DNA from: an uncultured Alphaproteobacteria bacterium
GTDB lineage: Bacteria > Pseudomonadota > Alphaproteobacteria > Rhizobiales > Hyphomicrobiaceae
NCBI GenBank assembly: GCA_963840425.1
Contig: CAWIYZ010000021.1
Span: 21,075 to 85,074, forward strand
Reading direction: 5' to 3'
DNA length: 64,000 nt
Part shown: one piece after another, positions 1 through 64,000 of the stretch
How the letters are laid out: every line of letters begins with the position of its first letter
How positions within the stretch are numbered: the stretch's first letter is position 1
Made by a program: the position numbers and the translations under genes
The notes under the pieces: model-generated
What the model was told of the DNA's origin: nothing
What the model saw: the letters and a program-made list of their open reading frames with translations, nothing else
The model's database searches: none

Positions 1-1
1 C

Positions 2-289
2 AACGCGCGACAGGTTCAGCGTAAGCTGCTCGGCAGTGGCGCAGCCTCCAACACGCCGGTCGTGATCGTGGAAAACGGCACGCGCGCCGACGAGCGAGCG
101 GTGGCGACGACGCTTGCTGATCTGGCAGCTGCCATCGAAACAGAGGCCATTGTCGGACCTGCGATCATTTTCCTGGGGCTGGATTGGCGCGATGCTCAGC
201 TGTCCCGGCCGGCTCGCGTGCACGTCTTTCAATCCGAAAAGTCACGGCACTTCAATCAAGCTGTGCTGAGCGTGGAGAAAGCCGCATGA
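2..289 (+). CDS. Uroporphyrinogen-III C-methyltransferase / siroheme synthase, C-terminal fragment (5' end outside window)
   Basis: The frame is open from the window edge (NARQVQRKLLGSGAASNTPVVIVENGTRADERAVATTLADL...IIFLG) and resembles the C-terminal end of CobA/CysG methyltransferases. TGA 287-289 overlaps ATG 286-288 of the next gene (ATGA coupling). It lies directly upstream of the sulfite reductase genes. Confidence 0.6.
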   Translation, partial: NARQVQRKLLGSGAASNTPVVIVENGTRADERAVATTLADLAAAIETEAIVGPAIIFLGLDWRDAQLSRPARVHVFQSEKSRHFNQAVLSVEKAA

Positions 290-2052
290 CCGCGCTCTTG
301 CCAAGAACGGCGCCCTTCGCTCCGGAGGAGATCGAGGCCCTCAACAGTGTGGTTGCGCGCTCGACGCCGCTGCAGCGAAGCTGGCTGGCTGGCTTTCTCG
401 CTGGGCTCGAGGCCGCCGGCGGACAGGCAGTTCAGCCAGCCGTTGCACCGCGCCCGCGCGTTCCGCTGACCCTTCTCTATGCCAGTGAGTCGGGCAATGC
501 CGAAGGCCTCGCGCTGAAGGCACGCAAGCATGCGCAGCGGCTGGGCTTTGACGCACGTGTCGTGGACATGGCAGACGCTGATCTCGCCGCATTGGCGAAA
601 GCGCAAAATCTCGTCGTGTTCGCCGCCACGTGGGGCGAAGGCGATCCGCCGCAGCGCGCAGCAGAGTTCTACACCAACCTTATGTCCGACAGCGTATCTC
701 GGCTCGAGGGCGTCCGCTTTGCCGTGCTGTCGCTGGGCGATACGGCGTACATCAATTTTTGTTCGGTCGGTAAGGCCATTGATGCTCGACTGGAGGCGTT
801 AGGCGGCGTGCGCGCGGCTGACCGCGTCGATCTGGATCTTGATTTTGCCAAGAAGGCCGCAGATTGGACCGAGCGCATTCTGACGCAGCTTGCACCTGAA
901 GAATCAGATGCGGCAGCACGCGTCGTGCGGGTTGATTTCCGTGGCGCTTCACAGGCGGCCGATGAGGCAGCCTTCACGGCCGAGACACCGCTCGAAGCCG
1001 AGATCACCTCCGCAATAAGTCTGAATGGCACGGGATCCAGCAGCGAGACGTGGCACATCGAGCTGGCCACCGACGCGGTCGGCTACGCCTATGAGCCGGG
1101 CGATGCGATCGGAGTGATCGCGGAAAACGATGCGGGGCTCGCGGCCGAGCTGGCGACGGTCGTTGGTCTCGGTGATGATGCAGAGCTGGTGCGTAAGCTC
1201 GTGACGAGCTACGACATTACGACGCTGACACGGCCCCTGGTCGAAGCCTATGGCCGGCTGACCGGCCGCACTGATGTGGCACAGCTCGCCGACGCGGAAG
1301 CGTTCCAACGCTTTGCTGCCGATCGGCAGATCATCGATCTGTTCTCCGGTTTCACCGAAAAGCTCACGGCTGACCAGCTGCAAGGTCTATTGCGCCCGTT
1401 GCCCTCGCGCCTGTACTCGGTTGCATCGAGTCTCAAGGCGCATCCGGGCGAGACGCATCTGCTTGTCTCGGCCGTTCGCTGGCGCTCGCATGGGCGCGAC
1501 CGCACGGGCGTCGCTTCCACTTGGCTCGCTGATTGGCGCAAGGTCGGAGAGAGCGCAAAGCTCTATGTGAAGCGGAACCGGCACTTCAAACTACCCAAGG
1601 ATTCCGCAATGCCGATCATCATGATCGGCGCAGGAACAGGCGTAGCTCCCTTTCGCGGCTTCGTCGAGGAGCGGGCCGAGGCCGGGATTACGTCGCCAAG
1701 CTGGCTGTTCTTCGGCGCGCGCAACTACACCAACGATTTCCTATACCAGCTCGAATGGCAGGATTACCTAAAGAGCCGGGCGCTGGGGCGCACCGACGTG
1801 GCCTTCTCGCGCGACCAACCCGAGAAGATCTACGTTCAACATAGACTTTGGGAGCGGCGCGACGAGATCCGTGGCTGGTTAGCCGACGGGGCACACGTCT
1901 ACGTGTGTGGCGATGAGAAGGGCCTTGGCCGGGATGTCGACGCCACGCTGGCACGCATTCTGGCGGAGCCGCTGAACGGCGATACGGCTGCCGGCAAGTC
2001 CCAGCTTTCCGATCTTGTTCGGGCCGGCCGCTACCAGCGCGACGTTTACTGA
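286..2052 (+). CDS. cysJ: Sulfite reductase (NADPH) flavoprotein alpha component
   Basis: ORF 184-2052; preferred ATG at 286 (MTALLPRTAPF) overlaps the upstream stop. It has a flavodoxin-like segment (LLYASESGNAEGLA), an FAD-binding RLYSVASS motif and NADPH-binding motifs (MIGAGTGVAPFRGF, VYVCGD) of the CysJ/CPR family. Confidence 0.85.
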   Translation: MTALLPRTAPFAPEEIEALNSVVARSTPLQRSWLAGFLAGLEAAGGQAVQPAVAPRPRVPLTLLYASESGNAEGLALKARKHAQRLGFDARVVDMADADLAALAKAQNLVVFAATWGEGDPPQRAAEFYTNLMSDSVSRLEGVRFAVLSLGDTAYINFCSVGKAIDARLEALGGVRAADRVDLDLDFAKKAADWTERILTQLAPEESDAAARVVRVDFRGASQAADEAAFTAETPLEAEITSAISLNGTGSSSETWHIELATDAVGYAYEPGDAIGVIAENDAGLAAELATVVGLGDDAELVRKLVTSYDITTLTRPLVEAYGRLTGRTDVAQLADAEAFQRFAADRQIIDLFSGFTEKLTADQLQGLLRPLPSRLYSVASSLKAHPGETHLLVSAVRWRSHGRDRTGVASTWLADWRKVGESAKLYVKRNRHFKLPKDSAMPIIMIGAGTGVAPFRGFVEERAEAGITSPSWLFFGARNYTNDFLYQLEWQDYLKSRALGRTDVAFSRDQPEKIYVQHRLWERRDEIRGWLADGAHVYVCGDEKGLGRDVDATLARILAEPLNGDTAAGKSQLSDLVRAGRYQRDVY

Positions 2053-2131
2053 TCAGTCGAATACCCAGGTCAAGGGCACCAAGAGCCGGAGCCGCCGCGA
2101 GGAAGAGCGCGGCAAGCCACGAGCACGAGCG

Positions 2132-3847
2132 ATGACTGACAAGCGTTCCAGAAACGAGATCATCAAGGAGCAGAGCCGACAGCTCCGCGGCACCATCGCG
2201 GAAGGTCTGGGCGAGGTCGTGACCGGCGCCATCTCGGAGGATGACGCCCAGCTCACTAAGTTTCACGGCACTTACTTACAGGACGACCGCGATGTGCGCG
2301 GCGAACGCTCGAAGAAGAAGCTGGAGAAGGCCTTCAGCTTCATGATCCGCGTGCGCTTGCCTGGTGGTCTCGTCACGCCGGCGCAATGGCTGGCGCTAGA
2401 TCGCATCGCCGACGACTACAGCAATGGCACTCTGCGCTTGACGACAAGACAGACGTTCCAGTTCCACGGCGTCATCAAGACCAACCTCAAGCACACCATG
2501 CAGGCGATCAATGCGGCCCTGCTGGATACCATCGCGGCATGTGGAGACGTGAACCGGAACGTGCTCTCGGCAGCCAACCCGTTCCTGTCCTCGGCGCATG
2601 CGGATGCCTATTCCTTGGCGGGCCGGATCAGCGCGCACCTGCTACCGCGGACAGGCGCGTATCACGAGATCTGGCTCGACGGGGAGAAAGTCGAGGATGC
2701 GAGCCGGCCAGCCGGCGCAAGCGAGGAGCCGATCTACGGCGCCCATTATCTTCCCCGCAAATTCAAGGCCGCCGTAGCAGTCCCGCCGGTGAACGATGTC
2801 GATGTGTTCGCGCAAGATCTTAGCTTCATCGCCATCGTCGAGAAGGGCAAGGTTGCAGGCTACAACGTGACAGCAGGCGGAGGCATGGGCATGACCCATG
2901 GCGAGCTCAACACGTTTCCGCGCCTTGCCGATGTTCTAGGGTTCTGCACGCCTGAGCAGGCCGTAGATGTCGCGGAGAAGATCGTTACGGTGCAACGCGA
3001 CTGGGGCAACCGCGAGGATCGCAAGCGCGCACGCCTCAAGTACACGATCGAGGACCGGGGGCTTGAGGCTTTCCGCAAGGAGGTCGAGAACCGGCTTGGC
3101 TACGAGCTCGGGGCCGCGCGCGATTTCCACTTTGAGCGTACGGGCGACGAGATTGGATGGCAGCGCGGCGCCGACAAGAAATGGCACCTGACACTGTTCA
3201 TCGAGAACGGACGGGTCAAGGATCGGCCGGGCCACGAGTTGCGCGCCGCGCTCCGGAAGATTGCGGAATTTCACTCTGGCAGCTTCGTCCTGACCAACAA
3301 CCAGAACGTTATCATCTCTCAAGTGTCACCCGCGCAGAAGCGCAGGATAGACGCCATCCTCACCGAGCACGGCATCGGCCTCGAGACCTTGTCAGGTTTG
3401 CGGCGCAACAGCATGGCGTGCGTTGCCTTGCCGACTTGCGGGCTGGCCCTGGCCGAGAGCGAGCGCTACCTGCCCGATCTCATCGGCAAGATCGAGGATG
3501 TGCTGGACAAAGCCGGCCTCAAGGAGGACGACATAGTTATCCGCATGACAGGTTGCCCCAACGGGTGCGCGCGTCCCTACGTCGCCGAGATCGGACTCGT
3601 TGGACGCTCACCCGGGCTTTACAACCTCTACCTCGGCGCGGCCTTCGACGGTTCGCGCTTGAACAAGCTGTATGCTCGCGACGCCGATGAGGAACGGATC
3701 GTCGCCGCGCTCGAGCCGATGTTGCATCGCTACGCCAAGGAGCGCAATCAGGCGGAGCGCTTCGGTGATTTTGTCATTCGCGCCGGATACGTGAAGCCGA
3801 CGACAGCCGGCAACACGTTCCACGCTGATCTGGCACCCGGCCTGTAG
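2132..3847 (+). CDS. cysI: Sulfite reductase (NADPH) hemoprotein beta component
   Basis: ORF 2015-3847; ATG at 2132 (MTDKRSRNEIIKEQS). It shows the duplicated nitrite/sulfite reductase fold and the siroheme-[4Fe-4S] cysteine cluster (MACVALPTCGLA ... TGCPNGCARP). Confidence 0.9.
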   Translation: MTDKRSRNEIIKEQSRQLRGTIAEGLGEVVTGAISEDDAQLTKFHGTYLQDDRDVRGERSKKKLEKAFSFMIRVRLPGGLVTPAQWLALDRIADDYSNGTLRLTTRQTFQFHGVIKTNLKHTMQAINAALLDTIAACGDVNRNVLSAANPFLSSAHADAYSLAGRISAHLLPRTGAYHEIWLDGEKVEDASRPAGASEEPIYGAHYLPRKFKAAVAVPPVNDVDVFAQDLSFIAIVEKGKVAGYNVTAGGGMGMTHGELNTFPRLADVLGFCTPEQAVDVAEKIVTVQRDWGNREDRKRARLKYTIEDRGLEAFRKEVENRLGYELGAARDFHFERTGDEIGWQRGADKKWHLTLFIENGRVKDRPGHELRAALRKIAEFHSGSFVLTNNQNVIISQVSPAQKRRIDAILTEHGIGLETLSGLRRNSMACVALPTCGLALAESERYLPDLIGKIEDVLDKAGLKEDDIVIRMTGCPNGCARPYVAEIGLVGRSPGLYNLYLGAAFDGSRLNKLYARDADEERIVAALEPMLHRYAKERNQAERFGDFVIRAGYVKPTTAGNTFHADLAPGL

Positions 3848-3854
3848 GCGGTGA

Positions 3855-5045
3855 CTACCACGCCAGCTCGAGGATCTCGCGCACGTCCTCGACCGTCTTG
3901 ATCGGGCGAGGATTGACCTTCACAGGCTTGTAGCCGAGCGAGCGTTTGGCCAACTCGTCCAAGTTCTCGCGCTTGATGCCAACGGCTCGGAGACTGCCAG
4001 GTTGATCCAAGCCTGCGACCAGCTTCGCAACAAGATCGCTCGCTGACTGATCTGGCGCGCCCATCGCCTCGGAAAGTGCGCGCTGACGATCGCCATTCAC
4101 CTTCGCATTCCAGCGCAGCACGGCCGGCAGCATGACGCAGGACGTATGCCCGTGCGCGACGCCGAACGTAGAGCCTAGCGCATAGCCGATACCATGGCTG
4201 GCGCCGCTGCCGGCACCCGCAGTGGACGCCGCGATGGCCTGCCACATGCCGAACTGCGCTTCCAGGCGCGGCTTCAAGTCCTTGGGATTGGCCTTGATCG
4301 CGGGCAGCGCACGCGACAGCAGCTTCAAGCCCTGCAGGGACAAAGGTTCTGTCGCCGGATTGGCAAGCGTGGAGCAGTAGCTTTCCACCGCATGGTCCAC
4401 TGAACGAATACCGGTGCAGAACAACAACCAATCCGGCGTGTCGAGCGTGGCCTCGGGATCGAGGATCACGGTGCGTGGTGCGAATAGGCGGTGTCCGAAA
4501 GACTGCTTGGAGCTGGTACGGGTATCCGTCACGCCCGCAGCCGGGGTGAACTCTGAGGCAGATAGCGTGGTGGAGACTGCCAGCATGCGAATTGGATCTG
4601 CGGGTATGACTACGGGCGCACTCTTCGAGCCGTCGAGGCCGGCGCGATAGGGCTCCATGGCGTCGATTGTCTCCAGGCCCAGCCATAGACAGAGCTGCAT
4701 CGTCTTGGTCGCATCGATGACCGAGCCGCCACCCACCGCAACGAGTAGATCGGCCTTGGCCGCGCGCGCGTCGTTGGCGCCCGCAATGATGTCCTCGCGC
4801 GGGCTGTGCGCGCTGATGGCGGTGTAGGTCCCCACGTGTCGGTCGCCGAGCGCGCGCTCGATACGCTGCAGGGGACCGTTCTTGAGCTTGGCCAGCGAGC
4901 GGGTGGACGTCACGAACACGCGCGAAGCGCCGTAGCGGGCGGCTTCAGAAACCACCGCCTCGGCGGCCGGCCTGCCGAAAATGATGCGTTCCACGGCGTT
5001 GATCGTAAAATGGCCGGTCGTCAGTCCGGCATGCGCGTCGCTCAT
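3855..5045 (-). CDS. Iron-containing alcohol dehydrogenase family protein (maleylacetate reductase-like)
   Basis: Only the 3' 1.19 kb of the 1146-aa ORF is credible. ATG at 5045 (MSDAHAGLTTGHF), 396 aa. It carries the GGGSVIDATK motif and His-rich metal-site motifs (SVDHAVESY, HGIGYALG...HGH) of Fe-ADH. Confidence 0.85.
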   Translation of the reverse strand: MSDAHAGLTTGHFTINAVERIIFGRPAAEAVVSEAARYGASRVFVTSTRSLAKLKNGPLQRIERALGDRHVGTYTAISAHSPREDIIAGANDARAAKADLLVAVGGGSVIDATKTMQLCLWLGLETIDAMEPYRAGLDGSKSAPVVIPADPIRMLAVSTTLSASEFTPAAGVTDTRTSSKQSFGHRLFAPRTVILDPEATLDTPDWLLFCTGIRSVDHAVESYCSTLANPATEPLSLQGLKLLSRALPAIKANPKDLKPRLEAQFGMWQAIAASTAGAGSGASHGIGYALGSTFGVAHGHTSCVMLPAVLRWNAKVNGDRQRALSEAMGAPDQSASDLVAKLVAGLDQPGSLRAVGIKRENLDELAKRSLGYKPVKVNPRPIKTVEDVREILELAW

Positions 5046-5213
5046 TGGGGCATCTCTCCAGCGGTCTCGTTCTAGCTGACCGAGACTAGACCAAATTTTG
5101 CGCCTGCCGCTATGCCCAACGACCACTTGTGGCGGCCCGCAACGAAGGGCTCGACGCGTGGTCCGGCAAGATGACACACTAGAGGCAATGATCGACATCT
5201 GCAGGGAGCTGAC

Positions 5214-6116
5214 ATGAGCAAGGAACTGGGTTTCATCGGCGTGGGGAACATGGGCCTGCCGATGGCGCGGCGGCTGATCGAGGCCGGGTACAGCCTGACG
5301 ATCTTCGACCTCCGGCGTGAGCCGGTTCAGCGCCTCGTGCAGCTCGGCGCCAAGGCCGCGTCCTCGCCCAAGGACGTGGCCGATCAGTGTGAGACCGTGT
5401 TCGTCAGCCTGCCTACGCCGTCGATCATCAAGGAAGTAACGCTGGGCAAGGACGGGGCTGCGCTCGGCACACGCATCAAGCGGTTCGTCGATTTGTCCAC
5501 CACCGGTCCAACGGCTTCGATTGCCCTCGCCAAGGAGCTTGCCGCCAAGAAAATCCTGCATCTGGATGCGCCCGTATCCGGCGGTGTTGCCGGTGCCGAG
5601 AAAGGCACCGTGGCCGTCATGGTGTCGGGCCCCAAGGCCGAGTACGAGTCGCTTAAGTCCGCGTTCGAGGTCATCGGCAAAGTCTTCTTCGTCGGCGACA
5701 AGCCCGGCCTCGGGCAAACCATGAAGCTCTGCAACAACATGATGTCTGCGGCCGCGATGGCCATCACGGCAGAAGCTGTAGTGATGGGCGTCAAGGGCGG
5801 GCTCGATCCCGAGATGATGGTGCAGGTCATCAACGCTGGGTCTGGCGCTAACACCGCCATCCGCGACAAGGTGCCGAGGTCGGTCATGACGCGCACGTTC
5901 GACTACGGCTTCAGCAATGCCCTCATGTACAAGGACGTGAAGCTCTGCATGGAGGAAGCCGAAGCCATTGGCGCGCAGATGTTCGTCGGTGCCGCCGTGC
6001 GCAGCATGTGGGAGCTGACCAACACCCAGTTCGGTGGCGACAAGGACCTCACCACCATCTTCCAACTCGTCGAGAAGTGGGCCGGCGTCGAAGTGCGCGG
6101 CAAGAAAAAGGCCTGA
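5214..6116 (+). CDS. NAD(P)-dependent oxidoreductase, 3-hydroxyisobutyrate / 2-hydroxy-3-oxopropionate reductase family
   Basis: N-terminal Rossmann motif GFIGVGNMGLPMA; the SGGVAGAEKGT and KLCNN motifs are typical of the HIBADH family. Confidence 0.85.
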   Translation: MSKELGFIGVGNMGLPMARRLIEAGYSLTIFDLRREPVQRLVQLGAKAASSPKDVADQCETVFVSLPTPSIIKEVTLGKDGAALGTRIKRFVDLSTTGPTASIALAKELAAKKILHLDAPVSGGVAGAEKGTVAVMVSGPKAEYESLKSAFEVIGKVFFVGDKPGLGQTMKLCNNMMSAAAMAITAEAVVMGVKGGLDPEMMVQVINAGSGANTAIRDKVPRSVMTRTFDYGFSNALMYKDVKLCMEEAEAIGAQMFVGAAVRSMWELTNTQFGGDKDLTTIFQLVEKWAGVEVRGKKKA

Positions 6117-6152
6117 ACGGCCTACACCTTCGAAGAATACGAGGAAGCGCCA

Positions 6153-7271
6153 ATGACGGATACGACGATTACGGGCCTCCGGACCACCCAGCTGCGCGTG
6201 CCATGGGTGGGTGAGCCGCCGCCGAACGGCATCATGGCGGCAGAGGACCGCCTCTACCTGGTCGTGGAGATCATGACGAAGGGCGGCCTCACCGGCATGG
6301 GCTACCTGCAGCCCTTGCGCGGCGGCATCGACACGATCGACACCTGCCTCAAGGAGATGATCGCGCCGATGATCCTCGGCCGCGATGCCACGGAGATCGA
6401 GGGTATCTGGCAGTCGATCTGGAAGGGCACCTACTGGATGGGTCGCATGGGCGTCACCGTGTTCGCCCAGTCGGCCGTCGACATCGCGCTGTGGGACATC
6501 GTCGGCAAGCGGGCCGGGCTGCCGCTCTACCGCCTGTGGGGCAAGTCGCGCAGCGAGGTCCAGGCCTACGGCTCCGGCTGCTGGCGTGGCCTCGGGCGTG
6601 ACGGCATGATCGACAAGGCCAAGCGCTTCACCGGCATGGGCATGAAAGCCATCAAGATGCAGGCGGCGCACATCCGGCCGTGGCGCGAGGACGTGAAGAA
6701 CGTGTTCGCCATGCGCGAGGCGGTCGGTCCCGACATCGAGATCATGATCGACGTCAACATGGGTTGGACCGCCGACACGGCGATACAGGCCGGCCGCCAC
6801 TTCGACGATGTGGATGTGTACTGGATGGAGGAGCCCGTCGTCTGCGAGGACTTCGAGGGCTACAAGCGCGTCGCAGCCGCGCTCAAGACGCGCGTAGTGG
6901 GCGGGGAGACCCATTTCACGCGCTACGACATGCGTCCCTTCTTCATCACGCCCAGCACGCCGATCCTGCAGCCGGACATGATGCGCGGCGGCCTGACCGA
7001 GCTGCGCAAGATCGCCGTCATTGCCGACACCTGGGGCATTCAAATCGCGCCGCACCTGTTCCACGAGCTGATGGTGCACGTGCTGTGCTCGATCCCCAAC
7101 GCCAACTACGCCGAGTACATGGACTGGAACGACGACATCTGGGTCGAGTCGGCTATTCCGAAGAACGGCATGCTTAGGCCACTCGAAGTGCCGGGGCATG
7201 GGCTGCGGTTCAGGCCGGAGCTGCTCAAGGACAACCGCATCAGCGGATTTGAGCTGCACCACAAAGGCTGA
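6153..7271 (+). CDS. Mandelate racemase / muconate lactonizing enzyme family protein (enolase superfamily)
   Basis: Capping domain plus TIM barrel, with a metal-ligand pattern (IKMQ, IDVNMGW, WMEEP, GGE) typical of acid-sugar dehydratase/racemase members. Confidence 0.85.
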   Translation: MTDTTITGLRTTQLRVPWVGEPPPNGIMAAEDRLYLVVEIMTKGGLTGMGYLQPLRGGIDTIDTCLKEMIAPMILGRDATEIEGIWQSIWKGTYWMGRMGVTVFAQSAVDIALWDIVGKRAGLPLYRLWGKSRSEVQAYGSGCWRGLGRDGMIDKAKRFTGMGMKAIKMQAAHIRPWREDVKNVFAMREAVGPDIEIMIDVNMGWTADTAIQAGRHFDDVDVYWMEEPVVCEDFEGYKRVAAALKTRVVGGETHFTRYDMRPFFITPSTPILQPDMMRGGLTELRKIAVIADTWGIQIAPHLFHELMVHVLCSIPNANYAEYMDWNDDIWVESAIPKNGMLRPLEVPGHGLRFRPELLKDNRISGFELHHKG

Positions 7272-7410
7272 GTGCTGTGGAGCAGGGCACCGCATCGATG
7301 CTTGATCGCGAGATTGGCGCGGCTTCGCCTGGGAGATCGCGTGGAATCCAGCGTGACCCGGCCCCGAGGGTTACGTGACCTTCGGGACCTGACTGCCGCG
7401 CGCCGCGCCG

Positions 7411-8592
7411 TCAGATCGCGCCGCGCTCGCGCAGCTTGGCGATGGCCGCGCTGTCGTAGCCCAGATCGCCGAGGATCTCCGCCGAGTGCTCGCCGAGATC
7501 GGGCGTCGGCTTCAATTCGGCCGGCTGCGGTGCGGCGGTCATGTTGATCGGCTGACCGACCACCTTGATCGCTCCGAGCTTCGGATGCGTCACGCCACGT
7601 GCAATCCCGAGGTGCTGCACCTGGGGTTCGGCAAAGGTCTTGTCGATCGTATTGATCGGCCCGCACGGCACGCCGGCCTTGTTCAGGGCATCGATCCAAT
7701 GCGCGCTCGTGTTCGTGCGGGTAATGGCCGCGATGCGCTCGTTCAGCGACTTGCGGTGCTGCGACCTGAGCTTGCCGGTCGCGTGATTGGGGTCGTTGAG
7801 CAGATCCTCCGCACCGATCGCCCGGCAAAAGCGCTCCCACAACCCCTGTCCCGCCGCCGCGATGTTGATGTGCCCGTCCGATGTCGGAAACACGCCGGTC
7901 GGGATCGAGGTCGGGTGATCGTTGCCCGCCTGCGGCGCCACCTCGCCGGCAATCAGCCAGCGCGCGGCCTGGAAGTCGAGCATGAAGATCTGAGCTTCGA
8001 GCAGGGACGTATGCACCCACTGGCCCACACCGGTTTTCTCGCGGTCGAGCAAGGCCAACGTGATGCCTTGCGCCAGCAGAAGTCCGGCCGTGAGATCCGC
8101 GATCGGAATGCCGACGCGGACGGGCCCTTGTCCCGGCAGGCCGGTAATGGACATGAGCCCGCCCATGCCCTGCGCGATCTGATCGACCCCGGGACGTTTG
8201 GCATCGGGGCCCGACTGGCCGAAGCCGGCAATGCTGCCGTAGACGATACGCGGGTTGATCTTTTTCAAGGTCTCGTAGTCGACGCCGAGCCGAAACTTCA
8301 CGTCCGAGCGGTAGTTCTCCACTACCACGTCCGCTTTCTCCGCCAGCTTGTAGAAGATCGCCCGGCCTTCCTCGGACTTGAGATTGAGGGTGAGCCCCCG
8401 CTTGTTGCGATGCAGGTTCTGGAAGTCGAAGCCGTGGCGGTTACCGCCCACCACGTCGCCCTTGGCCTCCGCCGGCGGCTCGATCTTGATGACCTGCGCG
8501 CCCCAGTCGGCGAGCTGGCGCACGGCCGTCGGACCGGCGCGATGCGCGGTGAGGTCGAGCACGCGAAAGCGGGAGAGCGGCAGCGAGGTCAT
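7411..8592 (-). CDS. Family III CoA-transferase (CaiB/BaiF type)
   Basis: N-terminal signature LSRFRVLDLTAHRAGPTAVRQLADWGAQVIKIEPP; 393 aa, as expected for this family. Confidence 0.85.
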   Translation of the reverse strand: MTSLPLSRFRVLDLTAHRAGPTAVRQLADWGAQVIKIEPPAEAKGDVVGGNRHGFDFQNLHRNKRGLTLNLKSEEGRAIFYKLAEKADVVVENYRSDVKFRLGVDYETLKKINPRIVYGSIAGFGQSGPDAKRPGVDQIAQGMGGLMSITGLPGQGPVRVGIPIADLTAGLLLAQGITLALLDREKTGVGQWVHTSLLEAQIFMLDFQAARWLIAGEVAPQAGNDHPTSIPTGVFPTSDGHINIAAAGQGLWERFCRAIGAEDLLNDPNHATGKLRSQHRKSLNERIAAITRTNTSAHWIDALNKAGVPCGPINTIDKTFAEPQVQHLGIARGVTHPKLGAIKVVGQPINMTAAPQPAELKPTPDLGEHSAEILGDLGYDSAAIAKLRERGAI

Positions 8593-8767
8593 TGTGTTGG
8601 CTCCGGGCAGCGAAAGCGAGATTGAATGCTAGGCCCAGTTGTGTTTGGCGTCTATGGCGGAGCAACATCCTGTGCGAACCCGCAGCTCCGCACTTACTGC
8701 AATAGCTTCAACTTGGTCCCTGAGTTAGTATCACGGCAGACTTTGTAGATTGGGACGTTGATGCGCC

Positions 8768-9436
8768 ATGGAGGCAATCCTCAATTTTATACAAGCTCAC
8801 AAGACTTACTTCGATGCCGCACACGCCCTTACTTCCGTTGTCAACCTTGTTGGCTGGTGCGCCGCAGCCGTTATTTTGGTCAGCGCCCGACGACGTATTG
8901 AAAGCCTCTCGTTTGGCCCGTTTACATTCAAGCTGAAGCAAGAGGCAGTGGAGGCTGCAACCATCGCTGCGCGCGCTTGGCAGGCAACCGTTCCTGATCA
9001 AAAGATCGACGTGCCGCGCATCCGAGCGACTGTTGAGAAGGCATTTGCACCAGAAGTTGCCAACAATATTATCGGTAAGTCGATTTTGTGGGTCGATGAT
9101 AACCCGGCTAACAATCTGTTCGCTGTACGCGCTCTTAGAAAGCTAAATTTGGATGTAGAGCAGACGACCAGCACAGAAGCTGCCATTGCAGCAATCGAGC
9201 GTCGATCTTTCGATTTGGTAATTTCCGACATGGGCCGCGGCCAGGACATGCGTGCTGGCTACGATCTTCTTAAACAGATACGTGATCGCGGCAGTCAGGT
9301 GCCATTCTTCATCTTTGCGGGAAGCGATAGGCCTGAATTCCGTCGGGAGGCAGCGACGCAAGGTGCACAGCTCTCGACCAACGACATGCTGGAGCTGATC
9401 GATCAAGTCGTTAAATACCTGGGTGCCCAAGGTTGA
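8768..9436 (+). CDS. Membrane-anchored receiver (REC) domain protein without output domain
   Basis: N-terminal hydrophobic helix (VVNLVGWCAAAVILV). The C-terminal CheY-like fold has an acidic pocket (ILWVDDNP) and a candidate phospho-acceptor in DLVISDM. The locus is visibly AT-richer than both flanks. Confidence 0.6.
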   Translation: MEAILNFIQAHKTYFDAAHALTSVVNLVGWCAAAVILVSARRRIESLSFGPFTFKLKQEAVEAATIAARAWQATVPDQKIDVPRIRATVEKAFAPEVANNIIGKSILWVDDNPANNLFAVRALRKLNLDVEQTTSTEAAIAAIERRSFDLVISDMGRGQDMRAGYDLLKQIRDRGSQVPFFIFAGSDRPEFRREAATQGAQLSTNDMLELIDQVVKYLGAQG

Positions 9437-9454
9437 GCGTCGCAACGGAGGCCC

Positions 9455-10381
9455 TTACTCCAGCCGCGCGAGGTATTGCCCCGCGATATCGCACGCCACC
9501 AGCTCCGAGTAGGCGTCGAGCAGCCGTTTCGTGATCGGCCCCGGAACCTTGCCGTCGGCAATCTTTGCTCCGTTCACGCTCGCTACCCCGCACAGGCACA
9601 GGCTGGTGGAGGTCAGGAACATCTCGTCCGCCGTGTAGGCGTCGTAGAGATCGATGTCGCGCTCCACCACCTCGATCTTCAGCTCGCGCGCCAGCTCGAT
9701 CACGGTGGCGCGGCTGACGCCGGCCAGGATGTGGCGCTCGCCCGGCGTCAGTAGCCGCCCGTCCTTGGCGATGAAGACATTCGACCCTAGTCCTTCGCAC
9801 AGGTTGCCGTGCTCGTCGAGCAGCACCGCCCAGGCCTCCGGGTCCTGTGCGTGCACCTCGAGGTCCGCCATCACCATGTTGAGGTAGTTGTGCGTCTTGG
9901 TGCGCGGCGAGAGCGCATAGGGCGGCGTGCGGCGCACCGACGGCACGATGACCTTGATGCCGTCGCGGTAGTGCTTCGCGCGGGCCTTGAACGGCAACGG
10001 ACGGCAATCGACGATGATGCTCGGCCCGTCGTCCTCCCAGCCCTCGTCTCCTACGGCGGCGATGCCGCGCGAGACACGCTGTCCGAGCCAGTAGTCGTCG
10101 CCGGCGCGCAGCAGATGCTGGTTGCGCCGCAGCACCTCGTGCGTGATCTCTGTCATCTGCCCGGCCTGCATGCCGATATCAATGCGCAGGTAGGCCAGCG
10201 AACGATAGAAGCGGTCGATGTGCTCTTTCGCCTTGAACGGCTTGCCGTTGAAGGTGCGCGTCATGTCGAAACAGCCGTCGCCGTACATGAAGCTGCGGTC
10301 GCGGTAGGGCACGCGCACGTCCATCTCGGGCACGTACTTGCCGTTGTAGTAGGCGATCCGCTGATTGGCGCGCTCGGCCAT
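9455..10381 (-). CDS. Class IV (fold type IV) PLP-dependent aminotransferase, branched-chain/D-amino-acid type
   Basis: 308 aa. The N-terminal YYNGKYVP...RSFMYGDGCFD and central EGLGSNVF segments are typical of IlvE/Dat-like enzymes. Confidence 0.85.
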   Translation of the reverse strand: MAERANQRIAYYNGKYVPEMDVRVPYRDRSFMYGDGCFDMTRTFNGKPFKAKEHIDRFYRSLAYLRIDIGMQAGQMTEITHEVLRRNQHLLRAGDDYWLGQRVSRGIAAVGDEGWEDDGPSIIVDCRPLPFKARAKHYRDGIKVIVPSVRRTPPYALSPRTKTHNYLNMVMADLEVHAQDPEAWAVLLDEHGNLCEGLGSNVFIAKDGRLLTPGERHILAGVSRATVIELARELKIEVVERDIDLYDAYTADEMFLTSTSLCLCGVASVNGAKIADGKVPGPITKRLLDAYSELVACDIAGQYLARLE

Positions 10382-10399
10382 GGCTGGTCTCCCTGCTGT

Positions 10400-11620
10400 C
10401 TACTCCGCCGCTTGCGTCTTCGTGGCTGGGCCATCCGGCGCGCCGACGATACCGCGCTCGATCAGTGACGCGATTTCCTCGCGGTCGAGGCCGATGTCGG
10501 CCAGCACCTCGGCGCCCTGCTGCCCGACACCGGGAATATCGCGCCACACCGTAAAGCGCCGGCCGCCCAGCTCGAACGGCAACGCTGGAATCTCGGTCTT
10601 GCGGCCATCCGGCAGCGTGATGGGCAGCAGCGCGCCGGACACCTTGAGATGCGGGTCGTCGTAAAGCTGCTCCGGTCGCGTGATCGGGGCGTACGGCAGT
10701 CCGGCCGCCGCCACTTTCGCCTCTAGGTCCGCCTTGCTCCACGTCTTGAAGATCTCGCGCAGCCTGGGAATGAGGGTTGGCCGCGCCGCACAGCGCTGGT
10801 TGTTGGTGACGAGGCTTTCGTCGCGCCACATCTCCTCGAACCCGAACGCCTCGCAGAACAGCTTCCACTGCGTGTCTGTCACCACGCCGACGAAGAGCTG
10901 CCCGTCCTTGCAGTCGAACACGTCGTAGATGCCCCATGCGGAGATGCGCTCCGGCATCGGCCGCGCGGCCTGGCCCGTAATGGCGTACTGCATCATGTGC
11001 TGGGCCACGACCCAGGCACAGTTCTCGAACAGGGCGCTGGTCACGGGTTGACCACGCCCGGTCTTCTCGCGTTCCCGCAACGCCGCCATGATGCCGATGA
11101 CGGCGAACATGCCACCCATCATGTCGATTACCGAGGCGCCGGCTCGCAGCGGCCGGCCCGGCGGCCCGGTCATGTAGGCAAGCCCGCCCATCATTTGCGC
11201 GATCTCGTCGAGCGCGGCGCGGTGAGAGTAGGGACCGGACAGAAAGCCCTTCAACGAGCAATAGATCAGCCGCGGGTTGAGCGCGGTTGCATCCTCCGCG
11301 CCAAGCCCGAGCTTGGTCATGGCGCCGGGCCTGAAGTTCTCCGTCAGCACATCCCCTGAGGCGATCAGCTTGCGCGCGATCTCGAGACCCTCCTTGGATT
11401 TGAGATCGAGCGCTATCGAGCGCTTGTTGCGATTGAAGGCCGGGAAGAAGCCGGCTCCCGAGCCAGCCAATCGCCGCGTATTGTCGCCGTTGGGCGTCGG
11501 CTCGACCTTGATCACGTCGGCGCCCAGGTCACCCAGAATGAGCCCGCAGCTCGGGCCCATGATCATGTGGCAGAACTCGACCACGCGGATGCCCGCCAGG
11601 GGCAGATCTTGCTCGCTCAT
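10400..11620 (-). CDS. Family III CoA-transferase (CaiB/BaiF type), second copy
   Basis: ORF 10400-11749; ATG at 11620 (MSEQDLPLAGIRVVEFCHMIMGPSCGLILGDLGADVIKVEP) gives a 406-aa protein of canonical length. Confidence 0.85.
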   Translation of the reverse strand: MSEQDLPLAGIRVVEFCHMIMGPSCGLILGDLGADVIKVEPTPNGDNTRRLAGSGAGFFPAFNRNKRSIALDLKSKEGLEIARKLIASGDVLTENFRPGAMTKLGLGAEDATALNPRLIYCSLKGFLSGPYSHRAALDEIAQMMGGLAYMTGPPGRPLRAGASVIDMMGGMFAVIGIMAALREREKTGRGQPVTSALFENCAWVVAQHMMQYAITGQAARPMPERISAWGIYDVFDCKDGQLFVGVVTDTQWKLFCEAFGFEEMWRDESLVTNNQRCAARPTLIPRLREIFKTWSKADLEAKVAAAGLPYAPITRPEQLYDDPHLKVSGALLPITLPDGRKTEIPALPFELGGRRFTVWRDIPGVGQQGAEVLADIGLDREEIASLIERGIVGAPDGPATKTQAAE

Positions 11621-11747
11621 GTGATCCTTCCGGCGTGGTCGCCTTGACTCGTTAGCACGTCGAAACCCATGCTCTGAATAGAGCACGCACAGCGATCGCG
11701 CGCAAAGCCCGCTCGCTGTTCCTGGGAGCCGCCCGAGGGAACGCCGC

Positions 11748-12656
11748 ATGAGCCTTTATCCTCCGCCCGCCACCATCAAGGCCGAGGTCTTCACGCGCAT
11801 GCCGGAGCATCTGCGCAAGCGCGTGCGCACCGCTTGGGCGGATTTCAACAAGGCGGGCCAGATCGCCGACTGCTTCCTGGAGGGGCCGAGCTTCGACCGG
11901 CAAGGCAACCTCTGGGTGACCGATATTCCGCACGGCCGTGTGTTCAAGATTTCTCCCGCCGGGGAGTGGATCCAGGTGGCGGAGTACGATGGCTGGCCCA
12001 ACGGCCTCAAGCTGCACAAGGATGGTCGTGCCTTCATCACCGACTACAAGCGCGGCATCATGGTTCTCGATCCAGCCAGCGGGAAGGTCGCTCCGCTGCT
12101 GGAAACGGTCCGGAGCGAGAGCTTCAAGGGCGTCAATGATCTTCACTTCGCCGCCAATGGCGACCTGTACTTCACCGACCAGGGCCAGACCGGCCTGCAC
12201 GACCCGACCGGCCGCGTCTATCGCTACACGGCCGACGGTAAGCTCACGTGCCTCGTCGATACGGTTCCGAGCCCGAACGGCCTTGTGCTCAACCTGCACG
12301 AGAATGTGCTCTTCGTCGCGGTGACACGCGCCAACGCGGTCTGGCGCATCCCGCTCGCCATCGACGGCGGCGTGACGAAAGTGGGCCTGGCTGTCCAGCT
12401 TTCTGGCGGATTGGCCGGTCCCGACGGCCTGGCGCTCGACGCGGAGGGCGGCTTGATCGTGGCCCATGCTGGCATGGGGTGCTGGCGTTTCGACGCGCTG
12501 CTGCGGCCGACGCATTTCATCGATCCGATCGTCGGGCGCTTCGTGACCAACGTCGCCTTCAAGGGCAACCGGCTCTACATGACCGAGTCGGAGAGCGGGA
12601 GCATTCTGACCGCGGACCTGCCCGCGCCCGGAAAGACGATGTACGGTCAGTCGTAG
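11748..12656 (+). CDS. SMP-30/gluconolactonase/LRE family protein (lactonase-like beta-propeller)
   Basis: FLEGPSFDRQGNLWVTD, PNGL and GPDGLALD repeats are typical of the six-bladed SGL propeller. Confidence 0.8.
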   Translation: MSLYPPPATIKAEVFTRMPEHLRKRVRTAWADFNKAGQIADCFLEGPSFDRQGNLWVTDIPHGRVFKISPAGEWIQVAEYDGWPNGLKLHKDGRAFITDYKRGIMVLDPASGKVAPLLETVRSESFKGVNDLHFAANGDLYFTDQGQTGLHDPTGRVYRYTADGKLTCLVDTVPSPNGLVLNLHENVLFVAVTRANAVWRIPLAIDGGVTKVGLAVQLSGGLAGPDGLALDAEGGLIVAHAGMGCWRFDALLRPTHFIDPIVGRFVTNVAFKGNRLYMTESESGSILTADLPAPGKTMYGQS

Positions 12657-12683
12657 AAACCTGCAACAAAACGAGGAAGCGCC

Positions 12684-13463
12684 ATGCGTCTCGCGAACAA
12701 GATCGGCATTGTCACCGCCGCGGCATCGGGAATGGGCCGCGCCGGCGCTATTCGCTTCGCCCGGGAAGGCGCCTCCGTGTCCGTAGTGGACATCGACACC
12801 GCCGCGATCGAAGCGGTCGTCGCTGAGATCACGCGTGCCGGCGGCAAGGCGAAGGGGATTGTGGCGGATCTGACCAAGGACGCCGATTCCCGTCGCATCG
12901 TCGGCGAGACGGCGAAGCACTTCGGCGGCCTGGATTTCGTCTGGAACCATGTCGGGCATCCCGGTCCCGCGGCCATCGAAGGCCTCGACATGGCGGACTA
13001 CGATCTCGCCATGAACCTCAACCTGCGCTCGGTGCTCGTCACGACCGAGGCGGCACTTCCCGAGCTGCGCGCCCGTGGCGGCGGCTCCCTGCTCTACACG
13101 GCCTCGACGTCCGGCTTGCACGGCTCCCAGTTCAGCCCGGTCTACTCGGCCGCCAAGCACGGTGTCGTCGGCTTTGTTCGCGCTCTCGCCAAGCGCTACG
13201 CCAAGGAGAAGATCCGCGCCAACGCCATTTGCCCGGGCCCAATCGACACGCCCATGCTGCGCGTGTTCGTGGCCCGCCCCGATCAGCAATCGACGCACGG
13301 CATGGACAAGGAGGAGTTGGTGCGCTCGCGCGGCGGCCAGACCCCGATGGGTCGTCCGGGCAAGCCCGAGGAAGTCGCCAACGCCGCACTTTTCCTGCTT
13401 TCGGACGAGGCATCCTTCGTCACCGGAGCGGCCCTGGCCGTTGACGGCGGCGCCACGGCTTAG
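12684..13463 (+). CDS. SDR family oxidoreductase
   Basis: Cofactor motif TAAASGMGRA (TGxxxGxG-like), NHVG, and catalytic YSAAK. Confidence 0.9.
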   Translation: MRLANKIGIVTAAASGMGRAGAIRFAREGASVSVVDIDTAAIEAVVAEITRAGGKAKGIVADLTKDADSRRIVGETAKHFGGLDFVWNHVGHPGPAAIEGLDMADYDLAMNLNLRSVLVTTEAALPELRARGGGSLLYTASTSGLHGSQFSPVYSAAKHGVVGFVRALAKRYAKEKIRANAICPGPIDTPMLRVFVARPDQQSTHGMDKEELVRSRGGQTPMGRPGKPEEVANAALFLLSDEASFVTGAALAVDGGATA

Positions 13464-13484
13464 GATCGTTTCCTTTTCCTGCAT

Positions 13485-13553
13485 CCCCGGACATCGCGCG
13501 TCCGCGCGACGCGCGAATGATCCGGGGCCTTTCCCGGCAGTGAATTCCGGGAA
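13485..13553. terminator. GC-rich inverted repeats between convergent genes (bidirectional terminator-like)
   Basis: CCCCGGA...CGCGCGTC-loop-GACGCGCG...TCCGGGG (13485-13527) is followed by TTCCCGG-N7-CCGGGAA. It lies between the SDR stop (13463) and the hydroxylase large-subunit stop (13572). There is no clear U tract. Confidence 0.4.
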
Positions 13554-13571
13554 GCAGCCGCTGCACTTTCC

Positions 13572-15858
13572 CTAAACCTTGCCGAACGCCTCGCCCTTGA
13601 TCGCCCGCAGCACACGCTCCGGCGTCATCGGCATGTGCCCGATACGAACGCCCACGGCGCGCGCGATGGCATTGGCCACCGTGGCGGCCGGCGGCACGAT
13701 CGGCACCTCGCCGACACCGCGTACGCCGTAAGGCACGTTGGGAACCGGCGTCTCGATGATGACGCACTCGATCGGCGGCAGGTCGAGCGCGGTCGGCATC
13801 CGGTAGTCGAGCAGGCTGGCGTTGCGCAGCCGCCCCTGTAAATCGTAGTCGAAGCCTTCCGTCAGCGCCCAGCCGAGACCTTGCGCCACACTGCCCGCGA
13901 TCTGTCCCTCGACGGCAGTCGGATTGAGCGCCTTGCCGACATCCTGGAACGCGGTGTAGCGCAGCACCGTGACCTGCCCCGTGTCGGTGTCCACCTCGAC
14001 ATCGCAGACGTGAGCGCCAACCTCGACGCCGAGCGGCAGCTTGGTCGAGACGCCGCGGCCAACGATGGCACCCTCGGTCAACGTCGCCTTCATCAGGTCG
14101 GCGAGCGCGATCGACGCGCCGCCCGCGTTCTGCGTGCCGAACACGCCAGCGGAATAGGTGACGTCGCCGGCGCCGCATTGCAGCTTCTCCGCCGCGCGCG
14201 CTTTGAGTTGCTCCAGGGCGTCGCGAGACGCCTCCACCACCGCGGCCGTCATGGTGCGCCCGACGCGGCTGCCGGCGGCAGCGTCGGAAAAGGCGGCGGA
14301 TTTGGTGTCGCCCATGACGACATGCACGTCGTCGATCGAGAGGCCGAATTGCTCCGCCGCCACCTGCGCCATGGTCGTGCGCGTGCCCGACAAGTCCACT
14401 GACCCCATGGTCACCATCGGCCGCCCGTCGCCGGCAATCGTGATGTGGCAGGCCGAGGTCATGGATGTCCCTCGCCAGTAGCCGAGCGCCAATCCGCGCC
14501 CGCGCGGAAAGCGGCCGCTGCCGATGGGATCGGTCCAGCAGGGGTGCGCGCCCACCCGATCGAGGATCGTCGTCAGCCCGATCGAGGGAAACGGCGTGCC
14601 GATCGGCATGCGGCTGCCGGTGACTGCGGCATTGCGCCGGCGCAGCTCGAGCGGGTCGAGGTCTAGCTTCTGCGCCAGCGCATCGATCGCCTGCTCAACC
14701 GCGAACACCGCCTGGATGCCGCCGGGACCGCGATAGGCCTCCGTGCGCGGTTTGTTGGTGACCACGTCAAAGCCTTCAAGCCGCAGGTTGTCGCATTGAT
14801 AGGGCGCCGCCGACGCCTGCATCAGCAGTGTCGTTGCCGTTCCGGGAATGCCGCCCGTGTCGATGTGGTAGCGCCCGTCGATGGCGGTCAGGCGTCCATC
14901 GCGGTCCGCTCCCACGCGCACCGCAATCCGCGCCGCAGCCGCGGGGCCCGTTGCCTATCATCACCTCCTCGCGCGACATGACGATCTTGACCGGCCGGCC
15001 GCACTTCTGCGCCAGGCGCACGGCGATAGGCTCGGGATGCGTCAGGATCTTGCCGCCGAACCCGCCGCCGATCTCCAGCGGAATGACCTTGATCTTCGAC
15101 AGCGGCAGGCCGACCAGCCCCGCCACCATCAATTCAGTCTGGAACGCGCCCTGCGTGGAGGCCCACACCGTGACGAAGCCTGTCGGGTCGGCTTCGGCAA
15201 CGACCGCCTGTGGCTCGAGGTAGCCCTGGTGCGCCGTGTCGACGACAACCTGCTGCTCGGCGGTGGCTGCAGCCGTGGCAAGCGCCGCTTCCACGTCGCC
15301 ACGGGCGATCAGCGTGCGCGCGCCGACATTCGAGGCGGTGCGCGGGGCCGGCTCGACGCCCTTGGTTATGAGATGGCCGTGCAGGATGGGCGCACCGGGA
15401 GCCAGCGCCGCCTCGATGTCCATGACGGCCGGCAGCGGGTCGTACTCGACCTCGATGAGATCGATCGCCTGCGCCGCCACGTGCGGGTCGGCGGCGGCGA
15501 CGGCTGCGACCGGCTGCCCGATCCACAGCACCTTCTCGCGCGCCATGTTGATGAGCGAGATCACCCACAGGTCCTGCCCAGTCTCGCCGAATGGGATGCT
15601 CGAGCCCATCGGCACCTCGGGAAAGTCTGCCGCAGTGACGATCGCAAGCACGCCTTTGAGTGAAGCCGCGCGGGATGTGTCGATGCGCAGGATGCGCGCA
15701 TGCGCCTGCGTGCTGCGCTTCACACGCCCCCAGACCATGCCGGGTCGCTTGAAATCGGCTGGGTACACGGCTCTGCCGGTCACGCGCTCACCGGCATCGA
15801 TGCGCGGCAGACGCTTGCCGACGACCTTCAGGTCGGTTTTGGGCTCGGGCGCGTTCAC
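13572..15858 (-). pseudogene. Xanthine dehydrogenase/CoxL-family molybdopterin-binding large subunit, interrupted by a +1 frameshift
   Basis: Two ORFs (14776-15858 and 13572-14921) together cover a full-length aldehyde oxidase/xanthine dehydrogenase large subunit. The frames join at ...SREEVMI|ATGPAAAARIAVRVGADRDG if one G of the GG run at 14954-14955 is skipped. The total span is 3n+1 nt. Confidence 0.8.
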
Positions 15859-16331
15859 GGCCCCTTCTCCATCGCCTGGGCCGCTGCCTGTACTGCCGCG
15901 ACAATCTTATCGTAGCCCGTGCAGCGGCAGAGATTGCCGGCGATGGCCGCACGTATCTCGTCTGTGTCGGGCCTGCTGGAGCGCGCGAGCAACGCCTTGG
16001 CCGAGAGCACGATGCCGGGCGTGCAGAACCCGCACTGCGTGCCACCGTGCTCGATCATTGCGTTCTGCACCGCATCCAGCGCACCGTTCGCGGCGACGCC
16101 TTCGATCGTCGTGATCTGCGCTCCGTCGGCCTCCATCGCCAGAACGAGGCAGGCGTTGACCGGCGCGCCCTCCAGCAGCACCGTGCAGGAGCCGCAGTTG
16201 CCATTGCTGCAGCCTTCCTTCGTCCCGGTCAGCCTGGCCCGCTCGCGCAACAGCTCGAGCAATGTGTCGCGGCCGTCCGCCAGCACCTCGTGCTCTTCGC
16301 CGTTGATCTCGCAGCGCACGATGCTCTTCAT
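15855..16331 (-). CDS. (2Fe-2S)-binding small subunit of the molybdenum hydroxylase (CoxS-like)
   Basis: Carries the two cluster motifs CSNGNCGSCTV and QCGFCTPG...CRCTGY. It has ATGA overlaps with both neighbouring subunit genes. Confidence 0.9.
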   Translation of the reverse strand: MKSIVRCEINGEEHEVLADGRDTLLELLRERARLTGTKEGCSNGNCGSCTVLLEGAPVNACLVLAMEADGAQITTIEGVAANGALDAVQNAMIEHGGTQCGFCTPGIVLSAKALLARSSRPDTDEIRAAIAGNLCRCTGYDKIVAAVQAAAQAMEKGP

Positions 16332-17206
16332 GGTCCATCCATTCTGATGCGCAGGTCGTGCGCGCAGGCCTCGAGCGCGCGCTTCGTCAGCACAGCGACG
16401 AGCTCGCGGCGGTACTCGGTCGAGCCGCGCGTGTCGGATATCGGCCGCGCCTCGCGCGCGGCAAGCCGGCCGGCCTCGGTGAAGACGTTGGGTGTAGGCG
16501 CTTTCCCGATGAGTGATTGCTCCGCCGCCTTCGCGCGCAGGGGCACCGGCGCCACGGACGCGAGCACGATGCGCGCGTCGGCAATGGTGCCGTCCGCGCC
16601 GAGGCAGAACCAGGTTCCGCTCCCGGCGACGGCGATGTCCATCTCGCGGCGCGGCGTGAAGCGCAGATACCGGCCCGCGCTGCGCGGACGGACCGGCGGC
16701 ACGCGGATTGAGGTCAGCACCTCGTCTGCTGCGAGCCTCGTCTGTCCCGGGCCCGCAAACAGGTCCTCGACGGCGACCGTCCGCCGTCCATGCGCGCCGG
16801 CGATCTCGGCGCTGGCGCTGAGGCAGATGACGATCGGCACCGCGTCGGCCGAGGGTGCCGCATTGCAGATGTTGCCCCCCAGGCCGGCACGGTTCTGGAT
16901 CTGATGACTTCCCACTAGGCGGCCGAACTCGGCGATGCCGGGGTACGCGGTGGCCAGTTTGCTGTGCGCCGCTATTTGCGTGAAGCTCGCGGCGCCGCCG
17001 ATGCGGAAGCTCCCATCGGCGTCCTGCGTGATCGCGGTCAGCTCTGGAATACGCTTCAGGTCGACCACGCAGGCAGCCGATCTCCGCCCTTCGCGCAGTT
17101 GCACGATAAGATCAGTGCCGCCGGCGAGCGCACGCGCGTCCCCACGGCCGAGAGCGCGTACGGCCTCATGCACCGTGGTGGGGCTTTCGTAGTGCAGTTC
17201 CCTCAA
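16328..17206 (-). CDS. FAD-binding medium subunit of the molybdenum hydroxylase (CoxM/XdhB-like)
   Basis: AGGTDLIVQL FAD-binding motif; 292 aa; first gene of the M-S-L operon. Confidence 0.85.
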   Translation of the reverse strand: MRELHYESPTTVHEAVRALGRGDARALAGGTDLIVQLREGRRSAACVVDLKRIPELTAITQDADGSFRIGGAASFTQIAAHSKLATAYPGIAEFGRLVGSHQIQNRAGLGGNICNAAPSADAVPIVICLSASAEIAGAHGRRTVAVEDLFAGPGQTRLAADEVLTSIRVPPVRPRSAGRYLRFTPRREMDIAVAGSGTWFCLGADGTIADARIVLASVAPVPLRAKAAEQSLIGKAPTPNVFTEAGRLAAREARPISDTRGSTEYRRELVAVLTKRALEACAHDLRIRMDGP

Positions 17207-17256
17207 CTTGTCCTCCGCGCTACAAACGCGTGCGAGTCTAAAGCAGGATCAATCGT

Positions 17257-18126
17257 TTGCCCATGGCGCCACACATCATCACTCATGCGGAGGCCTACCT
17301 GAAGCGTTATGACGTCGTGTTCTGCGATGTCTGGGGCGTCGTGCATGATGGCGAGAACGCGTATGTGGAGGCCGGGGAAGCATTGGCAAGGTTCCGCGAG
17401 GCTGGCGGGACGGTGGTGTTGGTGTCCAATGCGCCATATCCCGCCGCCAGGGTCGCGACCGTTATCGACGCCAAAGGCGTTCGCCGCGACGCGTGGGATG
17501 CGATTGTTTCATCCGGCGATATAGCCAGGCGTCATGTCGCCGAGGCTGGCTACACTCGCGTGCATTGTATCGGTCCAGAGTCACGCGATCGCGCCCTGTT
17601 CGAGAGCTTGCCCGGTCGCCGGACTCCTCTTACTGACGCGGAGGTGGTCGTGTGCAGCGGCCTCGTGCACGATAGGACGGAGACAGCCGAGGACTACCGC
17701 GGTCTCCTCCAGCAGGCCTTGGCGCTGCGCCTGCCGCTCGTGTGTGCCAACCCGGATCTGATCGTCGATGTCGGGTCTGCGCGGCTGCCCTGCGCTGGAG
17801 CGATTGCCGTGCTTTACGAGCAGATGGGCGGGACGGTGTTCTGGGCCGGGAAGCCGCATCCAGCGGCCTATCAGACGGCTCTTGCAAGCGCTCAGGAATT
17901 GCGCGGAGCGTCAGTGTCGCCGGATCGCGTGCTCGCCATTGGCGATGCACTGCGCACCGATCTTGCGGCGGCTGAGGGAGCGAGCATAGACGCGCTATTC
18001 GTGGCCGGCGGCATCCATCGGCACGAGATCATGAATGGGGCCGACATCGATCCAGCGAGCCTGGCAGGCCTGTTTCGTTCAGGCGCTCCTCCGGCCGTTG
18101 CCGCCATGACTCAATTGAGATGGTGA
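17257..18126 (+). CDS. HAD-superfamily hydrolase (TIGR01459-like)
   Basis: N-terminal CDVWGVVHDG motif I, SNAP motif II and a C-terminal GDALRTD motif. Confidence 0.75.
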   Translation: MPMAPHIITHAEAYLKRYDVVFCDVWGVVHDGENAYVEAGEALARFREAGGTVVLVSNAPYPAARVATVIDAKGVRRDAWDAIVSSGDIARRHVAEAGYTRVHCIGPESRDRALFESLPGRRTPLTDAEVVVCSGLVHDRTETAEDYRGLLQQALALRLPLVCANPDLIVDVGSARLPCAGAIAVLYEQMGGTVFWAGKPHPAAYQTALASAQELRGASVSPDRVLAIGDALRTDLAAAEGASIDALFVAGGIHRHEIMNGADIDPASLAGLFRSGAPPAVAAMTQLRW

Positions 18127-18150
18127 TGCGATATTGCCGCCCGAAATGGC

Positions 18151-19122
18151 TCACTTCTTTCCGGCAGGCGCCCGCCCGTCCGAGAACGCGCCGAAAACCA
18201 TGTCGGGCGAGGACGTGTTGTGGCGCGAGGGTGCGATGCGGCCAGCCCAGACATCCGTCGCTGTCGCGCGCTTGAAGGACATGATGCCGTCCTCGCGCCA
18301 GCCTTTGGCATCCTTCTCGCGCACGGCGATGCGCGCCACATCGTTGTTGAACTCCGTCACGAACATGGAGCGCAGTGTTGCGAAGGGACGGCCGCTGATC
18401 GGTCGGTCGAGCGTAACGTCCAGAATATTGCGATTCTGATCCGACTTCGTCATCACCAGCTTTGCCGATCCGCCCCGGTCGAACTGCAACGTGAAAGTTC
18501 GGCTTTTCGGATCGAATGCGACTTCGTTGATGCGAACGATCGGCCGCTCATCGATCTCCACCGGGCCAACAAGGAAAGATGAGCCGAAGGCTGTGGGAGC
18601 CATACCGGCGGGCGCCAGCGGGCGCAGGCGCCAGTATCCGTCCTGTGGGTAAAAGACGAGCACCTCTTCTCCCCCCATCGGTCTGATCATCCAAACCTGA
18701 AGCAGATGCAATCCGGTCTCGATGCGGTCACCGATACGCACCGTCGCGGTCGCGGGCCGCCAGAAGGTCGGGAACGTCAGTCCGACCACCCACATGTCGA
18801 TATCTTCATAAAGTGTCTTGCGCTTTGGCGGCGCGGCAGCCGGCAGTTGCGGATTGCCCGGGATGTCGCAGGCCGTCCAGTCGGCCTCGAAGCTGTCGCG
18901 CTGCAACGTCCCGATGTAGGCCGGATGCGCTGCTTCGATGCGAAACCTGCGCACGTCGCTCGACTGCATATTGATTGTGACGTTGTCCTTCTCGGCGCAC
19001 AGGACAGGCTCGCTGGCATTGGTCACCTCGACGGCAATGCCGTCGAGCGAGGCAGCATGCGCGGGCAAGGTCACGGCGCAAACGCAAACAGCTACGGCGA
19101 GACGGATGACTTTGCACAGCAT
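18151..19122 (-). CDS. Secreted protein of unknown function
   Basis: ORF 18151-19275; ATG at 19122 gives a clean signal peptide (MLCKVIRLAVAVCVCAVTLPAHA|AS). I recognised no motif. Confidence 0.6.
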   Translation of the reverse strand: MLCKVIRLAVAVCVCAVTLPAHAASLDGIAVEVTNASEPVLCAEKDNVTINMQSSDVRRFRIEAAHPAYIGTLQRDSFEADWTACDIPGNPQLPAAAPPKRKTLYEDIDMWVVGLTFPTFWRPATATVRIGDRIETGLHLLQVWMIRPMGGEEVLVFYPQDGYWRLRPLAPAGMAPTAFGSSFLVGPVEIDERPIVRINEVAFDPKSRTFTLQFDRGGSAKLVMTKSDQNRNILDVTLDRPISGRPFATLRSMFVTEFNNDVARIAVREKDAKGWREDGIMSFKRATATDVWAGRIAPSRHNTSSPDMVFGAFSDGRAPAGKK

Positions 19123-19184
19123 TGAAATCGGATCTCGCAAATGCACCGCTATACGGGAGTAGCGCCGGCTGACAGGATGCGCCC

Positions 19185-19973
19185 CTACTTGTGCAACACG
19201 CAGTAAATATCTCCCGAATTGGCGTCGTGCGGCAGGCCCTCGATGTGCAGCTGCATCTCGGTGGCTGTGACCCAATGGTCGAAACTAAGTGCGTGGTCCT
19301 CGCCCAGCGACAAATCAAATCGATAGTCGCCCAGGCCCATCATGTGGTCCAGGCAGCGCACCGCCACATCGCGCTGGATGGTCGTGAACTCGAATGACAA
19401 GGCGGGGAGTTGCACCGAAAGTCCGGCCAGAACGTCGGCCTCGAAACCTTCCACGTCGATCTTGGCGAACTGTGGCAGCCCATGCTCGGCGACCAGCGCA
19501 TCCAGTGTCGTCACCGGCACATCGACGGCCTGGTCCCAGACCTGTCCCTCCCAGCCGTCGGCACCGTCCGCGGCTTTCAGGAACTCCGCGGAGGCGGTGG
19601 TGACCGTAGGATTGCGAGTATTGATGTGCAGCGTGAGCGTGCCCGGCCGAGGACCACACGCCGCTTCACGTACGGTGACCTCCGGGTCGTCGGCATAAAT
19701 CGCCCTGATCGCGCGCGCACATAGAGGCTGCGGCTCGAGCGCGACGACACGGGCGCCCAGCCTGCGAAAGCTGCCGATCCGATCGCCGACATGCGCCCCG
19801 ATATCGAAGGCAAGTTGGCCCGGCTCCAGAAAGCGGGCATAGAGCGCGTCCATAGCCGCGTCGCGACTAGGATCCCCGTAGTAGACCTCCAAAGAGCGCT
19901 TCAGGCTCGCGAACGCCGGATCACCCTTGAGCGCATCTATCGTGGTTCGGCCTGCCATGTACGGCTCATGCAT
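19185..19973 (-). CDS. FkbM family methyltransferase
   Basis: FDIGAHVGDRIGSF (SAM motif I) and FAKIDVEGFE motifs. The start is ambiguous (20033, 19973 or 19958). I chose 19973, which overlaps the opgH stop by 8 nt. Confidence 0.7.
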   Translation of the reverse strand: MHEPYMAGRTTIDALKGDPAFASLKRSLEVYYGDPSRDAAMDALYARFLEPGQLAFDIGAHVGDRIGSFRRLGARVVALEPQPLCARAIRAIYADDPEVTVREAACGPRPGTLTLHINTRNPTVTTASAEFLKAADGADGWEGQVWDQAVDVPVTTLDALVAEHGLPQFAKIDVEGFEADVLAGLSVQLPALSFEFTTIQRDVAVRCLDHMMGLGDYRFDLSLGEDHALSFDHWVTATEMQLHIEGLPHDANSGDIYCVLHK

Positions 19974-21774
19974 TCTCTGCCAGCCCGATGGCCTTGATCT
20001 CTGCGGGAGGCGAGAAGTCCTCCGGGATGCCACACAGACCGAGCTTCTGGAAAAACCGCCCGAGCGCCGGCGCGGCCGTCAGCACCGCAAACGGAATAGC
20101 CACCAGATAACCCGCCGTTAGCGGCAGGCTCCACCAGAACACCGCAGGCTCTATCAGTAGCAGTGCCCCGCAGACGATGATGCCGAACAGTGTCTGTGGC
20201 CACAGGTTCTCCACCGCGGTGCGCCACGAAATGCCGTAGGCATCGCGCGACTGGCCGCCCCAGACGACCGATTTGCCGAACATCAGGCCGATCATGAAGA
20301 TGGTCGTGCGAATGGTGGAGACAGCACCCTGCAGGAAGGAGAACACCAGCTCGATCGCCGCACCGGCTGCGAAGCGAGCGAAACCGCCGTAACGCGCCAT
20401 GCCGCCGCGTGTCAGCACCACGTCTATGAGTCCGGCGATCTTCGGCATCAGGTACATGGTGAAAAACACGATGTAGAGGCCGATGGCCAGATCGGTCGGA
20501 AAGCTCGCGACGCTGCTGGCCTCCCAGGCTGCCGCCGGCAGCAGCGCGATCATCAGCGTCCACGCGGGAATGCCGAGGAACATGAGAATCGCCCACACGA
20601 GCTGAAAGCGGCTCATGGGGTACAGCGCCGGCGTGTCCAGCAGCTTGATGTATTGCATGTTGCCCTGGCACCAGCGCACATCGCGCTTGGCGAAGTCGAG
20701 CATGGTCGGGGGATTTTCCTCCCAGCTGTCGTTCTCGACCGGGAGGACGCGCACCTCGTAGCCGGCACGGCGCATGAAGGTCGCCTCGACCTGGTCATGC
20801 GAGAGCACGTGTCCGCCTAGTGGCGGCTTGCCGGGCAGCATCGGCAGTTCGCACTGCTCATGAAATGGCTTGAGGCGCACCACGGCGTTGTGGCCCCAGA
20901 ACGGTCCGCAGTCGCCGACCCACCAGGCTTGCCCCATGGTGTAAGAGCGCATGCCGTGCCGCATGCCGAACTGGAAGATGCGCGCGAAAGCCGATGACGA
21001 CGGCATGCCCACGACCAGGCTCTGCAGGATGCCGATCTTGGGGTGCGCCTGCATCATGCGCACGAGGCGGACGATGGCCGGTCCCGACATCAGGCTGTCG
21101 GCGTCGAGCGGCAGCATCAGCTCGTAGTCCTTGCCCCAGCGGGCGCAGAAGTCGCGCACGTTGCCAGCCTTGTATCCGGTGTTGTCGGTGCGCCGGCGAT
21201 ACGTGATGCGCGCGCGATCGGGGTCGTCCGCACGCCAGGCTGCAACAGTTTGCTCTTCGGCTTCCGCGACAGCGGGATCGTTCGTATCGGAGAGCACGAA
21301 ATAGCTGAATGTGCCTCCCTCGCCGGTCGCATCCACGCTGGCTTTGACGGTTCTGAGACGCAGAATGGCGCGCGCAGGATCCTCGTTGCGCAGCGTCATG
21401 AAGATCGCGGTCTTGATGCGCAGCCGAGCCGGATCTTCCCCAGCCACAGCATAGGGGGCGACCTGGGCCATCGAGCCTTTGTTGAAGTGCAGCAGCCAGA
21501 GGCCGATCAGCGCATTCCAGAACCCGAGCACGGTCCAAGGAGTACCGGCGGCGAAGCAGAGGTAAAGAACGACATCGACAATCGTCCACCCGCCGGCGCC
21601 CAGAATGCGCCCGGCCGCCCACATCATGGCCAGCCACGTCACGACATTGAGGATGATGACAATTCGGCGCCGGCGGGCCAGTTCCGCGTTTGCTTGTAGG
21701 CCAGTCGGTGTCGTAAGGGTCAAGGCCCCCGGCGCGAGCCCGGCGGGTGAGGACGTGTCGATGGTTTCACTCAT
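19966..21774 (-). CDS. opgH: Glucans biosynthesis glucosyltransferase H (osmoregulated periplasmic glucan synthase)
   Basis: ORF 19966-22170; ATG at 21774 (MSETIDTSSPAG). It has N-terminal TM helices, a GT2 core (RRTDNTGYKAGN, LPLDADS), the RDVRWCQGNMQY motif and C-terminal TM helices. Confidence 0.85.
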   Translation of the reverse strand: MSETIDTSSPAGLAPGALTLTTPTGLQANAELARRRRIVIILNVVTWLAMMWAAGRILGAGGWTIVDVVLYLCFAAGTPWTVLGFWNALIGLWLLHFNKGSMAQVAPYAVAGEDPARLRIKTAIFMTLRNEDPARAILRLRTVKASVDATGEGGTFSYFVLSDTNDPAVAEAEEQTVAAWRADDPDRARITYRRRTDNTGYKAGNVRDFCARWGKDYELMLPLDADSLMSGPAIVRLVRMMQAHPKIGILQSLVVGMPSSSAFARIFQFGMRHGMRSYTMGQAWWVGDCGPFWGHNAVVRLKPFHEQCELPMLPGKPPLGGHVLSHDQVEATFMRRAGYEVRVLPVENDSWEENPPTMLDFAKRDVRWCQGNMQYIKLLDTPALYPMSRFQLVWAILMFLGIPAWTLMIALLPAAAWEASSVASFPTDLAIGLYIVFFTMYLMPKIAGLIDVVLTRGGMARYGGFARFAAGAAIELVFSFLQGAVSTIRTTIFMIGLMFGKSVVWGGQSRDAYGISWRTAVENLWPQTLFGIIVCGALLLIEPAVFWWSLPLTAGYLVAIPFAVLTAAPALGRFFQKLGLCGIPEDFSPPAEIKAIGLAENA

Positions 21775-21873
21775 GCAGTTTTGGCCTGTCGGCCCCGGCG
21801 GTCGCGTGCATAGATGATGAAAGCGGCCAAAGCAAGCAACACATCCGTGCGCCGCTCGGCCGGGCGGTTGAGG

Positions 21874-22845
21874 ATGGCACGCGCTGTCTGGTATGTCCGC
21901 AAAGGGGCCGTCGAGCTGCGCACTGCTCAGGTGCCGCCGCCCGGTCCCCATGAGGCGCTGGTCAGAACGCTTTTCAGCGGTATCAGCCGGGGTACAGAGC
22001 GTCTCGTTCTCAATGGCGGGGTGTCGGCTGGTGAGCGTGAGCGCATGCGCGCGCCGCTGCAGGAAGGCGCGTTTCCGTTCCCCGTCAAGTACGGCTATTG
22101 CGCCGCCGGAATCGTGGAGGACGGGCCGAAGGAGCTCGCTGGTCGCTCGGTTTTCTGCCTGCACCCGCACCAGGAGTATTTCGTCGCGCCGGTCACGATG
22201 CTGGTGCCGCTTCCCGACGGCCTTCCGCCCCGCCGGGCGACGCTGGCCGCCAATATGGAGACGGCCCTCAATGCGGTCTGGGATTCAGGCGCAGGTCCGG
22301 CGGACAGGATCGTGGTGGTTGGTGCCGGCGTGGTCGGCCTGCTCATCGGTTACCTCGCAGCCTGTTTGCCGGGCAGCGAGGTCACGCTGGTGGATGTCGC
22401 AGCGGCACGGGCCGATCTGGCGCGGCAGCTTGGAGTTCGATTTGCGGGACCTGAGGCGGCACCGAAGGACGCCGATGTCGTCTTTCACACCAGCGCGACG
22501 GCGGCAGGATTGGATACGGCCATAGCCGCGGCCGGCATGGAGGCAACGGTTGTGGAGGTGAGCTGGTATGGCGACAGCTCCGTGTCCGTCAATCTGGGCG
22601 GCGCGTTCCACAGCCGCCGCCTGAAACTGGTCTCCTCCCAGGTCGGCCAGGTGTCGCCGTCCCGGCGTCCGCGCTGGGACTATCGCCGCCGCCTTGAAGC
22701 GGCCTTGGGCCTGCTGCAAGACCCCACGCTCGACGCGCTGGTGAATGAAGAGATTCCATTCGAGGACACGCCGAAGGCGCTGCCGGCGGCGTTGGCGCCG
22801 GGCGCCCGCGGGCTGGCGCCGGTGATCCGCTATCCGGGAGCATAG
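21874..22845 (+). CDS. MDR-superfamily (zinc-ADH-like, BchC-like) dehydrogenase
   Basis: ORF 21814-22845; ATG at 21874 (MARAVWYVRKGAVEL). It has a GroES-like N-terminus and a Rossmann VVVGAGVVGLL motif. The position of the catalytic-zinc Cys motif reads SGISRGTE. Confidence 0.75.
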   Translation: MARAVWYVRKGAVELRTAQVPPPGPHEALVRTLFSGISRGTERLVLNGGVSAGERERMRAPLQEGAFPFPVKYGYCAAGIVEDGPKELAGRSVFCLHPHQEYFVAPVTMLVPLPDGLPPRRATLAANMETALNAVWDSGAGPADRIVVVGAGVVGLLIGYLAACLPGSEVTLVDVAAARADLARQLGVRFAGPEAAPKDADVVFHTSATAAGLDTAIAAAGMEATVVEVSWYGDSSVSVNLGGAFHSRRLKLVSSQVGQVSPSRRPRWDYRRRLEAALGLLQDPTLDALVNEEIPFEDTPKALPAALAPGARGLAPVIRYPGA

Positions 22846-22849
22846 GAGC

Positions 22850-23257
22850 TTGCAGATGTACGCCGTCGAGGTTCGCGATCGAATCATGATCGCCCACAGC
22901 CTGCCCGATCCGTTCTTCGGGCCAGCCCAGGGCATGCACGGCGCCACCTTCGTCGTCGACGTCGCATTCTTCCGCGAGCAATTGACCAAGCAGAACGTTG
23001 TCGTCGATATCGGTGCGGCGTTGGAGGTGCTGAACAGGACGCTGAAACCGCTGGGGTACAAGAACCTCGATGCGTTGCCGGAGTTCAAGGGCAAGCTGAC
23101 CACGACGGAATTCCTTTGCCGGCATATTTTCTATGCCGTCGCCAAGGCAGCGCGCGAGGGTGCGCTCGGGGATGACGGCAAGGGCCTCTCCAAGATCCGC
23201 GTGACGCTCGGCGAGACGGATCTGGCGCGCGCCTGGTTCGAGGGGCCCATCGGCTGA
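22850..23257 (+). CDS. 6-pyruvoyl-tetrahydropterin synthase (PTPS/QueD) fold protein, non-canonical active site
   Basis: 135 aa. The IAHSLP...GMHGATFVVDV pattern aligns by eye to the QueD AAHRLP...CGRLHGHSF motif. The start lies 4 nt after the upstream stop. Confidence 0.7.
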   Translation: MQMYAVEVRDRIMIAHSLPDPFFGPAQGMHGATFVVDVAFFREQLTKQNVVVDIGAALEVLNRTLKPLGYKNLDALPEFKGKLTTTEFLCRHIFYAVAKAAREGALGDDGKGLSKIRVTLGETDLARAWFEGPIG

Positions 23258-23260
23258 GCC

Positions 23261-24307
23261 GTGACCGACGCCGTCTTCGCCATACCCGGTGATATCGACC
23301 TGCCGACGGGCGGATACGCCTACGACCGCCGCGTGCTGGCGCTGCTGCCGGCCGCGGGGGTGAAGGTACAGCACCTCGAGCTGCCGGGGTCGTTTCCCGC
23401 GCCGAGTGAAAGCGATCTGACCGAGTCCGGTCGCAGGCTCGCCACCGCGTCCGCAAAGGCCGTGCTCCTGATCGACGGGCTCGCCTATGGCGCAATGCCG
23501 GCTGATGTCATCCGCCGCGCCAACGCTCCGATCGTCGCACTCGTGCATCATCCGCTGTGCCTGGAAGCCGGTTTGACACGGGTCAGGCAAAGAGAGCTAC
23601 ACACACTGGAGCAAGGCGCACTCCGTTTAGCGGCGCATGTCATCGTTACCAGCGCGACGACTGCACAAGCCTTGACAGCGGATTTTGGGGTGCCGGCCAG
23701 CAGGATCACGGTTGCTGTCCCGGGCACGGACGCAGCGCCGCGCGCGAAGGGAACGGGCAAGCCGCTGCAGCTTCTAGCCGTCGGCTCGGTTGTGCCGCGC
23801 AAGGCCTTCCACGTTCTCGTGCATGCGCTGGCTCCCTTGTCCGACCTCGATTGGCGTCTCAGCATTGTCGGATCGCTGGACCGCAGCGTTGCAGCGCCGG
23901 CAACGCTCAAGGACGCGATCGCGCAGAGGGGGCTCGAGGATCGCATCATGCTGGTCGGCCCCGCGAACCAGGGGCAGCTCGATGCGCACTATGATGCCGC
24001 CGACATTTTCGCCATGCCGTCTCTGTACGAAGGGTATGGCATGGTGCTGGCCGAGGCGATGGCGCGCGGGTTGCCGATCGTCTGCACCACGGGCGGAGCT
24101 GCTGCAAGCACGGTGCCTGATGCCGCCGGCATTAAAGTCCCGCCTGGAGACATCGAGGCATTCAGCGGCGCCATCGGCCACCTCATGAGCGATCCGGGGC
24201 TGAGACGGGATATGGCCGAGGCGTCTTGGACCGCGGGCCAGGCGCTGCCACGGTGGGAGGCGACGGCGAAGCAGATTGCAGAGGTTCTGCGGAGGGCAGT
24301 CGCATGA
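23261..24307 (+). CDS. Glycosyltransferase family 4 (GT-B, group 1)
   Basis: C-terminal PSLYEGYGMVLAEAMARGLPIV (EX7E-type) motif. GTG start 3 nt after the upstream stop. Confidence 0.8.
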   Translation: MTDAVFAIPGDIDLPTGGYAYDRRVLALLPAAGVKVQHLELPGSFPAPSESDLTESGRRLATASAKAVLLIDGLAYGAMPADVIRRANAPIVALVHHPLCLEAGLTRVRQRELHTLEQGALRLAAHVIVTSATTAQALTADFGVPASRITVAVPGTDAAPRAKGTGKPLQLLAVGSVVPRKAFHVLVHALAPLSDLDWRLSIVGSLDRSVAAPATLKDAIAQRGLEDRIMLVGPANQGQLDAHYDAADIFAMPSLYEGYGMVLAEAMARGLPIVCTTGGAAASTVPDAAGIKVPPGDIEAFSGAIGHLMSDPGLRRDMAEASWTAGQALPRWEATAKQIAEVLRRAVA

Positions 24308-25137
24308 GCGGATTTTCGCCGGAGTGGCTTGCACTGCGGGAGCCCGTAGATCATCGCTCACGCAGCAGCGATATTGCCCAGGCGCTGGCGGCACGCTTTC
24401 AGAAACGGCAGAAGATAACGGTCGTCGACCTCGGCTGCGGCACCGGCTCTAACCTGCGCGCGACGATGAGTTTATTGCCTTCCGAGCAGCAGTGGACGCT
24501 CGTTGATTTTGACGAGCAACTGCTTGCCGTCGCCAAACGCACGTTGATGGACTGGGCTGACCGCGCGGAAGCGGACGCTGACGGGCTTCTGCTCGATAAG
24601 GACGGCAAGCGGATCGCCGTCCAGTTCCAGCGCGCCGATCTCAACCGTGATCTCGACAGTGCACTCGGGCTGAAGCCTGATCTCGTTACCGCGGCGGCGC
24701 TGTTCGATCTGTGCTCGCCCGCGTTCATCAAGGCGTTCGCCAGGGCGGTTGCCGCTCGGCGGGCGGTGTTCTGTACTGTGCTCACGTACAACGGCATTCA
24801 GCGGTGGACACCGCGGCAGCCGAGTGATGGCGCCATGATCGCCGCCTTCCACGCCCATCAGATGACCGACAAGGGATTCGGGTCATCAGCAGGCCCGACC
24901 GCGCCGGCACACCTCGCCGACGCCTTTCGCCTGTCAGGCTATTCGGTCTCGGAAGGCGAGAGCCCGTGGGAGCTGAGCGCTGGCAACATCGACTTAGTCC
25001 GCAACCTCGCCTCGGGCTTCGCCGATGCAGTTGCCGAAACCGGCAAGGTCGATACCAAGACGATCGACGCGTGGCGCCGGGTCGTGCGCACGGGCGCGGT
25101 CGTCGGCCACACGGACACGCTGGCCACGCCCGCTTAA
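24304..25137 (+). CDS. Class I SAM-dependent methyltransferase
   Basis: ORF 24226-25137; ATG at 24304 overlaps the GT4 stop (ATGA). Motif I is VVDLGCGTGSN. Confidence 0.7.
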   Translation: MSGFSPEWLALREPVDHRSRSSDIAQALAARFQKRQKITVVDLGCGTGSNLRATMSLLPSEQQWTLVDFDEQLLAVAKRTLMDWADRAEADADGLLLDKDGKRIAVQFQRADLNRDLDSALGLKPDLVTAAALFDLCSPAFIKAFARAVAARRAVFCTVLTYNGIQRWTPRQPSDGAMIAAFHAHQMTDKGFGSSAGPTAPAHLADAFRLSGYSVSEGESPWELSAGNIDLVRNLASGFADAVAETGKVDTKTIDAWRRVVRTGAVVGHTDTLATPA

Positions 25138-25139
25138 GC

Positions 25140-25712
25140 TCAGCGGCGCAGGCTCGGCAGCATGCGCGTCAGCACATTGTCCTTGCGTATCAGGTAGTGA
25201 AACATGGCGGCGCCGAAATGCACTGCGACCATGGCCACTAGTAGCATCGCAAACCAGAAGTGCAGCCAGAAGGTTACGCCGGCCGCGTCCTGATTGGCCG
25301 AAACGAGACCCGGCAGAGAAATGCCGAACGCACTGAGCGCGGGGTATTGGGAGATGCCGATGTATCCAAGGAGTGGCACCAACAGCAGCAGGGCGTAGAG
25401 GCTCCAGTGATTGAGATGGCTGGCGATCTTCTGCCACCACTCGATGGTCGGCTCATCGGCCGGAGCGCCATGTATGAGACGATAGAGGAGCCGGGCAAGA
25501 ACGACGAAGAAGATGACGATGCCGATCAGCTTGTGGCTGCTGTAGAGATTGTTGGTGAGATCGTCGAAGATACCGAGCACGTTACCGCGATAGGCCATGT
25601 AGAGCCCGAGCGGCACCTGGATCACCACGAGAACGACGGTCCACCAGTGGAAACGCCGCGCCGTAGGACTATAGAGTTCCACCTGAGTTTCCTGGGTCGA
25701 AGTCCGCGCCAT
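25140..25712 (-). CDS. Cytochrome b561 family protein (CybB-like)
   Basis: Four TM helices with conserved His (RRFHWW, SHKLIG, HLNHW, WLHFW...AVHFGAAMFH). The start lies 2 nt after the upstream RibD_C stop. Confidence 0.8.
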   Translation of the reverse strand: MARTSTQETQVELYSPTARRFHWWTVVLVVIQVPLGLYMAYRGNVLGIFDDLTNNLYSSHKLIGIVIFFVVLARLLYRLIHGAPADEPTIEWWQKIASHLNHWSLYALLLLVPLLGYIGISQYPALSAFGISLPGLVSANQDAAGVTFWLHFWFAMLLVAMVAVHFGAAMFHYLIRKDNVLTRMLPSLRR

Positions 25713-25714
25713 GG

Positions 25715-26437
25715 TCAGCCCCCTTTTTGCTGATTTCTCAGGTCACAGTCGAATAGCACATCGCCGTCCGGCAGCACATGCACTTCGGTTACTGGTCGTA
25801 ACGCCTGAGACAGGGATTGGATCGGCTGGAGTGACAACCCCGGCTTGCCTGATCCGAGAATGACCGGGGCCACCAGCACATGCAGCCGATCCACCGCGCC
25901 GGCATCCAGGAAGGCGGAGATGGTGCGCGCACCGCCTTCGATCAGAAACGATTTGAGGCCAATGCTCCACAAGGCAGTGATGACGGATCGCGGCGGCAGC
26001 ACGCCGTTCTCCGGCATGACCCGGACGACCTCGATGCCGTCGATGTCGGCGCCACCCTCGGAGCGCACCACGATGCGGCGAGCGCCGTCGTCTGCGAGGC
26101 ATTTGGCCTGTAACGGTGCACGACCGGACGGGTCGATGACGACGCGCGCCGGGTGGCGCCCGGCCACGCGCCGTACGTTGAGACGCGGATCATCGGCAAC
26201 GACGGTGCCGACGCCGACAACAACCGCGTCCACCGCAGCGCGCAGGCTATGTACATGATTTAACGCGCATTCCCGGTTGATCCACTGGCTCTCCCCGGAC
26301 AGCGTCGCAATGCGTCCATCCAGAGATTGACCGAGTTGCGCCACGACAAAGGGCCGATCGCGGGGCGCCTGCATCACACGGCCAATGGCGGCGTCGGCGG
26401 TCGGGTGATGCGGCATCTCGCCGGAGCGATCGTTCAT
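25715..26437 (-). CDS. RibD C-terminal (reductase-only) domain protein
   Basis: ORF 25715-26761; ATG at 26437 (MNDRSGEMPHH). AQLGQSLDGRIA, VVVGVGTVVADDPRLNVR and FLIEGGARTISAFL are typical of the pyrimidine reductase domain. There is no CMP/dCMP-type deaminase domain. Confidence 0.75.
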   Translation of the reverse strand: MNDRSGEMPHHPTADAAIGRVMQAPRDRPFVVAQLGQSLDGRIATLSGESQWINRECALNHVHSLRAAVDAVVVGVGTVVADDPRLNVRRVAGRHPARVVIDPSGRAPLQAKCLADDGARRIVVRSEGGADIDGIEVVRVMPENGVLPPRSVITALWSIGLKSFLIEGGARTISAFLDAGAVDRLHVLVAPVILGSGKPGLSLQPIQSLSQALRPVTEVHVLPDGDVLFDCDLRNQQKGG

Positions 26438-26566
26438 TGGCTGGACCCGGGGCGCCGTGGCGAGCCTGAAGGCGGAGTTCGAAAGACAGTCGGCCCGGCG
26501 TTCCAAGTCAAGTGCTATAGAAGCGCCGTGGCGGTTTGATGAAACCATGGAGGGGATGAACGATAC

Positions 26567-28931
26567 ATGAGGCGGCCCGGACATCGGTTGCCGGATGTAG
26601 GTTTGCGCGAGCTGTCGGGCCGAGGCGCGCTCCTTGCCGATAGGCCGGAAAAGAGCTCGCCTTGGCTGCTGTGGCCAGTTGTCCTTGCATTCACGGCCTG
26701 CTTTGTCGCCATGACATGGCCTTGGCTTACCGGGCAGGTCACGAATTCCCTGGGATGCCAAAGCCCATTTCCAGCCGCAGATCCAGTTTCTGGCCGATAG
26801 CTTGGCGCGCGGCGAGTGGCCGTTCTGGAATCCCTTCGTGTTTTCCGGTCAGGTGCAGATCGCCGACCCGCAGTCGATGATTTTTTCCCCGCCGTTCCTG
26901 TTGCTGGCGCTGACCAATTCTCGGCCGAGCCTGTGGGCCGTTGATGCCACGGTGCTGGCTTCTATGTTTGGCGGTGGTGTGGCTCTGCTCGCCTGGTTTC
27001 GCGACCGAGGCTGGCACTGGGCCGGCGCGCTGATCGCGGCCATTGCCTTCAGCTTCGGAGGGGCGATGGCGTGGCGCATCCAGCACATCGGCCAAGTGCT
27101 GAGCCTCGCCTATCTACCCTTGGCGCTGCTCTGCCTCGACCGGGCGATCGGGCGGGCCTCGGCAACCTGGGGTGCGGCGACGGGCATCGTTGTCGGGTGC
27201 ATTGTTCTCGGTCGCGACCAGGTGGCGCTGTTGTGCGTCTATCTGCTCGCGGCTTATGCGATCTGGCAGTTGGCCACGAGCGCCGACCTTCGTTCCGGAC
27301 TAGCTCGGCGTGTGGCCGCGCTCGGGATAGGCGCCGTGACCGGGTTGGCATTGATTGCTATTCCCATAGTGCTCACCGCACTGCTGGCCGGCGGCTCCAA
27401 CCGCCCGGCAATCGACTTCATCGGCGCGGGGCGCGGTTCCCTGCACCCGGCGCTGCTGCTGACAGCTCTGATGCCCGATGTGTTCGGCGCGGCCGGCGAC
27501 ATGCAGGACTATTGGGGACCGCCGAGCTTCGCCTGGCGCGATACGGACCTGTTCATCGCCCAGAATGTGGGCCAGCTCTACATCGGCGCCATTCCGTTCC
27601 TGCTGGTCATGAGTGCGCTCGTACGCGGACGGTTATGGGAGAAGGAGGTTCGCTTCTTCCTGATCGCCGCAAGCATCATGCTGCTCTATGCGCTTGGTTG
27701 GTTCACACCAGCCTTTCGGCTCATGTATGCGCTCATGCCGGGCGTCAACCTGTATCGACGGCCGGCTGATGCCGTGTTTCTCGTCGGTGCTCTCGGAGCG
27801 ATTCTTGCCGGCTATGCAGCGCATTTATTGTTTTCCCGACCGTGGGATCGCCCTACGCAGAAGCATCTCGCCCTTTTAGCCGGGATCGTTCTGGCCGCAT
27901 TCGTGGTGGCCGTGTTTGTGGGGCTGCTGATCGGCCGTGTGGGCCGAGTATGGGTGCCGATCTTTAGTGCCGTGCTTTTTCTCGGTGCAGGGACGCTCGC
28001 GCTCGCCTGGGCGCGCGGCAGAATTGCATTGGAGCCGTTGCTGGCAGCGGGCGTTCTAGCCGGACTCACGAGTGTCGATCTTGCCTGGAACAACGGTCCC
28101 AACACTTCCTCGGCTCTACCGCCGGCTCATTATGATGTGCTCGAGCCCACGACAGACAACGCGACGATCGCGCTGCTCAAAGCGAAAGTCGAGGCGGGCG
28201 AAGCGCGGCGGGATCGAATCGAGCTTGCAGGCCTCGGCTTCCATTGGCCCAACGCCAGCATCACACATCGCCTGGAAAATACGCTCGGCTACAATCCGCT
28301 GCGGCTCGGCCTCTACAGTAGTGCGACCGGTGCGCAGGACCACGTGGGTCTGCCGGACCAACGTAAGTTCGCTCCACTCATGCCATCCTATCGCTCGCGC
28401 ATGGCGGACCTGTTGGGTTTGCGATTTATTGCAACCGGCGCACCAGTCGAGCAGATCGACACGCGTTTGAGGCCGGGTGACTTGTCATTCATCGCCCGCA
28501 CGGCCGACGCCTACGTGTACGAGAATCCCAGGGCGCTGCCTCGCGTCCTGTTCGCGGGGAGCGCCCGCAAGGTTGATTTCGACGAGCTGATCAAGACCGG
28601 CGCCTGGCCCGAGTTCGATCTAACGCGGACGGTCTTGATCGAGCAAGTCGAGGAGCGTGTGGAGCGCCGGCCGGGTAGTGCGGCGATCAGATCCTACGGG
28701 AACACCGATATCGTCATCGACGCTGATAGTCCGGACGGCGGATGGGTGGTGCTCAACGATGTGTGGCATCCCTGGTGGACTGCCACACTCAATGGCCGCG
28801 ATGCGCAGCTCCTGCGAGCCAACGTGCTTTTCCGGGCGGTGCAAGTCCCGCCCGGGAGGCAAGTCGTTCGTTTTACATTCAGGCCGCTATACGGCGCGTG
28901 GGCCGAGCTGACCGGGCGGACCCGTCACTGA
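26567..28931 (+). pseudogene. Large polytopic membrane protein, GT-C / YfhO-like (possibly the PTPS_related family), with a +1 frameshift near the 5' end
   Basis: The main ORF 26802-28931 (709 aa, many TM helices) extends upstream in-frame to 26715 as IPWDAKAHFQPQIQFLADSLARGEWPFWNPF. ORF 26567-26800 supplies a first TM helix (LLWPVVLAFTACFVAMTWPWLTGQVT). The two frames join if one A of the AA run at 26744-26745 is skipped. The span is 3n+1 nt. Confidence 0.65.
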
Positions 28932-28943
28932 GGCCGGCATGCC

Positions 28944-29606
28944 TCAGAGTTGGTGCGCCATGCGCTCCTTCTTGGTCGACAGGTAGCGCTTGTTGTGCGG
29001 AGTTGGCTCGCAGATCACGGGCAGCCGCTCTACAACGACGATGCCCGCGGCACGCAAGGCATCGACCTTGGCCGGATTGTTGGTCAGCAGCTTGATCTTC
29101 GGGAAGCCGAGGTCGAATAGAATCTGCGCTGCCAGATTGTAGTCGCGCGCGTCGATGGGCGCGCCGATCTCGACGTTGGCGTCGACCGTGTCGAGCCCTT
29201 GATCCTGCAGAGCATAGGCCTTGATCTTGTTGACGAGACCAATCCCGCGCCCCTCGTGGTAGGGCAGATAGAGCAGAACCCCGTTCGGCACGCGGGTGAT
29301 ATGCGCCATCGCCGCCTGAAGCTGGGCGTAGCAGTCGCAGCGCAGCGAATGGAAGATGTCGCCAGTCACGCAACCGCTGTGCACGCGCACCACCGGCAGC
29401 ACGGCACTGTCATCCTCATACTCGTTGATCAGCGCCAGAGCCTGGCAGTTCGGATCCAATCCCTGGTAGGCGCGAGCCTCCAGGTTCAGCTCACGGCCTT
29501 GAAACTCGATAGGCAAAATCGTCTGCGCGGTCCAATCGACATCCAACTTGATTGATTTCACTGCACTCGATCTCATCCGCGCCTCCAGACGAAACGCCAG
29601 GCGCAT
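28944..29606 (-). CDS. ribA: GTP cyclohydrolase II
   Basis: Zinc/catalytic motifs RVHSGCVTGDIFHSLRCDCYAQL, YHEGRGIGLVNKIKAYALQDQGLDTVDAN and LLTNNPAKV. An alternative start is at 29576. Confidence 0.85.
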   Translation of the reverse strand: MRLAFRLEARMRSSAVKSIKLDVDWTAQTILPIEFQGRELNLEARAYQGLDPNCQALALINEYEDDSAVLPVVRVHSGCVTGDIFHSLRCDCYAQLQAAMAHITRVPNGVLLYLPYHEGRGIGLVNKIKAYALQDQGLDTVDANVEIGAPIDARDYNLAAQILFDLGFPKIKLLTNNPAKVDALRAAGIVVVERLPVICEPTPHNKRYLSTKKERMAHQL

Positions 29607-29849
29607 ATGCCATCACGGCACTGGCCACGTAAAGGCGTTGCTTTGTTCATTAGTCGGTTCACACGGTGGGTGTGCGAGAGCTCCGCATTCACGATCGACG
29701 ATGAAGTCGCAGTCCCACTTTGTTTCGGCTTTGCTCGTTAACCATCACCTCGTCCCACCCGATGTCGCGCTCAGGTAAGCTTATCTTTGCTGAACCACAG
29801 ATGAATGCCATGGGGAGCCGGATAGTCGTTCTGATGTCGTGCAAGGTCT

Positions 29850-30281
29850 TCAACGGCGTCCGCGAAAGACGCCAAAGCGCATGGCCAGATAAGAGAAGAC
29901 CGCTGCCACGATTGAGGCCAGAACAAGCGCAGCTAGTGGCCATGTCTCGGGCCGCAAAAGCAAAATTGATGCGAACGTCCCGTAGTTTATGGCTGCTGCG
30001 GTCCACGCCATAGTCGCATAACGGGCAAATTCAGTAGCGGTCGGACGCGACTGCAGTGCAAAGGTCAAGGTGCGGTGGGAAAGCCAGCCCGCAACCATGG
30101 CTATGCCGATGGCGAGCAGCCTTGCCAGTAACGGATGGAGATGCAGCAGCCGGATGCCGGCCTCCAGGATAGCCCCATCGACCAGGAGGGCGATCAAGCC
30201 CGAGGCGATGAAGCCGCCCCAATGCGCGGCGACTGAGCGTCGCCCGTTGCCGTCGGCTGGAGCAACACCCTCGCCCGTCAT
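29850..30281 (-). CDS. GtrA family membrane protein (polyprenyl-phosphate sugar flippase-like)
   Basis: 143 aa with four predicted TM helices and GtrA-like spacing (GGFIASGLIALLVD ... WLSHRTLTF). The start lies 3 nt after the upstream stop. Confidence 0.7.
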   Translation of the reverse strand: MTGEGVAPADGNGRRSVAAHWGGFIASGLIALLVDGAILEAGIRLLHLHPLLARLLAIGIAMVAGWLSHRTLTFALQSRPTATEFARYATMAWTAAAINYGTFASILLLRPETWPLAALVLASIVAAVFSYLAMRFGVFRGRR

Positions 30282-30284
30282 GCC

Positions 30285-31166
30285 TCAGACTCGCTTCCAG
30301 TCGACGGGCGGACCATCCGTCTGGCGCTCCGGCCGCCACAGGAGGGAAGGCAGGGCCGCATAGCGCGCGATCGCGTCATACTCGTCCCCCCTCCGCGCGA
30401 GAATAGGATCGATCTCGCGTAGCGTGCCATCAACGTGGCCGGGGTGGCACATAATGAGGTGGCGCTCTGTTGTAGCCGACAATGCCGCAGTGAGCTCCCG
30501 CGTGTAGGACTTGCGGTGATCGAAGGAGGAAACTCCCGCAAAGCTCGTATTGATGATGAAGCCAAGCGCGTGTGCCGCACGGCCAAATCCGAAAGAGAGA
30601 AGGGCAATCAACAAGGACTTACCCACGGCTGAGTTGCGCGCGAAGACCTTCGACGGATCGTCCGCTGGATTGCGCACCAGCGGCAGTCGGTCGGGAAAGT
30701 AAGCGGCTAGTGCCGCAAGAACCCCGTCCCGCACTCTCGGCAGTGCATGGACATGTTGATGGCCATCGACATGATCCGGCGCAAAGCCAAGCTCGGTTTC
30801 GAAGCGCGCGAGCTGGCGCGTAACCTCAGCGGCGATCTCGTCGCCATGGACGCGGCGCGAGAGCGCCAGCGTGAGGAGCGTGCGGAGGCTGGGTAAGCGG
30901 CCGTCGGGGGCAACGGACGGCATCGGTCCAAGGGGGGCGCCGAACGTCAAATTGATGTGCAGACCAACGGCAATGCGGTCGCGGACTGCGCGCAGCCGCC
31001 GTGCGTCCTCAGGCCAACGGTCGAGAGTGACAATGGCGCTGGTCGCGGAAAGTCTCTCACGTCCGGCAAGCTCCAGAATCGCCTCCGAGATGCCCGCACC
31101 CATTGCATAGTCATCGGCGCAAAGAATGACCTGATGCCGGCCTTCGCGAGCAGGTGCCCCTGTCAC
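30285..31166 (-). CDS. ChbG/HpnK/YdjC family carbohydrate deacetylase
   Basis: ILCADDYAM (Asp pair) and HVDGHQHVH motifs. ATGA overlap with the upstream GT2 gene. Confidence 0.8.
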   Translation of the reverse strand: MTGAPAREGRHQVILCADDYAMGAGISEAILELAGRERLSATSAIVTLDRWPEDARRLRAVRDRIAVGLHINLTFGAPLGPMPSVAPDGRLPSLRTLLTLALSRRVHGDEIAAEVTRQLARFETELGFAPDHVDGHQHVHALPRVRDGVLAALAAYFPDRLPLVRNPADDPSKVFARNSAVGKSLLIALLSFGFGRAAHALGFIINTSFAGVSSFDHRKSYTRELTAALSATTERHLIMCHPGHVDGTLREIDPILARRGDEYDAIARYAALPSLLWRPERQTDGPPVDWKRV

Positions 31167-32221
31167 TGCTCGGCGCCCTTTGCGCTCGCCGATGGCTTGT
31201 CCAGGGTGGCGGCGGTCAGGTTGCCGACGGTCTCGGCCACGATGAACAGCGGTCGGCCCTTCACCTCCTCGTACACACGCCCGAGGTATTCACCGATGAC
31301 GCCCAGTGAAATGAGCTGCACGCCAGCGAAAAACATGACGGAGACGATGAGCGATGGAAAACCCGGAACGTCAATACCATAGAGAAGCGTCGTGACCAGA
31401 ACCACCAGCGAGTAGAGGAAGGCGCAGGCCGCCACCAGGAGTCCCAGGTAGGACCAGACGCGCAGCGGCATCGTTGTGAACGAGGCGAGGCCATCGAGGG
31501 CAAAATGCAACAGCTGGCGCGGGCGCCAGCGTGATTGCCCATCGCTGCGCATCTCCACATCATAGGGCACGCCGATCGACTTGAATCCGATCCAGGCATA
31601 GAGGCCCTTGTTGAAACGGGCGCGCTCGCCCATGCGGTTGAGGACATCTATCGCTTTGCGGTCGATCAAACGGAAATCTCCCGCACCGTCGGGCAGCTCC
31701 GTGCCAGAAACCGATCTGAAGACCTTGTAGAACGTGCGTGCCGCCCATCTATGGAGCGCCGTGTCGGTCTGCCGGTCCGTCCTCTGCCCATAAACGATGT
31801 CGAAGCCGTCATCCCATCGCGCTACAAACTCGGTGATCAGCTCAGGAGGGTGCTGCAGATCACCGTCCATCACCACCGCAGCATCGCCCGATGCGAATCT
31901 GAGACCCGCGGCTACGGCGACCTCCTTGCCGAAGTTGCGGCTGAGCGACACGGCCTTGAAGCGGGCGTCACGGTCATGCAAAGCGCGCAATGCGTAGAGC
32001 GTGGCGTCTGTGGAGCCGTCGTCGATGAAAATCACGTCCCAAGTCCGGCCGAGCGGCTCCAATGCGGCTCGCAATCGCTCCTCCAGTGCCGTCAGGCCGC
32101 CAGCCTCGTTGAGAACGGGGATCACGACGGTGAGGGATCGCTTCCCTGCCTTTGTTGTCGCCCCGTCATCACCATGACTCCCGGAATGGGTCTGCAGCAC
32201 GGTTAAGGCCTCCAGTTTCAT
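31163..32221 (-). CDS. Family 2 glycosyltransferase, polyprenyl-phosphate glycosyltransferase type (ArnC/GtrB/DPM1-like)
   Basis: ORF 31163-32329; ATG at 32221 (MKLEALTVLQ). Motifs VVIPVLNE, IFIDDGSTD and VVMDGDLQHPPE, followed by two C-terminal TM helices. Confidence 0.8.
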   Translation of the reverse strand: MKLEALTVLQTHSGSHGDDGATTKAGKRSLTVVIPVLNEAGGLTALEERLRAALEPLGRTWDVIFIDDGSTDATLYALRALHDRDARFKAVSLSRNFGKEVAVAAGLRFASGDAAVVMDGDLQHPPELITEFVARWDDGFDIVYGQRTDRQTDTALHRWAARTFYKVFRSVSGTELPDGAGDFRLIDRKAIDVLNRMGERARFNKGLYAWIGFKSIGVPYDVEMRSDGQSRWRPRQLLHFALDGLASFTTMPLRVWSYLGLLVAACAFLYSLVVLVTTLLYGIDVPGFPSLIVSVMFFAGVQLISLGVIGEYLGRVYEEVKGRPLFIVAETVGNLTAATLDKPSASAKGAEQ

Positions 32222-32360
32222 GTGCGCGTCATGTAGTGGATTTGAGCGCAATGCAGAAGCTCTGCCGGGCTTCGGGCAGAGGTCGAGGTGTAAGGCCCTC
32301 CACTGTGAGGTTCGGCTTCTTCCCGGCAATATGCATTTAGAATTGTTCTAACTATGCCGT

Positions 32361-33605
32361 CTAGCGATCAGCGCGCGCCACGGCTGCACGCAGCAGCACA
32401 TTTGCCGCCAGCGTCGCACTTTCCTGCGTCATGTCCTCGGCCTCATTGTGCGAGATGCCATCCTTGCAGGGCGCAAAGATCATGGCCGTCGGGCAGATCG
32501 ATGCCATGTTGTAGGCATCGTGTCCCGCTTCCGACCGCAGGTCCATCGTGGCGAGACCGAGCTGAGCGGCGGCCGCACGGACCAGCGCGATCAATTCCGC
32601 ATCGAATGCAATTCCACCGAATCCCCACCGCTCTGCGATCTGGACGCGACACCGGCCCCGCCGCGCGCAGTCGGGAAGCGCGGTGTCAACCTCCGACACC
32701 ATGCGCTCCAACATTCCCGGATCGGGATGGCGCATGTCGCAGAACAGGTTGGCGCGTTCGCTAATGATGCCCGGCAAGTTCGGCCAGAGGTCGAGACGAG
32801 CTGCCGTGGTCTTGCCCTCGCCCGCGGCATAGCGCCAGCCGATCTCGTCGATGGCAACGGCGACGTGTGCAGCTCCGACTAGCGCATTCCGTCGCCGCTC
32901 CATGGGTGTGGGCCCGACATGGGCAGTCTCGCCCGCGATCTCGATACGCATGCCGCGTGTGGGAAAGCCACCCGTGACGATCCCGATCGGTATACCGGCT
33001 GCGTCGAGCCGTGGCCCCTGCTCGATGTGCAGCTCGAAATAGGCGTCGATCTGGCGGCCGCCGACGGGCGCGCTGCCCGCGTAACCGATGCGCTCGAGTT
33101 CTTCGCCGAAGCGCAGCCCGTCCTTGTCCACGCGCGCGTTGGCCCATTCGGCTGTCTGCTGCCCAGCAAAGACTTGCGACGCCAGCATCGGTGGATAGAA
33201 CCGCGCGCCTTCCTCGTTGGTCCAGTTCACGACCTCGATGGCGCGCCGCGTAGCGATGCCTCTGTCCGTGAGCGTGCGCAGAACCTCGAGCCCGGCGAGC
33301 ACACCCAGGATGCCGTCGAAACGACCACCTGCAGCTTGTGTATCGAGATGACTGCCGATCAGCACTGGCGCCAGATCAGGATCAGTGCCGTCGCGGCGTG
33401 CAAACATGTTGCCGAGCTGGTCAACATTCGACGTAAAGCCGCTCTCCGCCGCCCATTGCGCAAGGAGATCGCGCATGCGCTTGTCGTCGTCGGTGAGCGT
33501 CAATCTCCGCAAGCCACCGTTGGGCCCGCGACCGATTTCGGCGGATGCCTCGATGCTGGCCCACAGGCGCTCGCCGTCGATCGATAGGTTGATTTGCACG
33601 CGCAC
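32361..33605 (-). CDS. M20-family Zn-dependent amidohydrolase (allantoate amidohydrolase / N-carbamoyl-L-amino-acid hydrolase type)
   Basis: IGSHLDTQAAGGRFDGILGVLAGLEV and the C-terminal SEAGHDA...ISHNEAE motifs are typical of the AmaB/AllC family. Confidence 0.85.
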   Translation of the reverse strand: MRVQINLSIDGERLWASIEASAEIGRGPNGGLRRLTLTDDDKRMRDLLAQWAAESGFTSNVDQLGNMFARRDGTDPDLAPVLIGSHLDTQAAGGRFDGILGVLAGLEVLRTLTDRGIATRRAIEVVNWTNEEGARFYPPMLASQVFAGQQTAEWANARVDKDGLRFGEELERIGYAGSAPVGGRQIDAYFELHIEQGPRLDAAGIPIGIVTGGFPTRGMRIEIAGETAHVGPTPMERRRNALVGAAHVAVAIDEIGWRYAAGEGKTTAARLDLWPNLPGIISERANLFCDMRHPDPGMLERMVSEVDTALPDCARRGRCRVQIAERWGFGGIAFDAELIALVRAAAAQLGLATMDLRSEAGHDAYNMASICPTAMIFAPCKDGISHNEAEDMTQESATLAANVLLRAAVARADR

Positions 33606-33623
33606 TCCCGCAGTTTCTCGATG

Positions 33624-35255
33624 TCAAAGGGTCAGATCTAGCATCCCGCGCCGCGCCAGCTCTCTGAGAATCTGCCCCACCAGCGCTTCTGGCGACGAGC
33701 CGCCACCGGCGAGACGCAACTCAGCGCGCTCCGGCGGCTCGTAGGGGCTGTCGATGCCTGTGAAGTTTTTGAGCTGGCCTGCGCGCGCCTTCCTGTAGAG
33801 ACCCTTGGGATCGCGTTGCTCGCAGACATCTATGGGCGTGTCGACATAGATCTCGAGAAACTCTCCAGGCGCAAACAGTGCGCGCGCCATGTCCCGCTCG
33901 GCGCGAAATGGCGAGATAAAAGACACCATAACGATGAGACCGGCATCCACGAACAGCTTGGACACTTCCGCGATGCGGCGAATGTTCTCCACGCGGTCCG
34001 CATCGGTGAAGCCGAGATCGCGGTTGAGCCCGTGTCGGACATTGTCGCCGTCGAGCGTATAGGTGTGGCGGCTCGCGGCATTGAGGCGCTTCTCCAGCAG
34101 ACTGGCCACCGTCGACTTGCCGCTGCCGGAAAGGCCGGTGAACCAAAGGCAGCACGGCCGCTGATCCTTGAGGGCGGCCCGCGCCGCCTTGTCGATCGCC
34201 AGCGCCTGCCAATGGATGTTGGTCGCGCGCCGCAGCGTGAACTGGATCTCACCGACGCCGAGAATATCACCCGTGCCAGGGTCCTCGATGGTGAAACGAT
34301 TGAGTCCGCCAGCAGTGGGGCGCCCTGGAACAGCCTGGTCGAAGATGAGGGGGGAGGCAAAGGACACGTTGCAAAGCCCGACGTCGCCACGCTCGAGCCG
34401 GCGGGCTGCAATCGGATTGAGATCGGTGGGATTGATCTTGTGTTTCAGCGCGCCGATCTGCGCGGTACTGGATTGGCCGGCGAGGCGAACGCGGTATGGG
34501 CGGCCGGGCAGGAGCGGGTGGTCGTCGAGCCAGACGATGTGGGCAGCAACTTGATCGGCGTGCTCCGGCCTGGCATCGGCCGCCGCCAGAACCTGACCGG
34601 GCTCGCAAGTGACTGGCGTGTTGAGATGAATAACTCGGTTCGCTCCGCCTTCGGGGCCCGCCTCGACACGCGCGACAACGGCTCGAGCCGCTTGAGGTAG
34701 GAGCACGACCTCAACGCCGGGCCTGGCGACGCCGGCAACGACGGCACCCGATACGGTAGTGTCTTCTACTTTGCTCGAGGCAATAGACAGGCGGAAGGGA
34801 TCGGCTGCATGGCGCTCGACGATACGCCGCTTGGCTTGGTCTAGAGCGCGCGGCAGATCATCTGCGCCAGCGATCACAGCAGGTTGGGCGGCGCCGAGGG
34901 TCTCGGTGTAGGCATCGACCGCCTGTTTGGCCTCCCCGTCTCCCGACGCCGCAACGACGACCGGCAACTCGCCGTGCAGGTGCCAGGCAAGCAGACAAAT
35001 GTGCTGAGCAGCCGGCGTGAAGCCGTCGCCAGCGATGGCGAGCACTGCGATGTCTCCGGCGGCAAGCGACTTGAGCAACTCGCCCGTCACGACTGGCGGA
35101 CCAGAAAACTCGGCCAGGACAATAGCGCCCTGGGCCTTCAACCGTTTGATGTCCAGACCAAGCGCCGCAGTCGTGCTGCCGACGAGCACAAGAGAAACGG
35201 CCGTTCGCCTCAGTTGCTCAGGATCTACCTGCCATCCCGCCTCGCTTGTACTCAC
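33624..35255 (-). CDS. cysC: Adenylyl-sulfate kinase fused to a degenerate CysN-like (EF-Tu fold) N-terminal region
   Basis: The C-terminal 190 aa are a canonical APS kinase ([31 protein letters not shown]). The preceding beta-barrel domains match CysN domains II/III (PFRLSI..., [23 protein letters not shown]...GVGEI). The G-domain region lacks the G1, G3 and G4 motifs. Confidence 0.8.
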
Positions 35256-35636
35256 CCGTCATCCCCTTTGCCCTGGTCCTGCCGCTCGCAATCCGGCTGC
35301 ATTAGGCATGTAGAAAGAAATCGGCAATGCGACCGTTTGAGGTTGTGTCGTAGCGGGTTGCCTGCCTCTCAGGTGGTGCCGGCATCTACAACCTCAGCTC
35401 GCCACTGGTCCCAAGCAAAATCGCAAGCCGCTGAGATTAGTGGGTTAGAGTGATTGGGCACCTCGCGGGGCGGTCCATTGGCGCCACGTCTCTGGAACAC
35501 AACGTACACAGATTGAAATCAGCTATTTCTATCAACGATCTACTATGTTGAAGCATTTGGACAATATTTGAGGGCGTTAACCTCAAGTTATCCAGTGGCC
35601 CATACCTTTACTCGGTCTTTTGATCGAGCACACATC

Positions 35637-36528
35637 ATGTTCAGCGGCGCCATTAGTGCGGGCAAGCCGAACACTCTTATGGGGGAGTATGCGCTTCGTC
35701 TTGGCGAGGCGGTGCTGCGCAATCGCACACGCGAGGCTGAGCAGCTCGCGAGCATAGAGGTGCAGCTGGCCAACAAGGTCAAGTCCGAGTTCATCGCCAA
35801 CATGAGCCATGAGCTCAGGACCCCCCTGAATACCATCATGGGGTTCTCGAAGCTGCTCGGAGAGCACGGGCGACGCCAGCTCACCGATCAGGACATCATG
35901 GACTACGCGCGGTTGATTTATGACGCAGCCGCTCACCTGCTGTCGGTAATCAACGACATTCTCGACATTTCGAAGATTTCAGAGCGGCAAGTACGCACTG
36001 GATGCACGTGAAGTGAGTCTCGACGAGGTCCTGAAAGCGTGCGTCGCCTCCTATCGGGCCGTAGCCGAGACCGCCGGCCTCAATCTCGAGTATCGGCAAG
36101 AGGATGGGCTTCCCGCCGTTCGCGGTGACGCGCAGAGATTGAAGCAGGCGTTCAACAATCTGATCGGGAATGCCGTCAGGTTCACCCGACCGGGTGGCGC
36201 CATTGTCGTCCAAGCGCGTCCGCTTGCGGACGGCGGCGCCGAGGTTCGTGTGCGCGACACCGGCGTCGGCATGGACGAGGAAGAGATTTGCGTTGCCCTC
36301 ACACCGTTTGGCCAGGTCGACGGTAGCCGCTCGCGCTGGCGCGAAGGCGCCGGCCTGGGCTTGCCGATCGCCAATGCTCTCATCGAGCTGCATGCCGGCG
36401 AGCTCGGGATCGAGAGCCGGAAGCTTCAAGGGACTGAGGTTGTGGTGACGCTGCCCCCGCCGCAGGTGCTGTCATTCATTCAGGATCGAAATCCGACGCG
36501 CGGGCGGCCTGCCGCCAGCCAGGGGTGA
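35637..36528 (+). pseudogene. Small cytoplasmic sensor histidine kinase (HisKA + HATPase_c), interrupted by a +1 frameshift
   Basis: ORF 35568-36011 carries the H-box (FIANMSHELRTPLNTIMGF). ORF 36013-36528 carries the N, G1 and G2 boxes (NLIGNAVRF, DTGVGM, GAGLGLPIA). The frames join as DISKI|QSGKYALDAREVSLDEV if one T of the TTT run at 35977-35979 is skipped. No TM or sensor domain is present. Confidence 0.7.
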
Positions 36529-36549
36529 TTGGCTCAGGAAAAAGGGATC

Positions 36550-38553
36550 ATGCAGGTGACAGGGCCCACGCCGAGATCGGATGACGCTTCGATCGGCCGC
36601 ATCGTGTCCGTGACGGGCTCGAGGGCCGTCCTCCTGCTCGACAATGCTCAGAACGGTGCTGCGCGCAGCTCCACGCAGCGACCCGAGATGGGCACGCTGC
36701 TCGCCATCGACACGGCCGGCACGGTTGCGCTCGCGATCGTGTCGGCACTCAGTGTTCCCGTGCCGGCTCAGCGCGAGGGCGAAGGCGAGATTTGGATCGC
36801 TGAGCTAGGCCTCGTCGGTGAGTTGTGGCGAGGCAAGGACGGCCAGCCATCCTCCTTCAATCGCGGCGTGACGTCGTATCCGGCGCTCGGTCATCGCGTT
36901 CGGGTCGCTTCGAATGCCGAGCTTGGCCTGGCCTTCTGCGATGACGACAAGCAGTCGGTCCGCGTCGGCAGCATTCGCCAGGATCCATCTATCCCTGCGA
37001 TGATCCGGGTCGACGAGTTGCTCGGCAAGCACTTTGCCATCCTCGGCACCACCGGTACCGGAAAGTCGTGCACGACTGCGCTGATTCTGCGCGCCATTCT
37101 CGAGAAGAATCCGGCCGCGCATCTCGTATTGCTCGACCCCCACAACGAGTATGCGACGGCCTTCACCGAATGGGCGGAGGTGCTGTCCCCGCGCAACCTG
37201 CAGTTGCCCTTCTGGCTGCTGACGTTCGAGGAGCTTTCCGAGGTCGTCATCGGTGATCCCGCGGACCGCAAGAGCGAGATTGAGACGCTTCAGGAGCTGA
37301 TCCCTATTGCCAAGAGCCGGTACAGCGCGGGCCGTGGCAAGGAGGCGCAGGCGTTGCGCGCGCGCATGCACGACGCCGGCCGCTACACCGTCGATACACC
37401 GGTGCCCTACCGCCTGTCGGACCTCATCTCGCTCATCGACGATCGCATGGGCAAGCTAGAGAACAAGCGTGACCTGGCGCCATACCGGAATCTCAAGACG
37501 CGCATCGAGACGCTCTCGGTGGACCCGCGCTACGCGTTCATGTTCGGCTCGCTGACTGTCAACGACGACATGGCCCAAGTGCTGGGCCGCCTCTTCCGCG
37601 TGCCTGTCAATGGCAAGCCGATCACGATCCTCGAGTTGACCGGTCTTCCGACCGAGATCGTCAATGTCGTGGTGGCCGTGCTCTGCCGCATGACATTCGA
37701 CTTCGCCCTGTGGAGCGAGGGCAAGATCCCGGTCACGCTGGTGTGCGAGGAGGCGCACCGCTATGTGCCGGCCAATCCGAACATGGGCTTCGAGCCGTGC
37801 AAGCGCGCCATCGCCAGGATTGCCAAGGAGGGCCGCAAGTACGGCGCATCGCTGTGCATCGTGACGCAGCGGCCGGCGGAAATCGATCCGACCATCCTGT
37901 CGCAGTGCAATACCGTGTTCGCATTGCGTATGTCGAACGATCGCGATCAGCAGATCGTCACCTCGGCGATCTCGGACACCGGCTCCGGGTTGTTGGAGTT
38001 CCTGTCCGCACTTGGCCAGCGCGAGGCCATAGCTTTCGGCGACGGTGTATCGCTGCCCGTGCGCATCCGTTTCGACGAGCTGCCGCATCATGCGATGCCG
38101 CGCAGCTCCACCGCGCGGTTCTCGGAGCGCTGGCAGAAGTCGCTGGGCGATGACGGGTTCCTCGAGCAGATCGTGGAGAAGTGGCGCCTGTCGTCGAGCG
38201 GCGCTGGTGGGGAAGCGGGGCAGCAGACGGCGATGTTTGCCGATGCCCTGAGTTTTCCTGATGTTCAACAGGGTGATGGTGGCGATGGTGCTTCGCCGCC
38301 AGCCTACGAGACCGAGCCCCTACGCTACCGGCAGATGTCCGAAACCGCGGCTGCCGGCGGTACCCCTGCTGAGCAGCCGCTATCGGTTGGGAGCATGCCG
38401 CGTCATGGGGCGGGCAACGCACGGCGGGAGCCGTCAGGTCCACGCCGCGACACGGCCGCACCGGTCGCCGGATCAGCTCAGACGTCGCCTCAGCCCGGCA
38501 GTGCCCTGCGCTCGCTGCGCGAGCGACTGACACAGCGGCCTCCTTCGCGGTAA
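36550..38553 (+). CDS. HerA-like (DUF87/FtsK-HerA superfamily) ATPase with a long low-complexity C-terminal tail
   Basis: ORF 36529-38553; ATG at 36550 is preceded by AAAGGGA. It has an N-terminal HAS-barrel-like segment (IGRIVSVTGSRAVLLLD), Walker A (ILGTTGTGKSCT), Walker B (VTLVCEEAHRY) and VTQRPAEID. The last ~120 aa are Pro/Ala/Gly/Ser/Arg-rich. Confidence 0.75.
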   Translation: MQVTGPTPRSDDASIGRIVSVTGSRAVLLLDNAQNGAARSSTQRPEMGTLLAIDTAGTVALAIVSALSVPVPAQREGEGEIWIAELGLVGELWRGKDGQPSSFNRGVTSYPALGHRVRVASNAELGLAFCDDDKQSVRVGSIRQDPSIPAMIRVDELLGKHFAILGTTGTGKSCTTALILRAILEKNPAAHLVLLDPHNEYATAFTEWAEVLSPRNLQLPFWLLTFEELSEVVIGDPADRKSEIETLQELIPIAKSRYSAGRGKEAQALRARMHDAGRYTVDTPVPYRLSDLISLIDDRMGKLENKRDLAPYRNLKTRIETLSVDPRYAFMFGSLTVNDDMAQVLGRLFRVPVNGKPITILELTGLPTEIVNVVVAVLCRMTFDFALWSEGKIPVTLVCEEAHRYVPANPNMGFEPCKRAIARIAKEGRKYGASLCIVTQRPAEIDPTILSQCNTVFALRMSNDRDQQIVTSAISDTGSGLLEFLSALGQREAIAFGDGVSLPVRIRFDELPHHAMPRSSTARFSERWQKSLGDDGFLEQIVEKWRLSSSGAGGEAGQQTAMFADALSFPDVQQGDGGDGASPPAYETEPLRYRQMSETAAAGGTPAEQPLSVGSMPRHGAGNARREPSGPRRDTAAPVAGSAQTSPQPGSALRSLRERLTQRPPSR

Positions 38554-38699
38554 GGAACACGCCGTGCGGCACGCTGTCTCGCTGGCTAAGACCTTAAGCA
38601 GCACAAGACCGTTTTCTTGAGCGCTATCGCGGATGACGATATTGGTTCTGTCATCTGGGTGAAGCCCGTTTCTGGTCCGATCCCGCTCAGAGTGGCAGT

Positions 38700-38771
38700 C
38701 TGGTGTCCCGGTCCCAAAGCTCGTCGGACCTCGCGTCAAGCATTGAACGCATTTCTCGATCATCGCACTAG
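38700..38771. repeat. Degenerate copy of the A-type CTAG-bounded hairpin repeat
   Basis: CTGGTGTCCCGG...GCTCGTCGGACCTCGCG...TTGAACGCATTTCTCGATCATCGCACTAG aligns with the A/B units at 41195-41357 but carries many substitutions. Confidence 0.5.
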
Positions 38772-38816
38772 CTGCATTTGCAACTGCCAGCTGCGCTCGA
38801 CCCCAAAGGCGGGACC

Positions 38817-40262
38817 ATGAGCTCCATTTATCCAGTCATTCTCTCGGGCGGCTCGGGCACGAGGCTCTGGCCGCTTTCGCGATCCATGTATCCCAAGCAG
38901 TTCATTCGTTTCTTCAACGGGCAGGGACTAACCTTTCTCGGCGCAACCCTGCGCAGGCTCAGTTCGGAGGCGGGATTCGGTAACCCGGTCCTCTTGTGCA
39001 ACAACGATCATCGTTTCCTCATCAGCGATGAGCTAGAGCGCGCGGGCGTTACGCCCGAAGCAATCATTCTGGAGCCGGTGGCGCGCAACACAGCTGCAGC
39101 CATTGCGGTTGCCGCGCTCTCCGTCGCTGAGAACGATTCCGAGGGAGTGCTCGTCGTTATGCCCTCGGACCACGTGATCCGCGACGAGGCCGGTTTCGTT
39201 GCGGCCGTGCGTCGAGCTGCCAAGGTGGCGGCCACGGGCAAGCTCGTGCTGTTCGGCATCAAGCCGGACACGGCGCATACCGGCTATGGCTACATTCGCC
39301 GCGGCGCTCCACTCGGTGGATCGGAGGCTGGTGCCTTCAAGGTGGATGCGTTTTTTGAGAAGCCTGATGCCGACACGGCGCGCCGGTATATCGCGGATGG
39401 CAGCTACTATTGGAACAGTGGCATCTTCGTGCTCCATGCCCGTACGTTTTTGAGCGAGCTGGAGCGCTTCGAGCCGCGTATACTCGAAGCCGTCCGCGCG
39501 GCCCTCGCGGGCGCGCAGCATGACCTCGGATTTCTGAGGCTCGACCGTGCTGGTTTTGCCCAGGCCCCCAACATATCGGTCGACTACGCGGTGATGGAGA
39601 AGACATCCGAGGCTGTGATGCTGCCGATCGATGTCGGCTGGAGCGACGTCGGTTCGTGGGCTTCGCTATGGGAAATTGCGGCGCGGGACGAGAAGGGCAA
39701 CTACTCGCGTGGCGAGGCGGTGCTCGAGGACAGCAGCGACCTATACGTGCACAGCGAGCGCGCGCTCGTGGCGACGATCGGGGTCAAGGATCTCATCATC
39801 GTCGATACTCCCGACGCACTGCTGGTCGCCGACAAAGCGCGGGCGCAGGACGTGTCCAAGGTTGTGGCGAAGCTCAAGCAGTCGAACCGCAAGGAGCAGG
39901 AGCAGCACCTGCGAAACTACCGGCCATGGGGCTTTTTTGAAACCCTGTCCATTGGCCCACGCTTCCAGGTCAAGCTGCTGCACGTGAAGCCCGGCGGCAA
40001 GCTCTCCATGCAAATGCACCACCATCGCTCGGAGCATTGGGTCGTCGTCCAGGGCACGGCCAAGGTCTTGGTCGGCGATGTCGAGCAGCTCGTACGGGAG
40101 AATGAGAGCGTTTACATCGTCGCGACCCAATGGCACCGCCTCGAGAACCCCGGCAAGGTGCCGCTCGAGATCATCGAGGTGCAGATCGGCACGTACCTCG
40201 GCGAGGATGACATCATCCGCAGCGATGATGTCTATCATCGCGCTCCGGACGAGACCAAATAG
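38817..40262 (+). CDS. manC: Mannose-1-phosphate guanylyltransferase / mannose-6-phosphate isomerase (bifunctional type II PMI-GMP)
   Basis: ORF 38778-40262; ATG at 38817 (MSSIYPVILSGGSGTRLWPLSR). C-terminal cupin (HHRSEHWVVVQGTAKV...WHRLENPG). Confidence 0.9.
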   Translation: MSSIYPVILSGGSGTRLWPLSRSMYPKQFIRFFNGQGLTFLGATLRRLSSEAGFGNPVLLCNNDHRFLISDELERAGVTPEAIILEPVARNTAAAIAVAALSVAENDSEGVLVVMPSDHVIRDEAGFVAAVRRAAKVAATGKLVLFGIKPDTAHTGYGYIRRGAPLGGSEAGAFKVDAFFEKPDADTARRYIADGSYYWNSGIFVLHARTFLSELERFEPRILEAVRAALAGAQHDLGFLRLDRAGFAQAPNISVDYAVMEKTSEAVMLPIDVGWSDVGSWASLWEIAARDEKGNYSRGEAVLEDSSDLYVHSERALVATIGVKDLIIVDTPDALLVADKARAQDVSKVVAKLKQSNRKEQEQHLRNYRPWGFFETLSIGPRFQVKLLHVKPGGKLSMQMHHHRSEHWVVVQGTAKVLVGDVEQLVRENESVYIVATQWHRLENPGKVPLEIIEVQIGTYLGEDDIIRSDDVYHRAPDETK

Positions 40263-40291
40263 TCAGCTGCAACGAATGCACTGATGCGTCG

Positions 40292-41173
40292 TCAATGCCG
40301 CGTTTCGCCCGGTGCAGTCGAGGCCGTGATGACGGACCCGTCCGCTGCCTGTGCGGGAGGTCCCGCGCTCGCTTCCCATGCGCGCTTTTCATGGGCAAAG
40401 CGCCGATAGCTCAGAGGAATCACAGCCAGATAGAGCAGCGTGACCACGGTCAACGTGCCATAGGGATAGGTCACCAGCAGCCCGACGAGTGCGGCAACGC
40501 CGATCAAGATCGGCAGCACCAGCTCGCGCTCGATGCGTTCGCCCAGCAGCTTGCCCGAATAGGTCGGGATCGTCGAAACCAGCAAGAACGCCATGCACAG
40601 GGTGTAAAGGGCGATGAGCAGCGGGAACGCCCGGACGTCGAAAAAGCCCAGGCCGTTCACATAGAGCGGAAGCAGGACCGTGATGGCTCCGGCCGGCGCC
40701 GGCATGCCGGTAAAGTAATTGGACTGCCACTTGGGTTTGTCGACGTCGAGCATGGCGTTGAAGCGGGCGAGTCTCAGGCCCATGGCGCATGCGAAAACCA
40801 GGGCGGCTATCCAGCCGAAGCCTTTGAGGTCGCCGAGACCCCACGTGAATACGAGCACCGCTGGTGCCACGCCGAAATTGACGAAATCGGCAAGACTGTC
40901 GAGCTCGGCGCCGAAGCGGGACTGTGCCTTGAGCGCGCGCGCGAGACGCCCGTCGACGCCATCGAGCAGCGCCGCAATGACGATCAGCGCCAGAGCCAGC
41001 TCGAGCCGGCTCTCGATGGCCATGCGGATGGCGGTTACGCCCGCGCATAGGCTGAGCAGAGTGAAGAAGTTAGGCAGCAACAGCCGGACAGGAATCTTGC
41101 GATGCCGGAACAACAGGCGCCGCCGGCGCCGGCGTTCGCCCTCCACTAAACTAGGCTCCAATGGCTCGATCAT
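40292..41173 (-). CDS. pssA: CDP-diacylglycerol--serine O-phosphatidyltransferase
   Basis: CDP-alcohol phosphatidyltransferase motif DGVDGRLARALKAQSRFGAELDSLAD; multiple TM helices; downstream of psd. Confidence 0.9.
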   Translation of the reverse strand: MIEPLEPSLVEGERRRRRRLLFRHRKIPVRLLLPNFFTLLSLCAGVTAIRMAIESRLELALALIVIAALLDGVDGRLARALKAQSRFGAELDSLADFVNFGVAPAVLVFTWGLGDLKGFGWIAALVFACAMGLRLARFNAMLDVDKPKWQSNYFTGMPAPAGAITVLLPLYVNGLGFFDVRAFPLLIALYTLCMAFLLVSTIPTYSGKLLGERIERELVLPILIGVAALVGLLVTYPYGTLTVVTLLYLAVIPLSYRRFAHEKRAWEASAGPPAQAADGSVITASTAPGETRH

Positions 41174-41194
41174 TTGCCAGCCTCCACTTGGCCC

Positions 41195-41357
41195 CTAGTG
41201 TCCCGATAGCGAAGTTCGTCGGACTTCGCGGCGAGCACTTAACGAACTTCGCGATCGAAAGGACACTAGCAAGTACCTAATGCTAGTGTGATTCAGATCG
41301 AGAAATTTGCTCACGCACCTGCTGCGAATACCGGCGAATTTCTCGATCATCACACTA
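41195..41357. repeat. REPIN-like double-hairpin repeat dimer (A unit 41195-41269, 13-nt spacer, B unit 41283-41357)
   Basis: Each 75-76-bp unit is a near-perfect palindrome bounded by CTAG(TGT). The dimer fills the psd-pssA intercistronic gap and is the reverse complement of the dimer at 42127-42291. Confidence 0.9.
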
Positions 41358-41371
41358 CCGGTCATGTTCCT

Positions 41372-42118
41372 TCAGGTGACCCGCGCCTCGCGTTCCGGCT
41401 CATCCGATTTGAGATCGGCCAGCACGGTTTCTCCACCCACCGCGCGCTGTCCGACGGCGGCCAGCGTGCCGCGCCCTGGCGGAAGATACAGGTCGACACG
41501 GCTGCCGAAGCGTATGAGGCCGATTCGCTCGCCGACGCCGACAGCCGCGCCCTCGTCCTTGAAACCGACAATGCGGCGGGCAATGAGGCCGGCGATCTGG
41601 ACGACGGCAATCTCGTCGCCACCGGGTGTGGCGATCACCAGCGCGCGCCGCTCGTTGTCCTCGCTCGCCTTGTCGAGAGCGGCATTGAGGAACAAACCGG
41701 GGATATAAATCGCCCGCTCGATGCGGCCTGCCACTGGCGAGCGGTTGATGTGTACGTCGAAGACGGAAAGGAAGATGGAGATGCGCACGCGCTCGCTGTC
41801 TCCCAACCCAAGCTCGGCCGGAGGACGAACGCGCTCGATGCGCTGGATTTTGCCGTCCGCTGGCGCGATCACCAGGCCCTCGCGCAGCGGAGTTACACGG
41901 TCGGGATCGCGAAAGAAGTAGGCGATATAGATCGAGGCAACGACCAGGATCCACGCCAGCGGTGGCCATATGAAGAAGAACAGGAGCATCAGTCCAAGGC
42001 TGATCGCCAGGAACTTGTGCCCGTCGCGGTGGACGGGGGCGAGCGTCGAAGTGATGGTGTCAAAGAGGCCGTGGCGGTCGTTCAAAGGCGGCTCCGTAGG
42101 CGGCAGTGCCCGATCCAT
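41372..42118 (-). CDS. psd: Phosphatidylserine decarboxylase proenzyme (short alphaproteobacterial type)
   Basis: The FGSRVD self-cleavage (G-S) motif and the HINRSPV segment. A start at ATG 42118 has no obvious RBS. An alternative TTG at 42085 lies 6 nt downstream of GGAG. Confidence 0.85.
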   Translation of the reverse strand: MDRALPPTEPPLNDRHGLFDTITSTLAPVHRDGHKFLAISLGLMLLFFFIWPPLAWILVVASIYIAYFFRDPDRVTPLREGLVIAPADGKIQRIERVRPPAELGLGDSERVRISIFLSVFDVHINRSPVAGRIERAIYIPGLFLNAALDKASEDNERRALVIATPGGDEIAVVQIAGLIARRIVGFKDEGAAVGVGERIGLIRFGSRVDLYLPPGRGTLAAVGQRAVGGETVLADLKSDEPEREARVT

Positions 42119-42126
42119 ACAGGGCG

Positions 42127-42291
42127 CTAGTGTGATGATCGAGAAATTCGCCGATATTCGCTGCCAGACTGTAAGCGAATTTCTCGATCTGAATCACACT
42201 AGAATCCCAAAGCTTGCTAGTGTCCTTTCGATCGCGAAGTTCGTTCAACGGTTGCTGCGAATTCCGGCGAACTTCGCGATCGGGACACTAG
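42127..42291. repeat. REPIN-like double-hairpin repeat dimer (B unit 42127-42202, 14-nt spacer, A unit 42217-42291)
   Basis: Same family as 41195-41357 but in inverted orientation. It starts 9 nt upstream of the psd ATG. Confidence 0.9.
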
Positions 42292-42367
42292 CTTCGCGGC
42301 TGATTGGTAGCGGGACGCTGTTCAGCCGGCAACCCCTCGGCGGGGCCTCCTCGTTGACAAGAACGAC

Positions 42368-43855
42368 TTATTCAATCGGCACGGCGACGAAGCGCATCTC
42401 GCCCTTGGCATCCTCGACGCGGAGCAGGACAGCCTTGCGGCCGGCCTTGCGCACCTTCTCGATGCCCTTGGTGACGTCCTCCACCGTGGCCACTGCTTCC
42501 TGGGCAGCTTCGACGATGGCGTCACCGACCTTGATGCCCTTCCGCGCAGCCTGACTGGCAGCGTCAATCTCCGTGACAACAAGGCCTTTCACTTTCTTGT
42601 CGAAGCCGTACTTCTGGCGCAGCTCATCGGTCAGCGGCGCAAGCTTCATGCCGATCAGCGCCTGGCCTGGCGCAGGCGTAGTCTTGTCGTCGCTCTTCTT
42701 GGATGCATCGTCCGGGTCGGCATCCTCTTGCAACCGGCCGATGGCGAGCTTGAACGACTTCTTCTCGCCCTTGCGCAGCACCTCGACGTCGACCTGCTTG
42801 CCGATGGGCGTCTGCGACACCATGCGCGGCAACCCGCGCATGGTGGAAACCTCCTTGCCGTCGAACTTGGTAATCACGTCTCCCGCTTGTATGCCGGCCT
42901 TGGCGGCTGGGCTGTCGGCTGTCACCCCGGCGACCAGGGCGCCGGTGTTCTCTTTCACTCCCACCGACTCGGCGATGTCCTCGGTCACCGACTGAATCCT
43001 GACGCCGAGCCAGCCGCGGCGCGTCTCGCCGAACTGCTTGAGCTGGTCGATCACGGCCACGGCGGTATCGGCAGGCACGGCAAACCCGATGCCGATGGAG
43101 CCTCCCGTCGGCGAGATGATCGCCGTATTTACGCCGATGACCTCGCCGTCCATGTTGAACAGCGGACCGCCGGAATTGCCTTTGTTGATGGCCGCATCCG
43201 TTTGCAGGTAGTCGTCATACGGGCCCGAGTTGATGTCACGCTGCTTGGCGGAAATGATGCCGACCGTGACCGAGCCGCCGAGGCCGAACGGATTGCCGAT
43301 GGCCATTACCCAGTCGCCGACCTTCAAGTTCGCGGAATTGCCGAACGTCGCCGCCGGCAGCGGCTTCTTGGGCGTCACCTTGAGCAGCGCCAGATCAGTC
43401 TTGGTGTCCTTGCCGATCACCTTGTCGACCTTCAGCTTGCTGCCGTCGTTGAAGTTGATGATGATCTCGTCCGCACCTTCGATGACGTGGTTGTTGGTGA
43501 CGACGAGGCCTTCCTTGCCGTCGATGACGAAGCCCGAGCCCAAGGATGACACCTTGCGGTCGGTCTGCGGGCGGCCCTTGCGATTGAAGAAGTCCTCGAA
43601 GAATTCCTCGAAGGGCGAGCCTTTCGGAACGTTCGGCAGCGGCACGCCCTGTGCGCCTTTGACCGTCTGGCTGGTGGAGATGTTGACCACCGCATCGATC
43701 AGCTTTTCCGCAATGGGCGCGACCGACTGCGGGCCGACGCGACCCTGTGCGTAGAGCGACGGCACGGCCGCAACCGTGAGGAGCACAGCGGCGGTGAGCT
43801 TCACTCTATGAGCCGTGGCCCGCTTGCGAACAATCGTCGGCGTCATTGACGTCAT
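42368..43855 (-). CDS. degP: DegP/HtrA (Do family) periplasmic serine endoprotease with two PDZ domains
   Basis: ORF 42368-43966; ATG at 43855 gives a signal peptide (…LLTVAAVPSLYA). Catalytic motifs TNNHVIEG and GNSGGPLFN, followed by two PDZ-like segments. Confidence 0.85.
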   Translation of the reverse strand: MTSMTPTIVRKRATAHRVKLTAAVLLTVAAVPSLYAQGRVGPQSVAPIAEKLIDAVVNISTSQTVKGAQGVPLPNVPKGSPFEEFFEDFFNRKGRPQTDRKVSSLGSGFVIDGKEGLVVTNNHVIEGADEIIINFNDGSKLKVDKVIGKDTKTDLALLKVTPKKPLPAATFGNSANLKVGDWVMAIGNPFGLGGSVTVGIISAKQRDINSGPYDDYLQTDAAINKGNSGGPLFNMDGEVIGVNTAIISPTGGSIGIGFAVPADTAVAVIDQLKQFGETRRGWLGVRIQSVTEDIAESVGVKENTGALVAGVTADSPAAKAGIQAGDVITKFDGKEVSTMRGLPRMVSQTPIGKQVDVEVLRKGEKKSFKLAIGRLQEDADPDDASKKSDDKTTPAPGQALIGMKLAPLTDELRQKYGFDKKVKGLVVTEIDAASQAARKGIKVGDAIVEAAQEAVATVEDVTKGIEKVRKAGRKAVLLRVEDAKGEMRFVAVPIE

Positions 43856-44110
43856 GATTTCCCCAGGATCGAGGGCTAAAACCTTTACGGAGGCTCGCCT
43901 ATCCATCAGGCCGAAACTGGCACCTGTCAACGGCGGGACTGAGGCGGGCAGGCAATCCGCCCTCACGCTACGGTGAAGATGGGTGGTTCCGTCACGCCCC
44001 TATTGCACGCGACGCGGCGAAAGCCCGGCGATGCCACGAAAATATGCAGAGGGCTGCGTAAGCACGCGCCACGCGAGCCCGTCATACGCAAGTTGCCTTG
44101 CCCGGCATGA

Positions 44111-45160
<1,050 letters not shown>

Positions 45161-45378
45161 GGGTTTTTCGCCCGCGGTGGGCTGGCTCCAATGTTTCGCA
45201 TCGGCTACCGCATGATGTGGGGCCGGTGCCGTATGGATTGCGGTAGTGATGCGCTATGTTGCGGCATGTTATGCTGCACTGCACACTATGCTAGGTGCAG
45301 TCGTTGATCATCTGGCATACTGTATGCCAGAAAAGAGCGTCTGAACCGCGCCGACGCAACGACTGAAGGGGTGCCTCC

Positions 45379-46578
<1,200 letters not shown>

Positions 46579-46581
46579 CCC

Positions 46582-47481
46582 ATGGCCATCCTCGTCGATA
46601 AGAACACCAAGGTCATCTGCCAGGGCATCACCGGCAGCCAGGGCACGTTCCACACGCGCCAGGCGGTCGAGTACGGCACGCAGGTCGTCGGCGGTATCTC
46701 ACCGGGCAAGGGTGGCTCCAGGCACCCCGACGAGGTGCTGGCCTCGGTGCCGATCTTCGACACAGTGTTGGAGGCCAAGAAGAAAACCGGCGCCACCGCC
46801 ACCTCGATCTACGTGCCGCCGCCATTCGCGGGCGACGCCATCCTCGAGGCCATCGACGCCGAGATCCCGCTCATCGTCTGCATCACCGAGGGCATCCCGG
46901 TGATGGATATGGTCAAGGTCAAGCGTGCGCTCTCGGGCTCCTGGTCGCGGCTGATCGGCCCGAACTGTCCCGGCGTGCTGACGCCCAACGCCTGCAAGAT
47001 CGGCATCATGCCGGGCAACATCTTCAAGAAAGGCAACGTCGGCATCGTCTCGCGCTCCGGCACGCTCACCTACGAGGCCGTCAAGCAGAGCTCCGACGTG
47101 GGCCTCGGCCAGTCGACCGCCGTCGGCATCGGCGGCGATCCGGTCAAGGGCACCGAGTTCATCGACGTGCTGGAGATGTTCCTGGCCGACCCTGACACGC
47201 ATTCCATCATCATGATCGGGGAGATCGGCGGCTCGGCCGAGGAGAACGCCGCCGACTTCATCAAGCGAGAGGCCGCCAAGGGTCGCAAGAAACCGATGGT
47301 CGGCTTCATCGCCGGCGTTACAGCGCCACCGGGCCGCCGCATGGGCCACGCGGGCGCCATCATCTCCGGCGGCAAAGGCAAGGCCGAGGACAAGCTCGAG
47401 GCCATGCGCTCAGCCGGCATCACCGTCGCCGACAGCCCCGCCGCCATGGGCACGACCTTGGCCAAGGTGCTGAAGGGCTGA
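46582..47481 (+). CDS. sucD: Succinate--CoA ligase subunit alpha
   Basis: [24 protein letters not shown]; active-site His context [15 protein letters not shown]. Confidence 0.95.
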
Positions 47482-47601
47482 GCCTTCTGCTGCGGGCGAA
47501 CCAACGCGACGCTTTTGAGCGCATGAACATGGCGCTCAAGAAGATGCGTGAGACGCCGCCTAAGGCGCACGCGGAAATGGTGAAGCGGGAGAAGGCTGCA
47601 A

Positions 47602-47701
47602 GAATCACACTAGAATATTGATTTGGCTACTGTCCTTCAGATCGCGAAATTCGTTCCGGGCCCGCCGCACAAAAAGACGAATTTCGCGATCAGGACACTA
47701 G
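47602..47701. repeat. Partial REPIN-like dimer (12-bp terminal remnant of a B unit 47602-47613, 13-nt spacer, A-type unit 47627-47701)
   Basis: GAATCACACTAG, then CTACTGTCCTTCAGATCGCGAAATTCGT...ACGAATTTCGCGATCAGGACACTAG. The stem sequence is intermediate between the A and B types. Confidence 0.8.
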
Positions 47702-47973
47702 CGGCAGCAGCATCTGTAGCTGTAGGCGCGATAACGCGGGCGGTAGCGACGAGTATGTGTGTAGTAGTCTGCGGCGGCGTAGTTCCAGGCGGGGCCTCGA
47801 AATTGGTAGTCGCAGTTTGGCCCGTGCACGGCGTAGTCACCGTAGCTCCTGTACCAGTCCCAGCCGAAGTCAATGCTCCTGTACCAGTGTCGGCCGAAGG
47901 CACTAGCTTCGGTATTGCCCAATACAACGGTGCAGCTCACTGCGCACAATGCGAGCAGGAAAAGGCGGCGCAT
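47698..47973 (-). CDS. Small secreted Tyr/Trp/Arg-rich protein of unknown function
   Basis: ORF 47698-47985. The second ATG (47973) is preceded by a GGGGG tract and gives the signal peptide MRRLFLLALCAVSCTVVLGNTEASA. The mature ~66 aa contain many Y/W/R residues and end in CCCR. The stop codon lies inside the terminal CTAG of the adjacent repeat. Confidence 0.45.
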   Translation of the reverse strand: MRRLFLLALCAVSCTVVLGNTEASAFGRHWYRSIDFGWDWYRSYGDYAVHGPNCDYQFRGPAWNYAAADYYTHTRRYRPRYRAYSYRCCCR

Positions 47974-48228
47974 CTTGACCCCCATCTCTTTTCATAGGCT
48001 GTGAGGTGATTCGCCGGTCGAGTAAAGCCCGCTTGCCTGGGTGAGCGCACGAGCTGTGGCGCCTATGCCCTGTGCAGCGCTGGTGCTCGGCGCAAGAGCC
48101 CACCGTTGTGTGGAGAACCGCTCACGTTTCCGTGTGCACGGAAATAGAAGCCGGATGGAACCCGTTGTTGCGGCAGGCTGTAGCCTAGCCCGGTCGCGCG
48201 CGCTTACTTCTACCCGTGGAGGGCGGCG

Positions 48229-48280
48229 GGGACAGCGGTGCCTTTGGAGGCAATCGCACTGCTGTCCCTTGCTTTGTGTT
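48229..48280 (+). terminator. Orphan intrinsic-terminator-like hairpin
   Basis: A 13-bp stem (48229-48241 / 48256-48268, one G-U pair), a 14-nt loop, then TTGCTTTGTGTT. No plus-strand CDS lies upstream of it. Confidence 0.3.
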
Positions 48281-48631
48281 CCATCCCCCCGCAGCCAGAA
48301 TTCGGCGCCATGAATTGCCCCACCACGGTAGAGGCGGACACCGCAGCCAGGGGTTCTCGCCTCTGGATGGCATCTTCCGCGATTGGTTGGGGAACTAGTG
48401 CCGCAGGCAGCGTGTTCTATTGGCAAGTGCAATGCGCCAGTCGAGTAGAGCACATTCCTTGGCGGGCAAAGCAAGACGGCGGCCGACAGGCAATCGCAAC
48501 GCCGTCCTTTGCTATTTTGGCGCCGGCAATCCCGCGCCTACCTCGCGTGAAGTCCAGCCCCGTGCCTGGACAGCCACGCGCGAATTCACTATCGGCACCT
48601 CTCCTCAACAGGACAAGGCTCGAAACCACAG

Positions 48632-49024
48632 ATGAACTTCCTGCGCCCCTACGCCCCGCAACTCCTCAGCGTCCTGCGCATCATGTCGGGGCTGCTGCTC
48701 CTGCAGCACGGTACCACCAAGTACCTGAGCCTGCCCCCGAGCCAGATGAGCAACATCTCTCCGATGACCATGGCCGGCGCTGCCGGCATCCTCGAGTTGA
48801 TCGGCGGCGTCCTGCTCGTCATCGGCCTCTTCACGCGGTGCACCGCCTTCATCCTCTCCGGCATGTGCGCGGTTGCCTATTTCTATGCTCATGCCGGCCG
48901 CGGCTTCTTTCCAATCCTCAATGGCGGTGAGCTTGCGGTCCTCTACAGCTTCGTCTTCCTCTATCTCGCTGCTGCCGGCGGCGGACCTTGGAGCGTGGAC
49001 GCCAAGCGCGGCCAGCCGGACTAG
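48632..49024 (+). CDS. DoxX family membrane protein
   Basis: 130 aa with four TM helices and a DoxX-like N-terminus (LLSVLRIMSGLLLLQHGTTK). Confidence 0.75.
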   Translation: MNFLRPYAPQLLSVLRIMSGLLLLQHGTTKYLSLPPSQMSNISPMTMAGAAGILELIGGVLLVIGLFTRCTAFILSGMCAVAYFYAHAGRGFFPILNGGELAVLYSFVFLYLAAAGGGPWSVDAKRGQPD

Positions 49025-49089
49025 GTCAAGCGCACTGCGCCACCCGTCGCGGCCGAGCCGCGCTCACGGCAGTCGAGTTCGGCGTGTGC

Positions 49090-49165
49090 GTGCCGAAGAT
49101 GCACTTCGAACCCTATCGAATTTTCTTCCCCTCCCCCCTTGCGGGGGGAGGGTTAGGGTGGGGGT
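49090..49165. repeat. GC-hairpin intergenic repeat (CCCCTCCCCCC-TTGC-GGGGGGAGGG type)
   Basis: GTGCCGAAGATG...CCCCTCCCCCCTTGCGGGGGGAGGGTTAGGGTGGGGG. A second copy at 55461-55533 shares the same leader and hairpin. Confidence 0.8.
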
Positions 49166-49496
49166 AAGCCGCGAGCGTGGCGCTTGCCTCTTCACCCCGC
49201 CCTCAACATCGTTGCCGCTTTGCGATCGAGAGACTGTGCGTTGAGGGCGCCCTCCCCGTCGTGTCGACGACACACCTAAGACATGCTTCCAGCATGAGGG
49301 GGGTGCTCAGAGCGCTGCGCCGAGCATGAGGCTTGCCTGAGACTGCCCTTGATTCGGGCACGCTCCTCCCGTCTTAAAACGGCATTCTGCCTGTACTAAA
49401 TGCGAAGGTGTGGTAGTTAGGCGCGCCATCCCGGGCGCTTCGTCGTGTTGCGTGCCACCTGCCCAGCCGCTCCATCGAACGGGACCAAGCTCCGAT

Positions 49497-52448
49497 ATGT
49501 CACGGCAACCCCAGAACGACGCCTTTGCACGCACCTCGTTCCTGCAAGGCGCCAATGCCGCCTACATCGAGGAGCTGCAGGCGCAGTACGAGAAGAATCC
49601 AGGGTCGGTCAGTGACGAGTGGCGGCTGTTCTTCCAAAGCCTGCAGGAGGAGCAGGGCAAGGCAACGGCGGAAGCCAATGGGCCTTCATGGGCCGCGTCC
49701 CTCGACGACCTGCAAACCAACGGCGAGCTTGTTGCGGCCCTGACCGGCGACTACGGCGCGCAGGAGCGCGACCTGCGCGACAAGATTTCGGCCCGCGCCC
49801 AGGTCAGCGGCTATGAGATTTCACCCGCGGCGTCCTTTCGCGCCACCCAGGACAGCTTGCGCGCCCTCATGCTCATTCGCGCTTATCGCGTGATGGGCCA
49901 TCTCGCGGCCGATCTCGATCCGCTCGGCATCGCCGACCGCAAGGCGCATAAAGAGCTGCGGCCCGAGACCTACGGTTTCACCGACGCCGACCTCGACCGG
50001 CCCATCTTCATCGACAAGGTGCTGGGCCTCGAGACGGCCACTGTGCGCCAGATCTTGCGCATTCTCCGCCGTACCTACTGCCGCCACATCGGCGTCGAGT
50101 TCATGCACATCACCAGCCCGCAGCAGAAGGCTTGGATTCAGGAGCGCATCGAGGGCCCGGACAAGGAGATCAACTTCACGGTCGAGGGCAAGAAGGCCAT
50201 CCTCAACAAGCTGATCGAGGCCGAGGCCTTCGAGAAATTCGCTGATGTCAAATACACCGGCACCAAGCGCTTTGGACTGGATGGTGCCGAGTTGGTGGTG
50301 CCGGCGCTCGAGCAGATCATCAAGCGCGGCGGCCAGCTCGGCTTGAAGGAGATCGTCATCGGCATGGCGCATCGCGGGCGCCTCAATGTGCTCGCCAACG
50401 TCATGGGCAAGCCGCACCGCGCCATCTTCAACGAGTTCAAGGGTGGCTCGTTCAAGCCCGACGACGTGGAGGGCTCGGGCGACGTCAAGTATCACCTCGG
50501 CGCCTCGTCCGACCGCGAGTTCGATGGCAACAAGGTGCACCTGTCGCTGACCGCCAATCCCTCGCACCTGGAGATCGTCGATCCGGTGGTGCTGGGCAAG
50601 GTGCGCGCCAAGCAGGACCAGCACGGTTGCGCGCCCGGCGAACGCACGTCGGTTCTCCCGCTGTTGATCCATGGCGACGCGGCCTTCGCGGGCCAGGGCG
50701 TGGTCGCCGAATGCTTCGGCCTGTCCGGCCTCAAGGGCCATCGCACTGGCGGCTCCATCCACGTCATCATCAACAACCAGATCGGCTTCACCACCAATCC
50801 GCGCTACTCGCGCTCCTCTCCCTATTGCTCCGACGTCGCCAAGATGGTCGAGGCGCCGATCTTCCACGTGAACGGCGACGATCCCGAGGCCGTCGTGCAT
50901 GTCGCAAAGATCGCGACGGAATTTCGCCAGCGCTTTCAGAAGCCGGTCGTCATCGACATGTTCTGCTATCGCCGGTACGGCCACAACGAGTTGGACGAGC
51001 CGGCGTTCACGCAGCCGATCATGTACCGCAAGATCAAGTCGCATCCGTCCGCGGTGCAGATCTACTCCAAGCAGCTCATTGATGGCGGGGTCATCACGGC
51101 CGGCGACTTCGAAGGTATGCAGGGGCGCTTTCGTGCCCATCTCGATGAGGAGTTGGCCGCAGCCGAAGGCTACAAGCCGAACAAGGCGGATTGGTTGGAT
51201 GGTCGCTGGTCGGCCATCGGCTTCGCCGAGGATGAGGCGCGCCGCGGCGACACCGGCGTGCCCGTCGAGACGCTGAAGGAAGTCGGCCGGCGCATTACGG
51301 CGGTCCCGCAGGACTTCAACGCGCACAGGACGATCCAGCGCCTGTTGCAGCGTCGTCGTGAGATGGTGGATACCGGCGAGGATATCGATTGGTCCATGGC
51401 CGAGCATCTCGCTCTGGGCACGCTGCTCAGGGAAGGCTTTCCCGTCCGCCTGTCTGGCCAGGACTTCGAGCGCGGCACCTTCTCGCAGCGCCACTCCGTG
51501 CTCTTCGATCAGGAGACCGAGCGCCGTTACACGCCGCTGAAATACGTATCTCCCGACCAGGCCCGCTTCGAGGTCATCAACTCGATGCTGTCGGAGGAGG
51601 CCGTGCTGGCTTTCGAATACGGCTACACGCTGGCTGAGCCCAACGCGCTCACCATGTGGGAGGCCCAATTCGGCGACTTTGCCAACGGGGCGCAAGTGGT
51701 CTTCGATCAGTTCCTCTCCTCCGGCGAGCGCAAGTGGCTGCGCATGTCGGGCCTCGTGTGCCTGCTGCCGCACGGCTACGAGGGTCAGGGGCCGGAGCAT
51801 TCCTCGGCTCGCCTGGAGCGTTTTCTGCAATCGTGCGCGGAGGACAACTGGCAGGTCGCCAATTGCACGACGCCGGCCAACTATTTCCACATCCTGCGCC
51901 GGCAGATGCACCGCAAGTTCAGGAAGCCGCTGATCCTCATGACGCCGAAGTCGCTGCTGCGGCACAAGCGGGTCGTGTCAAGCCTGGACGAGATGGGCAC
52001 CGGCACCAGCTTCCACCGCGTTCTATGGGACGATGCCCAGCATCGAAGCGAGCAGAAGATCGCCCTGAAGCCTGACGCTCAGATCAGGCGCGTCGTGCTC
52101 TCCTCAGGCAAGATCTACTACGATCTCTACGAGGGCCGGGAGGCAGCCGGCATCGATGATGTCTACTTGATGCGCGTGGAGCAGCTTTATCCGTTCCCCG
52201 CGCGCGCCCTCTTGCAAGAGCTCGGGCGCTTCCCCAACGCCGAGGTCGTCTGGGCGCAGGAGGAGCCGAAGAACATGGGCGCGTGGAGTTTCATCGAGCC
52301 CAATCTCGAGTGGGTGCTAGAGCGCGCGGGCGGCAAGTCCAAGCGGGCAAGCTACGTCGGACGCGCATCCTCGGCAGCGACCGCAACCGGCCTCGCCAGC
52401 AAGCACGCGCAGGAGCAGAAGGCGATCGTCGAGCAGGCGCTCGCATGA
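49497..52448 (+). CDS. sucA: 2-oxoglutarate dehydrogenase E1 component
   Basis: ORF 49410-52448; ATG at 49497 (MSRQPQNDAFARTSFLQGANAAYIEELQ); 983 aa. It has ThDP-binding and transketolase-like domains. Confidence 0.95.
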   Translation: MSRQPQNDAFARTSFLQGANAAYIEELQAQYEKNPGSVSDEWRLFFQSLQEEQGKATAEANGPSWAASLDDLQTNGELVAALTGDYGAQERDLRDKISARAQVSGYEISPAASFRATQDSLRALMLIRAYRVMGHLAADLDPLGIADRKAHKELRPETYGFTDADLDRPIFIDKVLGLETATVRQILRILRRTYCRHIGVEFMHITSPQQKAWIQERIEGPDKEINFTVEGKKAILNKLIEAEAFEKFADVKYTGTKRFGLDGAELVVPALEQIIKRGGQLGLKEIVIGMAHRGRLNVLANVMGKPHRAIFNEFKGGSFKPDDVEGSGDVKYHLGASSDREFDGNKVHLSLTANPSHLEIVDPVVLGKVRAKQDQHGCAPGERTSVLPLLIHGDAAFAGQGVVAECFGLSGLKGHRTGGSIHVIINNQIGFTTNPRYSRSSPYCSDVAKMVEAPIFHVNGDDPEAVVHVAKIATEFRQRFQKPVVIDMFCYRRYGHNELDEPAFTQPIMYRKIKSHPSAVQIYSKQLIDGGVITAGDFEGMQGRFRAHLDEELAAAEGYKPNKADWLDGRWSAIGFAEDEARRGDTGVPVETLKEVGRRITAVPQDFNAHRTIQRLLQRRREMVDTGEDIDWSMAEHLALGTLLREGFPVRLSGQDFERGTFSQRHSVLFDQETERRYTPLKYVSPDQARFEVINSMLSEEAVLAFEYGYTLAEPNALTMWEAQFGDFANGAQVVFDQFLSSGERKWLRMSGLVCLLPHGYEGQGPEHSSARLERFLQSCAEDNWQVANCTTPANYFHILRRQMHRKFRKPLILMTPKSLLRHKRVVSSLDEMGTGTSFHRVLWDDAQHRSEQKIALKPDAQIRRVVLSSGKIYYDLYEGREAAGIDDVYLMRVEQLYPFPARALLQELGRFPNAEVVWAQEEPKNMGAWSFIEPNLEWVLERAGGKSKRASYVGRASSAATATGLASKHAQEQKAIVEQALA

Positions 52449-52612
52449 TGATCGAAATTCGCCCATGCTCGCTGCATCGCTCTGGGTGAGGCGCATTGAT
52501 GGCTCTCTCGGCACCGATAAGCCTCCACTCTGCGTCCCCGGCCAGCGAGCGATGGCGAGCTGAGCCGGGGTCTTTCCCGCCGACGAATGCACGGGCGGTT
52601 GCAGCGAACGCG

Positions 52613-52645
52613 GTCGCGAAGTTCGTTCAACGGTTGCCGCAAAAT
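52613..52645. repeat. Fragment of an A-type hairpin repeat
   Basis: GTCGCGAAGTTCGTTCAACGGTTGCCGCAAAAT matches the left arm and loop of the A unit at 42217-42291. The right arm is absent. Confidence 0.5.
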
Positions 52646-52690
52646 CTGGTGGGCTTGCGTGTAGGGGCATTCGCGGCATAGAGGGCTGGG

Positions 52691-53995
<1,305 letters not shown>

Positions 53996-54002
53996 GGGTG
54001 CC

Positions 54003-55406
54003 ATGCCAGAACCCTACGACCTCATCGTCATCGGCACCGGTCCCGGCGGCTACGTGTGCGCCATTCGCGCGGCACAGCTCGGCCTGAAGGTCGCTGTCGT
54101 CGAGAAGCGCGCCATGCACGGTGGTACGTGCCTGAACATCGGTTGCATTCCCTCCAAGGCTCTGCTGCACGCCTCCGAGGCCTATGAGGAAGCCGGCCAC
54201 GCCTTTGCCGGCATGGGCATCGAGGTCGCGCCCAAGCTCGATCTGGCAAAAATGCTCGCGTTCAAGGACCAGGGCGTCAAAGGCAACGTCGACGGCGTCG
54301 CCTTCCTTTTGAAGAAGAACAAGATCGACACGTTCCACGGCACCGCCACCATCATCGGCACCGGCAAGGTTGGCATCGTCCTCAACAGCGGCGACCGCCA
54401 GCAGCTCGAAACGAAGTCCATCGCCATCGCCACGGGCTCGGACGTGGCGCGCCTGCCCGGCATCAGCATCGACGAGAAGACCATCGTCTCGTCGACCGGC
54501 GCACTGGCGCTGGAGCGCGTGCCGAAAAAGATGCTCGTGATCGGCGCTGGCGTGATCGGGCTGGAGCTGGGCTCGGTCTGGCGTCGCCTTGGCGCCGAGG
54601 TGCAGGTGGTCGAATTCCTGGACCGCATTCTCCCCGGCATGGACTTGGACGTCGCGCGCTCCACGCAGCGCATCCTGGCCAAGCAGGGCATGGCCTTCAA
54701 CCTGTCGAGCAAGGTGACGGGCGTCGCCCGCAACGGCGCCGGTCACAAGGTCAGCGTCGAGCCGGCGAGCGGCGGCGCCGCGACCACCGTCGAGGCCGAC
54801 GTGGTGTTGGTATCGATCGGTCGCGTCCCCTACACCGAGGGCCTGGGACTGGAGCGTGCTGGTGTCGCGCTCGACAACAAGAAGCGCGTGGTCGTGGACC
54901 AGCACTTCCAGGCCAACGTGCCGGGTATCTATGCCATCGGCGACGTCGTTGCAGGACCCATGCTGGCTCACAAGGCCGAGGACGAGGGCATGGCGCTGGC
55001 CGAAATCCTGGGCGGCCAGGCCGGCCACGTGAACTACGATGTCATCCCCAACGTGATCTACACGTTCCCGGAGGTGGCGTCCGTCGGCAAAGGCGAGGAA
55101 GACCTGAAAGCAGCTGGCGTGGCCTACAAGGTCGGCAAGTTCCCGTTCACTGCCAACGGCCGCGCCAAGGTCAACAAGACCACTGACGGCTTTGTGAAGA
55201 TCCTGGCCGACGCAGCCACCGACCGCATTCTGGGCGTGCACATCGTTGGCGCCGCCGCCAGCGAGATGATCGCGGAAGCCGCCGTTATCATGGAGTTTGG
55301 CGGCTCGGCGGAGGACCTGGCGCGCACCTGCCACGCCCACCCGACCTTGACCGAAGCCGTGAAGGAAGCCGCCCTCGCCGTCGACAAGCGCGCGATCCAT
55401 ATGTGA
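54003..55406 (+). CDS. lpdA: Dihydrolipoyl dehydrogenase (E3)
   Basis: [18 protein letters not shown], the redox-active [13 protein letters not shown] motif, and a C-terminal HAHPT motif. Confidence 0.95.
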
Positions 55407-55460
55407 GATCGAACGCATCCGCTCTTGCCCGAAGGCACGACTGACCGGTTCTGCATGCTC

Positions 55461-55533
55461 GTGCCGAAGATGAGCTCCGAGCCATCCCCTTTTCGTCCCC
55501 TCCCCCCTTGCGGGGGAGGGCCAGGGCGGGGGG
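55461..55533. repeat. GC-hairpin intergenic repeat, second copy
   Basis: GTGCCGAAGATG...CCCCTCCCCCCTTGCGGGGGAGGGCCAGGGCGGGGGG, immediately downstream of lpdA. Confidence 0.8.
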
Positions 55534-55650
55534 ACGACACAAGCATGACGCGCCCCGCTTCATCCTGACGGCACGGTGTGCTGGCAAGGACTCTAGCATC
55601 TTTGCCAGCATCGGCGCACAGCCCTCGACATCTACCAAGGAGCGCATGCA

Positions 55651-55923
55651 ATGAGCGCCGCCAAGGCGACCGCCGACACGGACAGTGCGGCATATGCCGC
55701 GATCGAGTTGATCTATCATTCCTACCTCACGGGACTGATCCTGATGCTGGCGTCCCGGGCGGGGCCGGCGCGCGCCGCTGAGGTGGTGTTTCGGACGTTT
55801 CGGCGGCAGCAACTCGCGCGCTTTCTTCCCGGACTGCAGAAGCTGGGCCTCAGCGAGCTTCCGCACGCTGTGGCCTGCGCGCAATATCACTACCTGTCCA
55901 ATCAGGTCGGGGGCGTTAAGGTC
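55651..55923 (+). pseudogene. 5' stump of an unidentified gene (truncated)
   Basis: A protein-like N-terminus (MSAAKATADTDSAAYAAIELIYHSYLTGLILMLASRAGPARAAEVVFRTFRRQQLARFLPGLQKLGLSELPHAVACAQYHYLSNQVGGVKV) runs directly into the antisense of the SDR stump. The rest of the 220-aa ORF is antisense/repeat read-through. Confidence 0.35.
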
Positions 55924-56124
55924 GGCCGATTTGGTGACATCGGCCGTGACGGCCAGCGCGTCGCCGCCCTGCTGCTTGATAGTCCCGGCTGTGCGCTCCG
56001 CCCCCGGTCCATCGCGATCCACCACCACGACTTTGGCCTTGTATGCGGCAAAGGCCAGCGCTGTGGCGCGCCCGATGCCGTTGCCGGCGCCTGTGATCAG
56101 CGCAACCTTGCCATTGAAGTCCAT
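55921..56124 (-). pseudogene. 5' stump of an SDR-family oxidoreductase gene (first ~68 codons only)
   Basis: MDFNGKVALITGAGNGIGRATALAFAAYKAKVVVVDRDGPGAERTAGTIKQQGGDALAVTADVTKSAD is a textbook SDR N-terminus. SDR similarity stops near 55921 and no catalytic YxxxK region follows. Confidence 0.55.
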
Positions 56125-56223
56125 GGGGCTCCTCCGCCGCGTCCGTTTTTGTACAAACTGCCCCGAGCTTACAGGCATCGGCCCTCCTGTCGAGCCTTGC
56201 CAAGCCGGGCGGATATATCAGCA

Positions 56224-56371
56224 CTAGAGCAGGATCGCTTCGGATTGAATCACTTTTCCAATCGGGGGACGTCTCGGCCGAAGCGTGAATCCTGCTCTAC
56301 ACTTAGGTTTTAGAGTGCGATTCACGCCTCACATGGAAGCGGCAGTGCTTCCATGTGAGGCGATCGCACTC
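56224..56371 (+). repeat. Two-hairpin intergenic repeat (R2 family), copy 1
   Basis: CTAGAGCAGGATCGCTTCGG...CCGAAGCGTGAATCCTGCTCTA plus TAGAGTGCGATTCACGCCTCACATGGAAGC...GCTTCCATGTGAGGCGATCGCACTC. It is nearly identical to 63798-63950. Confidence 0.85.
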
Positions 56372-56478
56372 AAGGCAACAGATCGTTCGCGCACCGTTCC
56401 CGCCTCGCATGACTGTCTTGATTTGGCTACGGTCATCGGCCAAACGGGGCACCTATAGGTGTGAGGGGGAGTAAGCGT

Positions 56479-58260
56479 ATGCCGCGCCTCGGCCGGTCGG
56501 CCGCTGAGATACGGCAGGAATACGATGCTGTGGTGGTCGGTTCCGGCTACGGCGGCGGGGTCGCCGCCTCCCGCTTGGCGCGCATGGGCTTCAAGGTGGC
56601 CGTGCTCGAGCGCGGTCGCGAGTATTTGCCCGGAGATTTCCCCACCGACCTGCTCGGCGCTCAGAGCGAGACGCAGATATCCGGCGCCGGCAAGCGTATC
56701 GGCTCACGCACGGCGCTGTTCGACATGCGGCTCGGTCGCGACGTGCATGTGATGCTCGGGTGCGGTCTTGGCGGCACCTCGCTGATCAACGCCAACGTGT
56801 GTCTCACCCCTGATCCGCTGGTGTTCGAGGACGACGCTTGGCCAGACGCTCTGCGAGCCGATCATTGGCTCAATGTCGGCTTCCACCGAGCCCGTCAGAT
56901 GCTCGCCCCTGAGCCGCTGCCGCTGAAGTCCAATCCGCTGAAGCTGCAGGCTCTGGAGACTGCGGCCAAGTCGTTCGGGCGGCGCGCCGAGCGCGTGCCC
57001 CTGCATATTGCATTCAGCGAGCGCACGAATGCAGCGGGTGCCCTGCAGGCAGCTTGCACGCAGTGCGGCGACTGTATGGGCGGCTGCAATGTCGGCGCGA
57101 AAACGACGGTGCATTCGACCTACCTGGCGGATGCGGCCAATCACGGGGCGGAGATTTTCACGCACACGCTCGTGCGCGCTGTCGAGCCCAGTGGCGACGG
57201 TCGCTGGCGCGTCGTCTATGCGCGTCAGGACCGCCACGACGCGGTCGTGCCGGTACGCGCCGTCAGCGCCCGGCACGTAGTCCTGGCCGCCGGGACGCTC
57301 GGCTCCAGCGAGATCCTGCTGCGCTCACGCGAGCGCGGTCTTCGCGTTTCCGATCAGCTTGGCAAGCGGTTCTCGACCAACGCTGACGCCATCGCTTTCG
57401 GTTACAACAACAAGGCGCCCGTGAACGCGATCGGCGTCGGCCATCCTCCGCGCAAGGAGGTTCCGCGTCCCGGACCCGCCGTGGCAGGGCTCATTGACCT
57501 CAGGCGCCGCCCCGCCCCGGCCGATCGCATCGCCGTCGTCGAAGCCGCCGTGCAGAGCTCGGTGGCCGCGCTGCTGCCGTTCGTCATGCCGTTGGGTGCT
57601 GTAGCCGGCGTCTCGACGGAGAAGGGCATCGCCAGCTTCATCGCCGAGGCCCAACGCACGGCGCAAAGCCTTATTCAAGGCGCCTACTCCGGGGCCGTGC
57701 ACAACACGCAGGTATTTCTGGCGGTGGGTCACGATGGCGCCGCCGGAGAGCTGGCATTGCAAGGTGATCAGGCCGCCATTTCGTGGCCGAACGCGCTGCA
57801 GAACCCGGTTTACGAGCGCATCCACGCCACCTTGGGCAAGGCCGTTGCCGCCACCGGTGGCACGTATGTGCCCAACCCCCTCAGCGGCCGTTTGCTCGGC
57901 GGCAATCTGGTGACGGTCCACCCCCTTGGCGGATGCGGCATGGGGCAGGACCGCAGCACGGGCGTGGTGGACCACGCCTGCCGCGTGTTCGACGCCGATC
58001 CGGCCAGACCAGCCGATGCCGTGCATGCAGGGCTCTACGTCATCGACGGCTCGGTGATGCCGCGCTCGCTCGGCGTTCATCCGCTTCTCACCATCACGGC
58101 GCTGGCTGAGCGCGCGATGATCCTGCTTGCGCGTGCTCATGATCGCGAGCTGTCAGCCGATCCGATGCCGGGCGCACCGCAGCGTGACTTCCGCGGTCCG
58201 GCAGCGCCCGAAAGGAAGCCTGGCATGGTTGCACGCATGCTGGGGCGCAAGACGTCCTGA
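56479..58260 (+). CDS. GMC-family FAD-dependent oxidoreductase (cholesterol-oxidase-like)
   Basis: ORF 56461-58260; ATG at 56479. YDAVVVGSGYGGGVAASRLA dinucleotide-binding motif, the GGTSLINANV motif, and C-terminal HPLGGCGMG ... DGSVMP motifs. Confidence 0.85.
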   Translation: MPRLGRSAAEIRQEYDAVVVGSGYGGGVAASRLARMGFKVAVLERGREYLPGDFPTDLLGAQSETQISGAGKRIGSRTALFDMRLGRDVHVMLGCGLGGTSLINANVCLTPDPLVFEDDAWPDALRADHWLNVGFHRARQMLAPEPLPLKSNPLKLQALETAAKSFGRRAERVPLHIAFSERTNAAGALQAACTQCGDCMGGCNVGAKTTVHSTYLADAANHGAEIFTHTLVRAVEPSGDGRWRVVYARQDRHDAVVPVRAVSARHVVLAAGTLGSSEILLRSRERGLRVSDQLGKRFSTNADAIAFGYNNKAPVNAIGVGHPPRKEVPRPGPAVAGLIDLRRRPAPADRIAVVEAAVQSSVAALLPFVMPLGAVAGVSTEKGIASFIAEAQRTAQSLIQGAYSGAVHNTQVFLAVGHDGAAGELALQGDQAAISWPNALQNPVYERIHATLGKAVAATGGTYVPNPLSGRLLGGNLVTVHPLGGCGMGQDRSTGVVDHACRVFDADPARPADAVHAGLYVIDGSVMPRSLGVHPLLTITALAERAMILLARAHDRELSADPMPGAPQRDFRGPAAPERKPGMVARMLGRKTS

Positions 58261-58291
58261 CCGGCGGCACGGTCTTGGGGGAGATTGAGCC

Positions 58292-61200
58292 ATGCGCCTG
58301 GCGCGCGAACTGGATCAGATGCAGCCGCGATACGACGCGATCGTCGTCGGCTCGGGCTACGGTGCCGGCGTCGCCGCATCCCGGCTCGCGCGCATGGGCC
58401 TTTCCGTTGCCATGCTCGAGCGTGGACGTGAGTTCGCGATTGGCGAGTTTCCCGACACGCTGCCCGAGGCGTTGCAGGAGTGCCAATACCGCTTCGAAAA
58501 CTCTCACCACGGCAAGCGCAGCGGTCTGTTCGAGCTGCACTACGGCCGCGACATGCATGTGCTGGTGGGTTGTGGTCTCGGTGGTACCTCGCTGATCAAT
58601 GCCAATGTCTCGCTGCCGCCCGATCCGCGCGTGTGGGAAGATCCGCGCTGGCCGGCCGAGTTGCTTGCCGACGACATGCTGGAGGAGGGCTTCGCGCGTG
58701 CCCGCCGCATGCTTCGCCCTGTGCCCTATCCAAACAAAGTGCCTCTCGACAAGCTGGCGCGATTGAAGGAGGCGGCGGAGGCGCTGGGCTCCGAGCTCAC
58801 GCATCCGCCCATCAACGTTGCCTTCGAGGACGGGCCGAACGCCGCCGGCGTTGTGCAGCCGGCGTGCACGCTTTGCGGCGATTGCTGCTCCGGCTGCAAC
58901 GTCGGATCGAAGACCACGGTGCAGATGACGTACTTGCCCGACGCTGCGAACCACGGCGCCGAGATCTTCACCGACGCCACCGTCCGTTATCTGCGCAAGG
59001 AGGCCGACGGCTGGCGCGTGTTCTACACACCGACCTCGCAGCGCCGCGATGGCTTCCGCTCGCCCGAGCGCTCGGTGTCGGCGCGCATGGTCGTGCTGGG
59101 CGCCGGCAGTCTCGGCTCCACGGAGATCCTGCTGCGCTCGCGCGAGCAGGGGCTGGCTGTCTCGGACCGGCTCGGGCACGGCTTCACCGGCAACGGTGAC
59201 GTGCTCGCCTTCGCATACAATGGCGAGCGCCCGGTCAACGCTGTTGGCGTTGGCGTCCCGCCAAAGGCCGAAGTGTCGCCGCCGGGACCGTGCATCGCCG
59301 GTGCCATCGATATGAGAGGTTCGACGGCCCTGGAGGACGGCATGATCATCGAGGAAGGCGTGCTGCCTTCCGGACTGGCGGAGATCCTGCCGGCGACCTT
59401 TCACGTCGGCGGCCAACTGTTCGGCAAGGATACCGACAGCGCGTACCTGGATGAATTCCAGGAGGCCGCCCGTCGCGTCAAGAGCACTCTGCTCGGATCG
59501 TGGCGCGGCGCCATGCACAACACCGCGACCTATCTCGTCATGGCGCACGACGATGGCAAGGGGCGGCTCGACCTGGATGACGACCGCATCAGGGTGAGCT
59601 GGCCCGATGTGGCACGCCAGCAGGTGTTTGCGCGCATCGAGGAGAAGCTGCTGCAGACCGCAGCCGCCAATGGCGCCACCTATATCCGCAACCCCATCCA
59701 GAACACGTTCCTCGGCAAGAACCTCATTACGGTGCATCCGCTCGGCGGCTGCGGTATGGGCCGCGACGGTACGCGCGGCGTCGTCGATCATGCTTGCCGT
59801 GTCTACGACACCAGCCCCGGCGCCGATCCCAAGGCCGTGCACCAGGGGCTCTACGTCTGCGACGGCGCTGCCATCCCGCGTCCGGTCGGGGTCAATCCGT
59901 TGTTGACCATTACCGCACTGGCCGAGCGCGCCATGATGCAGGTCGCCGCGGATCTGGAAAAGGCGCTCACTGATGCACCGAAGCCCGATGCGGTGCGGCG
60001 CACGCTGCCGGCACCGCCATCCGCACCCACCGGCTTGTCGGCTTTGGCAAAGTCGCTTCGCTTTCACGATTTGATGCGGACGGGGACTGACTTGCTCTCC
60101 ACGCTCAAAGCCTCCGTGGCTGGTGGCGCGAGCGAGGCCTCTGCGTCAGCCGTTATGGACACCTCGGCAGCGGGTGTCGAGTTCACCGAGCGCATGGTCG
60201 GCCATATCTCGGACCGCGGTGCCGATCACACGGCAGCGGCTGCGGCCGGCAAGGCAGCGGGAAACGAGTTCAGCTTCACCGTCACCGTCCGCATCGCCGA
60301 TGTCGATCGCTTCGTCAGCGATCCGGCGCACGCTGGCACGCTCACCGGCACGGCCCACTGCCCGGTCTTGTCACCCGAGCCGCTCGACATCAGCAACGGC
60401 GTGTTCCGACTGATGCGAAAATCCGACGAGCAGATCGAGACGCGGCTGTTCGAATATCTCATGACGCTCAGCGCTCGCGATGGCAGCAGCTACGCCTTCA
60501 AAGGCATCAAGTACGTACATGACGACCGGCGGCTCGATCTCGTGGCGGATACGACGACGCTGTTCGTGGAGCTGGTGGAGAGCGGCGGAACAGGCAACAA
60601 GGCGCGCGGGGTCTTGAAGATCCGGGCGGCCGATTTTGCCAAGCAGGTGCGTACGCTCAAAGGCACCGGCGGCCGATCGCAGCTCGAGCGCACCAATGCG
60701 GTTGCCAAGTTCGGGGCATTGTTCGCCGGCCAGTTGTTCGACATCTACGGTGACATCTTTGCGCCCGTCCGCCGCTACAATCCGAACCGGGCCCGCAAGA
60801 AACGCGGCCTCGCTGTGGGCGAGCCGGCGGTCCACCTCTTCACGACGGCCGACGGCAAGCGCCTGCAACTGACCCGCTACAAGGGCGGCGACAAAGGCCC
60901 ATTGCTCTTCTCGCATGGCCTCGGCGTCTCGAGCCTTATCTTTCGCATCGACACCATCGACACCAACCTGCTCGAGTATATGTATGCCCGCGGTTACGAC
61001 TGCTGGCTGCTGGATTTCCGGGCCAGCATCGACTTGCCCTATGCCGCGGCTTTGTGGACGGCTGACGATTGTGCCCGCTTCGACTATCAGCCCGCCGTCG
61101 ACCTGATGCGCAAGGAGACTGGAGCAGACAGCGTGCAGGTGATCGCCCACTGCTTTGGCGCCACGACATTCACTATGGCGATGCTCGGCGGTCACCTGAG

Positions 61201-61885
61201 CGGCGTGCGGTCGGCCGTGGTATCTCAGATTTCCACTGACGTGATCGTTCCCTGGTTCCCGCAGCGCCTCCTGGCCTACCTCCGCGCCCCCGCACTCTTC
61301 AGCCTGCTTGGCATCAAGGCTGTGAATGCGCGAGCAACGACCGAGCAGGGCATCATCAACCGCCTTGTCGACGGTCTGATCCGTATCGCGGTTCCCTTTC
61401 AGCGCGAGGAGCGGTCACGCAGCGCCACGTCCAATCGCATCACGGCGCTCTACGGCCAGCTCTACGAGACCGACCAGTTGAACAGCACCACGTTCGAGGC
61501 CGGTCTGCCGGAAATGTTCGGCGAGGCCAATATCACCGCCTTCAAGCAGCTGGCGCTGATCGCGCGGCGCACGACGATCGTGGAGGCCGACGGGCAGGAC
61601 ACCTACCTGCCCAACCTGGATCGGATGGCTCTGCCGGTCTGCTTCATCCATGGTGCCGAGAACGCCTGCTTCCGGCCGGACAGCACGGCGCGGACGCTGG
61701 CCAGGCTGTCGAAACATAACGGCGCCCACCTTTACGAGCGTCACGTCATCCCCGACTACGGGCATATCGACTGCATCTTCGGCAAGGAGGCCGCGACGGA
61801 CGTTTACCCGCACATGCTGGCGCACTTGGAGAAGACGGCAAGCTTGGTAGAAAAGAGTGGCAAGACACCGGCGGACGTGGGTTAG
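58292..61885 (+). CDS. Tri-domain protein: GMC-family oxidoreductase + unknown central region + alpha/beta-hydrolase fold
   Basis: The N-terminal ~560 aa are paralogous to the preceding gene (YDAIVVGSGYGAGVAASRLA, HPLGGCGMG). The C-terminal ~350 aa have an alpha/beta-hydrolase pattern (LLFSHGLGVSS, nucleophile elbow IAHCFGA, DYGHIDCIFG). Confidence 0.8.
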   Translation: MRLARELDQMQPRYDAIVVGSGYGAGVAASRLARMGLSVAMLERGREFAIGEFPDTLPEALQECQYRFENSHHGKRSGLFELHYGRDMHVLVGCGLGGTSLINANVSLPPDPRVWEDPRWPAELLADDMLEEGFARARRMLRPVPYPNKVPLDKLARLKEAAEALGSELTHPPINVAFEDGPNAAGVVQPACTLCGDCCSGCNVGSKTTVQMTYLPDAANHGAEIFTDATVRYLRKEADGWRVFYTPTSQRRDGFRSPERSVSARMVVLGAGSLGSTEILLRSREQGLAVSDRLGHGFTGNGDVLAFAYNGERPVNAVGVGVPPKAEVSPPGPCIAGAIDMRGSTALEDGMIIEEGVLPSGLAEILPATFHVGGQLFGKDTDSAYLDEFQEAARRVKSTLLGSWRGAMHNTATYLVMAHDDGKGRLDLDDDRIRVSWPDVARQQVFARIEEKLLQTAAANGATYIRNPIQNTFLGKNLITVHPLGGCGMGRDGTRGVVDHACRVYDTSPGADPKAVHQGLYVCDGAAIPRPVGVNPLLTITALAERAMMQVAADLEKALTDAPKPDAVRRTLPAPPSAPTGLSALAKSLRFHDLMRTGTDLLSTLKASVAGGASEASASAVMDTSAAGVEFTERMVGHISDRGADHTAAAAAGKAAGNEFSFTVTVRIADVDRFVSDPAHAGTLTGTAHCPVLSPEPLDISNGVFRLMRKSDEQIETRLFEYLMTLSARDGSSYAFKGIKYVHDDRRLDLVADTTTLFVELVESGGTGNKARGVLKIRAADFAKQVRTLKGTGGRSQLERTNAVAKFGALFAGQLFDIYGDIFAPVRRYNPNRARKKRGLAVGEPAVHLFTTADGKRLQLTRYKGGDKGPLLFSHGLGVSSLIFRIDTIDTNLLEYMYARGYDCWLLDFRASIDLPYAAALWTADDCARFDYQPAVDLMRKETGADSVQVIAHCFGATTFTMAMLGGHLSGVRSAVVSQISTDVIVPWFPQRLLAYLRAPALFSLLGIKAVNARATTEQGIINRLVDGLIRIAVPFQREERSRSATSNRITALYGQLYETDQLNSTTFEAGLPEMFGEANITAFKQLALIARRTTIVEADGQDTYLPNLDRMALPVCFIHGAENACFRPDSTARTLARLSKHNGAHLYERHVIPDYGHIDCIFGKEAATDVYPHMLAHLEKTASLVEKSGKTPADVG

Positions 61886-61930
61886 GTAGGTCGTTGGATA
61901 AACGCAGCACAGAGCACAAAGAAACGGACA

Positions 61931-62179
61931 ATGGCTCAACGCAAGCAAACGCGGCGTGATAGGCCTTCGACAGGCTCGGCCAGCCTGACGGCTCAGCGCG
62001 AGGCCCTCTTGCGGCGCCTCAGGGAACTGGATGCCGCCGCGAAAGCCAAACCCGGATACCGGAGCGCGCTCATCCTGCTCAACCGGAAATTTCGCGCCGC
62101 CGGTCCAGCCGCCAGGCTCGGAATCCTACAGGCGGCCAGCTTCATGGTGAACGTGCTCGAGCGCTTGCCGCTCATATAA
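61931..62179 (+). CDS. Small basic hypothetical protein
   Basis: 82-aa ORF with an ATG start and an Arg/Lys-rich N-terminus. It is followed 145 nt later by an intrinsic terminator. I recognised no motif and the RBS is weak. Confidence 0.35.
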   Translation: MAQRKQTRRDRPSTGSASLTAQREALLRRLRELDAAAKAKPGYRSALILLNRKFRAAGPAARLGILQAASFMVNVLERLPLI

Positions 62180-62323
62180 GCGCACGTTGAGATCCGATAC
62201 CGTCCGGCAAAGGACGATCAAGGAGAGACTGTCCTTTCGAGGCCCCTTTCCCGCGGCACAATCCTGAACGACAAGGATGCCGCCCCGCCGGCACACTGAG
62301 AGCGGGAAATTCGCAGGGTGCGG

Positions 62324-62354
62324 AGCGGGGCCTTGCGCCCCGCTGTTGTTTATT
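62324..62354 (+). terminator. Rho-independent terminator
   Basis: AGCGGGGC-CTTGC-GCCCCGCT followed by GTTGTTTATT. Confidence 0.6.
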
Positions 62355-62401
62355 GGACAACTCGCCGCCTGTCGGGGACATGGAACCACCGAGCCCAGCC
62401 G

Positions 62402-62710
62402 ATGACGCCCAGCCAAAGCTTCATCACTCACTGGTATTTCCATGTGCCCAATCTGATCATGGTCGCTCTGATCTACGCCTTGATCGGTCGCTGTATTCTG
62501 TTGCTCATCTTCGGCTTGGACAGCGACCGCAGGATCGTCCGCGTTTTCAACCGCGTCACAGATCCGGTCGTGAAGGCAGTCGGTGCCATCACGCCGAGGA
62601 TCGTCCCGACTGGGCTGCTCATCGTTTTTGCAGTCGGCTGGTTGTTTGTGGCTCGCGTGGCGCTTTTCTTCGGGCTGGCAGTGATGGGCGTGCGACCGGT
62701 GTTGAGCTAG
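62402..62710 (+). CDS. YggT-like small membrane protein
   Basis: ORF 62318-62710. The ATG at 62402 lies downstream of the terminator at 62324-62354. It has two to three TM helices and a central VFNRVTDPVVKAVGAITPRIVP segment resembling the YggT motif. The TAG stop is part of the terminal CTAG of the adjacent repeat. Confidence 0.5.
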   Translation: MTPSQSFITHWYFHVPNLIMVALIYALIGRCILLLIFGLDSDRRIVRVFNRVTDPVVKAVGAITPRIVPTGLLIVFAVGWLFVARVALFFGLAVMGVRPVLS

Positions 62711-62870
62711 TGTGATGATCGAGAAATTCGCCCGAATTCGCTGCTTGGCTCTTAGCGAATTTCTCGATCTGAATCACACTAGCATCATGTACTTACTAGT
62801 GTCCTTTCGATCGCGAAGTTCGTTCAATGGTTGCTGCGAGTTCCGACGAACTTCGCGATCGGGGCACTAG
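62707..62870. repeat. REPIN-like double-hairpin repeat dimer (B unit 62707-62782, 13-nt spacer, A unit 62796-62870)
   Basis: Same order and orientation as 42127-42291, with nearly identical arms and divergent loops. Confidence 0.9.
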
Positions 62871-62873
62871 CGC

Positions 62874-63224
62874 ATGGATCGCTCTGGAGACACACGCGCG
62901 AAACTGCTGATACGCACTATCCTTCTGGTTGCAACTGCGGGATTGGCATTCGTGAACGGGATGCCCCTCTTCTCGCCCCTCTTTGATCCCGTGCTTTTCT
63001 TCGTCCAACGCTTGGCTCCGGGATTTTTGGGACCGCAGCTGCTCTTTCATTTCAACTCGCTTTTGATCTCGCTGGTGACGCTGCTGCTCGCGGGCATTCC
63101 GGCCGCTATCTATGAGCGTCTGATGGGCTACAGGGACAGCACGCCGGTCTCTCTTGGCATCTGGCTCATCGCGACCCTGCTTCTGACGCTGCCCAGCCTG
63201 ATGAATGCCGCCGAGATGGATTGA
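62874..63224 (+). CDS. Hypothetical membrane protein
   Basis: 116-aa ORF with an ATG 4 nt after the repeat and three to four hydrophobic helices. I recognised no motif. Confidence 0.5.
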   Translation: MDRSGDTRAKLLIRTILLVATAGLAFVNGMPLFSPLFDPVLFFVQRLAPGFLGPQLLFHFNSLLISLVTLLLAGIPAAIYERLMGYRDSTPVSLGIWLIATLLLTLPSLMNAAEMD

Positions 63225-63327
63225 GCGCTGCCGATCACAACCGCGGGAGGTGAGTTCGCAAGCGCTTGTTATGCAGGCTTGCGCCTCATACTTTGGTCGC
63301 ATTCGTAGCGAGTGCGCGGAGGTGGGC

Positions 63328-63705
63328 ATGCTGCAGAGAATTGAGCATGTCGCTCAAATATCAGTTGCCCGCGCCTGCGGCTTCGGAGCGCTGGCCATCG
63401 TCACCTTCATGACTGCTCTGTCCGGCGACATCGTGAGCTGTCTGAAGGCCGGCGGCATTCTCACACTTTTCATGTGCCTCGTGTTGCTGCTGAAAGCCCG
63501 GCATGCCGCCGGGCGGAGCTACAAGCGTACGGAAGTTTGGATCATGCTGGCGCCGCAGGACCGCCCGCACTCCGCCATCGCCCAGCAGGTGATCGGCAAC
63601 GTGCTGCGCGAGACGTTCCTGTCTTTTGCCATGCACGCTGCGTTCGCCTCGTGCCTGATGTTGAGTGGAGCCATGGTGTATGGCCTACTCCTGCGGCCTG
63701 GTTGA
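63328..63705 (+). CDS. Hypothetical membrane protein
   Basis: ORF 63205-63705; ATG at 63328 (MLQRIEHVAQISVARACGFGALAIV). It has three to four TM helices. Confidence 0.5.
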   Translation: MLQRIEHVAQISVARACGFGALAIVTFMTALSGDIVSCLKAGGILTLFMCLVLLLKARHAAGRSYKRTEVWIMLAPQDRPHSAIAQQVIGNVLRETFLSFAMHAAFASCLMLSGAMVYGLLLRPG

Positions 63706-63797
63706 TAACCGGCGCGCGCGTCACTGCATCAATGGGCTTCTAACCCGGCATTGGTAATATTGTGCCAGGATCCCGGCTTCGAGACGCCATGCCGGGG

Positions 63798-63950
63798 CTA
63801 GAGCAGGATCGCTTCGGATTAAATCACTTTACCGCAATCGAGACGTCTCGGCCGAAGCGTGAATCCTGCTCTACACTTATAGGGTTTAGAGTGCAATTCA
63901 CGCCTCACATGGAAGCGATGGTGCTCCCAGGTGAGGCGATCGCGCTCTAG
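63798..63950 (+). repeat. Two-hairpin intergenic repeat (R2 family), copy 2
   Basis: Same architecture and orientation as 56224-56371. Confidence 0.85.
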
Positions 63951-63957
63951 CAGCGGC

Positions 63958-64000
63958 ATGAGCACAGCGACTTACGACCTCGTCATCATCGGTGGTGGCA
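63958..64000 (+). CDS. FAD/NAD(P)-binding oxidoreductase, 5' end only (continues beyond window)
   Basis: MSTATYDLVIIGGG is the start of a dinucleotide-binding GxGxxG motif typical of pyridine nucleotide-disulfide oxidoreductases. Only 14 codons are visible. Confidence 0.4.
   Translation, partial: MSTATYDLVIIGGG

Follow-up and report, generated by a model that had tools for sequence, protein, structure and literature searches.

A Hyphomicrobiaceae locus links an uncharacterised dehydrogenase–PTPS-like–GT4–methyltransferase cassette to a YfhO-family membrane protein

A previously described counterpart of the locus analysed here is the SCO6650/SCO6655 neighbourhood of Streptomyces coelicolor, one member of which has been solved structurally (PDB: 3D7J, function unknown). 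Spoonamore and colleagues reportedly found in 2008 that the SCO6650 family lacks PTPS activity, and an enzymatic study of SCO6650/SCO6655 is said to have assigned no function. GTP cyclohydrolase II (GCHII) is able to feed pterin synthesis via an Amadori-type step (PMC4161248), and NaxD is a YdjC-family deacetylase that acts on undecaprenyl-P-GalNAc (PMC11279074). OPG substituents are known to derive from the head groups of membrane phospholipids (PMC3818809). The window, the whole 64,000-nucleotide stretch of Hyphomicrobiaceae DNA analysed, was compared with 80 genome loci, all of which belong to the Hyphomicrobiales, so that shared descent, and not selection, may account for part of the synteny. 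Locus counts refer to 41 species-level loci anchored on the dehydrogenase gene (ADH).

The eleven genes of the preliminary description are all present, in the order and with the domains given there, as determined by Pfam and NCBIfam profile searches; the membrane glycosyltransferase gene as a single open reading frame and the start of the cluster at position 21874 did not hold. The cassette begins on the plus strand with an MDR-superfamily (BchC-like) dehydrogenase (21814/21874–22845), the start of which is either 21814 or 21874. It matches ADH_zinc_N weakly and the BchC profile TIGR01202 with an E-value of 2.6e-13, and its PDB relatives include polyol and polyol-phosphate dehydrogenases. The PTPS-fold (T-fold) protein of the SCO6650 subfamily (22850–23257, plus strand; PF01242, 66.7 bits) matches PDB 3D7J, "uncharacterized protein SCO6650", with an E-value of 1.2e-33. 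It was ruled out as a canonical PTPS or QueD: HGA replaces HGH, and the catalytic cysteine, the third zinc-binding histidine, and the DHH motif are missing. The C-terminal glutamate is retained and aligns with the ring-anchor residue of QueD. The GT4 glycosyltransferase of GT-B fold (23261–24307, plus strand; Glycos_transf_1, 109.8 bits) has Tll1590, the inositol-3-phosphate GlcNAc transferase MshA, and PimB' as its closest solved relatives. Its stop codon is overlapped (ATGA) by the start of a class I SAM-dependent methyltransferase (MT; 24304–25137, plus strand; Methyltransf_25), collinear orthologues of which are present in all cassette loci.

The minus strand carries a stand-alone RibD_C pyrimidine reductase without a deaminase domain (25715–26437; RibD_C, 138 bits; archaeal reductase TIGR01508, 106 bits) and, downstream of it in the same operon, a cytochrome b561 of the CybB/YceJ type (25140–25712; PF01292, 92 bits). 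Stand-alone GCHII is encoded on the same strand (28944–29606; PF00925, 177 bits). The alignment places its probable start at 29576, which extends the gap to the GtrA gene, previously given as 243 nt, to about 273 nt. The protein keeps a tyrosine at the position of E. coli Y105 (KIKAYALQ), as do all alphaproteobacterial copies checked, none of which has a creatininase gene nearby; the copy in the Streptomyces cluster has a methionine there and adjoins a creatininase-family gene. Read from the sequences, this Tyr/Met pattern and its creatininase context point to the same intermediate. The intergenic region upstream of GCHII (29607–29849, minus strand) contains a conserved box, GGCATTCATCTrTGGTTCAGCAA, which is kept in L012, L015, and L001, the last of which has no GtrA gene, and which may be GCHII's own promoter or operator. 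The upstream region has no Rfam match and no convincing RNA fold, and neither an FMN nor any other riboswitch was found with Rfam.

The gene of the YfhO-family GT-C membrane glycosyltransferase (26567–28931, plus strand) is interrupted by a 1-nt insertion at 26744. The interval is 2365 nt long, which is not a multiple of three, the N-terminal 60 codons sit in a different frame, and the ORF listing shows only 26802–28931. Aligned with the L084 contig, which is 99.62% identical across 17.5 kb, the window reads ACGAATTCC versus ACG-ATTCC; the extra A, which directly precedes an invariant IPWD motif, is probably an assembly error, judging from the alignment. An intact homologue of 780 residues (P0001) is 99% identical. 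The identification of the gene as a GT-C stands, and its intact reading frame does not. The AlphaFold2 model (pTM 0.79) has ArnT, STT3, PglB, AftD, and EmbB as its top Foldseek matches, and PF09586 is matched by 26 of the 27 GT-C family members, which bears out the proposed assignment to the YfhO family; the window protein itself falls below the Pfam threshold (YfhO 13.4 bits versus a cutoff of 28.5). Membership in PTPS_related (PF10131), which had also been suggested, finds no match in the profile search.

The remaining genes form a module on the minus strand. It comprises a GT2 polyprenyl-phosphate glycosyltransferase of the ArnC/GtrB/PgfS type (31163–32221; PF00535, 107 bits; PgfS NF047588, 298.7 bits; ArnC NF007986, 178 bits), the C-terminal segments of which are hydrophobic when read by eye, a NaxD-like YdjC-family deacetylase (30285–31166; PF04794, 150.7 bits), and a small GtrA-family membrane protein (29850–30281; PF04138, 55 bits), a putative flippase for a polyprenyl-phosphate sugar. 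The module had been taken as integral to the unit, but it is unlinked in most related genomes and lies beside the cassette in only 3 of the 41 loci. In L016 and L036 it is on the opposite side of the cluster. By analogy, it looks like an optional aminosugar donor module of the NaxD/Lgm type.

On its left, the conserved cluster continues beyond 21874 to OpgH/MdoH and an FkbM-family methyltransferase. The gene for the OpgH/MdoH periplasmic-glucan glucosyltransferase (19966–21699, minus strand; NF003963, 935.7 bits versus a cutoff of 884) falls outside the interval 21874–32221 described before. It diverges from the dehydrogenase gene, and no other neighbour is as constant (37 of 41 loci); a gene annotated mdoH adjoins the cassette in Methylosinus trichosporium OB3b. 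An ABC neighbour matches ChvA/NdvA (NF010178, 796 bits versus a cutoff of 733). The FkbM methyltransferase gene (19185–20033, minus strand; Pfam Methyltransf_21, TIGR01444) recurs in 24 of the 41 loci; in Rhizobium SSA_523 and Palleronia, too, it adjoins the cassette. A protein without assigned function that adjoins OpgH (18151–19122, minus strand) has a signal-peptide-like N-terminus, as read by eye, and no match in Pfam or NCBIfam; its gene is present in 19 of the 41 loci, and its single-sequence AlphaFold2 model is unusable (pLDDT 33). An HAD-family phosphatase (17257–18126, plus strand; Pfam Hydrolase_6/Hydrolase_like) is a peripheral, recurrent neighbour (14/41) and a possible candidate for dephosphorylating a phosphorylated intermediate.

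The dehydrogenase, PTPS-like protein, GT4, and methyltransferase, often joined by RibD_C–cytochrome b561 and GCHII, constitute a cassette found in Hyphomicrobiales, Rhodobacterales, a Chromatiaceae plasmid, Streptomyces, and Micrococcales. PTPS is present in 34 of the 41 loci, GT4 in 33, MT in 32, b561 in 20, RibD_C in 19, GCHII in 16, and YfhO in 14. This recurrence across species-level loci is above chance, and the right-flank genes for M20 peptidase and CysNC occur in 0/41. Identities to the Streptomyces orthologues are 50% for ADH, 48% for PTPS, 38% for GT4, 32% for MT, and 43% for GCHII; RibD_C is absent from the Streptomyces locus. Consecutive ribA-ADH-PTPS-MT-RibD genes on a single strand in Palleronia support the earlier proposal that GCHII, RibD_C, PTPS-like protein, dehydrogenase, GT4, and MT form one recurrent unit. 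Ca. Thiodictyon has the order ADH-PTPS-GT4-MT-cyt b-RibD-CDP-OH transferase, all on the same strand, and collinear cassettes also occur in Microbacterium, Agrobacterium pAt, Rhizobium, and Methylosinus OB3b. Pairing of b561 with RibD extends to Agrobacterium, Rhizobium, and Thiodictyon. The linkage of the cassette survives rearrangement, as in L011 and L056 (MT-GT4-PTPS-FkbM-OpgH|ADH), in L016 and L036, and in the GCHII-YfhO arrangement of Beijerinckiaceae.

The cassette usually adjoins membrane-lipid or glucan enzymes. Actinomycetota, Rhizobiaceae, and Thiodictyon all have a CDP-alcohol phosphatidyltransferase next to it, accompanied by an MprF-type flippase in the first two but not in Thiodictyon; the Hyphomicrobiales partners are OpgH, the ChvA-type exporter, and the YfhO-like GT-C. 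The different lipid-carrier enzymes of other phyla fit a cytoplasmic product that is handed to the envelope. Rhodobacterales cassette loci contain no membrane enzymes and have ribokinase or PfkB kinases nearby, and YfhO is absent within 10 kb in 23 of 39 PTPS-containing loci; therefore, envelope coupling is not universal.

We consider it about evenly balanced whether the cassette makes a glycosylated, methylated GTP-derived compound with a 2-amino-4-oxo-pyrimidine (pterin-like) ring that is handed to membrane machinery. The chemistry of each step is proposed from gene content, linkage, and fold. GCHII would convert GTP to 2,5-diamino-6-(5-phosphoribosylamino)pyrimidin-4-one, a step assigned because of family membership and the retained tyrosine. 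The deaminase-less RibD_C, judged by its family, would turn the ribosyl into a ribityl group, yielding a polyol 5'-phosphate, and the MDR dehydrogenase may re-oxidise a hydroxyl of the side chain. The T-fold protein of the SCO6650 type could bind and rearrange or cyclise the product, possibly to a dihydropterin, after which the MshA/PimB'-like GT4 would add a sugar and the methyltransferase(s) would methylate it. The product would be joined to a lipid carrier and displayed at the periplasmic face, and in the Hyphomicrobiaceae lineage the YfhO-type GT-C would perform the periplasmic step; Hyphomicrobiaceae loci have no obvious enzyme for attaching it to a polyprenyl or phosphatidyl carrier. GT2-YdjC-GtrA would provide a deacetylated polyprenyl-phosphate aminosugar donor. 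OpgH and the ChvA-type glucan exporter are constant neighbours, which makes a periplasmic glucan or some other envelope component the likely target. The co-transcription of cytochrome b561 suggests redox activity of the product at the membrane. Since membrane enzymes for envelope modification surround the cassette, the probable fate of the compound is export or lipid anchoring, and not the role of an ordinary vitamin.

Alternatively, two independent systems may be neighbours, with GT2-YdjC-GtrA and the GT-C forming a self-contained NaxD/Lgm-like system that modifies LPS, glucan, or some other envelope polymer with an aminosugar, and the cassette making an unrelated soluble metabolite. This arrangement, which we regard as possible but rather doubtful, agrees with the distant YfhO homologues (44–47% identity) that adjoin GT2-YdjC-GtrA or YdjC alone, without a cassette, in L104, L122, L149, and L105, with the lack of YfhO in most cassette loci and phyla, with the scarcity of the GT2 module, and with the conservation of GCHII's own upstream region even where GtrA is missing. 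One genome (L003, L022) has a b561-YfhO pair about 170 kb from an OpgH-ADH pair without PTPS, GT4, and MT, so YfhO can work without a nearby cassette. However, cassette genes are present in 17 of the 18 YfhO-anchored loci of the closer subfamily (at least 51% identity), none of which has GT2 or YdjC nearby, and among ADH-anchored loci YfhO occurs with PTPS in 16 and without it in 0. GCHII lies immediately upstream of YfhO and co-directional with it in nine Beijerinckiaceae-type loci, and the two ORFs overlap in L034. The divergent b561-YfhO pair persists alone in L003, L088, L093, and others, and the lipid-carrier enzymes that accompany the cassette in other phyla argue for the membrane as its general destination. 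The linkage of the GT-C to the cassette is genuine, and the 17 loci of the closer subfamily uphold its earlier placement in one unit with the GTP-derived gene set.

The first two activities of the riboflavin pathway belong to GCHII and RibD_C, and in Chlamydia GCHII and an isomerase can bypass FolE (PMC4161248). The cassette might represent a paralogous or alternative pathway to an ordinary cofactor, leading either to extra riboflavin or lumazine capacity or, independently of GTP cyclohydrolase I, to dihydroneopterin for folate or another pterin, with unrelated membrane genes, as the Rhodobacterales versions near kinases and without membrane partners would allow. We find such a route improbable: a deaminase domain, lumazine synthase, DHBP synthase, and riboswitch are all missing from the cluster, and the constant GT4 and methyltransferase, as well as cytochrome b561, would be left unexplained. 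The PTPS-like protein also lacks the catalytic residues and motif listed above, and its family is said to be without PTPS activity. Another scheme, modelled on the formation of mycothiol and bacillithiol (a GT4 of the MshA/BshA type, followed by a phosphatase and then a deacetylase), pairs YdjC with GT4 instead of GT2. GT4, the best characterised relatives of which are MshA and BshA-type enzymes, would add GlcNAc to a polyol phosphate, the HAD enzyme would dephosphorylate it, and YdjC would deacetylate it in the cytoplasm. YdjC is cytoplasmic, and phosphatases of the HAD or IMPase family are recurrent neighbours of the cassette, but YdjC always accompanies an ArnC-like GT2, with overlapping genes, and usually GtrA, almost all cassette loci lack YdjC, and the GT2/GtrA/GT-C context fits the NaxD precedent (PMC11279074), which leaves this scheme little likelihood.

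The envelope-linked functional unit proposed in the preliminary description thus retains the cassette and the GT-C but not GT2-YdjC-GtrA, and its product and mechanism are proposals drawn from the genes. Together with the GTP-derived product and its transfer to the membrane, the interpretation of the locus as a widespread, uncharacterised cassette in a form elaborated in Hyphomicrobiaceae has, in our estimate, an even chance of being correct. The view in the preliminary description that no characterised system has this composition holds only in part: the SCO6650/SCO6655 neighbourhood of S. coelicolor contains the same cassette, although no function has been assigned to it. The donor role of GT2-YdjC-GtrA would resemble those of Francisella NaxD and Bordetella Lgm.

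The cluster comprises eleven genes, the order and strands of which were recovered from a listing of open reading frames and from Pfam and NCBIfam scans as the preliminary description had given them. The window has a G+C content of approximately 63 %. The plus strand carries an MDR (BchC-like) dehydrogenase (ADH, 21814/21874–22845), a PTPS-fold protein (22850–23257), a GT4 (23261–24307), and a class I methyltransferase (MT, 24304–25137). Cytochrome b561 (25140–25712) and a RibD_C reductase (25715–26437) follow on the minus strand, and a large membrane protein is encoded on the plus strand (26567–28931). The minus strand then contains GTP cyclohydrolase II (GCHII, 28944–29606), GtrA (29850–30281), a YdjC deacetylase (30285–31166), and an ArnC/PgfS-like GT2 (31163–32221). 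Except for the large membrane protein, the genes were assigned from Pfam and NCBIfam matches. Inside each strand block, neighbouring genes touch or share a few bases.

A gap had been described between GtrA and GCHII with a length of 243 nt; the gap is present, but it spans approximately 273 nt when counted from the likely GCHII start at 29576, which has a GGAG Shine-Dalgarno sequence 5′ of it and is kept in relatives. The box GGCATTCATCTrTGGTTCAGCAA is located in 29607–29849 on the minus strand, about 180 nt upstream of GCHII, and occurs also in the related loci L001, L012, and L015. It is retained even in a relative that lacks GtrA, and may constitute a promoter or operator that provides GCHII with its own regulation. 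A structured RNA in the GCHII leader was considered and rejected, as the consensus fold of four relatives has an energy of −5 kcal/mol and is without real covariation. The Rfam scan of 17000–36000 returned zero matches at E ≤ 1, and thus no FMN, THF, or other riboswitch was found. The scan for promoters gave 1 where 2.3 were expected, and that for terminators gave 10 where 9.2 were expected; such chance-level counts are unfit for calling operons.

The large membrane protein had been presented as one gene; however, the length of 26567–28931 is not a multiple of three, and its initial 60 codons are out of frame with the sequence from 26745 on. The metagenomic contig L084 is 99.62 % identical to the window along 17.5 kb, and in comparison with it the window contains only four extra bases. 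The A at 26744 is the frameshift of the membrane protein gene, the GG at 29727–29728 is intergenic, and the T at 35977 is part of a TTT run and breaks a histidine kinase gene. The insertions at 26744 and 35977 are probably assembly errors of the homopolymer indel type and not signs of gene decay, because the three insertion events fall into short homopolymer runs and two of them are intragenic. The HisKA/HATPase_c histidine kinase (35568–36528) is split into two open reading frames in the window (35568–36011 and 36013–36528), and is a single gene of 296–304 residues in L084 and L001.

The large membrane protein can be assigned as a divergent YfhO-type GT-C from the profile matches of its family, the fold of a predicted structure, and the motif IPWDAK. 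Once corrected for the frameshift, the window protein reaches 13.4 bits on PF09586 (YfhO), below the cutoff of 28.5. Of its family, 26 of 27 diverse members match the profile at E ≤ 0.01, with a best value of 4e-14, and the homologue P0320 reaches 48.9 bits. There are thousands of homologues, some of which match PF09586 or are listed by NCBI as "YfhO family protein". P0001, an unbroken homologue of 780 residues that is 99 % identical to the window protein, was modelled using AF2 with a pLDDT of 76 and a pTM of 0.79. The model agrees with a GT-C fold, in which a multi-pass N-terminal membrane domain is joined to a periplasmic C-terminal domain. The best 24 Foldseek matches to the PDB are all GT-C enzymes, ArnT being the first (E 1.4e-5), followed by STT3, PglB, AftD, EmbA/B, and PMT, with TM-scores of just 0.2–0.5. 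The motif IPWD(56)AK lies past TM1, in the first loop on the periplasmic side, and is invariant in 25 homologues; across the wider family, this GT-C acidic-loop motif has the form [IV]P[WY]D[AS]K. Its conserved aspartate is predicted to be catalytic. The frameshift directly precedes the motif, and the reading frame in the window is not intact. The assignment as GT-C/YfhO-like made in the preliminary description therefore holds for the family, although the window copy stays below the cutoff, whereas the suggested membership in PTPS_related (PF10131) found no support: the window protein has no match to this profile even at E ≤ 10, and one of the 27 family members matches weakly (E 0.0033).

Two apparent gene fusions were set aside as evidence of linkage. 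The GCHII–YfhO fusion P0363 is a frameshift artefact with a linker of Arg/Pro-rich out-of-frame sequence, and shows adjacency only. P0246 (1032 residues) is a YfhO homologue, 50 % identical, with an in-frame, cytoplasmic class I methyltransferase domain of approximately 230 residues at its N-terminus; this fusion looks real, but the domain is unlike the MT of the cluster.

An ordinary role in riboflavin or folate synthesis was considered for the small-molecule genes. GCHII scores 177 bits on PF00925 and contains HSGC...RCDC, with the zinc-binding cysteines, and KIKAYALQ, with the tyrosine at E. coli position 105, as expected of a RibA. The PTPS-like protein belongs to the T-fold family PF01242 (66.7 bits), with TTTE and VTLxE conserved, and retains a C-terminal glutamate, which we take to be the ring anchor as in QueD. 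However, its zinc motif reads AHS...HGATF, the third histidine being alanine in all 58 sequences and HGH not kept; there is no cysteine in the loop before HG, and YxNLD replaces the DHHYLN of E. coli QueD. The signature motifs of COG0720 include CxxxHGH (PMC5041015). Since the third zinc histidine, the catalytic cysteine, and the DHH motif are missing, the identification as a catalytic PTPS or QueD was rejected, despite the retained glutamate. The only match of the reductase is RibD_C, at residues 137–316 of a long open reading frame in which the real protein has approximately 240 residues; the RibD deaminase domain is absent from it, and the cutoffs of both TIGR00227 and TIGR00326 are missed. 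Profile scans detected no DHBP synthase domain alongside GCHII. The degenerate PTPS-like protein and the absence of a deaminase, a DHBP synthase, and a riboswitch make the ordinary riboflavin or folate role unlikely.

The conservation of the neighbourhood was determined in a dehydrogenase-anchored scan with one genome per species, which yielded at least 506 matches, of which the best 80 loci were analysed. These 80 loci all belong to Hyphomicrobiales except for one contig labelled Bacteroidota, and include Hyphomicrobiaceae, Beijerinckiaceae, Bosea, Devosia, Filomicrobium, Methylobacteriaceae, Methylocystaceae, and Alsobacter. Window proteins were searched by tblastn in the 41 species-level loci having at least 9 kb on either side. 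OpgH (19966–21699, minus strand) was found in 37 of the 41 loci, PTPS in 34, GT4 in 33, MT in 32, FkbM (19185–20033, minus strand) in 24, b561 in 20, RibD_C in 19, GCHII in 16, and YfhO and HAD in 14 each. GT2, YdjC, and GtrA were each present in three, and the M20 peptidase and CysNC of the right flank in none. The OpgH/MdoH gene, which is divergent from and upstream of the dehydrogenase gene, scores 935.7 bits on NF003963 (cutoff 884), and the conserved cluster thus reaches further to the left than the dehydrogenase.

The gene linkage outlasts rearrangement. Beijerinckiaceae-type loci have the order b561–RibD_C / GCHII–YfhO, with GCHII immediately upstream of YfhO, and in L034 the two open reading frames overlap; a flippase-like LPG_synthase_TM gene follows YfhO in loci of this type. 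MT–GT4–PTPS is positioned beyond FkbM–OpgH in L011 and L056, and GT2–YdjC–GtrA is on the opposite side of the cluster in L016 and L036. In some Hyphomicrobiaceae, an ABC exporter follows or replaces YfhO (796 bits versus 733 on the ChvA/NdvA glucan exporter profile). In one genome (L003/L022), a b561–YfhO pair lies approximately 170 kb from an OpgH–ADH pair that lacks PTPS, GT4, and MT.

In the reciprocal, YfhO-anchored scan of metagenomes, likewise counted by tblastn, homologues were split at 51 % identity to the window protein. Of the 18 loci with homologues at least 51 % identical, 17 have cassette genes beside the homologue, and neither GT2 nor YdjC is nearby in any of them. Below 51 %, cassette genes occur in 8 of 37 loci, and 4 of 46 loci (L104, L105, L122, and L149) contain YdjC, in some cases accompanied by GtrA and GT2; GtrA was confirmed in L104. 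A scan of metagenomes seeded with a distant YfhO homologue returned mainly the same alphaproteobacterial family. The proposal that the two gene sets form one functional unit is thus supported for the GT-C and GCHII, which go with the small-molecule genes, but not for GT2–YdjC–GtrA, which is seldom linked to them.

Additional genes recur near the related clusters. A glyoxalase-family gene lies between ADH and PTPS in L001, L012, and L015; in L022 (10986–14952), which shares its contig with L003, such a gene follows ADH and precedes pqqB- and pqqE-like genes (Lactamase_B_2; radical SAM/SPASM). The envelope genes recurring at cluster edges are an HGSNAT_cat (DUF1624) membrane acyltransferase, which adjoins OpgH in Beijerinckiaceae-type loci (L034, 6010–7002), and a WecA/MraY-type Glycos_transf_4 gene, which follows GCHII in L047 (17567–18571). 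The protein encoded at 18151–19122 on the minus strand has approximately 323 residues and an N-terminus resembling a signal peptide, matches neither Pfam nor NCBIfam, and accompanies OpgH in 19 of the 41 loci; its single-sequence AF2 model has a pLDDT of 33. OpgG/OpgD, OpgB, and OpgE are not recognisable at this locus, and, in view of the missing OpgG/OpgD, the protein may be the partner that OpgH has in the periplasm here. In the CysNC-like protein (33624–35255, minus strand), an APS kinase domain is detectable, and of the EF-Tu-like CysN domain only the C-terminal part; the N-terminal 150 or so residues have no match, so that the GTPase domain appears degenerate.

The cassette extends well beyond Hyphomicrobiales. 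The window PTPS-like protein is similar over residues 2–131 of 135 to the Streptomyces coelicolor "uncharacterized protein SCO6650" (PDB: 3D7J; E 1.2e-33), the family of which is strongly conserved in Streptomyces. The similarity over the full length is accompanied by a shared neighbourhood: ADH, PTPS-like, GT4, MT, and GCHII form a collinear core at the SCO6650/SCO6655 locus, with identities of 32–50 %. The Streptomyces order is CDP-alcohol phosphatidyltransferase / ADH–SCO6650-type–GT4–MT–LPG_synthase_TM / creatininase-family / GCHII (slashes separate blocks). The locus differs from the window in its divergent CDP-alcohol phosphatidyltransferase, flippase-like LPG_synthase_TM, and creatininase-family genes, and in having no OpgH, YfhO, RibD_C–b561, or GT2–YdjC–GtrA in the 20 kb read. 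In public RefSeq records (L090 and L166–L170), the SCO6650-type protein is called "6-carboxytetrahydropterin synthase" and carries a queuosine GO term, and the GCHII of the cluster goes by "RibA". Both names are probably over-annotations for this family, considering its gene context and the catalytic residues that it lacks. According to a 2026 review (PMC13151069), the function of one RibA paralogue in S. coelicolor has nothing to do with flavin synthesis. The literature found assigns no function to the cassette, which had been glimpsed before in S. coelicolor, and contained nothing relevant on the gene combination.

Other taxa carry the same core on plasmids and chromids. Methylosinus trichosporium OB3b has mdoH / ADH–PTPS–GT4–MT / RibD, and the gammaproteobacterium Ca. 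Thiodictyon syntrophicum has ADH–PTPS–GT4–MT–cyt b–RibD–CDP-OH transferase on one strand. The Agrobacterium tumefaciens pAt arrangement is "sulfatase" / flippase-like / CDP-OH transferase–GCHII / ADH–PTPS–GT4–MT / RibD–cyt b; Rhizobium SSA_523 is arranged likewise in the part from the flippase-like gene to cyt b, with the addition of FkbM. Microbacterium carries CDP-OH transferase–ADH–PTPS–GT4–MT–flippase-like / RibD, and Palleronia carries ribA, ADH, PTPS, MT, and RibD on one strand, with GT4, an IMPase-family gene, and FkbM upstream. The GCHII position that corresponds to E. coli Tyr105 is methionine in Streptomyces and tyrosine in every readable alphaproteobacterial copy, and no creatininase gene was seen near alphaproteobacterial GCHII. 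Spoonamore et al. in 2006 and Grochowski et al. in 2009 reportedly found that the Met variant halts at a formylated intermediate, which creatininase-family ArfB enzymes deformylate. If so, the Tyr and Met versions would deliver the same diaminopyrimidine nucleotide.

GCHII and RibD_C would together yield 2,5-diamino-6-ribitylamino-pyrimidinone 5′-phosphate, a polyol phosphate. Its re-oxidation and cyclisation could be the work of the MDR polyol-type dehydrogenase and the ring-binding T-fold protein, and the oxidation at C2′ would formally equal the Amadori step of GTP cyclohydrolase I. A precedent for GCHII feeding pterin synthesis exists in Chlamydia (PMC4161248). The closest solved relatives of GT4 include MshA and PimB′, which, judging from the names of their molecules, would act on inositol phosphate and phosphatidylinositol mannoside. 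The CDP-alcohol phosphatidyltransferases of the clusters weakly resemble PgsA, PIP synthase, and archaetidylinositol-phosphate synthase, all of which are known to take polyol phosphates. Together with an MprF-type flippase and the possible Agrobacterium "sulfatase", they would follow the logic of moving phospholipid head groups onto periplasmic glucans; in Hyphomicrobiales, the constant partners are OpgH, the ChvA-type exporter, and the YfhO GT-C. These lipid-enzyme partners elsewhere and the OpgH, ChvA, and YfhO partners in Hyphomicrobiales speak for a product whose final location is the inner membrane, on its outer face, or a periplasmic glucan; in this favoured reading, cytochrome b561 would have a redox role.

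A tentative and rather doubtful proposal for the whole cassette is that it makes a head group derived from GTP that is pteridine-like, glycosylated, and methylated, and which is carried on a lipid and flipped to the periplasmic face, where it either forms a redox-active lipid or is moved onto periplasmic glucans. The carrier would be phosphatidyl, installed by the CDP-alcohol phosphatidyltransferase, in Actinomycetota, Rhizobiaceae, and Chromatiaceae, and the route in Hyphomicrobiales would be polyprenyl- or GT-C-dependent. A dedicated cytochrome b561 would serve the redox-active lipid. The preliminary description, which tied a GTP-derived pyrimidine- or pterin-like product to periplasmic envelope glycosylation, was mostly right in what it observed and partly right in its interpretation.

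If the proposal is true, it would provide a function for the SCO6650/SCO6655 genes, which are still listed without one, and a testable biochemical scheme for a gene set found in Streptomyces, Micrococcales, many Hyphomicrobiales, Rhodobacterales, and a purple sulfur bacterium. The Hyphomicrobiales carriers include the model methanotroph M. trichosporium OB3b and an Agrobacterium plasmid, and one member of the set has a crystal structure. It would also extend GCHII chemistry beyond the flavin and deazaflavin cofactors for which it is best known, and possibly define a new class of redox-active decoration of periplasmic glucans or membrane lipids.

Bacterial pterin glycoside pathways, those of cyanobacterial biopterin glucoside, cyanopterin, and the Chlorobium pterin glycosides, share with the cassette a ring derived from GTP, an enzyme with the PTPS fold, a reductase or dehydrogenase, and a GT-B glycosyltransferase, and cyanopterin has a methylated sugar. 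They start with GTP cyclohydrolase I and a catalytically complete PTPS, whereas the entry here is GCHII with a RibD_C reductase, and the PTPS-like protein lacks the Cys, third His, and DHH. We know of no membrane enzymes in the cyanobacterial and Chlorobium pathways. The substitution of osmoregulated periplasmic glucans (OPGs), performed by OpgH with OpgB and OpgE, resembles the cluster in that a true OpgH is its most constant neighbour and a ChvA/NdvA-type exporter recurs; to our knowledge, a GTP-derived OPG substituent has never been described. In the cassettes of other lineages, the logic of OPG decoration is represented by the CDP-alcohol phosphatidyltransferase, the flippase-like protein, and the Agrobacterium membrane protein annotated as "sulfatase". 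Phospholipid head groups are a known source of OPG substituents (PMC3818809). The Sulfatase match of the Agrobacterium protein is below threshold (E 0.007).

The membrane genes have two close counterparts. The cluster and CsbB–GtcA–YfhO, the three-component GtrA/GtrB/GT-C glycosylation of Firmicutes, each combine a GT2 that synthesises a polyprenyl-phosphate sugar with a GtrA-family protein and a GT-C of the YfhO family; the cluster differs in being proteobacterial, with a very divergent YfhO branch and an extra deacetylase. These Gram-negative bacteria are not expected to have teichoic acids, which serve as acceptors in Firmicutes. The systems that modify lipid A with carrier-bound aminosugars, namely FlmF2–NaxD–FlmK of Francisella, LgmA–C of Bordetella, and Arn (ArnC/ArnD/ArnT), are similar in their parts: an ArnC-like GT2 whose C-terminal segments are hydrophobic, a deacetylase of the YdjC family, a candidate for a small flippase, and a GT-C. 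These parts are all found together here and again beside distant YfhO homologues in L104 and L149. An HpnI/HpnK (hopanoid) identity of GT2–YdjC was rejected, as the HpnK score is 53.8 bits where 232 would be required. The GT-C here is of the YfhO type and not the ArnT type, ArnT being a fold match only (TM-scores 0.38–0.51), and, unlike in the NaxD, Lgm, and Arn systems, the module lies within a GTP-derived cassette and adjoins OpgH. NaxD is a member of the YdjC superfamily that deacetylates undecaprenyl-P-GalNAc (PMC11279074), and lgmA–C are needed for the presence of GlcN on Bordetella lipid A (PMC4993483). GT2–YdjC–GtrA corresponds to the NaxD/Lgm route to a polyprenyl-phosphate aminosugar, and the most suitable view of it is that of an optional module supplying a donor to the GT-C.

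Follow-up and report, generated by a model that had tools for sequence, protein, structure and literature searches.

Genes and features of the locus

In the window, i.e. the whole 64-kb stretch of DNA analysed here, profile searches and open reading frame (ORF) coordinates gave the following features.

17257..18126, +, HAD-IIA phosphatase, TIGR01459 family
18151..19119, -, secreted protein with a signal-peptide-like N-terminus (MLCKVIRLAVAVCVCAVTLPAHA), last gene of the mdoH operon; no family match in the profile searches
19185..19958, -, FkbM-family methyltransferase, downstream of mdoH
19966..21774, -, MdoH/OpgH glucan glucosyltransferase, subfamily NF003963 (946.6 bits, cut-off 884)
21874..22845, +, medium-chain dehydrogenase/reductase of polyol-dehydrogenase type, opening the four-gene core operon
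22850..23257, +, PTPS-IV T-fold protein, orthologue of Streptomyces coelicolor SCO6650 (PTPS fold, 66.7 bits; FGPAQ present)
23261..24307, +, GT4 glycosyltransferase
24304..25137, +, class I SAM-dependent methyltransferase, sharing its first 4 nt with the end of the GT4 gene
25140..25712, -, membrane di-haem cytochrome b561, CybB family (Ni_hydr_CYTB, 92 bits), 2 nt downstream of the reductase gene
25715..26437, -, stand-alone RibD_C pyrimidine reductase (RibD_C only, 139.5 bits)
26588..28931, +, GT-C fold (YfhO/ArnT-like) membrane glycosyltransferase, frameshifted in the window
28944..29606, -, GTP cyclohydrolase II, RibA type (177 bits; NCBIfam RibA 207, cut-off 148)
29850..32221, -, GT2 (PgfS/ArnC-like polyprenyl-phosphate glycosyltransferase), YdjC-family deacetylase and GtrA-type protein

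An earlier note on positions 21874-29606 had named the genes from the dehydrogenase to the cytochrome b561, the reductase and the cyclohydrolase. All were recovered where it had placed them, with the same domains and spacing (stop/start distances of +4, +3 and -4 nt in the core operon, and 2 nt between the reductase and cytochrome genes), but the GT-C gene lying among them had been missed. The functional unit reaches past these limits, to mdoH, which is divergently transcribed and separated by 99 nt from the dehydrogenase gene, and probably further still. Because relatives of the PTPS-IV protein are 133 aa long, its true start is probably the ATG at 22856, which would widen the gap to 10 nt. 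Homologues of ribB, ribH, ribE, the deaminase and folE were found nowhere in the 64 kb, a wider span than the immediate surroundings from which the note had reported ribB, ribH and ribE to be missing; lumazine synthase, riboflavin synthase and an FMN riboswitch were likewise not found in the window, and no F420-biosynthesis domain was seen among the 35 window ORFs scanned. The note was also right that the gene set matches neither toxoflavin biosynthesis nor pteridine-glycoside formation.

The dehydrogenase, described earlier as BchC-like, does belong to the medium-chain family, but its likeness to BchC is remote (NCBIfam bchC 50 bits, cut-off 291; ADH_zinc_N only 24 bits). Its GICGTD motif is altered to GISRGTE and the catalytic-zinc Cys is replaced; the closest solved relatives are sorbitol, iditol, galactitol-1-P, idonate and threonine dehydrogenases. 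Those of the GT4 enzyme are sucrose-phosphate synthase, MshA, PimB' and BshA, which glycosylate small phosphorylated polyols and sugars, and the methyltransferase had no informative match among solved structures. The T-fold protein aligned with PDB 3d7j (SCO6650) at E 1.2e-33. Alignment to rat PTPS and inspection of invariant columns revealed that Ala32 stands in place of the third Zn histidine, Gly24 in place of the catalytic Cys, and Gly69 and Tyr70 in place of the Asp-His pair; both the pterin/pyrimidine-anchoring TTTE motif and Glu122 remain. Spoonamore et al. are said to have reported in 2008 that SCO6650 has neither zinc nor PTPS activity; the T-fold protein might therefore be a binding or carrier protein instead of an enzyme.

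Distribution of the PTPS-IV cluster

FGPAQ is the signature of the PTPS-IV subfamily (PMC5445326), and the locus is one more copy, among many, of the conserved PTPS-IV (SCO6650-type) biosynthetic cluster. This cluster has already been noted in the literature (PMC5445326, PMC5041015) and is hence not a new type. A published aside, for which PMC5041015 cites unpublished data, describes PTPS-IV as "involved in the synthesis of F420"; the pathway proposed below does not account for this remark.

The family comprises 502 clusters at 50% identity (E<1e-10), and the family or core is carried by at least 597 species-level genomes. Neighbours were counted at 45 loci with full flanks, using a distance of 10 kb. 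The core is nearly constant (dehydrogenase 41/45, methyltransferase 42/45, GT4 39/45), GT4 being missing within 10 kb at three Paracoccus loci. Deaminase-less RibD_C was present at 29 of the 45 loci, cytochrome b561 at 24 and GTP cyclohydrolase II at 15, and 14 loci had neither RibD_C nor cyclohydrolase within 10 kb. FkbM was counted at 24 loci, the secreted protein at 12 and the HAD-IIA phosphatase at six. This clustering is far beyond chance, which we estimate at < 1% for a one- or two-copy gene. The neighbourhood, whose lack of conservation had been named beforehand as a refuting test, is thus conserved. The cluster recurs in Alpha-, Beta- and Gammaproteobacteria and in Actinomycetota, with the core found in Streptomyces, Microbacterium, Thiodictyon, Methylosinus and Agrobacterium plasmids; in Thiodictyon and on the Agrobacterium plasmids, the cytochrome b561 is present too. 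A minimal operon in Paracoccus, adjoined by an FkbM-family methyltransferase, has the order cyclohydrolase-dehydrogenase-PTPS-methyltransferase-RibD_C. In dinoflagellates (Polarella glacialis), the dehydrogenase and PTPS-IV form a single fused polypeptide, which argues for functional coupling of the two; a HAD domain, not detectably of the window's HAD-IIA subfamily, is also fused to PTPS-IV in dinoflagellate proteins.

Key residues of the reductase and cyclohydrolase

In a tblastn search with E. coli RibD, the match was limited to residues 147-337, so that the reductase has no deaminase domain, in keeping with the reductase-only RibD described earlier. It scored 140.7 bits on the riboflavin-specific RibD C-terminal model (cut-off 150). 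The preference for AROPP or DAROPP is set by one position, at which E. coli RibD has Lys (Lys152), yeast Rib7 has Thr and the archaeal enzymes have Asn (PMC3631187). At the equivalent position, 52 of 53 cluster-linked reductases had Gln and none had Lys, and the top solved-structure matches of the window's enzyme were archaeal DAROPP reductases. Its predicted substrate is thus 2,5-diamino-6-ribosylamino-pyrimidinone 5'-phosphate, so that the non-deaminated substrate expected in the earlier note is supported at the residue level. Since Gln replaces the Lys that selects the deaminated substrate in ordinary bacterial RibD, a diamino-ribitylamino-pyrimidinone branch is supported.

The similarity of the reductase to archaeal ArfC would also suit a supply of 5-amino-6-ribitylamino-uracil, the riboflavin, lumazine and F420-chromophore precursor, in the archaeal order, with PTPS-IV filling in for the missing deaminase, of non-CDA type, that acts on the reduced pyrimidine. 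The archaeal ArfA/ArfB logic is mirrored by the Streptomyces version of the cluster, and early riboflavin steps of an unusual kind are known from Rhizobiales (PMC9478397). We consider such a supply quite unlikely, as it gives no reason for the nearly constant presence of the dehydrogenase, GT4 and methyltransferase, nor for the cytochrome b561 and for mdoH or the CDP-alcohol transferase as partners; in addition, no lumazine synthase, riboflavin synthase or ribB was found in the window and no F420-biosynthesis domain among its 35 scanned ORFs, and copies on accessory plasmids are unlikely to be housekeeping.

The GTP cyclohydrolase II looked intact, as noted previously: the Zn cysteines are there, and so are the residues equivalent to Tyr105, Arg128 and Lys154. 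Given the Tyr105 equivalent, which was retained in all 23 proteobacterial cluster-linked cyclohydrolases, the enzyme is predicted to make DARoPP. The Streptomyces cluster cyclohydrolase has Met at this position, which we take, from work on SCO6655, to be the mark of a FAPy-forming variant, and adjoins a creatininase-family protein with a weak match to ArfB. Two proven FAPy deformylases, ArfB and BrbF, belong to this family (PMC9478397). Part of the reading favoured here is that DARoPP would be the common intermediate of the cluster versions.

The cyclohydrolase is also the least constant cluster member. The window's short type accompanies the cluster at loci L090 and L096, and it occurs beside envelope-glycosylation genes at L092-L095, where no PTPS-IV lies within 10 kb; because of this separate occurrence, it may be the general RibA of the lineage, not a dedicated enzyme. 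The same observation, together with the score on the ordinary RibA model, would fit the absence of any dedicated GTP-derived pathway: a housekeeping ribA would merely lie in an envelope-polysaccharide region flanked by mdoH, FkbM, GT2/YdjC/GtrA and GT-C genes, the RibD_C protein would be DHFR-like with an unrelated substrate, and the operon would make or modify a sugar or polyol for periplasmic glucans, sugars and polyols being substrates of the dehydrogenase and GT4 relatives. This appears very improbable, since RibD_C and GTP cyclohydrolase II are enriched beside PTPS-IV across phyla, sharing one operon with it in Paracoccus and accompanying it on plasmids in Agrobacterium, the Streptomyces cluster combines a variant cyclohydrolase with a gene of the deformylase family, the reductase has the riboflavin-model score and family-wide Gln signature given above, and T-fold proteins bind purine or pterin rings.

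Proposed pathway and its link to the envelope

We therefore consider it probable, though by no means certain, that the locus encodes a dedicated branch diverting the first riboflavin-pathway intermediate into a methylated, glycosylated compound other than riboflavin. As judged from sequence, 1) GTP cyclohydrolase II, this or a housekeeping copy, would convert GTP to 2,5-diamino-6-ribosylamino-4(3H)-pyrimidinone 5'-phosphate (DARoPP), 2) the deaminase-less RibD_C would reduce DARoPP directly, in the archaeal/fungal order, to the 2,5-diamino-6-ribitylamino compound, which to our knowledge is never made in normal bacterial riboflavin synthesis, 3) speculatively, the polyol-dehydrogenase-like enzyme might oxidise a hydroxyl of the ribityl chain and the T-fold protein, in which the anchoring residues are kept but the PTPS catalytic triad is lost, might bind the 2-amino-4-oxo-pyrimidine ring and drive a rearrangement, or the closure of a ring, that yields a scaffold either bicyclic (pteridine-like) or modified in some other way, 4) the scaffold would be methylated by the SAM methyltransferase and glycosylated by GT4, with optional removal of the 5'-phosphate by a phosphatase, for which the HAD-IIA enzyme is a possible, weakly linked candidate, and 5) the product would pass to the membrane or envelope. 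That the cytochrome b561 gene is co-operonic suggests a compound with redox activity at the membrane.

A specific version of the third step would be a pterin glycoside route independent of GTP cyclohydrolase I, in which reduction of DARoPP and re-oxidation of the 2'-hydroxyl by the dehydrogenase would together equal the Amadori rearrangement carried out by GTP cyclohydrolase I. Ring closure by the T-fold protein would then give a pterin of dihydroneopterin-phosphate type, to be decorated by GT4 and the methyltransferase in the manner of cyanobacterial pteridine glycosides. Cyanobacterial pteridine glycosyltransferases are likewise group-1 (GT4-like) enzymes and cyanopterin bears a methylated sugar; the retained TTTE motif and Glu, the polyol-dehydrogenase type of the oxidoreductase, the 2-amino group left in place by the reductase and needed by pterins, and the reductase, dehydrogenase, T-fold protein and methyltransferase of the Paracoccus operon are all consistent with it. 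Nevertheless, we regard this route as unlikely: its chemistry is wholly conjectural, we know of no precedent for it, RibD_C-fold proteins might equally be dihydropterin reductases, and the T-fold protein is without the PTPS triad.

For the branch from DARoPP in its general form, co-occurrence suggests that the product is probably destined for the cell envelope, since the divergent mdoH-dehydrogenase pair was found at 57 loci and mdoH never occurred together with a second membrane module: among the 45 full-flank loci, 29 had mdoH, four had the CDP-alcohol phosphatidyltransferase/flippase/"sulfatase" set, none had both and 12 had neither nearby. Eight other cluster-linked mdoH copies tested all best matched subfamily NF003963. 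Transfer would thus proceed via this special MdoH/OpgH-subfamily glucan synthase, the FkbM methyltransferase and the secreted protein in the window and most Alphaproteobacteria, and via the CDP-alcohol phosphatidyltransferase and an MprF-like flippase domain in other lineages.

Upstream of the cyclohydrolase gene and in the same orientation, the GT2/YdjC/GtrA genes form, with the GT-C enzyme, an Arn/Lgm-like periplasmic glycosylation module. They adjoin the cluster in the window's arrangement at L090 and L096 and are rearranged at L002, L003, L008 and L010. The GT-C frameshift is due to one extra A near 26744 in the window. An AlphaFold model (pLDDT 74) of the intact protein P0400, 99% identical to the GT-C protein, was used in a Foldseek search of the PDB, and the best 26 matches were all GT-C enzymes, ArnT being the first.

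Gene content and conservation of the locus

Gene calls in the window were checked by listing of open reading frames (ORFs) and by profile searches, and every gene named in the earlier note was found to be present. The features are as follows.

18151-19119, minus strand: secreted protein without a family match, last gene of the mdoH operon
Within the mdoH operon: FkbM methyltransferase (profile search)
First of this three-gene operon: MdoH/OpgH glucan synthase, divergent from the dehydrogenase gene across 99 nt
After the mdoH operon: HAD-IIA phosphatase gene
21874-22845, plus strand: medium-chain dehydrogenase (profile search)
22850-23257, plus strand: PTPS-fold protein, whose start is more likely ATG 22856 by comparison with 133-aa relatives
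23261-24307, plus strand: GT4 glycosyltransferase (profile search)
24304-25137, plus strand: class I SAM methyltransferase (profile search)
25140-25712, minus strand: cytochrome b561, 2 nt downstream of the reductase gene
25715-26437, minus strand: RibD_C-only reductase (profile search)
26588-28931, plus strand: GT-C/YfhO-like membrane glycosyltransferase, between the reductase and cyclohydrolase genes, split by a frameshift
28944-29606, minus strand: GTP cyclohydrolase II (profile search)
Upstream of the cyclohydrolase gene and co-oriented with it: PgfS/ArnC-like GT2, YdjC-family protein and GtrA-type protein (profile searches)

The ORF coordinates bear out the tight packing of the four plus-strand genes (the core operon) and the coupling of the cytochrome b561 gene to that of the reductase. 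Base composition of the window is unremarkable, and a promoter/terminator scan gave a signal at background level. Elsewhere in the window, the large subunit of a molybdenum hydroxylase (xanthine-dehydrogenase family; 13572-15858, minus strand) is divided between two overlapping ORFs, each with part of MoCoBD_1, which is probably a second frameshift and gives a hint of indel errors in the assembly. At 38778-41173, 6-9 kb past the cluster, lie a ManC-type GDP-mannose synthesis gene and a gene for a PssA-like CDP-alcohol phosphatidyltransferase (CDP-OH_P_transf plus CDP-OH_P_tran_2); both are probably housekeeping genes, and their synteny is shared with a relative's locus, L090.

A pattern scan with one genome per species yielded at least 597 confirmed loci, of which the best 80 were retained, and neighbours were counted by tblastn with all window proteins at 45 loci having about 10 kb on both sides (full-flank loci). 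The methyltransferase, dehydrogenase and GT4 genes were found at 42, 41 and 39 of these 45, respectively, followed by RibD_C and mdoH (29 each), cytochrome b561 and the FkbM methyltransferase (24 each) and GTP cyclohydrolase II (15). The neighbourhood is thus strongly conserved in relatives. In the window, GTP cyclohydrolase II (PF00925) and RibD_C (PF01872) are both encoded within 7 kb of the gene for the PTPS-fold protein, here termed PTPS-IV, and we estimate that chance proximity within 10 kb would occur in <1% of cases for a one- or two-copy gene in a 5-Mb genome. A coincidental adjacency of the genes is contradicted by their conservation across phyla. The presence of PF00925 and PF01872 near PTPS-IV had been reported earlier, with PF00925 mislabelled as GTP cyclohydrolase I (PMC5445326).

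Annotated plasmid copies occur in Methylosinus, Agrobacterium, Thiodictyon, Streptomyces and Microbacterium. In Paracoccus, the genes for the cyclohydrolase, dehydrogenase, PTPS-IV, methyltransferase and RibD_C form a single co-directional block, adjoining an FkbM methyltransferase gene and an RND efflux pump; since no GT4 gene was found within 10 kb of this block, the aglycone is probably made by these five enzymes. RND efflux pump genes directly adjoin the cluster in Paracoccus sp. ME4 (locus L048, 1841-6675) and on the plasmid of Methylosinus trichosporium OB3b (locus L004, 2541-8531), and it is possible that they export the product. Some close relatives (loci L009, L012, L014 and L056) have PTPS-IV-GT4-methyltransferase(-cytochrome b-RibD_C-GT-C) with unrelated genes at the usual place of the dehydrogenase and mdoH, indicating that the latter two are elsewhere or absent there. 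In L090, the dehydrogenase and PTPS-IV genes are separated by an inserted gene of the glyoxalase/bleomycin-resistance fold (17079-17531), of which a homologue was also seen in locus L031.

GTP cyclohydrolase II and the reductase

The GTP cyclohydrolase II, which the earlier note had judged intact, retains the zinc cysteines, the Tyr105 equivalent, Arg128 and Lys154 (motifs HSGC...RCDCY and KAYALQ) and scored 207.4 bits against NF001591 (cut-off, 148), and from its sequence it is of the RibA type, predicted to form 2,5-diamino-6-ribosylamino-4(3H)-pyrimidinone 5'-phosphate (DARoPP). The zinc cysteines and the Tyr105 equivalent are kept in all 23 proteobacterial cluster-linked cyclohydrolases, the window's included, whereas the Streptomyces cluster enzyme has Met at the Tyr105-equivalent position. 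In work on SCO6655 from S. coelicolor, this Tyr-to-Met change reportedly stops the enzyme at the formylated intermediate (FAPy). The Streptomyces cluster also holds a creatininase-family gene, with a weak match to the ArfB model; archaeal ArfB and rhizobial BrbF, both proven to deformylate FAPy, belong to this family (PMC9478397). With a Tyr-type cyclohydrolase in one and a Met-type enzyme plus a deformylase-family gene in the other, both versions of the cluster would converge on DARoPP.

The short type of cyclohydrolase (HSGC...CDCY) accompanies the cluster in L090 and in L096, a metagenome contig 99% identical to the window, but a Filomicrobium genome and another lineage have it with no PTPS-IV within 10 kb, in the latter beside sulfatase-GT2-YdjC-GtrA genes. 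The window enzyme may therefore be the general RibA of its lineage rather than a dedicated one. In these settings away from PTPS-IV (L092/L093 and L094/L095), the short-type gene adjoins envelope glycosylation genes of the polyprenyl-phosphate type, with GT2-YdjC-GtrA, a sulfatase, a GT87-like gene and Glycos_transf_4 as neighbours (compare 28944-32221 in the window); this could reflect inherited synteny or a functional link.

The profile search and tblastn agree with the earlier note that the RibD homologue consists of the RibD_C domain alone, the deaminase domain being absent; its best solved relatives are the archaeal DARoPP reductases 2azn and 6p8c. Substrate preference in this family is governed by the residue at Lys152 of E. 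coli RibD, with Lys directing the enzyme to the deaminated substrate and Thr (yeast) or Asn (archaea) to the 2-amino substrate, and T35K in yeast Rib7 flips the preference (PMC3631187). When the window protein was aligned with 52 cluster-linked homologues, this position was Gln in 52, His in one and Lys in none. The Gln signature is the strongest new support for the product proposed in the earlier note, a 2,5-diamino-6-ribitylamino-pyrimidinone, and the reductase cannot be a normal housekeeping RibD. Its score against the archaeal equivalog TIGR01508 (107.9 bits) is below the cut-off of 186.45, so that it would function as a DARoPP-type enzyme but belong to a separate subfamily.

tblastn with the E. 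coli Rib proteins and FolE revealed no ribB, ribH, ribE, deaminase domain or folE in the 64-kb window, and no Rfam family, the FMN riboswitch included, was over threshold in the whole window. A housekeeping riboflavin operon was rejected on these grounds, as the earlier note had argued from the missing ribB, ribH and ribE. That the cluster supplies a precursor of riboflavin or F420, with PTPS-IV acting as the deaminase, is suggested by an unpublished remark in PMC5041015, but it would leave the tailoring and membrane genes unexplained, and no F420-biosynthesis domain was seen among the 35 window ORFs scanned with Pfam; we regard this as quite improbable. The archaeal and fungal routes (ArfA/ArfB/ArfC, Rib7) likewise reduce the side chain before or without deamination and have a non-Lys specificity residue, the reductases of M. 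jannaschii and other archaea being the best solved relatives. The window differs from ArfC/Rib7 in having Gln instead of Asn/Thr and attached tailoring and membrane genes, and from the archaeal/fungal route in lacking a Rib2-type deaminase, lumazine synthase and riboflavin synthase.

The PTPS-fold protein and the tailoring enzymes

An exact look-up of the PTPS-fold sequence gave no match. SCO6650 (PDB 3d7j) was the sole strong solved relative (E 1.2e-33; rat PTPS, E 0.35), and scores were far under the cut-offs of the QueD and PTPS NCBIfam models. In place of the CxxxHGH/CxxxxxHGH motifs the protein has FGPAQ (PFFGPAQGMHGA), in which F23, G24 and A26 are invariant and P25 is nearly invariant among 30 diverse PTPS-IV members. 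FGPAQ marks the PTPS-IV subfamily within COG0720 (PMC5445326), to which the window protein is assigned by sequence as an SCO6650-like member; the family is a large one, its clusters at 50% identity numbering 1081 at E<1e-3 and 502 at E<1e-10. Relative to rat PTPS, two zinc histidines (H16 and H30) and the ring-anchoring TTTE motif with its Glu (Glu122) are kept, whereas the third zinc histidine is Ala32, the catalytic Cys is Gly24 and the Asp-His pair is Gly69 and Tyr70. QueD or PTPS activity was rejected because of these losses, which agree with the SCO6650 structure paper, said to describe a protein with no zinc, no PTPS activity and a pocket suited to a pterin-like ligand. A pterin route independent of GTP cyclohydrolase I, in which reduction and subsequent 2'-oxidation would together equal an Amadori rearrangement, with ring closure by the T-fold protein, is chemically attractive, but we consider it improbable.

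The earlier note had called the dehydrogenase BchC-like. A remote likeness exists, but 50 bits against a TIGR01202 cut-off of 291.25 led us to reject a true BchC (bacteriochlorophyllide dehydrogenase); its closest solved relatives are polyol and sugar-phosphate dehydrogenases, and its GICGTD motif is altered to GISRGTE. Among solved structures, those nearest to the GT4 are of enzymes whose acceptors are small phosphorylated polyols or sugars, or malate, and a phosphoribityl chain would fit as the acceptor. In the dinoflagellate Polarella glacialis (proteins P0230 and P0392) and a metagenomic relative (P0234), several domains are joined in one polypeptide: a PTPS-IV part sharing 41-43% identity with its window counterpart, a HAD domain and a dehydrogenase 30-34% identical over nearly the whole window enzyme (E 1e-27 to 1e-35), with a methyltransferase-like stretch detected in P0234 only. 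Such a fusion points to a shared pathway for the dehydrogenase and the T-fold protein. Haptophytes (Emiliania/Gephyrocapsa; P0154, P0393 and P0394) have three tandem PTPS-IV domains.

Envelope modules, known systems and the possible product

The flanking mdoH scored 946.6 against the MdoH equivalog NF003963 (cut-off, 884), by which it is assigned as an MdoH/OpgH glucan glucosyltransferase, and NF003963 was the best match for all of the eight cluster-linked mdoH genes tested from Alpha- and Betaproteobacteria. The divergent mdoH-dehydrogenase pair occurs in 57 loci, typically with a spacer of 40-250 nt; alignment of this spacer from 14 loci gave no conserved motif (mean column identity, 39%). 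Among the 16 full-flank loci without mdoH, four have some or all of a CDP-alcohol phosphatidyltransferase, an MprF-like flippase domain and a protein annotated as "sulfatase". The two modules did not co-occur at any of the 45 full-flank loci, mdoH being present at 29, the CDP-alcohol module at four and neither at 12. Since both lie in the membrane, facing or feeding the envelope, and cytochrome b561 is likewise a membrane protein, we infer, purely from co-occurrence, that the product would be delivered to the envelope, where it could serve as primer or substituent of a glucan, or as the head group of a phospholipid. In OpgH/MdoH glucan synthesis, the comparison extends to the equivalog match, but opgG and opgD were not seen, and unlike in those systems the window mdoH subfamily pairs specifically with the PTPS-IV operon. 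The GT2, YdjC, GtrA and GT-C genes of the window mirror the ArnC/ArnD/ArnT-like logic of Arn/Lgm-type transfer.

The locus adds a new instance to a cluster family that is already known although its function is unsolved, and does not represent a new type of system; the observation of the earlier note is real and its interpretation holds. SCO6650-SCO6655 of S. coelicolor have the same dehydrogenase/PTPS-IV/GT4/methyltransferase core with a GTP cyclohydrolase II nearby (seen in the S. fungicidicus equivalent). The Streptomyces version is distinguished by its Met-variant cyclohydrolase, the creatininase-family (deformylase-type) gene, a CDP-alcohol phosphatidyltransferase and the lack of RibD_C within 10 kb, whereas the window combines a cyclohydrolase of the Tyr type with a Gln-type RibD_C, cytochrome b561 and an mdoH in divergent orientation. 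In toxoflavin biosynthesis (ToxABCDE), too, the pathway starts from GTP cyclohydrolase II and a RibD-like enzyme, and a SAM methyltransferase takes part. A toxoflavin-type cluster was nevertheless rejected, since ToxE is a full deaminase-reductase and the window reductase is without a deaminase; moreover, a T-fold protein, GT4, polyol-type dehydrogenase, cytochrome b and mdoH are all absent from the toxoflavin cluster. In cyanobacteria and Chlorobium, pteridine glycosides, some with methylated sugars, are made with a PTPS-fold protein and a group-1 glycosyltransferase. That pathway has GTP cyclohydrolase I, which is missing from the 64 kb of the window, and PTPS-IV is without the catalytic Cys, the Asp-His pair and one of the zinc histidines. 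On both comparisons the earlier note, which had found that the gene set matches neither system, was right. Vicine and convicine of faba bean (VC1), both aminopyrimidine glycosides, derive from the product of GTP cyclohydrolase II (bioRxiv 10.1101/2020.02.26.966523), from which it follows that DARoPP can feed a pyrimidine glycoside, but in this plant pathway the ribosyl chain is lost, not reduced, and the other enzymes are unrelated or unknown.

A more far-reaching reading, which we regard as rather unlikely, has as the product a methylated, glycosylated and redox-active compound derived from GTP, either a ribitylamino-pyrimidine or an 8-/6-substituted pteridine, which would enter periplasmic glucans through a dedicated OpgH subfamily or become a phospholipid head group, flipped outward after the action of the CDP-alcohol phosphatidyltransferase, with cytochrome b561 as membrane electron partner. 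If true, this would be a previously undescribed class of envelope-bound molecule; hundreds of bacterial species would have such a system, as would marine dinoflagellates and haptophytes, there in the form of fused enzymes. Signs of the cluster go back to 2006-2012 (the variant cyclohydrolase SCO6655, the SCO6650 structure and the PTPS-IV label), and a full-text literature search found no paper characterising it. Its interest lies in the product, in its breadth (at least 597 species-level genomes, from bacteria living in soil, in water or with plants, as well as marine algae) and in the experimental handles: the five-gene Paracoccus operon, the Methylosinus and Agrobacterium plasmid copies, the two mutually exclusive membrane modules and the eukaryotic dehydrogenase-T-fold fusion. 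Once solved, the cluster would establish a new fate of DARoPP, a riboflavin precursor, and give functions to a T-fold subfamily, a Gln-signature reductase subfamily and possibly an OpgH subfamily.

The secreted 322-aa protein (18151-19119) is conserved, with no Pfam or NCBIfam match and a pLDDT of 33 in single-sequence AlphaFold. The window GT-C gene has one extra A near 26744 (CACGAATTCC versus CACGATTCC in L096), reflecting either a pseudogene or an assembly error, whereas L096 encodes an intact 780-aa GT-C protein, P0400. The AlphaFold model of P0400 (pLDDT 74, pTM 0.78) was searched with Foldseek against the PDB; the top 26 matches were all GT-C, with ArnT first (E 1.8e-7), then AftA, EmbA/B, STT3 and PglB, at TM-scores of 0.37-0.49 and with Pfam YfhO under threshold, and the modelled protein is assigned a GT-C membrane fold.

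Follow-up and report, generated by a model that had tools for sequence, protein, structure and literature searches.

The two double-hairpin repeats that bracket psd, the phosphatidylserine decarboxylase gene, are very likely two independent copies of a non-autonomous, MITE-like mobile repeat of ~165 bp that is dispersed in the Hyphomicrobiaceae. The element has the traits of a MITE: it is small and non-coding, it is present in many dispersed copies, it carries terminal inverted repeats and it shows insertion polymorphism between strains. The original prediction had singled out the repeat pair as a peculiarity of psd. Its anatomy was confirmed, but the pair proved not to be special to this gene, as it represents two of 74 dispersed dimers in the genome (G000; 5.83 Mb) and one of five pairs of inverted neighbouring dimers found there.

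Anatomy of the repeats and position of the psd start

Positions refer to the window, that is, the whole stretch of 64,000 nucleotides that was analysed. The four hairpin units and the two spacers predicted around the 747-nt psd gene were all found where they had been placed, with the B units inside and the A units outside (Table 1); the inner boundary of the psd-pssA dimer falls at 41357 or 41358. This dimer takes up 164 nt of the psd-pssA gap of 198 nt, and the degP-psd dimer starts 8-9 nt from the annotated ATG of psd at 42118, both as anticipated. The inverted correspondence of the units was also borne out, since a repeat search of the window returned two inverted arm pairs, 41280-41360 with 42125-42205 (81 nt, 86% identity) and 41195-41273 with 42213-42291 (79 nt, 89% identity). 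Exact inverted matches between the dimers reach 33 nt, and the next two are 26 and 25 nt long; the dimers are 84% identical to one another overall. The frame CTAGTGT-N55-75-ACACTAG occurred four times in the window versus 0.00 expected from 100 shuffles, and the dimer pair around psd is far beyond chance. In every unit at psd, the hairpin measures ~27-30 bp and has a 3-nt bulge; its folding energy lies between -33 and -40 kcal/mol for RNA and between -22 and -28 kcal/mol for DNA. One earlier description needs correction, as the outer CTAG of the B unit in the psd-pssA dimer is degenerate (…ACACTAC).

Table 1. Repeat units, genes and translation signals at the psd locus and further members of the repeat family in the window.
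Feature	Position	Strand	Remarks
A unit, psd-pssA dimer (outer, adjoining pssA)	41195..41269	-	75-bp bulged hairpin, CTAG at both bounds
Spacer A/B, psd-pssA dimer, 13 nt	41270..41282	-	Spacer length 13-16 nt across 71 canonical dimers
B unit, psd-pssA dimer (inner, 13 nt past psd stop)	41283..41358	-	Outer CTAG degenerate (CTAC)
B unit, degP-psd dimer (inner)	42127..42202	+	Repeat, frame and hairpin fold
Spacer, degP-psd dimer, 14 nt	42203..42216	+	Sequence
A unit, degP-psd dimer (outer)	42217..42291	+	Whole dimer 42127-42291 missing in G005, L163 and L164
33-nt exact inverted repeat, copy 1	41241..41273	.	Holds crossover of hybrid dimer in contig L167
33-nt exact inverted repeat, copy 2	42213..42245	.	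Partner of 41241..41273
Third canonical B-A dimer in window	62707..62870	+	Family frame; also present in G005
Solo A-type unit	47627..47701	+	Genome census (C21:68701-68775)
Degenerate hybrid unit	38700..38771	-	Genome census (C21:59774-59845)
psd, phosphatidylserine decarboxylase, as annotated (747 nt)	41372..42118	-	PF02666
psd from conserved TTG start, 237 aa	41372..42085	-	TTG/GTG and GGAG in 12/13 loci
GGAG Shine-Dalgarno of psd	42092..42095	-	6 nt upstream of TTG 42085; 31 nt from hairpin base 42127
pssA, CDP-alcohol phosphatidyltransferase	40292..41173	-	PF01066; GGAGG 41182-41186 between ATG and dimer
DegP/HtrA-like serine protease, upstream of psd, same strand	42368..43966	-	Profile match

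It had also been suggested that the upstream repeat occludes the ribosome-binding region of psd, and an alternative TTG start had been pointed out. The comparison of loci sustained the latter, since a TTG or GTG preceded by GGAG was found in 12 of 13 of them, and the annotated ATG adds 11 codons that are not conserved. Occlusion was not supported because this conserved start and its GGAG lie outside the hairpins. The Shine-Dalgarno sequence of pssA is likewise outside the psd-pssA dimer, and both insertions leave Shine-Dalgarno sequences and start codons intact. A promoter and terminator scan revealed nothing notable, and Rfam 15 gave no covariance-model match at E <= 1 in positions 38000-46000 of the window.

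A dispersed family of two-hairpin elements

A genome-wide census of G000 yielded 183 hairpin units, with 74 dimers of ~165 bp and 36 solo units. Each dimer consists of a B and then an A module, both bulged hairpins of ~75 bp, and this canonical B-spacer-A order was observed in 71 of the 74. The arms of a unit are near-perfect inverted repeats of 27-30 bp; all four arms, the outer arms of the dimer included, have in common the core TAGTGT-N3-6-GATCGNGAANTTCG. Stems are kept by compensatory changes (97.7% of the cells of the stems paired, compensatory double changes in 17 of 44 pairs) and loops drift. No dimer was located inside a coding-like ORF (0/70), 55 of 72 lay at most 300 nt from the 3' end of a gene, and in 17 dimers the terminal TAG of the element doubles as the stop codon of the gene. 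Orientation relative to transcription was biased (39 vs 13, p = 0.0004), a hint that selection or a function is involved in addition to neutral insertion; the degP-psd copy has the minority orientation. Dimers were also found near one another, with 8 pairs within 3 kb compared to 2.8 expected in G000, of which 5 are inverted, and two dimers abut with one CTAG common to both.

Full-length dimers were present in 13 of 24 Hyphomicrobiaceae genomes and in four of five genomes of the same genus, while in other families of the order only one of 16 genomes gave a match. A MAG labelled Xanthobacteraceae carries a dimer of the same B-A architecture. A plasmid database gave no match to the element, and the literature search returned no paper with the arm sequences and none describing a Hyphomicrobium MITE.

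Several known groups of repeats are comparable to this family. Correia elements (CREE/NEMIS) of Neisseria duplicate a TA target and are processed by RNase III. With these elements of ~100-160 bp the family shares a non-coding, hairpin-folding structure with long terminal inverted repeats, many intergenic copies near genes and position polymorphism between close strains. However, no sequence relationship was detected, the hosts belong to different classes, no IHF site or promoter was identified, and the element described here places two separate hairpins, whose four arms are related, in tandem, whereas a Correia element is one hairpin with two terminal repeats. RIME1, one of the Rhizobium-specific intergenic mosaic elements, is an intergenic repeat of ~150 bp with two large palindromes known from Rhizobiales; the likeness is one of description, and the Hyphomicrobiaceae-centred distribution observed here differs. 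The ERIC/IRU (127 bp) and RU elements of Enterobacteriaceae are similarly imperfect palindromes in transcribed intergenic regions, but ERIC is a single palindrome of unrelated sequence and host, and the B-A two-module build with CTAG ends is specific to the Hyphomicrobiaceae family. ERIC/IRU elements have 5'-TA-3' at both termini, terminal inverted repeats and target duplications, and Correia elements have been described as co-transcribed MITEs (PMC3184786). ERIC/IRU elements are also reported to influence mRNA decay in a manner that depends on their orientation.

Insertion polymorphism, target sites and the search for a mobilising enzyme

Presence or absence of dimers was compared between G000 and its closest relative, G005, whose aligned flanks are ~8% divergent. 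At least 10 sites were filled only in G000 and ~7 only in G005. Empty alleles read CTAG at three sites, GTAG at two and CTAT at one, and at the CTAT site the filled allele is C-TA-GTGT…ACAC-TA-c, which indicates a duplication of TA. A 4-bp CTAG duplication was rejected in favour of the TA duplication on sites L106 and L120. A clean single TA was seen in the empty allele at only 6 of ~16 polymorphic sites, the others having 1-13 changed junction bases. These changes are explained in part by a fast turnover of CTAG, which occurs at 0.53 of expectation and is conserved between the two genomes at about half of the non-repeat sites. Excision footprints were disfavoured as the source of the odd empty sites, since these sites have mostly kept their length and ordinary CTAG turnover is equally fast. 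Near-identical copies were located at unrelated genome sites; the copy at C14:21398 is 99.4% identical to that at C35:168589, and in G005 the C14 site is empty, with exactly CTAG in its place. Internal-deletion derivatives and one 12-nt terminal remnant were found as well. We propose that the element targets intergenic TA dinucleotides, with a preference for those within CTAG and frequent use of TAG stop codons, and that it would duplicate the TA.

The two psd copies appear to differ in history. The psd-pssA dimer is common to G000 and G005 and would have been inserted before the two split. The degP-psd dimer is missing in G005 and in two metagenome strains (contigs L163 and L164), its site being gcgaagcTCgcgcc when empty in G005 and gcgaagc-TA-[element]-TA-gcgcc when filled in G000; this polymorphism may have arisen by gain in G000 or by loss in G005. 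Both copies are missing in four other members of the genus, where the psd-pssA gap is ~40 nt. Each psd copy resembles some other copy in the genome (90% and 88.5% identity) more than its partner at psd, and the mutual identity of only 84% argues for independent insertions; on the same grounds gene conversion between the psd copies was rejected. Their opposite orientation, which places psd between inverted repeats, is presumably happenstance, and the arrangement would be a by-product of transposition rather than a dedicated switch.

The apparent TA duplication and the preference for CTAG are features shared with MITEs of the IS630/Tc1-mariner group, and CTAG is the classical IS630 target. However, no IS630-type DDE_3 gene (PF13358) was detected in G000 or in several other carriers (G002, G003 and G015), and none of the 12 IS630-family loci of relatives had the termini of the element, so an IS630 parent was rejected. 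DDE_3 genes were present in G004, G005, G007, G010, G012 and G013. Matching ends were also absent from the 13 DDE_Tnp_1 genes (IS4/IS5-type loci) of G000, PF13586 was absent, and a genome-wide search for isolated arms returned short deletion remnants only. Thus, no autonomous partner insertion sequence with the same termini was found in G000 or at the 12 IS630-family loci. Many copies but neither DDE_3 nor Y1 were found in G015, a three-contig assembly with a completeness score of 100%.

We also considered whether the units are REPINs, i.e. REP doublets spread by a RAYT. Each unit does consist of two inverted arms of ~27 nt around a short loop with strand-asymmetric bulges, and the family resembles REPINs and BIMEs in its hairpin-forming inverted doublets, composite mosaics and regular spacing. 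Nevertheless, this origin is highly improbable: Y1_Tnp/RAYT genes (PF01797) were not detected in G000, five members of the genus, G007 or G015, although control genomes gave matches, and G012 was the sole carrier with a Y1 gene among those searched. In addition, the TA/CTAG target signature sets the family apart, RAYT and IS200-type insertions are not known to duplicate a TA, and the arms of 27-30 bp are much longer than those of REPs, which measure ~20-35 nt as a whole.

Possible inversion of psd and possible RNA-level effects

The original prediction had raised a homologous inversion of the psd cassette. The degP-psd-pssA order was collinear in all 12 related genomes inspected. Among ten contigs of the same species that hold psd and a neighbour gene, nine were also collinear (eight metagenome contigs and one NCBI MAG). 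The tenth, L167 (ENA ERZ27257244; 3623 nt, 98.6-99.2% identical to the window), carries psd on the strand opposite to pssA. Its junction is a precise hybrid dimer, composed of B2, spacer 2 and the A left arm followed by the A1 loop and right arm and the pssA flank, with the crossover within the 33-nt perfect inverted repeat, the longest such match of the pair. Private SNPs on both sides of this junction mark the contig as coming from a distinct strain. A flip at smaller scale was observed in the same family, as the 24-nt loop of the A hairpin in the psd-pssA dimer is flipped in its G005 orthologue (22/24 matches flipped, 3/24 direct), and hence inverted-repeat-mediated inversion does occur in this repeat family. 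The 33-nt perfect core could permit a rare, RecA-type inversion of psd.

On the other hand, L167 is a single contig from a MEGAHIT short-read assembly. Its left end starts with CTT, of the un-recombined loop-1 type, whereas TTG would be expected there after a reciprocal inversion. In addition, positions 976-1011 of L167 recur as an exact reverse complement in its initial 36 nt, a pattern compatible with a fold-back misjoin or with a chimera formed by template switching at the repeat. This end structure leaves room for a misassembly or library chimera. A pattern scan of metagenomes for the four junction types that can arise was uninformative, with a single reference-type contig as its sole match, and look-ups with the DegP protein and with the psd haplotype of L167 gave no further contigs. 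Moreover, another inverted dimer pair on contig C10 is present and uninverted in both G000 and G005, and the two psd copies are only 84% identical overall. No recombinase gene was found near psd, whose neighbours are the DegP-like protease, pssA and a ManC-like gene; this speaks against a programmed switch of the Hin/Fim type, as does the generic nature of the repeats as copies of the family. Taken together, we regard it as rather unlikely that, in natural populations, the inverted pair brings about an inversion of the psd cassette by homologous recombination, turning psd against degP-psd-pssA transcription, and as distinctly less likely still that such an inversion is both real and recurrent and uncouples psd from the degP-psd-pssA unit.

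Effects at the RNA level had been proposed too, and these are plausible by analogy. The dimers are probably co-transcribed, which would introduce two stable RNA hairpins in a degP-psd-pssA transcript, and modulation of mRNA processing or stability is known from palindromic repeats of the REP, ERIC and Correia groups. A stronger form of this proposal is that the dimers are domesticated RNA or DNA modules, retained because their hairpins set differential expression of degP, psd and pssA through processing sites, protection of 3' ends or attenuation. The very stable hairpin in each unit, the compensatory changes in stems with drifting loops, and the strictly intergenic location, mostly just past gene 3' ends with a 3:1 orientation, are consistent with it, as are the co-transcription and the effects on mRNA stability reported for ERIC and Correia elements (PMC3184786). 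In contrast, the degP-psd copy is dispensable, being missing in G005, L163 and L164, and lies in the minority orientation, the four other genus members lack both copies and have a gap of only ~40 nt, and no Rfam family was matched. Furthermore, compensatory changes could also result from quasi-palindrome correction or co-evolution of terminal repeats. Domestication thus seems possible but doubtful, and we favour mobile repeats inserted independently at the two sites.

We found no earlier description of a two-hairpin, MITE-like family in the Hyphomicrobiaceae. The family is still polymorphic between close strains, it targets CTAG/TA, and its hairpin loops can flip. It explains the long psd-pssA and degP-psd spacers and the over-extended start of psd in the annotation, as well as breaks of metagenome-assembly contigs at such sites. 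If genuine, L167 would be a natural case of dispersed repeats rearranging a core gene of phospholipid synthesis; if psd inversion were real and recurrent, phosphatidylethanolamine synthesis would be subject to an on/off or dosage polymorphism that is driven by repeats and not programmed.

Inverted dimers at the psd locus and translation initiation

The positions of the A and B units and of their spacers, with psd lying between inverted dimers as the original prediction had described, agreed with the sequence, and a repeat search returned both long inverted pairs around psd (81 nt at 86% and 79 nt at 89%). Each single unit is a bulged hairpin (27-30-bp stem, 3-nt bulge, loop of about 20 nt), and its RNA is predicted to fold with -33 to -40 kcal/mol. 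The dimers flanking psd are a genuine feature, and their explanation is ordinary. The frame CTAGTGT…ACACTAG was found four times in the window and not once in 100 shuffles, and since its fourth match lies at 62707, the repeat units are not private to psd.

Features of the psd locus and its two flanking dimers
Feature	Position	Strand or orientation	Remarks
A unit (psd-pssA dimer)	41195-41269	read on + strand of window	
Spacer (psd-pssA dimer)	between A unit and B unit		13 nt
B unit (psd-pssA dimer)	41283-41358		
B unit (degP-psd dimer)	42127-42202		
Spacer (degP-psd dimer)	between B unit and A unit		14 nt
A unit (degP-psd dimer)	42217-42291		
psd	between both dimers	minus	PF02666
pssA		minus	PF01066
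DegP/HtrA-like protease gene	upstream of psd	minus	

The alternative psd start proposed at TTG 42085, codon 12 of the annotated gene, is supported by conservation: TTG or GTG with GGAG 5-7 nt upstream was kept in 12 of 13 loci, and ATG 42118 is conserved only in the source genome (G000) and in its closest relative, G005. Occlusion of the ribosome-binding sites by the hairpins, also proposed earlier, is not supported because the Shine-Dalgarno sequences lie outside them; 31 nt separate that of psd (42092-42095) from the closest base of a hairpin, and the GGAGG of pssA (41182-41186) is located between the pssA ATG and the psd-pssA dimer.

A dispersed and mobile repeat family

An iterated nhmmer census over the entire 5.83-Mb G000 assembly identified 183 units (94 A-type and 89 B-type), forming 74 pairs, 71 of them in the order B-(13-16 nt)-A, and 36 solo units, several of which are B-arm/A-arm hybrids, i.e., internal deletions. 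The stems of 53 full dimers were paired in 97.7% of cells, with double compensatory changes at 17 of 44 stem pairs and poorly conserved loops. A crude ORF caller based on GC3 placed none of 70 dimers within coding sequence; by its calls, 52 were located between co-directional, 13 between divergent and 5 between convergent genes, the B-to-A direction in co-directional gaps ran along transcription in 39 cases versus 13 against (p = 0.0004), and a gene 3′ end was found within 300 nt for 55 of 72 dimers. At 17 dimers the terminal CTAG of the element supplies the TAG stop codon of the neighbouring gene. One G000 dimer (C10:261663-261829) sits exactly at the stop/start overlap of two genes: the empty allele at its counterpart L102 reads CTGATGG, and in the filled allele the terminal CTAG gives the upstream TAG stop and CTAGTGG the in-frame GTG start of the downstream gene.

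Full-length dimers were present in 13 of 24 genomes of the Hyphomicrobiaceae, the family of the source organism, and in 4 of 5 of the genus; in other families of the order, just 1 genome of 16 had them. A dimer built the same way, bounded by CTAG and with GAAGTTCG cores, was found about 1.6 kb downstream of psd in a MAG labelled Xanthobacteraceae (L057, 3749-3914), so that the family reaches beyond Hyphomicrobiaceae.

The psd of G005 is 98% identical to that of G000, and the aligned flanking DNA is about 8% (7.7%) divergent overall. Of the G000 dimer sites, 25 could be located in G005: 13 carried a full dimer, 8 were empty, 2 held a single hybrid unit, 1 a truncated copy and 1, otherwise empty, a 12-nt terminal remnant only, derived from both termini. 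In the reverse comparison, about 7 of 17 G005 dimers had an empty site in G000. Empty alleles read CTAG (L101, L103, L116), GTAG (L106, L117) or CTAT (L120); the filled allele of the latter, C-TA-GTGT…ACAC-TA-c, points to duplication of the 2-bp TA rather than of 4 bp. Two dimers abut as a direct tandem with one common CTAG (C17:71951-72278), the arrangement that insertion of one element at the terminal TA of its neighbour would produce. The copies C14:21398 and C35:168589 differ at 1 base in 166, and the C14 site is an intact CTAG in G005: the C14 copy is a recent transposition. About half of the empty alleles lack the TA (CTCG, CTGA twice, CAGC, TGTG, or changed bases at the junction), which CTAG instability explains at least in part. 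The 4094 CTAG sites of G000 amount to 0.53 of the number expected under a Markov model; about 7% of them lie inside these repeats, and only about 50% of non-repeat CTAG sites are conserved between G000 and G005, at 7.7% overall divergence.

We found no DDE_3, Y1_Tnp or PF13586 gene in G000, and neither its 13 DDE_Tnp_1 genes nor the 12 IS630-family loci examined from relatives had ends matching the element. DDE_3 and Y1 were likewise not found in G015, a genome (three contigs, 100% complete score) with many copies. The family shares most of the features that define MITEs but, as no partner enzyme was found, not the cognate insertion sequence. A REPIN/RAYT identity was rejected on its defining test, the Y1_Tnp gene.

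Origin of the psd dimers and the question of inversion

Identity between the two psd copies is 84%, and their nearest copies elsewhere in G000 reach 90% and 88.5%, which indicates that they are independent insertions and have not been homogenised. G005 has the psd-pssA dimer and lacks the degP-psd dimer; at the empty site its sequence is gcgaagcTCgcgcc, against gcgaagc-TA-[165 bp]-TA-gcgcc in the window. Neither dimer is present in four further genus-level genomes, whose psd-pssA gap is about 40 nt. Same-species contigs (98.6-100% identity; sources, several metagenomes and a single NCBI MAG) showed the arrangement of the window in seven cases (L158, L159, L160, L161, L162, L166, L172), and the upstream dimer was absent from two (L163, L164). 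Collectively, these results show two independent copies around psd of a dispersed, polymorphic, intergenic two-hairpin repeat that very probably inserts at TA/CTAG.

Dimer pairs no more than 3 kb apart numbered 8 in G000 versus 2.8 expected, 5 of them inverted; in the inverted C10 pair, shared by G000 and G005, the 308-bp segment between the dimers is not inverted. On a smaller scale, the 24-nt A-unit loop at 41218-41241 matched the orthologous unit (L091, 1320-1394) at 22 of 24 positions when flipped and at 3 of 24 directly, with unchanged arms. Going by this G000-G005 comparison, small-scale inversion between hairpin arms certainly occurs, and within G000 some 12 of the 64 A-unit loops appear to run opposite to the majority.

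The proposed inversion of psd itself fared less clearly: degP-psd-pssA was collinear in 12 of 12 related genomes and in nine same-species contigs, and in a single contig, possibly an artefact, psd and pssA lie on opposite strands (L167; ENA ERZ27257244, k141_6875720, 3623 nt). Its positions 1-1054 correspond to window 41238-42291 forward and 888-3623 to window 41360-38626 reverse. The junction dimer exactly joins B2, spacer 2 and the left arm of A from the degP-psd dimer to the loop and right arm of the psd-pssA A unit and the pssA flank, and its switch point is inside the 33-nt longest perfect inverted match between the dimers. Homologous inversion predicts such a hybrid structure, and SNPs private to L167 occur on both sides of the junction. 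However, the contig starts only 3 nt past this match, with the CTT of the un-recombined loop-1 type where the reciprocal product should give TTG, the 36 nt at its start repeat its positions 976-1011 exactly in reverse complement, and neither a metagenome pattern scan (one contig only, of reference type) nor further protein look-ups gave an independent junction. These end features are compatible with a misjoin by fold-back, with a chimera from template switching at a strong hairpin or with mixed forms, and perhaps also with a strain whose two A units had been homogenised ahead of the inversion. We consider it rather unlikely that L167 records a real homologous inversion of psd.

Five short-read metagenome contigs (L161, L162, L168, L169, L170) break inside the dimers, with ends at window 42236, 42156/41211, 41225, 41292 and 41203, respectively. 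Such repeated breaks suggest coverage drop-outs or graph tangles at hairpins, and bear on the trustworthiness of L167. Within psd, L167 also carries six substitutions clustered in 19 nt (window 41609-41627), some common to G005 or L164, which may be a small recombination patch.

Relation to known elements

Among known elements, the TA-flanked palindromic MITEs Correia and ERIC come closest. Unlike them, the element consists of two modules in tandem with four related arms, ends in CTAG and has no detectable partner enzyme. It is a family of an already known element type, and L167 remains the single inversion lead. Some transposase would have mobilised the family in trans, and the two copies at psd might rarely recombine with each other. 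ERIC and Correia elements reportedly influence mRNA through their hairpins (PMC3184786); by analogy, the dimers would be co-transcribed with their neighbouring genes and their hairpins would act on the mRNA.
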